From an uncultured Methanosarcinales archaeon (GTDB lineage Archaea; Nanobdellota; Nanobdellia; Woesearchaeales; GW2011-AR9), in the NCBI GenBank assembly GCA_964429715.1, contig CAYSCV010000001.1:1-41377 (forward strand): a stretch of DNA of 41,377 bases, given 5' to 3'. Of the stretch, positions 1-41,377 are shown piece after piece; position 1 is the stretch's first letter; each line of letters begins with the position of its first letter. A program made the position numbers and the translations under genes. Under the pieces are notes generated by a model. It saw only the letters and a program-made list of their open reading frames with translations. It was not told where the DNA came from and searched no databases.

Positions 1-39
1 TAATGTGCCATCTAAGTCAAATATGAGATATTTATACAT
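1..39 (-). CDS. HAD-superfamily hydrolase, first 13 codons only (gene runs off the left edge)
   Basis: Reverse complement of 1-39 reads ATG TAT AAA TAT CTC ATA TTT GAC TTA GAT GGC ACA TTA = MYKYLIFDLDGTL. A hydrophobic run followed by DxDGTL is HAD motif I. The fragment is too short for anything more. Confidence 0.4.
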   Translation of the reverse strand, partial: MYKYLIFDLDGTL

Positions 40-158
40 TTTTTTTTAATTCTCTCTTTCTCTTATAAATAGAATGAAACTCTTTTCAGTAATATATTGC
101 ACTTATTTTGAAACTGAGATCTTTTTTGTTAAAGTTATTTAGAAGAGTATATCACTAG

Positions 159-168
159 CTTTAAAAAG
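159..168 (+). promoter_or_regulatory. TATA-box-like element (ctttaaaaag) upstream of the flippase gene
   Basis: A/T box centred about 29 nt upstream of ATG 193. The same spacing recurs at other operon-leading genes in this window. No Shine-Dalgarno lies between the box and the ATG. Confidence 0.35.
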
Positions 169-192
169 GGTCTTAGGGTGGTTTTTATTGTT

Positions 193-1680
193 ATGACTTA
201 TACTAAACGGGCTATACGAGGTTCTGCACTTATTTTTGTTATAGGAATTATTGCTTCGGCAATTAGTTATGCAACAATTGTGTTCCTGGCACGAAGTTTA
301 GGAACGCATGATTATGGTTTATTTAATTCAGTGTTTACGTTTGTTCTTTTTTTCTTGTTTTTTCGGGATTTGGGGTTGCCGCAGGCGCTCACTAAATATA
401 TTGTTGAATATGGGACACAGAAAAAATATGATGAGATTAAAACAGCTATTGTTGCGGTTTTTTCTTTTGAATTATTCAGTTCTTTGCTGATTGCTCTCTT
501 TTTCTTTTTTTCGGCAGATTTTTTAGCAGTGGTTTATTTCAAAGATCCGTTATCTGCTTTTATGTTAAAATTGTTGATTGTTTATTTATTTGGAAGTGTT
601 TTTTTCGGCACGTTTAAGGATATATTCTTAGGTTTTCAGCAGATATTTTTATTTTCGTTTACTGAATTTATGAAGAATATATGTGTATTTTTGTCTGTTT
701 TGTTATTTGTTTATATGGGTAAAGGTCCACTGGCACCGGTTTTAGCTTATGTTCTTACTAGTATAGTTATTTCTTTATTCTTTTTACCTTTTTTCTGTAG
801 GAAGTTTAATTTTTTCGATTATAAAATTACTAACTTTCATACGATCTCTCGTAATCTTTTCTTTTTTTCTTTGCCGGTTTTTGCAACAGCAGCAGGAGGT
901 AAAATAATAGCATATGTTGATACGTTATTATTAACCTATTATCGTTCTTTATCGGAAGTTGGAATCTACAATGCAGTTCTGCCAACTTCAATGATTTTTA
1001 CACATTTTGTTGCTGGGGCGATTGCGTCTATGGTTTTTCCTATTTCCTCTGAATTGTGGTATAAAAATGATGTAAAAAAGTTAGCAGAGGGTGTACGTTT
1101 ATTGTATAAGTATCTCTTTATGTTTACTATCCCTGTGGTGTTTCCGGTTATTGTTTTTGCTCATTATTTTATACTCCTTTTTTTTGGAGCTTCTTATCTC
1201 CCTGGAGTTTTGGCGTTCCAAATTTTATCTGCAGGTATGTTCTTATGGACTTTGGCAAGTATAAATAATAATATACTTACAGCTATCGGGAAGCCAAAAG
1301 AAGTGATGAAGATTATTTTTTACGCCGCGGTGCTTAATCTTGGTTTAAATTTGATTGTGATACCTATATATGGGATAGAAGGAGCAGCTGTTGCAACAAC
1401 TTTAAGTTATGTTATTGGATTAATCCTTTCTACTTTTAAATTGTGTTCGATTTTGGGATTATCTTTTCCATGGAAACAGTGGTTACTATTAGGCATTCTT
1501 GCTACTATTTTTAGTTTTGCGATGTTTGGGGTTATGCAGTTTATTCATTGGCCGATACTTCTTTCGATTTTAATTAGTATTTTAATCTCGGTTATGATTT
1601 ATGTGATGTTACTTTTTTGTTTTCGACTGATTGATATAATTGAATTAAAGAAATATCTCACATTAGTATTTCAAAAATGA
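193..1680 (+). CDS. Wzx/MOP-family oligosaccharide (polysaccharide) flippase
   Basis: About 495-aa protein made almost entirely of hydrophobic helices. Length and composition are typical of polysaccharide biosynthesis/flippase (Wzx, RfbX-like) proteins, and it sits in a glycan locus. The track ORF starts at GTG 178. ATG 193 fits the upstream TATA-like box better. Confidence 0.7.
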   Translation: MTYTKRAIRGSALIFVIGIIASAISYATIVFLARSLGTHDYGLFNSVFTFVLFFLFFRDLGLPQALTKYIVEYGTQKKYDEIKTAIVAVFSFELFSSLLIALFFFFSADFLAVVYFKDPLSAFMLKLLIVYLFGSVFFGTFKDIFLGFQQIFLFSFTEFMKNICVFLSVLLFVYMGKGPLAPVLAYVLTSIVISLFFLPFFCRKFNFFDYKITNFHTISRNLFFFSLPVFATAAGGKIIAYVDTLLLTYYRSLSEVGIYNAVLPTSMIFTHFVAGAIASMVFPISSELWYKNDVKKLAEGVRLLYKYLFMFTIPVVFPVIVFAHYFILLFFGASYLPGVLAFQILSAGMFLWTLASINNNILTAIGKPKEVMKIIFYAAVLNLGLNLIVIPIYGIEGAAVATTLSYVIGLILSTFKLCSILGLSFPWKQWLLLGILATIFSFAMFGVMQFIHWPILLSILISILISVMIYVMLLFCFRLIDIIELKKYLTLVFQK

Positions 1681-1687
1681 GGGGAAA

Positions 1688-2986
1688 ATGGAAGAATTCA
1701 CTCAATATAAATTGGTTTTAAATGTACTAGGCCAAGAAAAGGTTAGATATTGTGTGTTACGTAATTTTTCTTTTCTTGAGGAGGAGAGAAATCCTGCCAC
1801 TTCCGTGGAAAGGAGCGTGGATATTAGTGTCCATTCTCAGGATTACATAAAATTACATGATATATTTATCCGATGCGGTTTTTTAAGGAGAAAAGATCAA
1901 TTTTCATTAAAACATAAAGCGTATTTTAAATTAGTTGGGAAAAATGTGGTTAGTTTTGATGTCCAGGTAGGCGGTATATATTGGAATGATATGGGTTATT
2001 TGGGCGATGATATTTTTGATCGGCGGTTGAATAAAACATATTTTAGTGTTCTTTCAGAGGAAGATTCGTTTGTGATGTATGTCCTGCATTCTATACTTGG
2101 GAAGAGACGGTTTAAACAAAAATATCAAGAAGTCTTATTATCCCTCTTACCAAGAGTGAATACTAAAGCAGTTATACTCCAATTTTCTGTCGTGTTCAAT
2201 ACTTCAATTGCGCAATGGCTTTATCGAAAAGTTTCGGAAGGAAAGTTTGAGGAAATATTGCGTTGGAAATACTTTTTAATCTCATATTTTATTTTATGTT
2301 CTCCTCAACATTTGATTACTTCATTTCTGTTGCTCGGACGATGGATCAAATGGAAGAAATTTTGTACGGCGTATCCTTTGATTAGTGTTATTGGTCCGGA
2401 TGGGGCGGGAAAATCGACTCTGATCAAATTGTTGGAGGAGCAGTTGAAGCGTTACAACCGTAAAGTTTGTGTTATTTATACGGGGCGGGGACGGTCTCAA
2501 ATAATCCCGATTAGAACAATTGGGAATAAATATAAACATAAAGAGAAACGGAATGATACGAAAGTAAGAAGTTCTGTTTTATCTAAGAAATTGATCTATA
2601 CTTTATGGGCATTTGTGTCTGCTTTTGATTTACTGTTGCGATATTTTTTTAAGATTATGTCGGCACGAAGGAGAAGGACGATTGTGTTAACTGATAGATA
2701 TTGTTCTGATATTTTTTTGATGAAGCATGTGCCGTTGTTTTTGAAGAAATGTTTATTACGATTGTTTCCCAAACCAACTTTGACGTTTTATTTGTATAAT
2801 TCAGTTGAGGTGTTACATTCTCGTCGTCCTGCGGAAACAGTTGAAGAGTTAGAACGGCAGATGGTTCTTTTTGGTTATTTAGAGCAGTATTTGCATGCGT
2901 ATGCAATACAAACGGATAATTTAGATGTAACTGAACAAGAGATTATTCAAGAAGTGATGGAGTTTATGTATAGAGAGTGGTATTGA
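1688..2986 (+). CDS. Uncharacterised two-domain protein: nucleotidyltransferase-like N-terminal domain plus thymidylate-kinase-like P-loop domain
   Basis: Walker A VIGPDGAGKSTL is followed by a DRY-type motif (IVLTDRYCSDIF), as in dTMP/deoxynucleoside kinases. The N-terminal ~220 aa carry VDISVHSQDY and SFDVQV segments reminiscent of uncharacterised nucleotidyltransferase (NTP_transf_5-like) domains. GAGGGG SD lies upstream. Collinear paralogue of 36135..37490. Confidence 0.5.
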   Translation: MEEFTQYKLVLNVLGQEKVRYCVLRNFSFLEEERNPATSVERSVDISVHSQDYIKLHDIFIRCGFLRRKDQFSLKHKAYFKLVGKNVVSFDVQVGGIYWNDMGYLGDDIFDRRLNKTYFSVLSEEDSFVMYVLHSILGKRRFKQKYQEVLLSLLPRVNTKAVILQFSVVFNTSIAQWLYRKVSEGKFEEILRWKYFLISYFILCSPQHLITSFLLLGRWIKWKKFCTAYPLISVIGPDGAGKSTLIKLLEEQLKRYNRKVCVIYTGRGRSQIIPIRTIGNKYKHKEKRNDTKVRSSVLSKKLIYTLWAFVSAFDLLLRYFFKIMSARRRRTIVLTDRYCSDIFLMKHVPLFLKKCLLRLFPKPTLTFYLYNSVEVLHSRRPAETVEELERQMVLFGYLEQYLHAYAIQTDNLDVTEQEIIQEVMEFMYREWY

Positions 2987-3005
2987 ATAGTTTAGATTAG
3001 AAATA

Positions 3006-3015
3006 CATATAAATT
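3006..3015 (+). promoter_or_regulatory. TATA-box-like element (catataaatt)
   Basis: Centred about 26 nt upstream of ATG 3036, with no SD in between. Confidence 0.35.
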
Positions 3016-3035
3016 ACTACTCAATTTTTAGATTT

Positions 3036-3317
3036 ATGGCTGATTTAAAGAAAAAATATAAAGTGGTATATGATAGGGCGGGTTGTATTGGTGTATTAAC
3101 TTGTAGCGCATTCTATCCCGAACGTTGGGCTATAAGCAAGGATGATGCAAAGGCGGATCTAGTGGGGGGTGTTGAGGATAAAACATCTCCAGGAATATGG
3201 TTATTGGAGTTTACAGAAGAAGAATTAGAACGTTTTAAGTTGTCTGCGGAGTCTTGTCCGGTGGCAGTGATTCATATTTATGATGTTGAGACGAATGAGA
3301 AAAAGTGTGATTGTTAA
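3036..3317 (+). CDS. Small single-cluster ferredoxin, 3-Cys type (likely [3Fe-4S]-like)
   Basis: 93 aa. CIGVLTC (C-x5-C with Val at the position of the usual second Cys/Asp ligand) plus a distal CPVAVIHI (Cys-Pro) is the pattern of single-cluster ferredoxins. Confidence 0.6.
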   Translation: MADLKKKYKVVYDRAGCIGVLTCSAFYPERWAISKDDAKADLVGGVEDKTSPGIWLLEFTEEELERFKLSAESCPVAVIHIYDVETNEKKCDC

Positions 3318-3324
3318 AATCATA

Positions 3325-3334
3325 ATATTTAAAA
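3325..3334 (+). promoter_or_regulatory. TATA-box-like element (atatttaaaa)
   Basis: Centred about 28 nt upstream of ATG 3358, with no SD. Confidence 0.35.
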
Positions 3335-3357
3335 ACTAACTTTAGGCAGTAATAGAA

Positions 3358-4428
3358 ATGTTACCTGTTGATGTAGTAGATTCTTTTGCTTCTTCTAAAA
3401 TACTTACGTTAGATAAAATCTTGGAAATTGTAAAAAAGCTGAAAGAGCAACATACAACAGTTGGCCTCTGCCACGGGGGGTTTGATCTTTTACATCCAGG
3501 CCATATAAAACATTTTGAGTCGGCACGGAAGTTATGCGATGTACTGGTGGTGTCGGTTACATCTGATAGATTTGTTGCGGGCAGAAAAGGTGATGGACGG
3601 CCGGTGTTTTCAGCGCAGCTGCGGGCGTATAGTATTGCGGCATTAGCGTGTGTTGATTATGTTGTTGTGACGGATTTTGCGAAAGGGGTTGAGGTGATTG
3701 AACTATTGAAACCATCTTATTATATCAAAGGGCCTGATTTCATTGGAAAAAATACGCCGGGAATTATATCTGAGCGGGAGGCGATTGCGCGTGTGGGCGG
3801 GGAGATGAAGTATACAATGGATGTGAAGCTTTCTACGATGGAGATTATTTCGTATATTAAGAATGAATTGGATCGCAAGGATGTGCTTGTGGTGCTTGAT
3901 CGTGATGGAACATTGATTGAGCATTCTACAGATTTTTTTGGCCGGCAGGAGAATTGGTGCGAGGAGTTGAAGTTGATTATGCCGGTTGTGAGTATGATTT
4001 CGTATTTGCAGACTCGGTTTAAGGTTATGGCGATTGTGGCGTCAAATCAGGCGGGGGTGGCGCGAGGGTTGTATGATTGCAAGCGAGTTGAGGAAATTCA
4101 TAGGCATATTGATGGGTTGTTGAAAGCGCAGGGTGTGCTGATTTCTTCTTGGAAATATTCGCCGGATGTTGATTTGGTGTATGCTTTAGCGATGAAGGGG
4201 AAGATTGATTTTTTGCCGGCGTTTGTGAAAGAGAAGACGATGCGCAAGCCTGCGATGGGAATGGTTGAGGAGGCATTACGAGAATTGGGGCGGTCGTTAG
4301 GAGATTTTAGTTCTGTGATGGTGTTTGGCGATCAGAAGGAGGATGAGGGATTGGCGGTGAATTTGGGCGGGCTTTTTATTGATGTGAAGGGGAAGACGTT
4401 TGAGGAGATGAAGAGGATAGTGGGGTAA
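3358..4428 (+). CDS. Bifunctional heptose 1-phosphate adenylyltransferase-like (RfaE domain II / HldC-like) plus D,D-heptose 1,7-bisphosphate phosphatase-like (GmhB, HAD) protein
   Basis: N-terminus: GLCHGGFDLLHPGHIKHFESARKLCDVLVVSVTSD, the cytidylyltransferase-fold HxGH signature. C-terminus: VLDRDGTLIE, ASNQAGVARG and RKPAMGM, which are GmhB-type HAD motifs I-III. Confidence 0.7.
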   Translation: MLPVDVVDSFASSKILTLDKILEIVKKLKEQHTTVGLCHGGFDLLHPGHIKHFESARKLCDVLVVSVTSDRFVAGRKGDGRPVFSAQLRAYSIAALACVDYVVVTDFAKGVEVIELLKPSYYIKGPDFIGKNTPGIISEREAIARVGGEMKYTMDVKLSTMEIISYIKNELDRKDVLVVLDRDGTLIEHSTDFFGRQENWCEELKLIMPVVSMISYLQTRFKVMAIVASNQAGVARGLYDCKRVEEIHRHIDGLLKAQGVLISSWKYSPDVDLVYALAMKGKIDFLPAFVKEKTMRKPAMGMVEEALRELGRSLGDFSSVMVFGDQKEDEGLAVNLGGLFIDVKGKTFEEMKRIVG

Positions 4429-4437
4429 TATACTACG

Positions 4438-5334
4438 ATGAAAAAAGAAGATATTATGCCGTTTATTAGTGTGGTTATTCCTTCCTATAATGAGGAAGAG
4501 AGGATAGAGAGGTGTTTGCGTTCGGTTTTTGCGCAACGATTAGAAGGCATCTATGAAGTGATTGTTGTTGATAGTTCTACAGATACTACTCCTCAAATTA
4601 TTTTGGAGAAATTTCCTTTGGTCAGATTATTTCATCGTGATCAGCAAACACTTCCAGGGGCAGCACGCAACATCGGTGTAAAACAAGCTAAAGGGAGAAT
4701 TATTGCTTTTTTGGATGGGCATTGTGTTGCTGATATATTTTGGCTGCAAAATGCTTTACTGGCGATGAAAGAATCGGGTTCTTTTGTTATCGGCGGGGCT
4801 TTACGAAATGCAAATCCGGAAAAATTTGTGAGTGTTGCTGATTTTATTTTAGCATTTAATGAATTTTCTGAGGGAATGCCTTCACGTTTTGTGACTTTTA
4901 TGCCAAGTTGTAATTTTATATGCACCAAAGAAGTGTTTGAAAAAGTGGGGGGGTTTGATGAGAGTTTACGGGCAGGCGAAGATACAATGTTTTGTTATAC
5001 TTTAGTTCAAAATGGTTATGTTCTTTATTTTGATGAGCGTGTTTTAGTTGAGCGGTTTAATAGGGAGCTGTGGAAAAATTTTTTGGAACATCACCGTCGT
5101 TTTGGACAATATTCAGCGTATGTACGAAAGAGGGTACATTTATCCGGAAGTATATTTGTTCGGTTTCCAGTATTGATATTAGGGATGCCTGTGGTGAGAA
5201 GCGGACTAATATTTTTACGTTTGTTAAGATATAATCAAAGATTGTTAGCTGATTTTTTTGTAGTATTCCCTTTGTTTTTTGCGGGTATTTCTGTGTGGAG
5301 TTGGGGATTTTTAAAAGAGGCAGTGAAGAAATGA
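4438..5334 (+). CDS. Family 2 glycosyltransferase (GT-A) with C-terminal membrane segments
   Basis: ISVVIPSYNEEERIERCL start, VVDSSTDTT, FLDGH and GEDTMF motifs typical of GT2. The C-terminus is hydrophobic. Confidence 0.8.
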   Translation: MKKEDIMPFISVVIPSYNEEERIERCLRSVFAQRLEGIYEVIVVDSSTDTTPQIILEKFPLVRLFHRDQQTLPGAARNIGVKQAKGRIIAFLDGHCVADIFWLQNALLAMKESGSFVIGGALRNANPEKFVSVADFILAFNEFSEGMPSRFVTFMPSCNFICTKEVFEKVGGFDESLRAGEDTMFCYTLVQNGYVLYFDERVLVERFNRELWKNFLEHHRRFGQYSAYVRKRVHLSGSIFVRFPVLILGMPVVRSGLIFLRLLRYNQRLLADFFVVFPLFFAGISVWSWGFLKEAVKK

Positions 5335-5370
5335 ACATTTTAAATGGAATTGTGCGGATTAAATCATAAC

Positions 5371-5380
5371 ATTTTTAAAT
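5371..5380 (+). promoter_or_regulatory. TATA-box-like element (atttttaaat)
   Basis: Centred about 27 nt upstream of ATG 5403, with no SD. Confidence 0.35.
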
Positions 5381-5402
5381 CAGTTTTGTCGTTTGATATA
5401 AA

Positions 5403-6623
5403 ATGAGAAGAACATATCTTACGTTGTTGAAGTACTTGGTTGTTACAAAACCTAAGACACCGCTTCAGCTGATTCACTTTGTCACTTCTAAATGTAATGC
5501 GAAATGCGGCCATTGTTTTTATTGGAGTCAGTTAAACACGAAGGGGGAATTATCATTAGAGGAGATCAATAAAATAACGAAAACGTTACCCGATTTGGTT
5601 ATTTTAAACATAAGCGGGGGTGAGCCTTTTATTCGTCAAGACTTCGCGGAGGTTATCAAGACGTATTATCGTAATACTCGACTCAAAGAAGTGACTATTC
5701 CTACAAATGCTACGTTTACGGAGAAAATGCGAGCGGATTGTATTAGTATCTTAGATTATTGCAAAGGAATGGATTTAAATATTGTTGTTTCGTTGGATGG
5801 GATTGAAAAAATCCACGATGAGATACGAGAGGTAAAAGATTGTTTTAAGACTGCACAAAAATCATTTATGATGTTGAAAGAATTGCAACAACAATATCCT
5901 GGTTTACAAGTATCTATTGTTTCGACGCTCACAGCGTTGAATCAAGATACGGTGGAAGAATTTCATCGGCAAATGAATACGGAATGGAAGCCAGATGTGT
6001 TAGGGATGAATTTGATTCGCGGCGAAGCTAAAAAGATGGATTTATTCGGGGTTAATTTAGATAATTACAAAAAATTTTTTGCATTGCAATCTAAATCCCG
6101 TAAATGGAGTTTTAAAAATAAGATTCGTGATTATATGAATAAATTGAGGACGGGTATGATTATTCGGACTGTGGAAGATAAAAAGATGTATGTGCCTTGT
6201 AAAGCGGGAACTTTAATGGGCGTTATGTATGAAAAAGGAGACGTGTACCCCTGTGAATTACTTAATCAACAAAAAATAGGGAATGTTCGTGATTTTAATT
6301 ATGATTTTACCAAACTCTGGACTTCTGCGGCAACTCAAAAAAGTGCTAAATGGATTAAAGATACAAAGTGTTATTGTACTCATGAATGCTTTCAGCGATT
6401 TAATATTTTGTATAATCCTACATTTATGGCGAAGCATGCGGTTAAATCGTGGGTGGGGAAATCAGAGATTATAAATAGTTTGCAATTAAATGATCATCAA
6501 GTGAGTTCTAAAGAAGATCTTATTAAGATTGGGAAGATGAGGGGTATACGAGTAGAACAAAAAGAAGCAGGTGATTTATCTACTCATATGGTTGAGGAGA
6601 AAGAAATCTCTTTGCCAAAGTAA
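5403..6623 (+). CDS. Radical SAM enzyme with C-terminal SPASM/twitch-like Cys-rich extension
   Basis: CNAKCGHCFY is a CxxxCxxC motif and ISGGEPF is a SAM-binding GGE motif. C-terminal PCKAGTLMGVMYEKGDVYPCE and CYCTHEC clusters resemble an auxiliary-cluster domain. Confidence 0.8.
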   Translation: MRRTYLTLLKYLVVTKPKTPLQLIHFVTSKCNAKCGHCFYWSQLNTKGELSLEEINKITKTLPDLVILNISGGEPFIRQDFAEVIKTYYRNTRLKEVTIPTNATFTEKMRADCISILDYCKGMDLNIVVSLDGIEKIHDEIREVKDCFKTAQKSFMMLKELQQQYPGLQVSIVSTLTALNQDTVEEFHRQMNTEWKPDVLGMNLIRGEAKKMDLFGVNLDNYKKFFALQSKSRKWSFKNKIRDYMNKLRTGMIIRTVEDKKMYVPCKAGTLMGVMYEKGDVYPCELLNQQKIGNVRDFNYDFTKLWTSAATQKSAKWIKDTKCYCTHECFQRFNILYNPTFMAKHAVKSWVGKSEIINSLQLNDHQVSSKEDLIKIGKMRGIRVEQKEAGDLSTHMVEEKEISLPK

Positions 6624-6647
6624 GTATTTAATTTTATCTCTCTTCTC

Positions 6648-8264
6648 TTATTCTACTCGTTTTGCGTATACGTCACCAACATTGGTATTATTTAAAGCGT
6701 TTGTAACAAGACGTTTGACGCAGTGATTGAGCACGAGATGATGGATGTCTTCGGCGACTTCCATGTCGTTTACGGTGGCGTGGATGGCGAGATGAGCAAT
6801 GTCTTTGATTTTGCCACCTTTATAACCGCAGATAGCTACGGTTTTGGCGCCAATGGAATTAGCGTATTCCATGGCTTTGACGACGTTTGTGGAGTTGCCG
6901 CTGCCGGAGATACCTATGACCAGATCATCTTTTTTGGCGAAGTTTTTGAGTTGTTCGATGAAGATGTCATCATATGAAATATCATTGGCGATGGCCATTA
7001 ATGCGGGCAGGTTGTCACTTAAGCAGGTGGCTTTAAAGCGTTTATCTAAGCCGTAGGAAACGCCTTTGATGAGATCACCGCAGAAATGAGAGGCGGTTGC
7101 GGAACTACCGCCATTACCAAAAACGTAGATGTTACGTTCGTTGTGATAGGTGTCAAGTAGTAAGCGCACAAATTGGTCGATGTGTTCGATGCTGATGTTA
7201 CTTAATGTATCATTGACGGATGTAAGATAATTTTTAATTTCAATTTTGTAAAGATCTTTGATGAAGTGAAGCAGGCTTGCTTTGTTAATACTTTCTTTGT
7301 TGCCCATGATATTTGCGGCCAGAGCTCCCGCGCAGTTGCCAATGAAAGGGATTATTTCTGGTTCCGCTTTGATATAACTGAGAAGGGCAGTGATGGAAAA
7401 TACGGCGTCTCCTGCACCGATGGTGTCTTTTACTGTAGTGGAGAGAATAGGGGCTTTCATGAGATTACCATTTTGTGCGAATATGGACCCTTCTTTTCCT
7501 AAAGTTACAAGCATGCTTTGATGATTAAGTATTTGGTGGATTTCAGCGATACATTCTGATGCTTTTTCAAAGCGTTTGGAAAACGGGAGGCGTAATTCTT
7601 GTTCATCCATGGTAATGAAATTAAATTTCTTGTAGTTGGTAAAGTAATTGAAGCCCATGTTGGCGCTGTTAGATTGGACATTTAATGCAAGGAATTTGGC
7701 GTTTTTTTCAATGGTTGTTCTGATTTGTTCGTTGATGAAGCCGTGGCCGAAGTCTGCGACAATAACGAGGTCATATTTTGGCAGCTCTTCTTCGAGTAAC
7801 TTACAAATAGATGAAGTTAGTTCAGAATTGATAGGGTTATCATCCATATATTCAATCTTGAATAATTTTGCTTTTTTATAGAAATCAATATATCTTCTTT
7901 TGATAATGGTGGGAGTGTTATTTTTGGTAAAAAAAAAAGGGTTGATGTTCTTTGCGAGATGTTCTGTTATAAATTCTGTTTGAGGTTCTTTATCACCAAG
8001 TAGGGTTATGAGTTTGATGGAGTTGACAAAACTGCTGATATGATTAGCTACGGCAAGAATACCCCCCGCATAGGTTTCTTGTTCTTTGAATTCGGTTGAG
8101 AGAATTGGATCTTTTATAGCACGGCCTTTAAGTTTCACAAATGTGTATTGATCAAGGATGGTGTCGCCGAGAATAAGGACGTTGAGGTTTTGGAGTTTGT
8201 TTAAGAGAGTTTCGATGTACTTAAGATCATAAGTTGCTTGAATTTTTTTAATATATTGTTCCAT
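6648..8264 (-). CDS. Bifunctional PfkB-family sugar kinase (RfaE domain I / HldA-like heptose 7-phosphate kinase) plus sedoheptulose 7-phosphate isomerase-like SIS domain (GmhA)
   Basis: N-terminal ~340 aa have the ribokinase-fold signature DTIGAGDAVF. The C-terminal ~190 aa have GNGGSSATASHFCGDL, ISGSGNSTNV and EDIHHLVLNH, as in GmhA. AAGGTGG SD lies 9 nt upstream of the ATG. Confidence 0.75.
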   Translation of the reverse strand: MEQYIKKIQATYDLKYIETLLNKLQNLNVLILGDTILDQYTFVKLKGRAIKDPILSTEFKEQETYAGGILAVANHISSFVNSIKLITLLGDKEPQTEFITEHLAKNINPFFFTKNNTPTIIKRRYIDFYKKAKLFKIEYMDDNPINSELTSSICKLLEEELPKYDLVIVADFGHGFINEQIRTTIEKNAKFLALNVQSNSANMGFNYFTNYKKFNFITMDEQELRLPFSKRFEKASECIAEIHQILNHQSMLVTLGKEGSIFAQNGNLMKAPILSTTVKDTIGAGDAVFSITALLSYIKAEPEIIPFIGNCAGALAANIMGNKESINKASLLHFIKDLYKIEIKNYLTSVNDTLSNISIEHIDQFVRLLLDTYHNERNIYVFGNGGSSATASHFCGDLIKGVSYGLDKRFKATCLSDNLPALMAIANDISYDDIFIEQLKNFAKKDDLVIGISGSGNSTNVVKAMEYANSIGAKTVAICGYKGGKIKDIAHLAIHATVNDMEVAEDIHHLVLNHCVKRLVTNALNNTNVGDVYAKRVE

Positions 8265-8270
8265 AAAGTT

Positions 8271-8332
8271 AAACCACCTTTTGAGAGGATATATCTTCTT
8301 TTTAAAGTAAAATTAATGTGAAAGGTGGGTTT
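8271..8332 (-). promoter_or_regulatory. Inverted repeat able to pair the Shine-Dalgarno of the kinase-isomerase gene
   Basis: aaaccaccttt (8271-8281) pairs with aaaggtgggttt (8321-8332): 11 bp with one bulged G and a ~39-nt A/T-rich loop. The left arm is the complement of the AAGGTGGTTT ribosome-binding site. Confidence 0.3.
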
Positions 8333-8390
8333 AAGAACTTTACTAAACTAAATTCTAATTATCTTCTGAATTTATTCAGGGATGATGTGG

Positions 8391-9566
8391 TTAATCTAGT
8401 AATTTCTTATTTTCTCGTAAAAATACGGCCCCAACACGTGAAGGAAATCCATAGCAATGAGAAGAAGGGGGGAAAAGAGATTTGAATTTTTGTTGTAATG
8501 TTTCGTCTTCTTTGGTGGTTTTCCAGGTGCCGTTTAAACGTTCGTTCATTTCGATAACCAGATCGAGGATTTCAGCTGGAGTGTTTTCGTGAGGAAAGTA
8601 TTCTTTTTGGGTGTAATCTTTTGTTTCCGTAAAATATTTTCCTTTTTCGAATTCTATGATCTCTTTAAACGTGAGATATCTATTTTCTTTTTTGAACCAT
8701 ATTTTTTTTGGGATGAATATGCTTTGTTTGTTAATAGGAGGGTGGTTTAGAGGTATGACATTTACTAATGCGACAGGATGGTTAAAGATGTAAGGAAGAC
8801 ATATTAAGCCTGCCGTGTCTCCTAAAAAGAATTTACAATTTGCACTAAGATATATGTCTCCAAATTCAGTTCTCCAATTATTGGCGTAATCTATAATTCT
8901 TTTGTTTTCTACGTTTAGTTTCTTCTCTACTTTTGCACCCATCCTTAAAACATACCCTTCTTGTTTGGCGATGTATTCTAATGAGGGGATAGTGTTTTCA
9001 ATATTTCCATTGCGATAATCATCTGATTCATCTCTTTTCTTGAGAACAGTGTCTAGATATTTCTTATCTCGCATATTTACACAGATAAACCAATTATCTA
9101 CATTCATTTTTTTTAATATTTCTTTCCCTTTTTTTTCTTCATTGTCTGTGAATTTTAACATTGGCGGGCAATTGTTAAACTCATAGAAATCATTTACTTT
9201 ATATTTTGGTTCTGTAAATAGATTTAATGTTTTTAAGATAGAATTATTTGCAGCCAGTTGTGTTAAAACTCTTAAGAGTGTTGGAAGAGGTATGGTAATT
9301 ATTTTAAATTTTCGTTGAAACATTTCAAGTAAGGGCTGGTTACATGGCTTTGAAGTTGCTATCCCAATGTGTTTTAGATTACTTCCTTTAATGATGTTTA
9401 ATTCTTTTCTTCTTAAAAAGAGTTCGGTATTGGAAGCTAGGTGACCAATTCTTCTGGATCTTATTCTGATGAAAGTTATTTTTTTAATTTTCTTAAGAAG
9501 TAGTAAAGGTATAATTAATGGAGAAACTATGATACTTGTGCTAATGTAGGTTATTTTTTTGATCAT
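8391..9566 (-). CDS. Putative glycosyltransferase of unknown family (resembles TIGR04372-type proteins), N-terminal membrane anchor
   Basis: 391 aa. The N-terminal hydrophobic helix is followed by RRIGHLASNTE. DYRNGNI, GYVLRMG and IIDYA segments recall the TIGR04372 putative glycosyltransferase family. This is a recollection only and was not searched. Confidence 0.35.
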   Translation of the reverse strand: MIKKITYISTSIIVSPLIIPLLLLKKIKKITFIRIRSRRIGHLASNTELFLRRKELNIIKGSNLKHIGIATSKPCNQPLLEMFQRKFKIITIPLPTLLRVLTQLAANNSILKTLNLFTEPKYKVNDFYEFNNCPPMLKFTDNEEKKGKEILKKMNVDNWFICVNMRDKKYLDTVLKKRDESDDYRNGNIENTIPSLEYIAKQEGYVLRMGAKVEKKLNVENKRIIDYANNWRTEFGDIYLSANCKFFLGDTAGLICLPYIFNHPVALVNVIPLNHPPINKQSIFIPKKIWFKKENRYLTFKEIIEFEKGKYFTETKDYTQKEYFPHENTPAEILDLVIEMNERLNGTWKTTKEDETLQQKFKSLFPPSSHCYGFPSRVGAVFLRENKKLLD

Positions 9567-9608
9567 CTTTTTATTTTTAGGAAAGTAAACAGTTTGAATT
9601 TGTTTTCT

Positions 9609-10673
9609 TTAAATCATTTTAATTATGCAACGTCCGGGAGGTGCTACTTTAGAACTGGAAAATCCTAAATATTCATTGATGTTATGTAAATAAATAGTTG
9701 TGCTAATAAGCTCTTTTAAATAAATGTGCCCTTGTTCATAAAGAGTTATGTAGCGAGGTATGTCACGATCAGGCAGGCAGCCACCACCGTATGAGCCGGT
9801 GAAGGTTTTTCTACGATGCAGATCAAGAGCGTTGAGAGTTACTTTTGCATCTTTCGCGGGAACGCCAACGATGAAGATGTTTCCTGGTGCAGAGGTTGAT
9901 TGAGCAGCAGTTTCGATTACTTCAGGATATGCGGCTGTGACGATAGAATGATAGGAACCATTATTGTGAGTGAGTTTTTTTATTTCTATTGCGATGTTTG
10001 CGGTGTCAGGGTTGAGTAGATGAGTTGCGCCCATTTTTTTTGCTAGTGCTAAATTTTCTTCATTTTTGTCTACAGCGATAATTGGATAAGCGTGGACATT
10101 TTTTGCGCCTTGGATGCTACACAATCCAACCCCGCCACAGCCGAATACGGCAACAGATTCTGCAGGGCGGACATTTGCGTCATTGAAGATGACGCCCAAA
10201 CCAGTAGTTACGGCGCAGCCAAGCAGGCAGGCGATGGAGAGATCTGATTCTTTTGGAATTTTTGTGATACGATTTTCTGGGACAACGGCGTATTCGTTAA
10301 ATGTGGTTATCCAGCCGGCGTTGACGCGTTCACCATTTTTTTTTCGATGATAGATTGGTGTTGGAGCATCCATACCGCTGCCTTTGAGCCAATGCAAGAC
10401 AATGTGATCACCTATTTGGACTTTTGTTACGGCGGGACCGATGTCCATGACAATGCCGCTGCCTTCATGACCAAGCATGTGAGGTAGATAGGGATCTTTA
10501 CCCATGGTGCCTTTGATTTCTTCAATTTGTTTTCCACAAATGCCGCTGTAATGGATTTGCACGAGAATTTGGCCGGGAAGAAGAGGGCCAGCGAATTCTA
10601 CTTGGTCGATTACGAGAGGATGGTTGTTTTGTTCTAAGATTGAGGCGTTGAAGGTTAGAGGGTAGGAAATCAT
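9609..10673 (-). CDS. Zinc-dependent medium-chain alcohol/polyol dehydrogenase (MDR family)
   Basis: GICGKQ Cys ligand, GHEGSGIV motif, CLLGCAVTTG and a VFGCGGVGL Rossmann motif. The structural-zinc Cys cluster appears to be absent. Confidence 0.8.
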   Translation of the reverse strand: MISYPLTFNASILEQNNHPLVIDQVEFAGPLLPGQILVQIHYSGICGKQIEEIKGTMGKDPYLPHMLGHEGSGIVMDIGPAVTKVQIGDHIVLHWLKGSGMDAPTPIYHRKKNGERVNAGWITTFNEYAVVPENRITKIPKESDLSIACLLGCAVTTGLGVIFNDANVRPAESVAVFGCGGVGLCSIQGAKNVHAYPIIAVDKNEENLALAKKMGATHLLNPDTANIAIEIKKLTHNNGSYHSIVTAAYPEVIETAAQSTSAPGNIFIVGVPAKDAKVTLNALDLHRRKTFTGSYGGGCLPDRDIPRYITLYEQGHIYLKELISTTIYLHNINEYLGFSSSKVAPPGRCIIKMI

Positions 10674-10698
10674 TTTTTTCTTTTTTTAATATGTTTAG

Positions 10699-11376
10699 TT
10701 ATTTTTTGTTGACACACAGCACCAGTAAGTAATGGGCCATTTTGCTGTATCCAGTATGAACCATTTCATCGTTCATGCTGAAGAAAAACACATGAGAAAA
10801 ATATTTTTCGAAAGTGGAGGTTAGTCTTTGTGGATCAAAAAGATTTATATGGCCTTCATTACTTCTTGCGGAAGCGTATTGCGCTGCATATTTATTTGGA
10901 GTACCAAAGATGGCGATGCTGCCTGGTTTTAATGAGGCCATGCAATTTTTAATGAATTTTTCTTCTTCATCAGGATGGATATGTTCAATAACATCAAGGC
11001 TGAGCATGCCGTCACCAAGCTCTTCTGTATATGGTGCGCTGATCATGTCACCACAGACGTATTTGACTCTTCCTTCTGTTAAAGGGAAGATATGTTGTTG
11101 GGCATATTTGATTTGTTTTTCATCGAAGTCAATGGCGGTTACGTTTGCGTTGGTTTCGGCGATGAAGGATAATGCACCGATACCTTCACCACAGCCGACT
11201 TCGATAATATGAGTGCAGCGATGCATCATTTTTGCGGCGAATTTGTACCGAGAAAGGGTAAATGCAAAATGTTTTGGGTCTTTGACTAATGATTCTGTGT
11301 TGATTGGACCAAGTGTTACGTTTTCTTGGATATTCATGTTTGATACTTTTTCCCAGAGTTCTTTTGTTTTGTTCAT
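10699..11376 (-). CDS. Class I SAM-dependent methyltransferase
   Basis: Motif I IIEVGCGEGIG, with a downstream acidic residue pattern (AIDFD) and DVIEHI. Confidence 0.8.
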   Translation of the reverse strand: MNKTKELWEKVSNMNIQENVTLGPINTESLVKDPKHFAFTLSRYKFAAKMMHRCTHIIEVGCGEGIGALSFIAETNANVTAIDFDEKQIKYAQQHIFPLTEGRVKYVCGDMISAPYTEELGDGMLSLDVIEHIHPDEEEKFIKNCMASLKPGSIAIFGTPNKYAAQYASARSNEGHINLFDPQRLTSTFEKYFSHVFFFSMNDEMVHTGYSKMAHYLLVLCVNKK

Positions 11377-11472
11377 GCTTTTTCCTCTTCTATTTTTATA
11401 CTCTTGTTTCTTACTTGTTGTATTATTTGCTTGTTATTGATAAATTATCATTATTATACTATTTTTTACATA

Positions 11473-12255
11473 TTACATCGTCCCGCCATCTATGGGGATA
11501 ATGGAGCCGCTGGCGAAGGTAACTTGGTTTGATGCCATAAAAACAGCAAAAGGAGCAATTTCTTCAGCAAGCCCAAGGCGTCCGATGGCATGATGATGGC
11601 GCAGGAAGTCGGAGCGTTTTTTGAAAAATACTTCTTTGTCTATTATGTTATGGGGGGCGTTTTCGTCCCAGTGGCCACCTTCACTGTAGATGGCGCCAGG
11701 CATTAGAGCTGAGATAACTATGTTGTCTTGTGCTACAACTCTTCCAAGGCATTTGGTGTAGGCATTAAGGTATGCTTTTGCGGCACCATATGGCGCGGAA
11801 CCTCTGAGAGATTCTGCGGAGATTGATGAAATATGGATAATTCTGCCCCATTTTTTCTCTTGCATTTTTGGGATGAGCAGATTATTTATTTCGATGGCGA
11901 TACCAACGTTGAACTGCCAGACTTTTTGCCAGTCATTTGTTGGGGCGAGGAGGTCTTTTATGTTGAGTGTGCCACCAAGGTTGTGGATGATAATATCAAA
12001 TGGTTGTGATTCTTTTTTTGTTAATTCTTGAATTGCTTTTGTGGGAGCACCAGGTTCCATTAAATCGATGGCGTAATAGGAATGCCCGGCGGTTTTTCCT
12101 CCTAGTTCTTCTACTATTTTTTGAAGTTCTTCTTCACGCCTTGCGATAAGACTTATACGACAGCCTTCGTTGGCAAAGGCTTTGGCGATGGTGTAGCCGA
12201 TACCTTGGCTTGCGCCGGTGATGAGTACACGTTTGTTTTTTATGCCAAGATCCAT
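11473..12255 (-). CDS. Classical short-chain dehydrogenase/reductase (SDR)
   Basis: TGASQGIG cofactor motif and YGAAK catalytic YxxxK. Length is 260 aa. Confidence 0.85.
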   Translation of the reverse strand: MDLGIKNKRVLITGASQGIGYTIAKAFANEGCRISLIARREEELQKIVEELGGKTAGHSYYAIDLMEPGAPTKAIQELTKKESQPFDIIIHNLGGTLNIKDLLAPTNDWQKVWQFNVGIAIEINNLLIPKMQEKKWGRIIHISSISAESLRGSAPYGAAKAYLNAYTKCLGRVVAQDNIVISALMPGAIYSEGGHWDENAPHNIIDKEVFFKKRSDFLRHHHAIGRLGLAEEIAPFAVFMASNQVTFASGSIIPIDGGTM

Positions 12256-12347
12256 GGTGGTTTGTTTCTTTGCTAAATTTATTTTATTTTTTTGGTGTAT
12301 TTTATATTCTTATTGTTATATTTTATTTTTGTTATTTTTTTTAAGTA

Positions 12348-12833
12348 TTATTTGACTCTGTTTTTATCTTCTTTGAGACTGATAAAGACGGGGCCGATAT
12401 GGTTGTGTGCGGCTTTGACAAATTGTTCGGTTTCTTTGCCGTTTTTGGGAAAGAAAGTATGGGTGTTTTTGAGCAGGCCCATGAGAATTTTACCGTTTAA
12501 TTCGGAATGGGTGGGGCCTTGTTTGGGGTAATCGGCGTAACCAACTAATTTAACGTTGACGTTCTGCTGGTCTATATCTAGTTTTACTTGTTCGAACGGT
12601 CGTTCGATGAGGAAAGGTGTGATGGTGTAGACCCAGGGTTTTAGGCCTTCTAAAGCCATGCCGGCGGCAACACCAATCATACTTTGTTCACAGATGCCAA
12701 TGTTAATGAAACGGTTAGGGAACTGTGCACGGAATTTATCAAATACTTTGTAGCCAATGTCTCCGACGATTAAGTAGAGATCTGGATCTTCTTGTGCAAG
12801 TTTTGCGATGGCTTCTCCGAATGTGTATCTCAT
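12348..12833 (-). CDS. Transketolase-like C-terminal subunit reduced to the pyrimidine-binding (Pyr) domain
   Basis: NIGICEQSMIGVAAGMALEG and GPTHS motifs. The protein ends just after the GPVFISL equivalent of the end of the Pyr domain. It is 161 aa and lacks the usual ~120-aa TK C-terminal domain. Confidence 0.7.
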   Translation of the reverse strand: MRYTFGEAIAKLAQEDPDLYLIVGDIGYKVFDKFRAQFPNRFINIGICEQSMIGVAAGMALEGLKPWVYTITPFLIERPFEQVKLDIDQQNVNVKLVGYADYPKQGPTHSELNGKILMGLLKNTHTFFPKNGKETEQFVKAAHNHIGPVFISLKEDKNRVK

Positions 12834-12871
12834 GGTATTTTTATTTTTTGGTTATTTTTTTTTTAATAAGT

Positions 12872-13627
12872 TTATTCTTCTGATAATTCTTTGTAGGTGG
12901 TGGTGAGTTCTTCACCTTTAGGCATGCGGGAATGCCATTTTGCGTCGTCTTCAAAACAACTGATGCCTTTGCCTTTTGTGGTGTGGGCAAGGATAACAAA
13001 TGGTTTTTCGTTGGAGGTGTTGTGTAATGCGTTTGTGAGTTCTTCAAATGAATGGCCGTTGACTTCTTGAACGTGCCAGCCAAATGCGCGCCATTTTTCT
13101 GCTAAATTGTGTAGTGAGAGGGCTTCATTGATTCTGCTTAGTGCTTGAATTTTGTTGTAGTCGATGATGACAGTTAGGTTATGTAGTTTATGATGAGCAG
13201 CGATCATAGCACTTTCCCAGGTTGTACCTTCTTGGCATTCGCCATCAGACATGAGGACATATATTTTTCCGGGCGTTTGTTTTATTTTTCGTGCAAGAGC
13301 CATGCCAGTTGAGATAGGAAGGCCGTGACCTAAACTCCCTGTTGTGCAGTGGATGCCGTTTTTTGGATCAATTTCAGGATGGGTGCCAATATGCGGGTTG
13401 AAGCCTTTTTCACGTAAGAGGAGGTAGTAGGGGAATGAGGCGTGGCCTTTACTTAAGACAAATTTGTCTTCTGGTTTTAAGATGAGTTCGTAGATAGTAA
13501 GAAGGATTTCGATTTGGGATAAGCTGCCACCAATATGAGCTTCTTTATGTTCTAAGCAGAGGTCAATGAAGTCTTTTCGTAATTTTTTTGCTTTTTGTTC
13601 GAGATGTTGGATCGAGGAATAATTCAT
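12872..13627 (-). CDS. Transketolase-like N-terminal (ThDP/PP-binding) subunit
   Basis: SKGHA, GSLGHGLP and the ThDP motif SDGECQEGTTWE...DYNK. Length is 251 aa. Confidence 0.8.
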   Translation of the reverse strand: MNYSSIQHLEQKAKKLRKDFIDLCLEHKEAHIGGSLSQIEILLTIYELILKPEDKFVLSKGHASFPYYLLLREKGFNPHIGTHPEIDPKNGIHCTTGSLGHGLPISTGMALARKIKQTPGKIYVLMSDGECQEGTTWESAMIAAHHKLHNLTVIIDYNKIQALSRINEALSLHNLAEKWRAFGWHVQEVNGHSFEELTNALHNTSNEKPFVILAHTTKGKGISCFEDDAKWHSRMPKGEELTTTYKELSEE

Positions 13628-13736
13628 ATTTAGGAGATTTATTTTATTTCATTTTTTGTCTATTTTTATGGTCTTTTAGTCTTAATTCTCTCTTTATATA
13701 CTTTGTGTATGTGGGTTTTTGTGTTTTTTCTATCTT

Positions 13737-15446
13737 TTAATTGAGTAATTTTTGGAAATGGTTTTCTTTGATGTAGTTGAGCATGTCTTGTGCTTTTTGG
13801 AGTTGGGCTATTTTTATTTCTTCGTTTTGGGGTTGGTTTGCAAAATTGCGGCGCGATTGATGGTGTGATACGAATTCGTTTAGGATTATCAGGCACCAGA
13901 TTAGGCCGACTAGGGGGAAGACTATACTGATTCGTTGTTTTAGCTCTTGGTTGTTGAATGTTTCTATTATTTTTTTGGCGAATTGATTCTTTTGTGTTTG
14001 CGAGAGATTCATTGCGGGGTGGAGGATGAAGTCTGAGATGGTTTTGGCAGGATCGTCATAACCAAAATATTCGAAGTCGAGGAAGATGATGTTATTATTT
14101 TCAATTCGCAGGGCGTTATGGAAGCCAAAGTCGCAGGGGCTGAGGATAGTTGTTATGATTTTCTGGTCTTTAGTTGTGTTGATTTGGTTGAGTTGGTTGA
14201 GTTGGTTTTGTAATTTTGCGATGGTTTCATTTAGGTAGGGGATGTATTGATTTTCTAGGAATGAGTGCATGGTGTTTTCAATATCAGTTGAGTTTGGTGT
14301 TTCTTTAAGATGTTTTAATCTGCGGTTAATGATGTTGAGGTAGTCTTGTATACAGAAGCAGGCGTCGGAAGCGTCTTGGAATGTATCTTTTGGGATGTTT
14401 AGGTTGTTGATATTTGTTAGAAAGTTAATGGCAGCATTGATGTCTTGTTCTGTTATGTCTTTTGGGGTGATTTTCGTTCCAGCTATGAATTGGTAGATGG
14501 CGATGTTATTTTTTTCGTCTTTGGCAATTGGTTTGGGGATGGATTTTATGTTATTGTTCCAGAGAAATTCTAAGCTTGTGTATTCTGTTTGTAGACGATT
14601 TCGTTTGTCGTTTGGATGGGTGTAATAGGATTTTAGGATATATTTTTGGTTATTTGAGGTTGTGAGAAGGTATACCTGATTATTTTTTCCACCATCTAAT
14701 TTTTGTATGTCTTTTATTTCTTCGTTTAGTAATTGTTGAGATAGGAATTTTAATTCTTCTCTTTTTATGTTTGTTTGCTCGTCTTTTGTTATGATCTGTG
14801 TGATTATTTCAAATGAGGGGGCGATGATTAGGTTGGTTTGATTTGTGGTTGGTTGAGTGTTTGTACTTTCTTTATTTTTGAAGTGAGGATTGAATAGTAT
14901 TTTTTTTGTGTCTTGCGGGAAAGTTGATTCTTGGAAGGTTTCTTCGAGGTCGTCGATGAAGTGGGTGCACTGAAGTGTTTTTATACGTTCTATTTTTCGT
15001 TCTTTGGTTGGTTCGAAATAGACTTGATTTAAGGTGAGGGTGAAATGGGGGTTATTGAAGAATTGTTGTTGGTTTAGCCAGCTGAGGGCGGATTCTTGAA
15101 GGTTGGCGCCGCCTTGGAGGAGGTTTGAGTATTTGGTTTTATGGCTGATGATGTAGTAGGTGATTTTTTGTTGGTGGCAGGCTGCGAGGAGTTCTTTTAT
15201 GCCTGGGGTGAGTGTTGCTTTCGAGATAGCGGGGCCGTAGGCTTGGGCTTGGATTTGCTGCCATTTGATGTCGCCATCAGGGAGAATTCTTATGGTGTTG
15301 CGTACGGCTTTTTTGTTTTTGGGTGTTTCTTTTGGGATGAATGATTTTTCGAGGGCGAGGTCGTACATCAATTGGTCGTAGTTGATGATGGTGTTATCAA
15401 AGTCGATGCCGAGGATGATTTGATTTTTGAGAGGTTGATTGGTCAT
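13737..15446 (-). CDS. HAD-like phosphatase domain fused to an aminoglycoside/choline-kinase-fold (APH-like) kinase domain
   Basis: N-terminus: GIDFDNTI (DxDxT HAD motif I). C-terminus: CDFGFHNAL (D-x4-N catalytic loop) and FLDFEYFGYDDPAKTISDF (DFE metal-binding motif). The linker is rich in N, Q and T. Confidence 0.6.
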   Translation of the reverse strand: MTNQPLKNQIILGIDFDNTIINYDQLMYDLALEKSFIPKETPKNKKAVRNTIRILPDGDIKWQQIQAQAYGPAISKATLTPGIKELLAACHQQKITYYIISHKTKYSNLLQGGANLQESALSWLNQQQFFNNPHFTLTLNQVYFEPTKERKIERIKTLQCTHFIDDLEETFQESTFPQDTKKILFNPHFKNKESTNTQPTTNQTNLIIAPSFEIITQIITKDEQTNIKREELKFLSQQLLNEEIKDIQKLDGGKNNQVYLLTTSNNQKYILKSYYTHPNDKRNRLQTEYTSLEFLWNNNIKSIPKPIAKDEKNNIAIYQFIAGTKITPKDITEQDINAAINFLTNINNLNIPKDTFQDASDACFCIQDYLNIINRRLKHLKETPNSTDIENTMHSFLENQYIPYLNETIAKLQNQLNQLNQINTTKDQKIITTILSPCDFGFHNALRIENNNIIFLDFEYFGYDDPAKTISDFILHPAMNLSQTQKNQFAKKIIETFNNQELKQRISIVFPLVGLIWCLIILNEFVSHHQSRRNFANQPQNEEIKIAQLQKAQDMLNYIKENHFQKLLN

Positions 15447-15568
15447 TTTTGTTATGATTTTGCTTTAATTTTTAGTTTATAAACGTTATTGAACGGTAAT
15501 TGTTGTGAGTATTAAGAGGAAGATTTTAAGTTTAGGGTGGTTCTCTGAAGTCATCTCTATTTAATAAA

Positions 15569-15578
15569 GTTTAAATAG
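15569..15578 (+). promoter_or_regulatory. TATA-box-like element (gtttaaatag)
   Basis: Centred about 27 nt upstream of ATG 15600. A GAGGGGG stretch also lies 8 nt upstream of the ATG, so a short leader with an SD is equally possible. Confidence 0.3.
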
Positions 15579-15599
15579 GGTTGTGAGGGGGTTGAGAAT

Positions 15600-16598
15600 A
15601 TGATGAGAAAAGCGATTGTGACGGGCGGGGCGGGGTTTATTGGTTTGCATATGGTTGAGCTGCTACTTGCGAAAGGTTTTCATGTTATTGTGTTGGATGA
15701 TATGTCAAATGGGCAGCTTGATAATGTGGAGTTGTTTAAAGATAATATTCACTATCAATTTTATCAGGTGGATTTAGCGGCGGGGTTTGATGATTCTGTG
15801 TTTGCAGGGGTTGAGTATGTGTTTCATATGGCAGCGTTAGCTGATATTGTGCCGTCGATTGAGGAGCCGGTGAAGTATCATGCGGCAAATGTGACGGGAA
15901 CGATTCGGGTGCTTGAGGCGTGCCGCAAGTATGGGGTTAAGAAGTTGGTGTATAGTGCGTCGTCGTCTTGTTATGGGATTCCGGAGTGTTATCCGACACC
16001 GGAGAGTGCGGTGATACGGCCGGAGTATCCGTATGCGTTTACAAAGTATGTTGCGGAGGAGTATGTGTTGTTTTGGAATAAGTTGTATAATTTGCCTATT
16101 GTGTCGCTGCGGTATTTTAATGTGTATGGGACACGAGCGAGAACGAATGGAACGTATGGGGCGGTGTTTAAAGTATTTTTATCACAGAAGCTGCATGGCA
16201 AGCCGTTGACGATTGTTGGGGATGGAATGCAGACACGAGATTTTACGTATGTGACGGATGTTGCGCGGGCTAATTTTATGGCGGCGGAGTCGGAGTTGAA
16301 TGGGGAGATTTTGAATATTGGAACGGGGACGCCGCAATCTGTTAATTATTTAGTTGATTTGATCATTGGAACAGAGGGAGAGAGAGTGTATATTCCAAAA
16401 AGACCAGGTGAACCTGATTCGACGCATGCAGAGATTTCAAAAGCGAAGAAGTTGCTTGGTTGGGAAGCAACAGTTTCGTTTGAGGAAGGAGTTAAAATAA
16501 TGCTTGATAATATTTCGTATTGGGAGAAAGCGCCGGTGTGGGATAAAGAGTCGATTGCAAATGCTACGAAGGCGTGGTTTACATATTTGTCGAAGTGA
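15600..16598 (+). CDS. NAD-dependent nucleotide-sugar epimerase/dehydratase (extended SDR, GalE/UXS-like)
   Basis: VTGGAGFIG, YAFTKYVAE (YxxxK) and RYFNVYG motifs. Confidence 0.8.
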   Translation: MMRKAIVTGGAGFIGLHMVELLLAKGFHVIVLDDMSNGQLDNVELFKDNIHYQFYQVDLAAGFDDSVFAGVEYVFHMAALADIVPSIEEPVKYHAANVTGTIRVLEACRKYGVKKLVYSASSSCYGIPECYPTPESAVIRPEYPYAFTKYVAEEYVLFWNKLYNLPIVSLRYFNVYGTRARTNGTYGAVFKVFLSQKLHGKPLTIVGDGMQTRDFTYVTDVARANFMAAESELNGEILNIGTGTPQSVNYLVDLIIGTEGERVYIPKRPGEPDSTHAEISKAKKLLGWEATVSFEEGVKIMLDNISYWEKAPVWDKESIANATKAWFTYLSK

Positions 16599-16638
16599 AT
16601 TAGGGAATATTCAAATGAATTAAAGAAAAGGTGAAATT

Positions 16639-17685
16639 ATGGTTATGAATACAGAGATCAAACGGGTATTGGTTACTGGTGGTGCGGGGTATGTTGGTGC
16701 GGTGCTTGTGCCAAATTTAGTTAAAGCGGGTTATGCGGTTACGGTATTAGATACGTTCTGGTTTTGGAATTCGCCTGAGGAGTATGCTGAGGCTATAGGG
16801 TTGTGTTGTGATTCTGCTGATTCTCGTTTGATACTTGTGAAAGGGGATTTACGAAGTACGGATGATGTACTGCGCTCATTACAAGGGGTTGATACGGTGA
16901 TTCATTTGGCGTGTATTTCAAATGATCCGAGTTCGGAACTGAATGCAGCGTTTACGCATTCCGTTAATTATGATGGGTCGCTGAAGGTGATTGATTTATC
17001 AAAAGTGTATGGGGTGAAACGGTTTATTTATGCGTCTTCGAGCAGTGTGTATGGAGTGAAGAGGGAAGCGAGAGTTACGGAGGATTTAGTGCTTGAGCCA
17101 CTGACACAGTATTCGCAGTTGAAGGTGGAAATTGAGCATTATTTATTACATCGATTGGATGATTCTTTTCAAGGAGTTATTATACGTCCATCGACGGTGT
17201 GCGGGTATTCGCCACGGCAGAGATTGGATGTGGTTGTAAATATTTTGACGAATTTGGCTTTTAATAAAGGGAAGATTACGGTATTTGGCGGGGATCAATT
17301 GCGGCCGAATATTCATATCAAGGATATGGTGCGATTGTATGAGCTGCTACTTGAAATACCTATCTCTAAAATTAATCGTAAGGTGTATAATGCTGGGTAT
17401 GAGAATTTGACGGTGAAACAGATTGCGTCTTTGGTGCAAGAGACGGTTGGAAAAGAGAGAGGGGTAGTTGAGGTTGAGATAAAAGAGTCAAATGATCTGC
17501 GGTCATACCAAGTGTGTTCGGATAAGATTGCGCAGGAGTTGGGTTTTGTGTCAGAGTATACTGTGAAAGATGCGATTGAGGAATTGGTTGAGGCGTTTAA
17601 GTCTGGGAAGCTGTCGAATGTTGATGATGAGAAGTATGTGAATATGAAAAGGATGAAGACGATTTTATTAGTTAATAAAAGTTAA
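16639..17685 (+). CDS. NAD-dependent nucleotide-sugar epimerase/dehydratase (extended SDR), paralogue of the C-terminal domain of 31239..33455
   Basis: VTGGAGYVG and YSQLKVEIE (YxxxK). The segment IHLACISNDPSSE...GVKRFIYASSSSVYG closely matches IHLSGLSNDPSCE...GVKRFIYASSCSVYG in the fusion protein. AAGGTGA SD lies upstream. Confidence 0.8.
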   Translation: MVMNTEIKRVLVTGGAGYVGAVLVPNLVKAGYAVTVLDTFWFWNSPEEYAEAIGLCCDSADSRLILVKGDLRSTDDVLRSLQGVDTVIHLACISNDPSSELNAAFTHSVNYDGSLKVIDLSKVYGVKRFIYASSSSVYGVKREARVTEDLVLEPLTQYSQLKVEIEHYLLHRLDDSFQGVIIRPSTVCGYSPRQRLDVVVNILTNLAFNKGKITVFGGDQLRPNIHIKDMVRLYELLLEIPISKINRKVYNAGYENLTVKQIASLVQETVGKERGVVEVEIKESNDLRSYQVCSDKIAQELGFVSEYTVKDAIEELVEAFKSGKLSNVDDEKYVNMKRMKTILLVNKS

Positions 17686-17702
17686 ATTTCACTTTTCTCA
17701 TT

Positions 17703-19028
17703 TTATCTAGTTGATATTCTATATCTTGTAATAAATTCATCAAATACTTGTTTGACTTCTGTTAATTTTTCGGTTGTTATCCCAGGATACACACCAATCC
17801 AGAATGTATTATTCATAGCATAATCAGTATTTACTAATTGACCAACTATTCTGTGATTAATGTTCATATATCCTGGTTGGCGCAAGATATTCCCTGCGAA
17901 AAGAGCTCGGGTGGCAATTTTATGTTGTTCAAGATAGGATACAATCTCATTTTTAGTGAATGGGGAGTTTTCTCTTATACTGATAAGAAATCCAAACCAA
18001 CTGGGATCACTTTGTGGTGTGGGGGTTGGAAGAATAAAATATTTTTCGTATGGTTTGAGAATTTTGGTGATCTCTTCAAAGTTCTTTTTTCTTTTTTCTT
18101 GAAATAAAGATATTTTTTGCAGCTGGGAATGACCAATTGCGGCTTGCAGATCAGTCATTTTAAGATTGTAGCCAATATGGCTGTAAATGTATTTATGGTC
18201 ATAGCATTTTGGAAGATTTCCTAACTGCCATTGGAAACGTTTTCCACATGTATTTGATTTTCCGGTGTCACACCAACAGTCACGACCCCAGTCACGAAAT
18301 GAGGTGAGAATTCTTTTTAGTAAAGGGTTATCTGTTGCGAGTGCGCCACCTTCTCCAGTTGTGATATGGTGTGCAGGATAAAATGAAAAAGTGGATATAT
18401 CTCCAAATGTTCCTACTTTTTTATGTTGATATTCTGATCCCAAAGCATCACAACAATCTTCTATCACCCATAGATTATGTATTTTTGCAATTCTCATTAT
18501 TTCTTCTAGGTTAAATGGATTTCCAAGGGTATGTGCAAGAAAAATAGCTTTTGTTTTTGGTGTTATCGCTTTTTCAAGTAAGGTTGTGTCAATGTTATAA
18601 GTCCCTAATTCGATATCTAAAAATACAGGGATACACTGATTTTGGATGATTGGACTTAATGTTGTGGGAAAACACGTGGCTACACAGATTACTTCATCTC
18701 CTGGTTTTAGCTGTCTTTCTTTTAATAATGGAGAGGTCAGGGCTGAAAAGGCGAGTAAATTTGAGGAAGAACCAGAATTTGTGAGTATAACATATGTTAA
18801 TCCAAGAAAATTCTTTAATTCTGTGGTGAAGAGTTTGGAGAATCTTCCTTCGGTAAGCCAGAAGTCGAGAGAGGCATCAATCAAATTAGTCATATCATTT
18901 TCATCATAGACTCTACCGCTAACAGGGACACCTTCCGTTTTTTGTTGATGATATTTTTGAAAGAAAATACGGACTTTTTGCCGTATTTCTTCTCGGTCGT
19001 GTTCTTGATTATTTTGATTTGTTTCCAT
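17703..19028 (-). CDS. ddhC: CDP-6-deoxy-L-threo-D-glycero-4-hexulose 3-dehydrase (E1; RfbH/DdhC/AscC type)
   Basis: DegT-fold protein in which the PLP lysine is replaced by His (SFYPAHHITTGEGG). It carries the E1-specific C-x57-C-x1-C-x7-C iron-sulfur motif (EDCC ... RDCWCDTGKSNTC; I counted the spacing directly). Confidence 0.9.
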   Translation of the reverse strand: METNQNNQEHDREEIRQKVRIFFQKYHQQKTEGVPVSGRVYDENDMTNLIDASLDFWLTEGRFSKLFTTELKNFLGLTYVILTNSGSSSNLLAFSALTSPLLKERQLKPGDEVICVATCFPTTLSPIIQNQCIPVFLDIELGTYNIDTTLLEKAITPKTKAIFLAHTLGNPFNLEEIMRIAKIHNLWVIEDCCDALGSEYQHKKVGTFGDISTFSFYPAHHITTGEGGALATDNPLLKRILTSFRDWGRDCWCDTGKSNTCGKRFQWQLGNLPKCYDHKYIYSHIGYNLKMTDLQAAIGHSQLQKISLFQEKRKKNFEEITKILKPYEKYFILPTPTPQSDPSWFGFLISIRENSPFTKNEIVSYLEQHKIATRALFAGNILRQPGYMNINHRIVGQLVNTDYAMNNTFWIGVYPGITTEKLTEVKQVFDEFITRYRISTR

Positions 19029-19080
19029 TATTCTTTATTATTTTTGTTTATTCCTATTTTTTTTACAGTACTCTTATTTT

Positions 19081-19986
19081 TTAAATGTTTCTCTGCTTAT
19101 TTAGGTTTCTTCTTATATATTCAAAGTTTTCTGTTAATGCAGGAAGTTTAATTCCTTCTTTCTTTACTTTAGTGATATCCAGGGCACAATTCTTTGGACG
19201 TAGAGCGGGTTGTTGTGATTGTGAAGAATCTATTTTAGTGATCAGTTTTCGATCTTCACCAAAAAAATCGGCAAAAGCGGTAGCAAATTGGTAATTACTT
19301 ACAATCTCTTTGCCTCCTACATGGTAAATCCCTGTTTTATGTTGTGTGATTAAAGTGATAATAATTGATGCCAATGTTTCAACAAGGATAGGGTTTGTAA
19401 ATTGATCGTCTACTTGGCTTGATATTTGTTGTTGTTGCAGGGTGGAGTAGAGTCTTGCTAAGAAGTTTCTCTGATCACGCCCTAAACTATATATTTTGCT
19501 TGTTCTGATGATGAGCGAATTTTCTTTTTTGAGGGTATCTTCTTCAGCATCTTTTTTTGTTTTTCCATAATAATTAAGGGGGTGAATTTGATCTGATTCA
19601 GAGTATGTTTCTTGTGGGTTTTTCTTGGTGCCATCAAAGACGTAATAAGTTGAGATATAAGTAAACATCGTTGTGGGTAAAGAGTATTTGAGAAGATTTC
19701 TGTTTCCGATAACATTAATAGAATACGCTTCCGTTTGATTGAGTTCACAGTTATCAACATGGGTCATGGCGATAGTGTTTATAATGATGTCTGGGTTTAT
19801 CTTTTCAAGAAGGGCTTGAACTTGATTTTCGTGTTGTATATCTAATTGAAATAAATCTTTGTGGGTGCTATTTTTAGAGTTTGGATTGTGATATGTGCCG
19901 TAGACTTTATATGAAGATGTGTGTAACATTTCATATAGTGCACTACCAAGTTGTCCGGTGGCACCACAAATAAGAATTTTTTTCAT
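19081..19986 (-). CDS. RmlD-like nucleotide-sugar 4-ketoreductase (dTDP-4-dehydrorhamnose reductase family; AscF-like role possible)
   Basis: ILICGATGQLGSAL Rossmann motif, YGKTKKDAE (YxxxK), ~300 aa, located between the rmlC-like gene and ddhC. Confidence 0.7.
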   Translation of the reverse strand: MKKILICGATGQLGSALYEMLHTSSYKVYGTYHNPNSKNSTHKDLFQLDIQHENQVQALLEKINPDIIINTIAMTHVDNCELNQTEAYSINVIGNRNLLKYSLPTTMFTYISTYYVFDGTKKNPQETYSESDQIHPLNYYGKTKKDAEEDTLKKENSLIIRTSKIYSLGRDQRNFLARLYSTLQQQQISSQVDDQFTNPILVETLASIIITLITQHKTGIYHVGGKEIVSNYQFATAFADFFGEDRKLITKIDSSQSQQPALRPKNCALDITKVKKEGIKLPALTENFEYIRRNLNKQRNI

Positions 19987-20036
19987 ATTATTTATTATAT
20001 TTCCGGGTGTATTGGTAAAGGCTCTCTTTTAAAAAT

Positions 20037-20486
20037 TTATCCATCTTTTCTTTCCCAGTTATATGGAATTTCATTGCTATGGGGATCTTTTCGTATAATT
20101 TCATCCGGGTCATGGGGATGAGTTGCACAATTTGCAACAAGAGCAGCGTTTGTACTTATTCCTTTGAAGCCGTTTAAAACTAAAGGAGGTACGGTTACGA
20201 GGCAATAATTTTGTTCACCCATAAAGATTTCCATCAATTCTCCTTTGGTGGGGGAGTTTTCACGACTATCATAAAGCACTAGTTTGATCATGCCAATTGG
20301 TACGGCGTAGTTTAATGTCATTTTTTTGTGTATGTGCCAGGCTTTGACGGTTCCAGGGTAGACCATTGAGAAATAAATTTCACCAAATGTTTTAAATTCG
20401 GGGTCAGTATTACGAAGCATATGAAAGATACAGCCACGTTCATCAGGTATACGATTTAATTTTTTTATAATAACTCCGTCAATCAT
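20037..20486 (-). CDS. RmlC-like cupin sugar-nucleotide epimerase (3,5- or 5-epimerase; AscE-like role possible)
   Basis: IPDERGCIFHM ... GTVKAWHIHK pattern of the dTDP-4-dehydrorhamnose 3,5-epimerase family. I prefer ATG 20486 (GAGGAA SD 6 nt upstream) over the track start at 20531, which lies inside a hairpin loop. Confidence 0.7.
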   Translation of the reverse strand: MIDGVIIKKLNRIPDERGCIFHMLRNTDPEFKTFGEIYFSMVYPGTVKAWHIHKKMTLNYAVPIGMIKLVLYDSRENSPTKGELMEIFMGEQNYCLVTVPPLVLNGFKGISTNAALVANCATHPHDPDEIIRKDPHSNEIPYNWERKDG

Positions 20487-20511
20487 GTTTTTTCCTCGTT
20501 TATTTTGTATT

Positions 20512-20642
20512 GAGAAGTTTGCATAATTCATATTTTCTTGGCAAACTTCTCTAAGAGACTTTGCAATGGCGCAATTTTAAGCTTATCTGAGCACCTATCG
20601 GTGCTAACTGAAATCTACAAATTGCTTTTTGCAAAGTTCTCT
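20512..20642. repeat. Four copies of an 11-nt motif (gagaagtttgc / gcaaacttctc) in alternating orientation, forming one perfect 11-bp hairpin and one long three-segment hairpin
   Basis: 20512-20522 gagaagtttgc, 20541-20551 gcaaacttctc, 20555-20565 gagactttgca and 20631-20641 gcaaagttctc. Inner helices are 20571-20577/20619-20625 (7 bp) and 20590-20595/20600-20605 (6 bp, loop tatc). A T7 run lies at 20650-20656. Confidence 0.6.
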
Positions 20643-20669
20643 ATTCTTATTTTTTTCCATTATTCTTTA

Positions 20670-21794
20670 TTAATTTATTCTATTATTTTGGTTCAATGAC
20701 ATATAAAACTGTATCTGTTCTTGGCTGAGGGTATACACATCTTTGTGTTGATATTGTTTGTACCAATCTACAACAAGTTGTAGGCTGGTAGATAGATCTA
20801 ATTTTGGTGTCCAATTAAGAAGAAGTTGAGATTTTGTGGAGTCAAGGTTTAATATTTTTGTTTCTTTTGGTTGTACTATAACGGATTTATCTTCCCACGT
20901 ACCTGAGCCCCAGATAGATATCATTTTTTCTACGATTTCTTGCACCGTTACGATAGAATGCGAGGAAGGACCAAAATTCCATGCTCCTACATGTGAAGGA
21001 TTATCATATAACTTTGATCCTAGAAGTAAGTAGCCGTATAATGGTTCAAGAACGTGTTGCCAAGGACGAATAGAGTTGGAATTGCGAATAGGAATGGGGA
21101 TATTTGCTTTTAAAGCTTTGATTGTATCTGGAATAATACGATCTTTCGACCAATCACCACCACCGATGACGTTACCTGCTCTGGTGGTAGCAATGTTTAC
21201 TTTTCCTTGTAAGAATGAAGTGAGATAGCAGTGAGTAATAATCTCGGCACAGCTTTTACTGGCGCTATACGGGTCACTTCCGCCTAGTTCGTCTGTTTCG
21301 CGATAGCCATGAATCCATTCTTTGTTTTTATAACATTTATCGGAGGTGATAATCACAACTGTTTTTACAGAAGAAGTGTGACGGATACACTCGAGAATAT
21401 TTGCTGTACCTAAAATATTTGTGTTAAATGTTGTGAGCGGATCTTCGTAGGATTTTATAACAAGAGCTTGTGCGGCAAGGTGAAATACTATTTCTGGTTG
21501 ATATTGTTCAAATATTTCTTCTAATTCTTTTAAATTTCTTATATCGGCATTTAGTGATGTTATTTTTGTTTTTAAATTTGCTTGTTGAAAAATACCTTGT
21601 TCTGATCCTTCATCATTAGAAATGCCAATGATATTGGCACCAAGTTCATGAAGCCAGATGGTAAGCCAAGAGCCTTTGAAGCCAGTATGACCGGTGATAA
21701 GAACACGTTTGTTTTTGTATATACTTAGTTCTTCTAAGGGACTAGGTTTGGGGTTTATTCGTTCCATAGTTTCCATGGTTTTGTTTGTTCCCAT
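20670..21794 (-). CDS. ddhB: CDP-glucose 4,6-dehydratase
   Basis: VLITGHTGFKGSWL signature and YSASK catalytic motif. It immediately follows, and overlaps, the cytidylyltransferase gene. Internal ATGs at codons 7 and 10 are alternative starts. Confidence 0.9.
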   Translation of the reverse strand: MGTNKTMETMERINPKPSPLEELSIYKNKRVLITGHTGFKGSWLTIWLHELGANIIGISNDEGSEQGIFQQANLKTKITSLNADIRNLKELEEIFEQYQPEIVFHLAAQALVIKSYEDPLTTFNTNILGTANILECIRHTSSVKTVVIITSDKCYKNKEWIHGYRETDELGGSDPYSASKSCAEIITHCYLTSFLQGKVNIATTRAGNVIGGGDWSKDRIIPDTIKALKANIPIPIRNSNSIRPWQHVLEPLYGYLLLGSKLYDNPSHVGAWNFGPSSHSIVTVQEIVEKMISIWGSGTWEDKSVIVQPKETKILNLDSTKSQLLLNWTPKLDLSTSLQLVVDWYKQYQHKDVYTLSQEQIQFYMSLNQNNRIN

Positions 21795-22540
21795 ATCCGG
21801 TTAAGGTCTTGATAGTCTTTATACGTGTCCAGGCAGTGCCAGAATTCTTGGTGATGATAGACGACGACTTCTCTTTTTTTAGATAATGCAGGTAATATTT
21901 TTGATTCAAACATGCAGTCTTCAGTGAGGTGTTCAAAAAACGAGCGTTTCATAACCATAAAGCCCCCATTAATCAAATCTTTCATGGGTGGCTTTTCGGA
22001 AAAGTCGAGTACTTCTGATGTTTCATTTATGTCGATTAACCCATATTTTGAAACTGGGTTAATTGCAGTAATTGTACAGATTTTGTCTTTTTTTAGATGT
22101 AAATCCCATAATTGATCTAAATTTATATTTGCAACTCCATCCCCGTATGTAAGCATAAAGTGATCAGTGGTGATATATTTTTCGATTTGTTTTATCCTTC
22201 CCGCGGTGAGGGTGTGACGTCCGGTGTTGGCAAAAGTGATTTCGCAGTTGTCAAGATGGAGATTTTCATGAACTTCAATTTTGTGGGTGTTCGTGTTTAA
22301 TGTAAAATCATTAAGCATGAAACGGTGTTCTAAAAAATATTTTTTGATGAGATCTCCTTTATATCCCAAGCAGAGTATGAATTTACGAAAACCTTGTGCC
22401 TGATAAATTTTCATAATATGGATTAGGATGGGCATTCCACCTACTTCTACAAGAGGTTTTGGTTTGAATTCTGTTTCTTCGCGCAATCGTGTACCTTCAC
22501 CACCGCAAAGAATAACGACCGGAATATCTTTTTTATCCAT
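21755..22540 (-). CDS. ddhA: Glucose-1-phosphate cytidylyltransferase
   Basis: VVILCGGEGTRLREETEFKPKPLVEVGGMPIL signature of RfbF/DdhA. Length is 261 aa. Confidence 0.9.
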   Translation of the reverse strand: MDKKDIPVVILCGGEGTRLREETEFKPKPLVEVGGMPILIHIMKIYQAQGFRKFILCLGYKGDLIKKYFLEHRFMLNDFTLNTNTHKIEVHENLHLDNCEITFANTGRHTLTAGRIKQIEKYITTDHFMLTYGDGVANINLDQLWDLHLKKDKICTITAINPVSKYGLIDINETSEVLDFSEKPPMKDLINGGFMVMKRSFFEHLTEDCMFESKILPALSKKREVVVYHHQEFWHCLDTYKDYQDLNRIWEQTKPWKLWNE

Positions 22541-22615
22541 GTGTGCCTATTATGTCTTTTTTAGGCTGTTTTAGGGGGGATTATTTATATATCTTCTGAA
22601 ATTATAGTTAAGAAT

Positions 22616-23344
22616 TTATTTTAGACTTACTGTTGGTTTGTTTTCAGGTTTCATTAGAGTATGTATTCTATATGTAAATATTTGATATAAGAATTCTATA
22701 ATTGTGAATGTATTTACTTTTGAACGCCCGCCTTTTCGATTTTGGTGTTCACAATTCAAATCTTTCCAAGGTAGTTTTCGTTGTTGTAATTTGTGAAGAA
22801 TTTCGATGTTGATAACCCAGTTGTTGAGCTGGAGATCTAAAGTTTTAAACGTATTTGCTCTGATAAATAATGGCCAGCCATTGATATCATCTGTATGTAT
22901 AGAAAATAATAATTTAACTAATTTATTGTATCCTGCCGAAATAAATTTTCTGATGCCATGGTTACGATTTATTCGTGTTGCTTTTACGGCTTCGTATTCG
23001 GGGTGTTCTAGTAATAGTTGCACTAATTTGTACGTGTCAGACGCTTTTATTTCACCATCGGCACAGGTCCAACCAATGATGTCTCCTTTCGTGTATTCCC
23101 GAAGACTTTTGTTTATTATGCCACCATAGCCTATGTTTTTATCAAGATGGATTATTTTTAGATGTTCGGAGTATATTTTGTGTAGTTCTGTTATTTTTTC
23201 TAATGTGGCGTCTGTTGAGGCGTGATCAATTAAAATGAATTCAAAGGGATGGGAAATTTTTTTAAATTCAGCCATTAGTTCATGCACTGTTTCTAAGATG
23301 GATTCTTGCTCGTTATAACAGGGGATCATACAGGAAATTTTCAT
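22616..23344 (-). CDS. GT2 polyprenyl-phosphate sugar synthase-like glycosyltransferase (DPM1/ArnC/GtrB-like)
   Basis: ISCMIPCYNEQESI and LIDHASTDAT motifs. It is a short 242-aa GT-A protein directly upstream of a GT-C membrane protein. Confidence 0.65.
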   Translation of the reverse strand: MKISCMIPCYNEQESILETVHELMAEFKKISHPFEFILIDHASTDATLEKITELHKIYSEHLKIIHLDKNIGYGGIINKSLREYTKGDIIGWTCADGEIKASDTYKLVQLLLEHPEYEAVKATRINRNHGIRKFISAGYNKLVKLLFSIHTDDINGWPLFIRANTFKTLDLQLNNWVINIEILHKLQQRKLPWKDLNCEHQNRKGGRSKVNTFTIIEFLYQIFTYRIHTLMKPENKPTVSLK

Positions 23345-23380
23345 TTTTTTACCCTCTTTTGGCTCTTTTTTTCTTTTTTC

Positions 23381-25327
23381 TCATGTTTGGTTATTTATGT
23401 ACTTATTCACTTCATAAATAGAAACAACTATCCGAGATGTATTTGTAAACGGATAAGGATAAAGATATAATCTTTGGATAAAGTGTGAAGATTCATATAG
23501 CAAAAGCAAATCATCAGGTTCTGTTGCGGGTTTTCCATCTACGATTTCACGCTTAAAAATATATTTTATCTGGCTCATATCATATTGTTTATTGACTTCT
23601 TCAAATGAACCTTCTTTATAAATCAAAATGGGTAAATAGGATGCATCAAAAGCGAGGGATTGAACTAGAAAGCCACTTATTTTATTGTTTCCGATAATTG
23701 GAATTAGAGATTGAGAACTTTCCTTTGCGCTAAATGAAGGGGCGATGAACGTAATGCTTATGAGGATGCCGCAAATTATAAAGTAGATTAAAAATATTTT
23801 TTTAAGATCAGTTTGTTTAATTTGGTTTAAACGATGGATATATAATGAATAAATATGATATATTACGAAGAGAATTATGCTAATGGCAATAGTAGTTATA
23901 ATGTACGTTGTTTCTTTGTTAAGTGTTGAGCTAAGAATGGCAAAATGACGAGCGAAGTGGCGTGTCAGGGTAGAGAAAGGAAGTAATAAAAATAAAAATA
24001 TGCTTGATTGGAGAAATAAAGTGCGAAAATAAATATTTATCTTTTCTTTAGTGTATGTTAAGATTAACATTGTTATGCTAAATATAATTACAAAGAGTCC
24101 AAGCATATAGGCCTGTTTGCTATTGCAAACACTTATTGGGCTGCAAAGCGAAAGAGAGAGTCCAGATACAATGAATGAGGTTACGGGATAAGAAAATAAT
24201 AAAGAATAGAGAGCATTTTTGCGCCAATACTTGGCGGGGTGATATTGTGATTGTTCTTGATTATCTAAATCAATGGATTTTTTGTCTAAGAATAGTTTTG
24301 TGCTAAGTATAGTCATAGGAATAAGTAAGCCAAAGAATCTCCTGTCACTTAGATCACTTAGAGCTACGAGTAGAAGAAGACCTACAAGCAACCAGCAGCA
24401 GGCCATTAATTCAAGCGTGTCGAGGCTGCGTATTTTTTTGAATTTATTCTCTGTGAGAAAATATATTGTAGTGAACACTATCATAAAGAAAAATCCGGGA
24501 AGGCCGAACAGATTATTGGCGAAAATACGGAAGAAATTGAAAATGATTATCCCACTAGAGTTATAATATTTCATTAATACGAGAAAATTAATGGATAGAA
24601 TCTTCCAATTACTCAGTAAAAATAAACTATATGGGATTAGCGGAAGAACAATTCCAATCCCAAATATGAATATCGAAGACACGTTTGTTTCTTTACGATA
24701 TAATTCTAAAAGCCAGATGATTACAAATATTAGAGCAAAATAGTATGCGGAGAGTTTGGAGAGAATGGCTAGAGCAAAGCTTATACCTGCAAGAAAGTAA
24801 AAATACTGTTTTTCTTTTCCTTTGTACCAGAAAAAGAAACTGAGAAGGACAAACATACTTTCAAGACTAAGACCTAAGGCAATTTTATTGTAAATAAGAA
24901 ATGTTTCATTGAGGCCTAACAAAAGAAGCCCCATAAATGCTGCTTTTTCACCCCATGCTTTTTTGAGGAAGAAGTATAAAATAAGAAGGGTAAACCATCC
25001 GGCTATGGCGGAAGGAAGACGAGCGGAGAATGAACTGACCCCAAATAAATAAAAAGATGGAATCATTACCAAAGTATTTAATGGAGATACGGAGAGTGAT
25101 TGAGTGGCATCATCTGGTGCTATATCGTTGAATAAGAAAAGGGTTCGAGCGTTATGGACCCAAATACCTTCATCGCCAATATCACTCACTCTTTTGATGA
25201 ATGAAGGGTCGGCATCAAGATAGATTAGACGCATGATGAGAAAAAGAAGAAAAATTGCGATGAGCACACTCTTTTTATTGTATATTTTTTGCTCTTCTGT
25301 CGATTTGTTAATTGTTTCTGTCATCAT
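23381..25327 (-). CDS. GT-C fold membrane glycosyltransferase (GT39/ArnT/PMT-like)
   Basis: 648 aa. Many TM helices, an early loop with an acidic DIGDEG motif, and a soluble C-terminal domain. Confidence 0.6.
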   Translation of the reverse strand: MMTETINKSTEEQKIYNKKSVLIAIFLLFLIMRLIYLDADPSFIKRVSDIGDEGIWVHNARTLFLFNDIAPDDATQSLSVSPLNTLVMIPSFYLFGVSSFSARLPSAIAGWFTLLILYFFLKKAWGEKAAFMGLLLLGLNETFLIYNKIALGLSLESMFVLLSFFFWYKGKEKQYFYFLAGISFALAILSKLSAYYFALIFVIIWLLELYRKETNVSSIFIFGIGIVLPLIPYSLFLLSNWKILSINFLVLMKYYNSSGIIIFNFFRIFANNLFGLPGFFFMIVFTTIYFLTENKFKKIRSLDTLELMACCWLLVGLLLLVALSDLSDRRFFGLLIPMTILSTKLFLDKKSIDLDNQEQSQYHPAKYWRKNALYSLLFSYPVTSFIVSGLSLSLCSPISVCNSKQAYMLGLFVIIFSITMLILTYTKEKINIYFRTLFLQSSIFLFLLLPFSTLTRHFARHFAILSSTLNKETTYIITTIAISIILFVIYHIYSLYIHRLNQIKQTDLKKIFLIYFIICGILISITFIAPSFSAKESSQSLIPIIGNNKISGFLVQSLAFDASYLPILIYKEGSFEEVNKQYDMSQIKYIFKREIVDGKPATEPDDLLLLYESSHFIQRLYLYPYPFTNTSRIVVSIYEVNKYINNQT

Positions 25328-25406
25328 TGAGTTTACTCTCTTTCTTTTCTTTTGATGAGGAGCATATTTTAAAGCTTGTGGTTTAATTATTCTCTTATTT
25401 TTCTTT

Positions 25407-26537
25407 CTATTTATTGGTCAGTTCAATATATATTTCTTGAAAGTGGTTTGCTACTTTTTCTGCTGAATATTTTTGGGTTATTTTATATGCATTTTCGATC
25501 ATTTGAGTATTTTGGTCTTTTATTGCTTTTTTAATACATTCACTTAAAGAGTGTGGGTCATTTGGATTAGAGAGAAGTATGGTGTTTTTTACAATTTCTT
25601 TGATTTCAGGCAAGTTAGTGGCGACAACAGGTGTTTTACACGCCATTGCTTCGAGAAGACAGGAAGGGATACTTTCGGTTCCTTGTAGTGAAAGATAAGG
25701 AAGGACAACAAGATCGGCCAGATTGACGTATTCTTCTATTTTGATGTCTGCGGTGATTATTTTGTAATTGTGGGATGTACTTTGTGGTATTTTGTGGTTT
25801 TTATTCGAATTGATTCGTTTTTCTATTTCCTGCTGGATTGAAGATATATCTTTATATCGTGGTGCGAATAGAAATAATACGTTTGGAACTGTTTTAATTA
25901 TCTCGGGCATGGATTGAATTAGGATATGGGTTCCTTTGTTTTTCCACATTGCTCCATAATGAAAAATGATGAAAGTGTTTTCATAGCCGTACTTTTTTTT
26001 AAGATTATTTTTGTTTTGTGGGAAGAATTTGTTGAGGTTTACGGGTGAAGGGATAATGTCTGTTTTTGAATGAAGTGATGGTTTTATGTTGTTTAAAAAT
26101 GAGGGGGTAGGAATTGTAATTCTATCAGCTGATTTTAGTAGAAAATAGCCATTATCACCCAAAGTATGGCGGGAGGAGGATTTGAGTGTATTTATGATTT
26201 TTATTTTTGGATGAAGCAAACGTGTGAAGTAGTTACTGAAAGCAAATAAGGGGGTGGCACTGAAATTGTGTATTATGTCAAATTTAAGGTTTAGATCTTG
26301 CTGAATTTTATCTATAGCGACGATAGGACCAACAGAGATTGATAAGAGAGGGTTGATGGTGCGATGTAGTGATACTGTGCCTATTTGTTCATACGATGGA
26401 TAGTTTTTTGCTTTTTTGCAGATAATGATTACAGTGTGGTTTTTTTCTATGAGCGATTGAGCTAATTCAGTTAGGGTAATACGGGTTGCTTCTTTGGGGT
26501 TGCGTAACGCACTGATGGAAATTAAAGCGATATTCAT
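25407..26537 (-). CDS. GT4-family (GT-B, glycosyltransferase group 1) glycosyltransferase
   Basis: C-terminal E-x7-E-type motif region (ESIPSCLLEAMACKTPVVATN). Length is 376 aa. Confidence 0.8.
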   Translation of the reverse strand: MNIALISISALRNPKEATRITLTELAQSLIEKNHTVIIICKKAKNYPSYEQIGTVSLHRTINPLLSISVGPIVAIDKIQQDLNLKFDIIHNFSATPLFAFSNYFTRLLHPKIKIINTLKSSSRHTLGDNGYFLLKSADRITIPTPSFLNNIKPSLHSKTDIIPSPVNLNKFFPQNKNNLKKKYGYENTFIIFHYGAMWKNKGTHILIQSMPEIIKTVPNVLFLFAPRYKDISSIQQEIEKRINSNKNHKIPQSTSHNYKIITADIKIEEYVNLADLVVLPYLSLQGTESIPSCLLEAMACKTPVVATNLPEIKEIVKNTILLSNPNDPHSLSECIKKAIKDQNTQMIENAYKITQKYSAEKVANHFQEIYIELTNK

Positions 26538-27490
26538 TTTGTTAAGTCGTTTTCTTTTTTGTACAATATATTATTAATTTTTGTACAGTATATTATTAAA
26601 TTACTTCCTCTTCGTTTATTTTTGTCTATCTTTTTTATAAAAGTGACACCTATTTTGGTGAAAGCATCAGTAATTTTAGTGTATTTTGGAGGTGAATAAT
26701 ATTGTGAGGTGGAGTATTCTGTAAAAATATCTAAAATGTTTAAATTATTGGCATTGCAGAGGTTACTGATATTTTTAGGGTTGAAAGCATAAAGATGACG
26801 CGGGGGGTCACAGCAAAGCCAGGGTGTTTTTAAGAATTTGTATAATGCTGTGGGTACACGATGAAGATGAAATCGTGTTATCATAAAAATGTAGCTTGCG
26901 ACCCATTTTGGGCGAAAGAGATATTCGGTGGTGTCTTGATTTGGGGTTGTTAGAATGAGCAGGCCGTTTTCTGAGAGGGTATTTTTCATTTTGGATAAAA
27001 ATTCATTCACATTCGGGTAATGTTCAATGATTTGGTTACAGAAGATGATGTCATATTTTTCTTGAAAGTTATTTTTTAGCGCGTCCCCTTCAATTACTTT
27101 TAGAATATTACCATATTTTTGTTGAACATAGGCACATGATTTGGAATCTATATCTATTAATGTAACATTGTATCCTGATTTCGCAAACGCTTGGGCGTAT
27201 AGTCCGGTGCCACCACCTACATCTAAGAGTTTGCCGTTTTCTTTCGTATACTTTTTAATGTCTAAAATTATCTTGGCAACATTTTTATTAATTTCTTGTT
27301 CTTTTTCTGTTATTTTTGATTCGTTAGGAAGATTGAATAAATACCCTTTGTAATAGTTTTTTATCTCTTCTGGTGTAGGTAATGGAGTACAGGTGATAAG
27401 ATTACATTTTGGACAATTTAGAAGGGTATATTTGTCGCGGCGTTTGATGAGGGATTGCAGGGGAATATGGCAAGAGGGGCACAGGGTCAT
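26534..27490 (-). CDS. Class I SAM-dependent methyltransferase with N-terminal Cys4 zinc-ribbon
   Basis: CPSCH...CPKCN zinc ribbon and LLDVGGGTGLYA motif I. A 4-nt ATGA overlap with the downstream GT4 suggests translational coupling. Confidence 0.8.
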   Translation of the reverse strand: MTLCPSCHIPLQSLIKRRDKYTLLNCPKCNLITCTPLPTPEEIKNYYKGYLFNLPNESKITEKEQEINKNVAKIILDIKKYTKENGKLLDVGGGTGLYAQAFAKSGYNVTLIDIDSKSCAYVQQKYGNILKVIEGDALKNNFQEKYDIIFCNQIIEHYPNVNEFLSKMKNTLSENGLLILTTPNQDTTEYLFRPKWVASYIFMITRFHLHRVPTALYKFLKTPWLCCDPPRHLYAFNPKNISNLCNANNLNILDIFTEYSTSQYYSPPKYTKITDAFTKIGVTFIKKIDKNKRRGSNLIIYCTKINNILYKKENDLTK

Positions 27491-27510
27491 ACTCTTTCGT
27501 TTTTAGAGGG

Positions 27511-27520
27511 TATTTAAATA
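27511..27520 (-). promoter_or_regulatory. TATA-box-like element (tatttaaata) for the minus-strand operon starting at 27490
   Basis: Centred about 26 nt upstream of the ATG at 27490, with no SD. Confidence 0.35.
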
Positions 27521-27622
27521 TTTATAGAAACAGGAGCTTTTTATAATATAGAAGCCAAACTGTAAACATAAAAAATTAGTTTGAATTTTAATTTTCTCTC
27601 TTATCTGTTTTTGTAATACATA

Positions 27623-27633
27623 ATATTTATAAA
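27623..27633 (+). promoter_or_regulatory. TATA-box-like element (atatttataaa) for the plus-strand NulO operon
   Basis: Centred about 29 nt upstream of ATG 27658, with no SD. Confidence 0.35.
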
Positions 27634-27657
27634 GCAATTATTGACTCGAAATTGTAT

Positions 27658-28731
27658 ATGGATGAGGCTGTTATTGGTATTAAATGTATTAAAATTGGTT
27701 CTAGGTTAGTTGGTTCAGGTTATCCTACTTTTATTATTGCGGAAGCGGGTGTGAATCATGATGGGAGTATTGAGAAAGCGAAAAAGATGATTGATGTGGC
27801 GGTGGCGGCAGGAGCTGATGCAGTTAAGTTTCAGACGTTTACAGGGGAGACTCTTGCGTCTAAAGATGCGATGCTGGCAACGTATCATAAGAAGGGAGCG
27901 GTATCGGAGCAGGAGACATTAAAAGAGTTGTTGAAGAGGTTGGAATTAAATAAAGAGCAACATAGAGTTTTATTTGAGTATGCGCGCCAGCGAGGAATTA
28001 TGATTTTTTCAACACCGTTTGATGAGAAAAGTGTTGATATTTTGGAGGAGTTAGGGGTGGATTTGTATAAAATTGCATCATTTAGCCTTACGAATTATCC
28101 TTTGTTACGACATATTGCAAAAAAGAATAAACCAATGGTTATGTCGACGGGATTACATACATTAGGAGAGATTGAAGAGGCAGTTAAAGTTATCTATGAA
28201 ACTGGCAATACTCAATTAGCGTTATTACATTGCACTTCTCATTATCCGATTACGGCGGCGGATGCAAATTTACGAACAATGAATACGTTGCGTTCGGCTT
28301 TTGATGTGCCGGTAGGATATTCTGATCACACGATGGGAATTACGGTGACGTTAGCTTCTGTGGCGATGGGGGCGACTATTGTTGAGAAACATTTTACTTT
28401 AAATACACAAGATAGAGGAGTTGATCATGATGCGTCAATTAGCCCTGCGGAATTATATGGGTTAGTTCAAGGGATTCGGGATATTGAAGCGGCGATGGGA
28501 ACGTCACGTAAGGTAATTCCACAAATTGAGAAAGAAATTCAGAAAGTACATCGGCCGAGTCTGGTTTCTACAGTTGATATTCCGGCTGGAGTGGTACTTA
28601 CGTCAGAGATGGTTGGTATTAAAAAACCAGGAACAGGGATTCATCCTCGTGATCTTGCTTGGGTTATTGGGAGAAAAGCAACAGTTGCGATTGAAGCGGA
28701 TCGTTTGATAAAAAAAGAGGATTTGGAATAA
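27658..28731 (+). CDS. Nonulosonic acid synthase (NeuB/PseI/LegI family) with C-terminal SAF domain
   Basis: FIIAEAGVNHDGSIEKAKKMIDVAVAAGADAVKFQTF, HCTSHYP and SDHT metal-ligand motifs, and a SAF-like C-terminus. The track ORF starts at TTG 27652. ATG 27658 is more likely. Confidence 0.85.
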   Translation: MDEAVIGIKCIKIGSRLVGSGYPTFIIAEAGVNHDGSIEKAKKMIDVAVAAGADAVKFQTFTGETLASKDAMLATYHKKGAVSEQETLKELLKRLELNKEQHRVLFEYARQRGIMIFSTPFDEKSVDILEELGVDLYKIASFSLTNYPLLRHIAKKNKPMVMSTGLHTLGEIEEAVKVIYETGNTQLALLHCTSHYPITAADANLRTMNTLRSAFDVPVGYSDHTMGITVTLASVAMGATIVEKHFTLNTQDRGVDHDASISPAELYGLVQGIRDIEAAMGTSRKVIPQIEKEIQKVHRPSLVSTVDIPAGVVLTSEMVGIKKPGTGIHPRDLAWVIGRKATVAIEADRLIKKEDLE

Positions 28732-28735
28732 TCAA

Positions 28736-29785
28736 ATGGTTCTTTTGGAAATAAAAATAGGTAATAAACTTATCGGTGAAGGTCATCCTACATTTTTTAT
28801 AGCGGAAGTTGCATGTGCGCATGAGGGTAATTTTGATGCTGCAAAAAGGATGGTTGATGCTGCGGTTGAAGCAAAAGCGGATGCGGTGAAGTTTCAAATT
28901 ATTAATAAAGAAGCGTATATGGTTCCATCGCATCCAATTTATCCTATTGTTGAAAAAGTAGAATTTAATGCTATGCAATGGAAAGAATTGCGTGAATATG
29001 CTGCTCAAAAAGGGATTTTGTTTTTTGTGGATGGATATGATGTTCCTTCGACACGTTTGGCGGCAGAGATTAAAGTGGATGCGTTGAAAATACATTCTTC
29101 TGATCTTACAAACCATGAGGCTATAGAGGAAGCGGCAAAAACGATGCTGCCCTTATTTTTAGGAGTTGGTTCAACGACAATGGATGAGATTAGTGCGGCT
29201 CTCTGTGTCGTTAGGAAATATCATAATAATATTGTTATTATGCATGGCTATCAGGCGTTTCCGACAAAGTTAGAAGGATTGAATTTTAATTTTGTGAAAA
29301 CGTTAAAAGCAGCATATAATTTACCGGTTGGTATTCTTGATCATACAGAAGGAGAGACTTTTTTTAGTAAAATTGTTCCACTGTTCACGCCATTTGTCGG
29401 GGCGGAAGTGATTGAAAAACATTTTGTGTTGGATCGGTCTTTGAAAGGAATTGACTATGAGTCATCGGTTAATCCTAATACCTTACGGGAAATTGTGGAT
29501 AATTTACGAAAAGTGGAAACAACGTTTGGTTCAGGGTTTCCGGTTGTGCATTTTAACAAAGAAGAGCAAAAATATAGGGATTTGATGAAGAAAGCGATTG
29601 TGGCAGTTCGAGATATTGCAAAAGGAGAGATTCTTACGCGAGAAATGATGGCGTTCAAACGGGCTGGTCCAGGTTTGCGACCGATGGATGTTGATACAAT
29701 AATCGGAAAGAGAACCGTACGAGTGTTTCATAAGAATGAAAAGATTTCGATAGCAGATTTACAGGAGAATTTACAAAAGAATTGA
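28736..29785 (+). CDS. Second, diverged NeuB-family synthase paralogue with SAF domain
   Basis: FFIAEVACAHEGNFDAAKRMVDAAVEAKADAVKFQ (GxNHxG is replaced by ACAHEG), MHGYQAFP, LDHT, and a SAF-like C-terminus. Confidence 0.75.
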   Translation: MVLLEIKIGNKLIGEGHPTFFIAEVACAHEGNFDAAKRMVDAAVEAKADAVKFQIINKEAYMVPSHPIYPIVEKVEFNAMQWKELREYAAQKGILFFVDGYDVPSTRLAAEIKVDALKIHSSDLTNHEAIEEAAKTMLPLFLGVGSTTMDEISAALCVVRKYHNNIVIMHGYQAFPTKLEGLNFNFVKTLKAAYNLPVGILDHTEGETFFSKIVPLFTPFVGAEVIEKHFVLDRSLKGIDYESSVNPNTLREIVDNLRKVETTFGSGFPVVHFNKEEQKYRDLMKKAIVAVRDIAKGEILTREMMAFKRAGPGLRPMDVDTIIGKRTVRVFHKNEKISIADLQENLQKN

Positions 29786-29799
29786 GGGGTTAATTTACA

Positions 29800-31242
29800 A
29801 TGAATGTGGGAATATTAGTGGCGTGTCGAATGAAATCACAGCGGTTACCACGCAAAGCGTTGCTGCCGATAGTGGGTATACCTTTGATTGATCATTTATT
29901 GGAACGAGTGAAGAGTGCAAAATTACCAATAGGAATTGTGCTTTGCACGTCAACACATCCAGAAGATGTGGTTTTAGAAGAAGCGGCGATACGACAACAG
30001 GTGCATTTTTTTAAAGGGTCGGAAGAGGATGTGATGGGGCGATTTATTGCGGCGGCAGAACTGTTTAAATTTGATGCGGTTGTACGTGTTACAGGAGATA
30101 ATCCGTTAACTGATCCTGAATATATTGATCGTTTAATTCAGAGTCATATTGAATCTAAAGCAGATTTTTCGAAAGTGGAGCAGCTTCCATTAGGGACAAA
30201 TTGTGAGGTTATTTCGTTGTCAACATTGCGCAAAGCGCATGAATTAGCAGCGGATCCTAATTTAAGTGAATACATGACGGCGTATCTTAAACAGCCAAAA
30301 TATTTTAAAATTAATTTACTGGATGTCGATCCTTATTTGAAACATCCTGAAATTCGGTTAACTGTTGATGTTGCAGAAGATATTCAATTGATGGAAGAAA
30401 TTTATGGGAAGTTGTATACTAAACCAGGAGAAATATTTTCATTACGTTCTGTGATTGAGTTACTTACTGAACAGAGGCCGGAGTTGTTGAATTTGAATAA
30501 GAAAGTACCTGAGCGAGCATTACCTAAAATTTTAATGAAAGGTGATCCGGTAGAGGATAAGCCGAAAATTGTGATTTGCGGGGCGAGAATGGATGGGCAT
30601 GCAGGGGTTGTATTACAGGTTATTGAGCAATTTGCGTTATATAATGTGGTGGGATTTGCGGATGATGATGTGCGGTTGCATAATACGATGATTCAAGGTA
30701 TTCCTGTGTTAGGGAGTATTGATGAATTATTATTAAAAGTTCCGTTAGGGACGGTTGGTTTTTTTGTAGCGAGTGGAAGCAATGAATTTAGAGAAAAATG
30801 TTTTACTTTTTTACAAAAACACAAGTTAGAGTTAGTTAATGTGATTCATCCTTGCGCGCAAATTTCTTCAATGACGAAAATGGGGAAAGGCGTTTTTGCG
30901 GGGGCGAATGTGGTGACCACAAATAATGTTACAATTGGTGACGGGGTTATTCTTAATACAGCGTGTACGATTGATCATGATACTGTTGTTGGTGATTTTG
31001 TGAATATTAGTCCGGGATGTCATACGTCAGGCAGGGTTCGAATTGGCAAACGGGTTTTTTTAGGAACAGGTGTGGTGCTACTTCCAGATCTCGTAGTAGA
31101 AGATAATGCAATTGTGGGAGCGGGGGCAGTTGTCACAAAAAATGTTGGATCAAATACTACGGTTGCGGGTGTTCCGGCTCGTTCTCTTACTGATTCAGTT
31201 ACAAATCCTGCGGTGATAAGTAAGAAAGAGGTGAAGTTATGA
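29800..31242 (+). CDS. Fusion of an acylneuraminate/SpsF-type cytidylyltransferase domain and a NeuD/PglD-type hexapeptide-repeat acetyltransferase domain
   Basis: N-terminus: ACRMKSQRLPRKALLPIVGIPLI, the CMP-sugar synthetase signature. C-terminus: a Rossmann-like ICGARMDGHAGVV followed by left-handed beta-helix repeats (IGDGVILNTACTIDHDTVVGDFVNISPG). GAGGGG SD lies upstream. Confidence 0.75.
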   Translation: MNVGILVACRMKSQRLPRKALLPIVGIPLIDHLLERVKSAKLPIGIVLCTSTHPEDVVLEEAAIRQQVHFFKGSEEDVMGRFIAAAELFKFDAVVRVTGDNPLTDPEYIDRLIQSHIESKADFSKVEQLPLGTNCEVISLSTLRKAHELAADPNLSEYMTAYLKQPKYFKINLLDVDPYLKHPEIRLTVDVAEDIQLMEEIYGKLYTKPGEIFSLRSVIELLTEQRPELLNLNKKVPERALPKILMKGDPVEDKPKIVICGARMDGHAGVVLQVIEQFALYNVVGFADDDVRLHNTMIQGIPVLGSIDELLLKVPLGTVGFFVASGSNEFREKCFTFLQKHKLELVNVIHPCAQISSMTKMGKGVFAGANVVTTNNVTIGDGVILNTACTIDHDTVVGDFVNISPGCHTSGRVRIGKRVFLGTGVVLLPDLVVEDNAIVGAGAVVTKNVGSNTTVAGVPARSLTDSVTNPAVISKKEVKL

Positions 31243-33455
31243 GGCAAGATGTCAAGCGAGAAATTTCATTGGTGAAACCAACTTTACATGATTTTGATTT
31301 GTTTTGTCAAAGGGCAAAAGCGGCATTTGAGAGTGGTTGTTTGACAAATAATGGGCCTTTTTTGCAGCAATTTGAAAAAGGGGTAAAAGAGTATTTAGAT
31401 ACACCAACAGCAGCAGTGTCCAATGGAACTTTAGGTTTAATTATGGCGTTGAAAGGAAAAGGGCTTAAAGGAAAAGCGATTGTTCCTAGTTTTACGTATT
31501 GTGCGACAGTTCATGCGCTCGTGTGGGCAGGTTTAGAACCTATTTTTGTTGATATTGATCCTGAAACATTTACGTTAGATCCTGTGAAAGTTAGGGAGGC
31601 GATTACGCCTGATACTTCAGTTATTTTAGGAGTACATGTGTTTGGCAATCCTTGCGCCATAGATGAATTAGCGGCTATTGCTCAAGAATTTAATATTATG
31701 CTTATGTTTGATTCGGCACATGCTTTTGGGGCAAGTTATAAAGGGAAAAAAATAGGGGGATTTGGGGCGGCGGAAGTGTTTAGTACACATGCGACAAAGA
31801 CGTTTATGTCGGTTGAAGGGGGTTTAGTTACAACTCGTGATCCAGCTTTATTGGATTATATTCAACGAGTACGAACTTTTGGTATTGAGAATGTTGTTGA
31901 TACGTCTCTTATAGGGACAAATGCAAAGTTAAGTGAGTTGCATGCGATAGTGGGTTTAGATAGTTTGAGTTATTTTCCAGCGAATTTGGAAAAAAGAAAA
32001 GAATTAGTACGAACATATAAAGAAAATTTAACAGGGATTAAAGGATTACGTTTTCAAAAGATTCAAGAAAATGCGGAGAGTAGTTATTTCTTTTTTAGTA
32101 TTGTTGTTGATCCTAAACAATTCGGGATGTCGCGTGATGAACTTGCTAGTGTTTTAGCGGATGCAGGGGTGCAAACTAGGAAATATTTTTATCTGCCTGT
32201 GCATCAACATACAGCGTATAAACATTTTACTGTTTCTGGAAAAATTAAAAATAGTTTAGTTCATACTGAGTATATTGCAGAAAATATTTTATGTCTGCCA
32301 ACGCACGTGGGTTTAACGTTTGAAGAAGTAGAGTATATTACTAGGATTATTGTGAACACACATGAACGGGTGAGACCAAAAGCAGTTTCGATAGAGAAGG
32401 TTAAAGAGGAGAGTTCACAATCAGGAAATGGTTTTTTCTTAGGAAAGAAATTAGCAAATGGGGTAATTAAGAGGGTATTAGTTACTGGTGGAGCTGGGTA
32501 TGTGGGAAGTGTGCTTGTAAAAAAATTGTTGAATAAGGGGTATCAAGTAAGAGTATTGGATAAACTTATTTTTGGGAAAGATTCTTTGCAAGAAATGGGG
32601 GATAATCCTCATTTGGATCTTTGCGTGGGGGCAGTTGAGGATAAGTATACTGTGGCGAAATGTTTAGATGGTGTTGATGCGATTATACATCTTTCGGGCT
32701 TATCTAATGATCCTTCGTGTGAAATCAATCCAGAGTTGACGCGCAAAGAAAATGTTGAAGCTACAAAAGTATTATTATCTTTAGCTAAAGAAAATGGAGT
32801 GAAACGTTTTATTTATGCTTCTTCGTGCAGTGTATATGGGTTTACAGGAGATAATGTAGTGGTTACGGAAAAGAGCGCTTTGAATCCATTGACAGCGTAT
32901 GCAAAATCAAAAGTGGATTGTGAAGAGCTTATTTTACCTTATGCTTCTGATACTTTTGGAGTGGTTTGTCTACGAAAAGCGACAATTTATGGGCCTTCTT
33001 CACGCATGAGGTTTGATCTTGTGATTAATACCATGACAGGGATGGCTGTGAGTGAGAAGAAGATTACGATTAATGGAGGGGAACAATGGAGGCCCTTTTT
33101 ACATGTAGAAGATGCAGCCGACGCATATATTTTTATGTTGGAGGCGCCGCTTGAGAACGTAAATGGGCAGATTTTTAATGTAGGAAGTACTGAGCAAAAT
33201 TTACGGATTGTTGATTTGGCGCAGGCAGTGAGTCGTTTGATTCCGGATGCAAAAGTGGAACGAAGTGATTCTTCTGATACGCGGAGTTATCATGTGAGTT
33301 TTGATAAGATTAATATTCTTGGTTGGCGAGCAACAAAAACGATCGATGAAGGAATTGTGGGAGTGCAGAAAATGTTTCTTGATGGCCGGGTGAAAGATTT
33401 TCGTGATTTGAATTATTTTAATATTAAAAGGTTGATAACATATTTAAATATTTAA
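31239..33455 (+). CDS. Fusion of a DegT/DnrJ/EryC1-type sugar aminotransferase and an extended-SDR epimerase/dehydratase domain
   Basis: The N-terminal ~380 aa have the PLP-lysine region STHATKTFMSVEGG. The C-terminal ~320 aa have VTGGAGYVG and YAKSK. A 4-nt ATGA overlap joins it to the upstream gene. Confidence 0.8.
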   Translation: MRQDVKREISLVKPTLHDFDLFCQRAKAAFESGCLTNNGPFLQQFEKGVKEYLDTPTAAVSNGTLGLIMALKGKGLKGKAIVPSFTYCATVHALVWAGLEPIFVDIDPETFTLDPVKVREAITPDTSVILGVHVFGNPCAIDELAAIAQEFNIMLMFDSAHAFGASYKGKKIGGFGAAEVFSTHATKTFMSVEGGLVTTRDPALLDYIQRVRTFGIENVVDTSLIGTNAKLSELHAIVGLDSLSYFPANLEKRKELVRTYKENLTGIKGLRFQKIQENAESSYFFFSIVVDPKQFGMSRDELASVLADAGVQTRKYFYLPVHQHTAYKHFTVSGKIKNSLVHTEYIAENILCLPTHVGLTFEEVEYITRIIVNTHERVRPKAVSIEKVKEESSQSGNGFFLGKKLANGVIKRVLVTGGAGYVGSVLVKKLLNKGYQVRVLDKLIFGKDSLQEMGDNPHLDLCVGAVEDKYTVAKCLDGVDAIIHLSGLSNDPSCEINPELTRKENVEATKVLLSLAKENGVKRFIYASSCSVYGFTGDNVVVTEKSALNPLTAYAKSKVDCEELILPYASDTFGVVCLRKATIYGPSSRMRFDLVINTMTGMAVSEKKITINGGEQWRPFLHVEDAADAYIFMLEAPLENVNGQIFNVGSTEQNLRIVDLAQAVSRLIPDAKVERSDSSDTRSYHVSFDKINILGWRATKTIDEGIVGVQKMFLDGRVKDFRDLNYFNIKRLITYLNI

Positions 33456-33474
33456 TTTTGATGGATTTAATGTT

Positions 33475-34449
33475 ATGAAAATTGCGGTAAAATCGGGTGT
33501 GGAACAGTTAGGTTTATTTGAGGGTGAATCGTTTCCTTGTTATGAAGCGTATCTTTGCGGTGAGGAGAATCTTTCTGATCTTTTGAAAACGAAGATGAAG
33601 CTTGCGGCGTTGCATATGCCGGGTGCTGTTATGATCTCTACAAGACGAGAGGTTGTTGATTTTGCACAAGAAGGGGAAGTAGCGGATGCTTGTTTTCAGA
33701 AGTTGCAGGATCTTATTTTGTTTGCTTCTGGTCATGATGTTATGTTTATAATTATTCATCTTGGTTTTTTTAATAGTTTGACTGAGAAGAGAGAAGGGGT
33801 TTTAGAACGGGTGGCGAAACGATTTAATAGATTATTTGAGACTTTAGGGGATTTGAATGTGAGGGTATGTGTGGAAAATGTGCCACGATGGACGAATATT
33901 TGTTTTGAGCATGAGCCTTTACTAAGTGATGCTGCACATCTGATGGTGTTTCAAAAAATGTGTCCGGCAATAGGTGTTACTTTAGATGTAGATCATTTAG
34001 CGATTGATACGGTCTTTGGATATTTTGAATCGGGGTTTACAGAGCGTTATATTTTGGAATCTGATAAAGATCGGTTTCGCGTGATGATGCAGGAGGAGAT
34101 GATGTTATTTACAAGATCTTTTTCTTCTCTTTTTACACAATTGATTGAACAACGGTTGATTGATTTTATAGAGAAAGTACAGCCAGATACGGTGCATGCG
34201 GTTGGTTCTGATTTTTGTCAGTATGAATTGGTTGATGGCAAACTTCCGTTACGGGGGGAGGCACTGCCTTTAGGTTTTAACGGGATGATTAAAGGGGTAC
34301 ATGTGGAGGATAGAATTGATCATGCGTTCTGGTTGTTGCGACTTACGGATTGCAGGCTTATTACTTTAGAATTATATTTACGTGCGGATTATGATTATGT
34401 GAAGATGATGAGAGACAATTATGATTTTGTTTCATCTACTCTTTTATGA
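33475..34449 (+). CDS. Xylose-isomerase-like TIM-barrel protein (sugar phosphate isomerase/epimerase superfamily), function unknown
   Basis: Spaced LHMPG, IIIHLG, VCVENV, LDVDHL, VHAVGSD and ITLEL segments match the metal-ligand pattern of AP-endonuclease-2/xylose-isomerase-like barrels. Confidence 0.45.
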   Translation: MKIAVKSGVEQLGLFEGESFPCYEAYLCGEENLSDLLKTKMKLAALHMPGAVMISTRREVVDFAQEGEVADACFQKLQDLILFASGHDVMFIIIHLGFFNSLTEKREGVLERVAKRFNRLFETLGDLNVRVCVENVPRWTNICFEHEPLLSDAAHLMVFQKMCPAIGVTLDVDHLAIDTVFGYFESGFTERYILESDKDRFRVMMQEEMMLFTRSFSSLFTQLIEQRLIDFIEKVQPDTVHAVGSDFCQYELVDGKLPLRGEALPLGFNGMIKGVHVEDRIDHAFWLLRLTDCRLITLELYLRADYDYVKMMRDNYDFVSSTLL

Positions 34450-35940
34450 CTTTGTTAATTTCAAAATTAATTTAACTGCTCTTTCTGAAGCTTTCCCATC
34501 TATTTTGCTGAAGAATTCTTTAATGGTCTTAGTTCTCACTTCTTGGTTTATTTCTGGATGTTCTACTATTCTTTGAATTTCAGTTCTCATATTTTCATTA
34601 AAAGGAATGTGGATAGAGGGATCCAGATCTTTAAAATAGGCGGGCATATCTTTTACTAAGGGAATTGTGACAGAAGGGATGTTTAAAATTGATGCTTCAA
34701 GAATGGCGGTAGATGAACGAAAGTTGATCATGAATATCGATTTATTTAATAATTCATATAATTGGTTTGCATTCTTGTGTTCATGTATTTTAATTTTTTC
34801 GTTATTTATTAAAGCTAAGCGATAGTATTCTTTGAGATGTATCTCTCGTGGATGTAATTTTATGTTGACATTCAAATTTAATGAGAGACATATTTCGATA
34901 ACTTTCTTTATACACTGAAAGTAATACTCTTTTTCGATTAGGTAGTCTTCTACTAATGGCTGTGTTAAAATTAAAATATTCGTGTTATTTTTTTTCTCTG
35001 TTTGAAAGTGATTGATAATTTCGTCGTATACTATTGGGCCAGTTATAACTATCCTTTTTGAATCTATTCCTGCCGCAATTAATTTACGTTTTATGTATGG
35101 TCCAAATACAGCAAGATAGGTGTTTTCTAGAAAATTATCTGGTTTTCCGGAAATTGTTCCTATGCCATGCTGGATGAAAAGAGACGGCTTCTTTACTGTT
35201 TTTGCGGCAGCAAAGCAGCATCGTTCAAAAAGACCATTTTGGGCGGTTGTTACAACAATTGAGATATTTTCTTCCTCAATTATTTTTTTAAATACTTCAT
35301 AATATAATATTGTTAGATATAAGAATTCTTTTGAAAAGTATAGGCAAAAAGCAGGTTCAACGTAAGGCCAAATAGTTATACATTTAACTGATAGAATTTC
35401 TTCTACTTTTTTTTTATCAATATTTTTCCAGGAATTATATAATTCTTGCGATTTTATCTCCGCTTTTTGTACGGTGTCTTTATCGATATGTTGGTAAATG
35501 GTGTTCAAATGAATGTTATTTCTTTTCGCTGTTGAGGAAAGTTTATCCGCAAATAAGACGTATGGTTCGATTTTCTTTTTTTCTAACTGGTCAATTATTC
35601 CTTGAATACGGTAAATCTTATTTTTTTCGTAATGGTTACTATATGATAAAAAAAGCACTTTTTTATTTTTTCTTGTTTGGTTGTCATTTACTTGGGATTC
35701 AATTTGATCATGCATCCTAGCTTTCATCACAAGGTTATACTTTTTTGACTCATTATACTTTATGTATTTTGCGATGATTTTAGCCGTCATAATCAGTCTT
35801 TTTTGTTCTACAAAATTAATTTTCCGTTTATTATACATTTTTTTAGAAGTGTTAATCTGTTTAGGTATAACATGCGGCAAAAATAATCTTTGGTAAATCC
35901 ACATCAGGGGGATGTTATCAATATTAAAAATGTCATCCAT
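34444..35940 (-). CDS. GT-B-like TagF/KpsS-type putative glycosyl- or glycerophospho-transferase
   Basis: FIQHGIG, ITGPIVYD, NIKLHPRE and SSTAILEASILNIPSV resemble CDP-glycerol glycerophosphotransferase and capsule-synthesis families. I start it at ATG 35940. The track start 36159 adds 73 codons that coincide with a GC-rich palindromic element. Confidence 0.4.
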   Translation of the reverse strand: MDDIFNIDNIPLMWIYQRLFLPHVIPKQINTSKKMYNKRKINFVEQKRLIMTAKIIAKYIKYNESKKYNLVMKARMHDQIESQVNDNQTRKNKKVLFLSYSNHYEKNKIYRIQGIIDQLEKKKIEPYVLFADKLSSTAKRNNIHLNTIYQHIDKDTVQKAEIKSQELYNSWKNIDKKKVEEILSVKCITIWPYVEPAFCLYFSKEFLYLTILYYEVFKKIIEEENISIVVTTAQNGLFERCCFAAAKTVKKPSLFIQHGIGTISGKPDNFLENTYLAVFGPYIKRKLIAAGIDSKRIVITGPIVYDEIINHFQTEKKNNTNILILTQPLVEDYLIEKEYYFQCIKKVIEICLSLNLNVNIKLHPREIHLKEYYRLALINNEKIKIHEHKNANQLYELLNKSIFMINFRSSTAILEASILNIPSVTIPLVKDMPAYFKDLDPSIHIPFNENMRTEIQRIVEHPEINQEVRTKTIKEFFSKIDGKASERAVKLILKLTKS

Positions 35941-35989
35941 ACTTTTTCCGGAAAATACTTTTAAAGAAGACCATCCGTTGGGCAACTCT

Positions 35990-36112
35990 TTATTACTCGC
36001 TGGGTCAATACCCGGTTGCTCTGCAACGATTCCAGCGAGTAATGAACGGAGAGCCGTCTTGGAAAGCGGCGTAATACCCCGCAGCTCTGCTGCGATTGGG
36101 ATAGCCGCTTTC
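35990..36112. repeat. Tandem pair of nested inverted repeats (hairpin-in-hairpin units); candidate structured RNA or REP-like element
   Basis: Unit A: 35990-36003 pairs with 36032-36045 (14 bp, one G-T), with inner gttgc-tct-gcaac at 36015-36027. Unit B: 36062-36070 pairs with 36104-36112 (9 bp), with inner cgcagc-tct-gctgcg at 36080-36094. Loop segments are conserved between units while the stems differ but stay complementary. Confidence 0.6.
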
Positions 36113-36134
36113 AGGCTCGACAGTTTATTTTCTT

Positions 36135-37490
36135 TCAGGTCAATACTATTTTTTCCCATGCTTTTTTAATAATCTGTGTGGTATTATCCTTGGTTTTTTC
36201 TTCTGTCTTTAAGATTGTTGACTCTAATTTTTGGTGTAGTATATCATATTTTCTTGTCTGTTCATCTATGTCTTCTTTATGGTGTACTGTCCTTATGTTT
36301 GAACGAGTAACAGTTGTAGAAAAAATTGCGGTATTTTTATCTCTGTTTGTTAATGTTTCAATTGGGGCGGTTAGGATGTATGTGAAATCTGGTTTGGGAA
36401 ATATTTTTAGTAACATTGGTTGGATTATACTTTTTTCAGCGTAGGCGTGTTGTGCATAATTGTCGTAGTAATATCTGTCAGTAATTATGACTTTTCCTTT
36501 TCTTAATGAGGGATATATATGGATGAAATATCTGGTTAGGTAATCAATAAATGTATATAATATAATTATCTCTTTAAACAGATTAAAAGAGGATTTTTCA
36601 TTGAGATAGTTGTATGAACCTTTTTTTCCTTGTATTTTTTGGGCGATTTTGGTTGTGGGGAGGATAGGGTCCCAACCAAAATAATATCCTATCTCTCCAT
36701 GAAAATGTGATGTAATTGGTTTACATTTTTCAAATAGATTGTTGGCAAGTGTTGTTTTTCCACTTCCATTTGGTCCTATTATTGCAATCATTATTCCTTT
36801 TCGTTTCCAAGAAAATGGTCTACCTATTTTCAAAATACCTTTTTTGAGGATATAGGGGAGGAGAGCTGGTTTATTCATTATTTTCATTATCCAGGTCTTT
36901 ATGATTAGATCGGATGGTATTGGTCCTAACGGCAATCTAATTACTTGATCAAAACTGTTCTTCCATCCGTTGTTACGAATTTGAGATTGAATGTAGCTGA
37001 GATCATATCGATTAATTGCATTTGGACCTATTTGATCAAAATAGTTCTTTTCTTTTTGCGTTATTTTAAAATTTTCAAATAGAACGTGGCCGGCATGAAT
37101 TAGAATGGAATCTTCTGTACTCGGAATAATGATTAATGGGTTGATAGTCTGTTTGTGTTTAAATAGGGGGGCTTTCTCTAAAGCTTTTATACCATGCCAG
37201 GCGACTTCACGATGGAGATGGATGGAACAAATATCATTATTGATAATTGAACAATACATCTGTTTATATATCTCTATTTTTTCAGAGAATCTTAGTTTAA
37301 ATCCATTTCTGACTAGTATTTCTCCGGCAGCATAATAATCTGTGTCATTTTCAAACAGAATATCTAGATTTTTATTCTGTCCGGCAAAGATGTGTTCGCA
37401 TTTGAAGAGGAGGTAACTTAATTTTTCTGTATGGAATAAATTTAATACTTGCATTATTCCTGGGGGTGTTTGAAGATATTTTTGATTCAT
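36135..37490 (-). CDS. Uncharacterised two-domain protein: nucleotidyltransferase-like N-terminal domain plus thymidylate-kinase-like P-loop domain (paralogue of 1688..2986)
   Basis: Walker A IIGPNGSGKTTL, DRY-type motif VIITDRYYYDNY, and IFPKPDFTYIL (compare LFPKPTLTFYL in the paralogue). The N-terminus carries NLDILFENDTDY and SIHLHREVAWHG. Confidence 0.5.
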   Translation of the reverse strand: MNQKYLQTPPGIMQVLNLFHTEKLSYLLFKCEHIFAGQNKNLDILFENDTDYYAAGEILVRNGFKLRFSEKIEIYKQMYCSIINNDICSIHLHREVAWHGIKALEKAPLFKHKQTINPLIIIPSTEDSILIHAGHVLFENFKITQKEKNYFDQIGPNAINRYDLSYIQSQIRNNGWKNSFDQVIRLPLGPIPSDLIIKTWIMKIMNKPALLPYILKKGILKIGRPFSWKRKGIMIAIIGPNGSGKTTLANNLFEKCKPITSHFHGEIGYYFGWDPILPTTKIAQKIQGKKGSYNYLNEKSSFNLFKEIIILYTFIDYLTRYFIHIYPSLRKGKVIITDRYYYDNYAQHAYAEKSIIQPMLLKIFPKPDFTYILTAPIETLTNRDKNTAIFSTTVTRSNIRTVHHKEDIDEQTRKYDILHQKLESTILKTEEKTKDNTTQIIKKAWEKIVLT

Positions 37491-37515
37491 GTTGATTTTA
37501 TCTCTTATTTATTTC

Positions 37516-38529
37516 TTATTTTATTTCTTTATATATCTCTTCATGTTTTTTAATAAATTCTGTTTTAGAAAAGTATTTTTCTGCGGTTTTTCTACAATTT
37601 TTTTGGTAAGATGTATAATCTTGTTTTAATTTATTAATGGCTTGTAAAAAACTTTCTTGATTTGGTTCAAAAATAACTCCACATTTTTCTTTTTCGACAA
37701 TTTCGGCAATGCCGGTTTGTGAAGAGACAATAAGGGGCTTTCCTGCGGCTAAACTTTCGGCAGCAGAGGTGGGGATGAGTTTCAAATATCCATCCAGTTG
37801 AAGGTACGGGATGAGTGTTGCGTGAACTTGGGCATATTGATGATTCATGTTTTGATAGATCTTATTATCTGCTTCTATGTTTTGCAATTCTCTTTGTTTG
37901 ATTATTTTTTCAACTAAAGTTGAATCTCTTAACAGAAATTTAATTTTTACTTCTTTGAGTTTTTTATCTGTATCTAATATTAAATATATCCCTCTTTTTT
38001 CTAAATCTTTTACTTTTGCAGGGGTGCTTGCACAAAGGAGGATGAAATTTCCTGCGGGGGTTTGATATGAAAACGAATCTAAATCTACGGGCGGATAAAT
38101 CACAGAAATTTGTTGTTCATCTATTCCAGCAGCAAGCAGTTCTTTTTTCTGGACCTCAGATTGGATTATTATTTTTTTAACAGATGTGATATCTTTTAGT
38201 CTTTTTATGATTTTTTCTTTTGGGATAAAATTAGTGGAACTGAGGATGGTGTTTTTTGATTTAAAAAAGGGTAAATATGGGCGGTCGCAGAGATTAGAAT
38301 AGATGTGAATTATCTTATTATTGCTCCAGTAGTACAGTTGAGGGAGGGAGAAGGGATAATAGAAAAAGTGATGAGAAATGATATCTTTTTTAAACTTCCA
38401 GTTGAATAGACCATCTAAGTGAACATTAAAAATCGAACTATGAAATGTTTGCGATAACAGGGCTATCTCTTTTGAAGTGGCTTCTAATGGTGGCCGGTAC
38501 CTTTGGGTGAGATAGAGTATTTTCTTCAT
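37516..38529 (-). CDS. GT-B glycosyltransferase (GT4/group 1-like)
   Basis: The C-terminal motif region TSAAESLAAGKPLIVSSQTGIAEIV resembles the E-x7-E region of group 1 glycosyltransferases. Length is 337 aa. Confidence 0.6.
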   Translation of the reverse strand: MKKILYLTQRYRPPLEATSKEIALLSQTFHSSIFNVHLDGLFNWKFKKDIISHHFFYYPFSLPQLYYWSNNKIIHIYSNLCDRPYLPFFKSKNTILSSTNFIPKEKIIKRLKDITSVKKIIIQSEVQKKELLAAGIDEQQISVIYPPVDLDSFSYQTPAGNFILLCASTPAKVKDLEKRGIYLILDTDKKLKEVKIKFLLRDSTLVEKIIKQRELQNIEADNKIYQNMNHQYAQVHATLIPYLQLDGYLKLIPTSAAESLAAGKPLIVSSQTGIAEIVEKEKCGVIFEPNQESFLQAINKLKQDYTSYQKNCRKTAEKYFSKTEFIKKHEEIYKEIK

Positions 38530-38552
38530 TATTTATGAAAATTTGTCTGTTC

Positions 38553-38562
38553 CTATTTAAAA
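38553..38562 (-). promoter_or_regulatory. TATA-box-like element (minus-strand ttttaaatag) for the operon starting at 38529
   Basis: Centred about 29 nt upstream of the ATG at 38529, with no SD. Confidence 0.35.
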
Positions 38563-38662
38563 GGTTAGTGAAAATAAGAGGTAGCGGGGAGTTTATTTCT
38601 GTCGTTAACTACATTTCCATAAGTTTTAAATATTTAGTGCAATTGGAATTTTATAGTTTTTA

Positions 38663-38686
38663 AAAGATTTATCTAAAGATTTATCT
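38663..38686 (+). repeat. Perfect 12-bp tandem direct repeat AAAGATTTATCT x2 in the promoter region of the CDP-alcohol phosphatidyltransferase gene
   Basis: 38663-38674 and 38675-38686 are identical. The second copy ends 30 nt upstream of ATG 38717, and each copy looks like a purine-rich BRE plus a TATA-like box. Confidence 0.6.
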
Positions 38687-38716
38687 ATCAATTATCGCTT
38701 CGTAGTTAATTATACC

Positions 38717-39406
38717 ATGGAACTTAAAGAATTTTACACTAAAACCAGGAAACAGAATGATGATTATGTGTCGAGGGCTGCTAGGGCAGTTATTACGAAA
38801 CCAATGGCATTTTTGGTGGTAAAATATACCCCTATAACGCCAAATCAGATAACGGTTTTGAGCATAATTCCAGGGGTTAGTTCTCTTATTTTCTTAGCTT
38901 TGGGTGGGAAATATACTCTTGTTGGGGCAATCTTATTTTTTGTGTATGGGCTTCTTGATGGAGTGGATGGGCTTGTTGCAAGAGCGAGAGGGTTGTATAG
39001 CAAACAAGGGCAATGGCTTGATGGTATTATTGGTTTTGTGTTGGTGCCATTGACGTTTTTAGCTACAGCGATTGGATTAGGTGATTATTATTCTTTACTT
39101 GTCGGCTCTATCGCTTCATTATGCTTTCCGATTCAATTTGTTTTAATTCATTATTTTAAATCGGAAATTGTTCAATGCAATGAGAGCTTACAAATTTCTG
39201 CGTCGGGAAAATTCGAGTTCTTGAAGTATATTTATGGCGTTGCGCTTTATTATTACTTATTACTTTTTGGAGCTTTGTTTGATGCAATGATTTATGTACT
39301 GTTATTTTTTGCTGTTTTTGGTACGATGTTTTGGATGGGAACAATCATGTTACAGTATATCATTCTTAGACGAGAAAATGATTCAGGAGAGGGTCATAAG
39401 AAGTAG
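38717..39406 (+). CDS. CDP-alcohol phosphatidyltransferase family membrane protein with incomplete signature motif
   Basis: LLDGVDGLVARARGLYSKQGQWLDGIIG matches D-x2-DG-x2-AR-x8-G-x3-D, but the final D (x3-D) is Gly. The protein has multiple TM helices. Confidence 0.7.
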   Translation: MELKEFYTKTRKQNDDYVSRAARAVITKPMAFLVVKYTPITPNQITVLSIIPGVSSLIFLALGGKYTLVGAILFFVYGLLDGVDGLVARARGLYSKQGQWLDGIIGFVLVPLTFLATAIGLGDYYSLLVGSIASLCFPIQFVLIHYFKSEIVQCNESLQISASGKFEFLKYIYGVALYYYLLLFGALFDAMIYVLLFFAVFGTMFWMGTIMLQYIILRRENDSGEGHKK

Positions 39407-39450
39407 ACTATTGAACTGGGATTTTCTCCAATTTTCTTTTGATATTAGTA

Positions 39451-39489
39451 TTCTCCCCTGTTTGTTGCGAGAAAAGTTTATTTTTTTTT
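39451..39489 (+). terminator. Weak hairpin plus T9 run between convergent genes (candidate oligo-T terminator)
   Basis: ttctc (39451-39455) pairs with gagaa (39469-39473), followed by a T9 run at 39481-39489. The run overlaps the stop codon of the convergent minus-strand gene. Confidence 0.25.
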
Positions 39490-40744
39490 ATAACTTACTT
39501 TCTATTTCAGATGTCAAGTTTATAAGATTGAATGCTTGGTAGTATCTAAAGATTGAGTCGCTTATTTTTTGGATTACGATTTGATGGGCATCAATATTTT
39601 TCTCTTTCAGATTTGTGTACAGCTGTATTCTTGCTTGTTGGACTGTGTCTTTGGTCCAGATGTACCTTGAGCCGGTTTGGACTAACCAGTTTTGTCTTTC
39701 TTCTGTCAATTCTTCAAATGATTTTTCTTTTTCATCTTCCTGCAGCCATTTTTTCCATCGTCCACTTCCAACTACGGCATTTTGTAGAGCTATACTAATT
39801 TGACTTGGAGTTTTAATTGTTCCTTGCTGAGATAATTGCAGTTCTGTTTTTTCTAGATCACGTAAAGCTTGGTATTCTACTGCGGTAAATTCGGGACCTA
39901 TATTTGCGGCGCCTACGCCACATTGAGGGTAGAGTTCGGGATTATTTACAAAATCTGTATAATGGCCTTTCAGAGCTGAATTGTAAGGACGGAGAGCGTC
40001 TACTAATTTCCCGGTGATTTCTCGATCAAATGTAGTTGTATGAAGGTCAGTTCCAACTTGACCGACAATAAAGCAGGGCCAGACACCAACATCATGGAGT
40101 TGTTGTTTTAGGGATCTGAGGTATTCTTGAAATATGTTGATTTGGGTTAAGCCACCATTGACTTCTTCACTACCAACTTCGTAATCAACAGGGTTATATC
40201 CTTTTTTGCAGCGATAATTTTCGGCGTATTTTATTAATTCTACGGCACGATCTACTACGAGATGAAGTGGAACTGGTTGGTCTCCATATCCAGGATCAAG
40301 TGTGGTATCAATGTGGAGAAGATCATACTTAGCATCAAGACATGCTTCAATAGATTTTCGAATTGCGGTCATTGTGCTTGGGGTATCCCAGTGTTTCTGG
40401 TTGTCTTTTAACCAAGGTCCGCCGTGATCAAGGCAGATTGCCGTTGGTTGAGTGGATTCGTATTTTTCAATGAAATATTTTGTCTTTTGTACTACATCGG
40501 CTTGTGTCCATCCAGTGTAGCCGCGGTCTACATCAACTTGGTTTAGGGTGACGGCATAGAGAAGGGGAGCATTGGCTCTCTTTGAGGCAACAATTGCTCC
40601 TTCTAAAACGGCTTCAGAATTAGGACAAACAGCCAAGAGGGTTGTTTGTCTTTTACTTTGTTTTATCGATTCAAGTAAATAACGGCAGATTCCCACGTTT
40701 TGTTCCAATGCGGCTTGTCTGATTTTATTGTTGTTAATTGTCAT
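39488..40744 (-). CDS. GatZ/KbaZ-family protein (tagatose-bisphosphate aldolase subunit / tagatose-6-phosphate epimerase-like)
   Basis: From memory of E. coli GatZ: LNQVDVDRGYTGWTQADV (GatZ SNQVNQFGGYTGMTPADF), LDHGGPW (GDHLGPN), LHIDTT (IHLDAS), YEVGSEE (YVIGTEV), HYTDF (HSTDY). Strong AAGGAGGG SD lies upstream. Confidence 0.65.
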   Translation of the reverse strand: MTINNNKIRQAALEQNVGICRYLLESIKQSKRQTTLLAVCPNSEAVLEGAIVASKRANAPLLYAVTLNQVDVDRGYTGWTQADVVQKTKYFIEKYESTQPTAICLDHGGPWLKDNQKHWDTPSTMTAIRKSIEACLDAKYDLLHIDTTLDPGYGDQPVPLHLVVDRAVELIKYAENYRCKKGYNPVDYEVGSEEVNGGLTQINIFQEYLRSLKQQLHDVGVWPCFIVGQVGTDLHTTTFDREITGKLVDALRPYNSALKGHYTDFVNNPELYPQCGVGAANIGPEFTAVEYQALRDLEKTELQLSQQGTIKTPSQISIALQNAVVGSGRWKKWLQEDEKEKSFEELTEERQNWLVQTGSRYIWTKDTVQQARIQLYTNLKEKNIDAHQIVIQKISDSIFRYYQAFNLINLTSEIESKL

Positions 40745-40790
40745 GGTTGTCCCTCCTTTTAATGTTATGTGTGATATATCTCTTATTAAT

Positions 40791-41377
40791 CTAATCGAAC
40801 ATCAAGAAGACTTTTTGGATGTGGGGATTTTTTTCACGATAGTCAAAAGCTGCTTTTACATCTTCAGCGTTCTTAATTGTGAAGAGGCGTTCGGGACTTA
40901 TCATCCTTTGAAGTAATTCTTGATACTTTGGATCGGTCATTGCTGTTGTTATTTTAACGTAATCTTTGGGCAAACTCACTGATGAACTGCCAACATGTTT
41001 CCCACCAATTTCTAGAGATTGTCCACTATTGACAAAATTGGTTATATTGGGAATATTTTGTTTTTCTGATCCTACATATAGTGTAACTGGATTATCTTTG
41101 GTTCCAAGAATAGTTAATCTTCCACCCAGTTTGGTCAAGTCTAATGAATTTTGAACAGATTCTGGGGCACCGACGGCTTCAAAAACGTAATCGAAATTAC
41201 TTTGATATTTGGTCATATTGTCCTCATTAATGATGATGGTTTGAGCGATATCTTGAGCTAATTCAAGTTTGAAAGGAGAACGACCAACAAAGTAAAGCTG
41301 ATCTTTAGGGATATTTGCGAAATAAGATAAATTGGCAACTAAAAGATATCCTAGTGAGCTACTTCCATACACGGCAA
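40791..41377 (-). CDS. C-terminal part of an MDR-type (sorbitol/galactitol-phosphate dehydrogenase-like) oxidoreductase; N-terminus lies beyond the right edge
   Basis: Rossmann-domain layout (degenerate glycine motif VYGSSSLG, then FEAVGAPESV and GGRLTILG), as in zinc-ADH-family cofactor domains. The open frame reaches the window end. Confidence 0.45.
   Translation of the reverse strand, partial: AVYGSSSLGYLLVANLSYFANIPKDQLYFVGRSPFKLELAQDIAQTIIINEDNMTKYQSNFDYVFEAVGAPESVQNSLDLTKLGGRLTILGTKDNPVTLYVGSEKQNIPNITNFVNSGQSLEIGGKHVGSSSVSLPKDYVKITTAMTDPKYQELLQRMISPERLFTIKNAEDVKAAFDYREKNPHIQKVFLMFD

Follow-up and report, generated by a model that had tools for sequence, protein, structure and literature searches.

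A thymidylate kinase-fold domain fused to a nucleotidyltransferase-fold domain beside a Wzx-type flippase gene: a candidate phosphotransferase of DPANN glycan loci

What could a protein do that joins a nucleotidyltransferase (NTase)-like domain to a thymidylate kinase (Tmk)-like domain and is encoded immediately behind a flippase gene? The question is raised by an open reading frame (ORF) at positions 1688–2986 (+ strand, stop codon included) of the window, by which we mean the whole stretch of 41,377 nt of archaeal DNA that was analysed. According to the ORF list and its translation, the gene, which we assign to a clade A, encodes 432 aa. Its conserved upstream partner is a Wzx-type flippase gene (178–1680, +; Pfam Polysacc_synt, 106.8 bits). 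Because the wzx stop codon TGA (1678–1680) ends at 1680 and the ATG is located at 1688, the two genes are separated by 7 nt and not by the 8 nt given in a preliminary description, which was right about their closeness and about the Shine-Dalgarno-like GAGGGG (1679–1684, +) that overlaps this stop codon and lies 3 nt 5′ of the ATG. More than 190 full-length relatives of the 432-aa protein were found, nearly all from Woesearchaeota/Nanoarchaeota (DPANN) genomes and with a top identity of 78%; the ORF is a real, strongly conserved gene. The AlphaFold2 (AF2) model of the whole protein reached a pLDDT of 90.8 and a pTM of 0.84.

Structure prediction followed by Foldseek returned a Tmk fold for the C-terminal half and a pol-beta NTase fold for the N-terminal half. 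The C-terminal domain (residues 230–432; 2375–2983, +), previously described as thymidylate kinase-like, has the complete Tmk fold. Its best Foldseek match was 2plr, the dTMP kinase ST1543 of Sulfolobus tokodaii, with an E-value of 4.3e-8 and a target TM-score of 0.71 over the whole Tmk chain, and the top 50 matches were dTMP kinases without exception. A profile search against the PDB also matched 2plr (E-value 1.8e-6), and PF02223 was matched by 35 of the 40 orthologues. The 432-aa protein itself stayed below the cut-offs of both PF02223 (22.7 bits, cut-off 27) and TIGR00041 (23.8 bits, cut-off 83.25).

The Walker A motif or P-loop GPDGAGKST (residues 236–244; 2393–2419, +) and the motif LTDRYCSD (residues 334–341; 2687–2710, +), which comprises the DRY motif and the conserved D341, are located where they had been reported and were scored as invariant in the 40 orthologues, with Asp at D238 in 39 of these. 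We take D238 to be the acidic P-loop residue that in Tmk contacts the deoxyribose 3′-OH. Among 245 full-length relatives, G236, G241, K242 and R337 are invariant, and D336 and D341 are Asp in 242 and 244, respectively. Arg is found at R318 in 235 and at R379 in 244 of the 245 relatives; the latter belongs to a pair of arginines, R379–R380 (HSRRPAE; 2822–2827, +), that aligns to the lid region of 2plr. R267, which belongs to the TGRGR motif following strand 2, is invariant in clade A only, and together with R318 and R337 it is found where Tmk has its phosphate-binding arginines. The domain thus shares with dTMP kinase the G-x-D-G-x-G-K-S-T P-loop with its acidic residue, the whole fold, the Arg-bearing core helix, the DRY motif and the lid arginines, but differs from it by family-specific motifs (YTGRGR, P274, G279, Y282-K283 and E286) where Tmk binds the base and by the obligate fusion to a 225-aa N-terminal domain, whereas the near-universal Tmk is a single-domain protein of ~200 aa. 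The C-terminus ends in a nearly invariant Trp-Tyr (W431 in 127 of 142 clade A proteins), a clade A-specific feature.

The unusually long (~95 aa) and partly hydrophobic insert that had been suggested between the two motifs proved to be mostly normal Tmk core, with ~20 residues extra. By alignment count, the P-loop Lys and the DRY Arg are 95 aa apart compared to 76 aa in 2plr, the closest solved Tmk, and the hydrophobic stretch LIYTLWAFVSAFDLLLRYFFKI aligns to a conserved core helix of Tmk located ahead of the DRY strand. The only real length gain relative to Tmk is a Lys/Glu-rich loop (residues ~270–300; 2495–2587, +) with pLDDT values of 64–72 and a length that varies among orthologues. Residues 194–223 and 297–328 were considered as membrane anchors and rejected: no segment of the 432-aa protein has transmembrane hydrophobicity (top KD19 of 1.47), and residues 297–328 form the Tmk core helix. 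The per-sequence KD19 maxima across the family have means of 1.1–1.4, and the linker helices contain Lys/Arg in most orthologues.

The N-terminal domain (residues 1–225; 1688–2362, +) consists of a pol-beta NTase core (~1–112) and a helical bundle (124–223), and its AF2 model reached a pLDDT of 96.3 when predicted alone. The best Foldseek matches, LnuA, ANT(2′′)-Ia and TM1012, were weak (E-values of ~4e-3, target TM ~0.6, query TM ~0.47), as were those to a mimivirus poly(A) polymerase, TglT and FKRP (E-values ranging from 4e-3 to 0.2). PF14907 (NTP_transf_5) was matched at E ≤ 1e-3 by 26 of the 40 orthologues (best 2.7e-7), and the 432-aa protein scored 14.3 bits, below the gathering score of 31.2. 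Both lines of evidence agree with the earlier assignment of the N-terminal ~220 aa to an NTP_transf_5-type NTase fold. To our knowledge, PF14907 ("uncharacterised nucleotidyltransferase") is a family without known function. A profile search with the N-terminal domain retrieved members of this fusion family only; in it, stand-alone N-terminal domains were limited to short, fragment-like chains, mostly from short contigs.

The active site of this domain is incomplete. The DxD position is occupied by the degenerate D45-I-S47 (1820–1828, +): in the alignments, D45 is Asp in 243 of 245 relatives and is the only residue of the N-terminal domain that is conserved throughout the superfamily, whereas position 47 is V, A, T, I, L or S and never D or E in the 245 full-length relatives. 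The alignments place the third NTase carboxylate at D91 (within SFDVQV; 1958–1960, +), which is Asp in 141 of 142 clade A proteins and His in paralogue B (see below) and many distant members. The hG[GS] motif before the DxD strand is replaced by L24-R25-N26, which is invariant in clade A. Compared with PF14907 and small-molecule pol-beta NTases such as LnuA, ANT(2′′)-Ia and TM1012, the NTase core and the D45 and D91 positions are common, but the second Asp is exchanged for S, V, A or L, hG[GS] for L-R-N, and a helical bundle is added. In bacterial relatives, both the DxD (D-I-D) and the third Asp are intact. Residues R25, N26, H76, D91, Q93, W99-N100-D101, H134, K139, R140, K143 and Y146 are invariant in the 40 orthologues, and the helical bundle bears an invariant HSxLGKRxFKxxY motif. 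Because such residues may form a working non-canonical site, the label of an accessory binding module may understate the N-terminal domain.

The genomic distribution characterizes the family as accessory: it is present in 11 of the 151 genomes of the class. All examined homologues are located inside glycan loci, and in 20 of 31 related archaeal loci, counted at species level, the gene is preceded by a wzx gene of the same orientation, which in 14 is directly adjacent or overlapping; stop and start codons of such pairs often overlap. The association with glycan loci and a flippase that had been anticipated from the single locus is strong. The genome encodes its housekeeping Tmk elsewhere, as a 257-aa protein in a thyA-folA-tmk operon on contig C25, and a Cmk candidate on contig C7, so that the 432-aa protein is not the housekeeping Tmk or Cmk. 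With an enzyme-type N-terminal fold, a separate housekeeping Tmk and homologues in glycan loci, the reading of the gene as a glycan-locus enzyme stands.

The window holds a second protein of the same two-domain architecture, paralogue B (451 aa; 36135–37490, −; PF02223, 39.8 bits), which aligned to the 432-aa protein by BLASTP over the full length with 22% identity (E-value 9e-19). Its NTase site is more degenerate, with the sequence NLDILF and His in place of D91, whereas its kinase site is kept. Paralogue B has as conserved upstream neighbour a GT4 glycosyltransferase (37516–38529, −; assigned by Pfam) and as conserved downstream neighbour a 571-aa GT-B-like protein (34444–36159, −), whose Epimerase_2 match of 22 bits is below the cut-off and for which a sequence search of the PDB gave no match; orthologues of the latter show Epimerase_2 and weak Glyphos_transf (TagF-type) matches. 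The trio of GT4, paralogue B and Epimerase_2-like protein recurs in loci L008, L010 and L012, and paralogue B with the Epimerase_2-like neighbour is also found in L015–L018 and L023, with a scored GT4 match in L017 only. Bacterial relatives come from exopolysaccharide (EPS) loci that also contain genes for GT4, Wzy, EpsG and Bac_transf proteins, and they carry a fused GT4 or APH/choline kinase-like domain. For one of them, the protein of L068, an exact-sequence look-up returned no record.

In the most likely reading of these data, the 432-aa protein works in the cytoplasm as a phosphotransferase of a glycan pathway, with the NTase fold as an accessory module. To the fuller scheme, in which a soluble glycan-assembly accessory enzyme of a DPANN (Woesearchaeota-like) archaeon acts as follows, we give a little less than an even chance. 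The C-terminal domain is predicted to be a competent Tmk-fold, ATP-dependent phosphotransferase that would have been recruited from nucleotide metabolism and would have given up dTMP phosphorylation. It would phosphorylate a glycan-pathway intermediate at the cytoplasmic face, presumably either an oligosaccharide linked to its lipid or a decoration precursor that bears a phosphate, as a late step ahead of export of the glycan by the putatively co-transcribed Wzx flippase. The N-terminal domain, an apparent NTP_transf_5-type pol-beta fold with an incomplete canonical three-carboxylate metal site, would most likely serve in acceptor binding and positioning or in a non-canonical second transfer; conventional nucleotidyl transfer is probably not its role. 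Paralogue B and the GT4- and APH-fused bacterial relatives may perform the same chemistry beside glycosyltransferases of their own.

Kinases with NMP-kinase-type folds are known to have been recruited for non-nucleotide phosphates or for the ribose of activated donors, as in animal phosphomevalonate kinase, APS kinase and Cj1415, the Campylobacter cytidine diphosphoramidate kinase, but no specific sequence kinship to these was found, with APS_kinase and related Pfam models matching at the level of the P-loop only (E-value 0.09). The heptose kinases WaaP/WaaY, the kinase domain of WbdD and KdkA share with the proposed function their presence in glycan loci, the cytoplasmic location and the action on lipid-linked glycan intermediates; they have protein kinase or APH-like folds and not P-loop folds. 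Some points count against the scheme. The phosphate-binding arginines retained from Tmk would accommodate a nucleotide or a phosphomonoester no less readily than the hydroxyl of a sugar in a lipid-linked glycan; the protein is without the membrane anchor that a lipid-linked acceptor might require; and adjacency to wzx is a matter of co-expression that says nothing about the order of steps.

More tentatively, and rather unlikely, the superfamily of clades A and B and the GT4- and APH-fused bacterial relatives might constitute an unrecognised class of glycan-assembly enzymes, in which a Tmk-derived kinase would phosphorylate a glycan intermediate that bears a phosphate or a hydroxyl, and the resulting phosphate would be used or decorated by a remodelled domain of NTase fold. 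A precedent for such chemistry is the pseudomycoidin lasso-peptide cluster, in which the P-loop kinase PsmK phosphorylates a residue and the ANT(2′′)-like PsmN then decorates the phosphate (PMC6993621). PsmN is likewise an "uncharacterised NTP transferase", and its only structural relatives, the ANT(2′′) enzymes 5cfs and 4xje, are entries that also match the N-terminal domain studied here. The systems differ in that PsmK is an HprK-family and not a Tmk-fold kinase, in that PsmK and PsmN modify a peptide Ser as two separate polypeptides whereas a single chain is present here, and in that PsmN requires its DxD whereas that of clade A is incomplete. If true, PsmK/PsmN-like chemistry would take place on polysaccharides, and phosphate, diphosphate or phosphodiester substituents would be added to lipid-linked oligosaccharides immediately before these are flipped by Wzx.

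A Wzx-coupled accessory kinase family would suggest that the surface glycans of DPANN archaea are charged (phosphorylated). These organisms rely on surface contact with host cells, and we know of nothing that has been established about their glycans. Exopolysaccharide loci of bacteria, among them cultured strains such as Luteolibacter marinus, encode proteins of the same architecture. Because these carriers are cultured, the function is genetically tractable and would be transferable to hundreds of entries annotated as hypothetical or misnamed thymidylate kinase, an annotation that is unsuitable for members of this family. The statement that no enzyme with this combination of domains had been characterised was supported: neither a characterised member nor a curated NCBIfam model nor a paper on the architecture was found. 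Literature searches on PF14907/NTP_transf_5, on Tmk-like proteins and polysaccharides, and on Tmk, NTase and flippase yielded no more than a passing reference in a phosphonate survey, and a 2024 review of archaeal N-glycosylation does not mention such an enzyme.

The preliminary description had put forward de novo activation, i.e., phosphorylation of a free sugar, alditol or amino-alcohol by the kinase domain and its nucleotidylation by the NTase domain, after the manner of LicA/LicC or HldE, which would supply an NDP- or CDP-linked donor to the GT4 or TagF-like transferases. We consider this possible but unlikely and do not favour it. A kinase and an NTase fold are combined in one chain, in what the AF2 model predicts to be a confident, fixed arrangement (judged by the pTM), and D45, D91 and the invariant D101 of clade A could still bind metal. 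The DxD-bearing bacterial relatives, which are fused or adjacent to GT4 and to APH-like kinases of the small-molecule type, resemble a line leading from kinase through activation to transfer, and in one phosphonate cluster family described in a published survey, Tmk and PF14907 genes flank that of PEP mutase. Against this, the second Asp of the DxD is missing in 245 of 245 archaeal-type relatives and hG[GS] has become LRN, and paralogue B has lost the third carboxylate as well while retaining its kinase site. Such enzymes need the DxD, as the inactivity of the PsmN D134A/D136A mutant indicates (PMC6993621). For conventional activation, the window already has enzymes of its own (PfkB, cytidylyltransferase-like, RmlA-like, CTP_transf_3 and APH-like types), with the parts of an HldE-type system encoded separately at 3358–4428 and 6648–8264. 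HldE, Fkp, LicA/LicC and AmgK/MurU do resemble the present protein in being glycan-locus systems that pair a kinase with a nucleotidyltransferase, and HldE and Fkp do so within a single chain. PfkB, GHMP or APH folds are found in their kinases and HIGH-motif or RmlA/GlmU folds in their transferases, whereas the folds found here, Tmk and pol-beta, are not those of any known sugar-activating pair. We know of no sugar-1-phosphate nucleotidylyltransferase with a pol-beta fold.

Quite unlikely, in our estimation, is a glycan-pathway kinase directed at nucleotides, which would recycle the NMP that CMP-sugar or CDP-alcohol transferases release or, in analogy to APS kinase and Cj1415, phosphorylate a nucleotide-linked donor, with the N-terminal domain binding the nucleotide-linked ligand. 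The retention of the Tmk features D238, R267, R318, R337 and R379/R380 of the lid would suit such a function, as would the abundance of CMP- and CDP-dependent steps in the loci (two NeuB genes, CTP_transf_3, CDP-OH_P_transf and CTP_transf_like). However, candidates for Tmk and Cmk are encoded elsewhere in the genome, and plain NMP recycling requires neither an obligate 225-aa N-terminal domain nor tight coupling to wzx. In addition, R267 is not kept outside clade A, and the base-covering region of Tmk has been exchanged for the family-specific motifs and the variable loop.

The conserved pairing with wzx, the fusion to GT4, the nearly invariant C-terminal Trp-Tyr and the degenerate NTase site could also be read as features of a regulatory or scaffolding NTPase that controls the flippase or a glycosyltransferase in a BY-kinase/Wzc-like manner and does not modify the glycan chemically. 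We regard this as improbable. The DRY Arg, D341, R318 and the lid arginines, positions that in Tmk-type kinases serve acceptor binding and phosphotransfer, are kept throughout the superfamily, which is more than an ATPase switch needs. Similarity to the MinD/ParA-type BY-kinases was not found (there were no ParA/CbiA-type matches, and the fold is that of Tmk), a single terminal Tyr is present in place of a tyrosine cluster, and the C-terminal WY is confined to clade A. That the protein is an N-terminally extended version of the thymidylate kinase of this organism, as the JGI name of several orthologues and the Tmk-like fold and motifs would suggest, is effectively refuted by PF02223 and TIGR00041 scores under the curated cut-offs, by the separate Tmk in the thyA-folA operon and by a distribution restricted to 11 of 151 class genomes and always to glycan loci.

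Two further functions were considered alongside the glycan-pathway phosphotransferase and rejected. An anti-phage defence component was discarded because the PADLOC models gave no meaningful match, with P-loop-level matches of 18 bits alone. A heptose-specific kinase was considered with regard to GT9 heptosyltransferase genes, which are present in 7 of 9 clade A-holding genomes compared to ~11% (Fisher p = 2e-5; related genomes are not independent), and was rejected because NeuB is enriched alongside GT9 (5 of 9 genomes, p = 0.002, again among related genomes that are not independent); the association of clade A is with large glycan islands in general.

The open reading frame at 1688..2986 (+) encodes a protein of 432 aa and is a genuine gene. 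Translation places the two kinase motifs of the preliminary description, GPDGAGKST (Walker A) and LTDRYCSD, at residues 236-244 and 334-341. A Wzx-type flippase gene lies upstream at 178..1680 (+; Pfam Polysacc_synt, 106.8 bits). The GAGGGG noted ahead of the start codon is present (1679-1684), but the gap is 7 nt instead of the 8 nt given there, counted from the flippase stop codon TGA (1678-1680) to the ATG at 1688. A word-indexed search returned 193 proteins at E ≤ 1e-3; among the 120 matches listed, nearly all were full-length, with 40-78% identity. When 1.84 billion representatives were scanned exhaustively with HMMER, 1438 reached E ≤ 1e-3 and 70 reached E ≤ 1e-30. Where a homologue is named, its source is a Woesearchaeota or Nanoarchaeota MAG and its label is 'hypothetical protein' or (JGI) 'thymidylate kinase'. 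Clear orthologues are otherwise restricted to such MAGs, and the title 'uncultured Methanosarcinales archaeon' on many orthologue-bearing contigs (L016, L017, L020, L021 and others) may be a taxonomic mis-assignment. A DPANN archaeon would fit both these homologues and the window's own genome of 1.38 Mb. At one locus an incomplete, diverged extra copy immediately precedes the full-length one (L029:8878-9966); at another the gene is split into two ORFs (L041:1120-2454) and may be frameshifted or a pseudogene.

Taken alone, the protein scores below the cut-offs of PF02223 (Thymidylate_kin; 22.7 bits, cut-off 27), PF14907 (NTP_transf_5; 14.3 bits, cut-off 31.2) and TIGR00041 (23.8 bits, cut-off 83.25). 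At E ≤ 1e-3, PF02223 is matched by 35 of 40 orthologues and PF14907 by 26. An AlphaFold2 model built with 40 orthologues reached a pLDDT of 90.8 and a pTM of 0.84, the sole soft stretch being residues ~270-300 (pLDDT 64-72). The 50 best Foldseek matches in the PDB are dTMP kinases throughout, led by Sulfolobus tokodaii ST1543 (2plr; E 4.3e-8, target TM 0.71), whose whole thymidylate kinase (Tmk) chain is spanned. The N-terminal domain modelled by itself (44 sequences, pLDDT 96.3) has as its closest structures the pol-beta-type nucleotidyltransferases (NTases) LnuA, ANT(2'')-Ia, TM1012, an H. pylori NTase, giant-virus poly(A) polymerases, TglT and FKRP. These matches are weak (E 4e-3 to 0.2, query TM about 0.4-0.5), with no closely similar protein among solved structures, but the fold class is clear. 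The proposed combination of an NTP_transf_5-type N-terminal half with a Tmk-like C-terminal half is thus borne out by structure and profile matches alike.

The partly hydrophobic insert of ~95 aa that had been described between the two motifs proved to be mostly ordinary Tmk core. In the family profile, residues 302-386 align with residues 54-142 of 2plr, and the hydrophobic stretch corresponds to the conserved, Arg-carrying Tmk helix ahead of the DRY strand. Counted from the alignment, the P-loop Lys and the DRY Arg are 95 residues apart, compared to 76 in 2plr; the genuine extra length of ~20 residues forms the variable loop at ~270-300, which is rich in Lys and Glu and modelled with low confidence. 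Because the Kyte-Doolittle mean over 19-residue windows does not exceed 1.47 and the linker helices (194-223) contain Lys/Arg in most orthologues, the protein is read as soluble.

We surveyed residues in the 40 aligned orthologues and in 245 full-length relatives aligned to the family HMM (142 from clade A, to which the studied protein belongs, 43 intermediate and 60 distant). Invariant in the 40 orthologues are G236, P237, G239, G241, K242, Y264, G266, R267, G268, R318, R327, D336, R337, Y338, D341, R379 and Q391. Among the 245 relatives the P-loop G/G/K and R337 are invariant, D336, D341 and R379 are kept in at least 242 and R318 is Arg in 235; R267 is invariant in clade A only. In Tmk these positions contact ATP and the phosphoryl acceptor, so the kinase site forms the conserved core of the superfamily.

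In the N-terminal domain, D45 is the sole universal residue among the 245 relatives. Position 47, where a DxD would have its second Asp, is V, A, T, I, L or S and acidic in none (0/245), L-R-N stands in place of hG[GS], and the third carboxylate, D91, is retained in clade A and often His elsewhere. Bacterial relatives from genomes have D-I-D and the third Asp. Because many further residues are invariant in clade A (R25, N26, H76, Q93, W99-N100-D101 and the motif H134-S-x-x-G-K-R-x-x-K-x-x-Y), the domain is strongly constrained, yet non-canonical as an NTase. A profile search found no N-terminal domain without the kinase domain, save in short, fragment-like chains, mostly on short contigs.

The protein is soluble and has two domains, one bearing an intact phosphotransfer site of the Tmk type and the other a non-canonical NTase fold. 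It would work like a Tmk-type kinase but lies outside the Tmk equivalog; NTP_transf_5 is a relative, although two catalytic signatures of that superfamily are missing. The nearest documented functional precedent is the pair of PsmK, a P-loop kinase, and PsmN, an ANT(2'')-like 'uncharacterised NTP transferase', which phosphorylate a lasso peptide and then add a hexose to the phosphate, for which the PsmN DxD is needed (PMC6993621). Curated models, defence models and the literature yielded no description of the protein; the sole literature mention is incidental, with PEP mutase flanked by a Tmk and a PF14907 gene in a single family of phosphonate gene clusters. Both folds have been described before; the architecture and the role are new. 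The family is well defined and widespread, and unusual chemistry is as yet unsupported.

We tentatively favour a late cytoplasmic phosphorylation, in which the kinase domain would move the ATP gamma-phosphate onto a glycan-pathway intermediate ahead of flipping, and the N-terminal domain would either bind the acceptor or perform a further, non-canonical transfer. Because a phosphomonoester or nucleotide-type acceptor would fit the retained Tmk arginines as well, two alternatives keep some weight. De novo activation of a sugar-type substrate is unlikely; the likeness to LicA/LicC and HldE once suggested for it does not extend to the folds, which differ from those of HldE, Fkp and LicA/LicC-type enzymes. 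A nucleotide-directed kinase, which the same arginines would fit, is quite unlikely. A purely regulatory NTPase is improbable, fitting poorly with the conserved acceptor-side residues.

The gene is accessory and glycan-locus-encoded. As a candidate for the housekeeping Tmk it was rejected: a separate 257-aa Tmk is encoded directly downstream of the genes for thymidylate synthase and dihydrofolate reductase, on contig C25 of the same genome (158 contigs, 1.38 Mb, 87% complete), and contig C7 carries a Cmk candidate. The family is patchy: 11 of the 151 genomes sampled from the class carry it, as do 8 of the 102 that are of high quality. GT9 is found in 7 of 9 genomes bearing the gene compared to 16 of 142 others, and NeuB in 5 of 9 compared to 15 of 142, with enrichment p-values overstated since the bearing genomes are related. 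Because both are enriched, the gene goes with elaborate glycan islands and not with one particular sugar. A same-strand Wzx gene lies upstream in 20 of 31 species-representative archaeal loci (directly adjacent or overlapping in 14); in archaea the gene is co-transcribed with Wzx and probably translationally coupled to it.

The full 41 kb of the window is a glycan island containing, besides Wzx, GT2, GT4 and PMT_2 transferases, Rml-type genes and CDP-OH_P_transf. Downstream in the glycan operon follow a small 4Fe-4S ferredoxin (3036-3317, +; directly adjacent) and a radical SAM enzyme (5403-6623, +); related loci L011 and L013 carry B12-binding radical SAM genes. Heptose-pathway fusions are encoded at 3358-4428 (+; cytidylyltransferase-like and HAD phosphatase, HldC-GmhB-like) and 6648-8264 (-; PfkB kinase and SIS isomerase, HldA-GmhA-like). 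Such fusions are unusual in an archaeon, and a GT9 heptosyltransferase gene lies on another contig (C77:5175-5570). A 391-aa protein without Pfam match (8391-9566, -) matches the NCBIfam TIGR04372 glycosyltransferase family (212.9 bits) and is conserved in the related loci L011, L014 and L021. A split transketolase-like pair (251 and 161 aa; 12348-13627, -) adjoins an APH-like kinase of 569 aa whose N-terminal part shows a weak HAD-like match (13737-15446, -). The nonulosonic-acid block (27652-33455, +) encodes two NeuB paralogues, a CTP_transf_3 and PglD-like acetyltransferase fusion (480 aa) and a DegT aminotransferase and NAD-epimerase/dehydratase fusion (738 aa). Six long-contig orthologues likewise lie, without exception, in comparable loci (Wzx, GT9, PfkB, HAD, CTP_transf heptose genes, STT3/AglB, NeuB). 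ARMT1-like/DUF89 proteins with cytidylyltransferase-like domains (872-910 aa) are encoded at L012:7272-10004 and L010:18379-20997, the former overlapping the start of the studied gene's relative by 4 nt.

Distant full-length relatives (20-26% identity) reside in bacterial EPS loci of Verrucomicrobiota, Geobacteraceae, Acidobacteriota, Gammaproteobacteria, Aquificales and Spirochaetia, where GT4, Wzy, EpsG, Bac_transf and APH-like genes are their neighbours. A GT4 domain is fused to some of these relatives (L046, L076) and an APH/choline-kinase-like domain to others (L055, L066); APH-like kinases are fused or adjacent in L052, L055, L066 and L068.

A paralogue with the same two-domain architecture (36135..37490, -; PF02223 39.8 bits) shares 22% identity over its full length (E 9e-19). 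It forms an overlapping three-gene module (34444-38529, -) with a GT4 gene (37516-38529, -) and a 571-aa GT-B-like protein of weak Epimerase_2/Glyphos_transf similarity (34444-36159, -), and this trio recurs beside relatives of the studied gene in other Woesearchaeota genomes. The pairing of a Tmk-type kinase domain with GT4 would seem to be a recurrent theme of this genome. A second glycan locus (about C77:1719-5080), with GT2 and GT9 genes, encodes a 188-aa Tmk-like protein (PF02223 58.5 bits) with DKY in place of DRY and, beside GT2/GT9, a 340-aa protein joining a GT4 C-terminal part to a Tmk/dNK-like P-loop domain (GMPGAGKTT).
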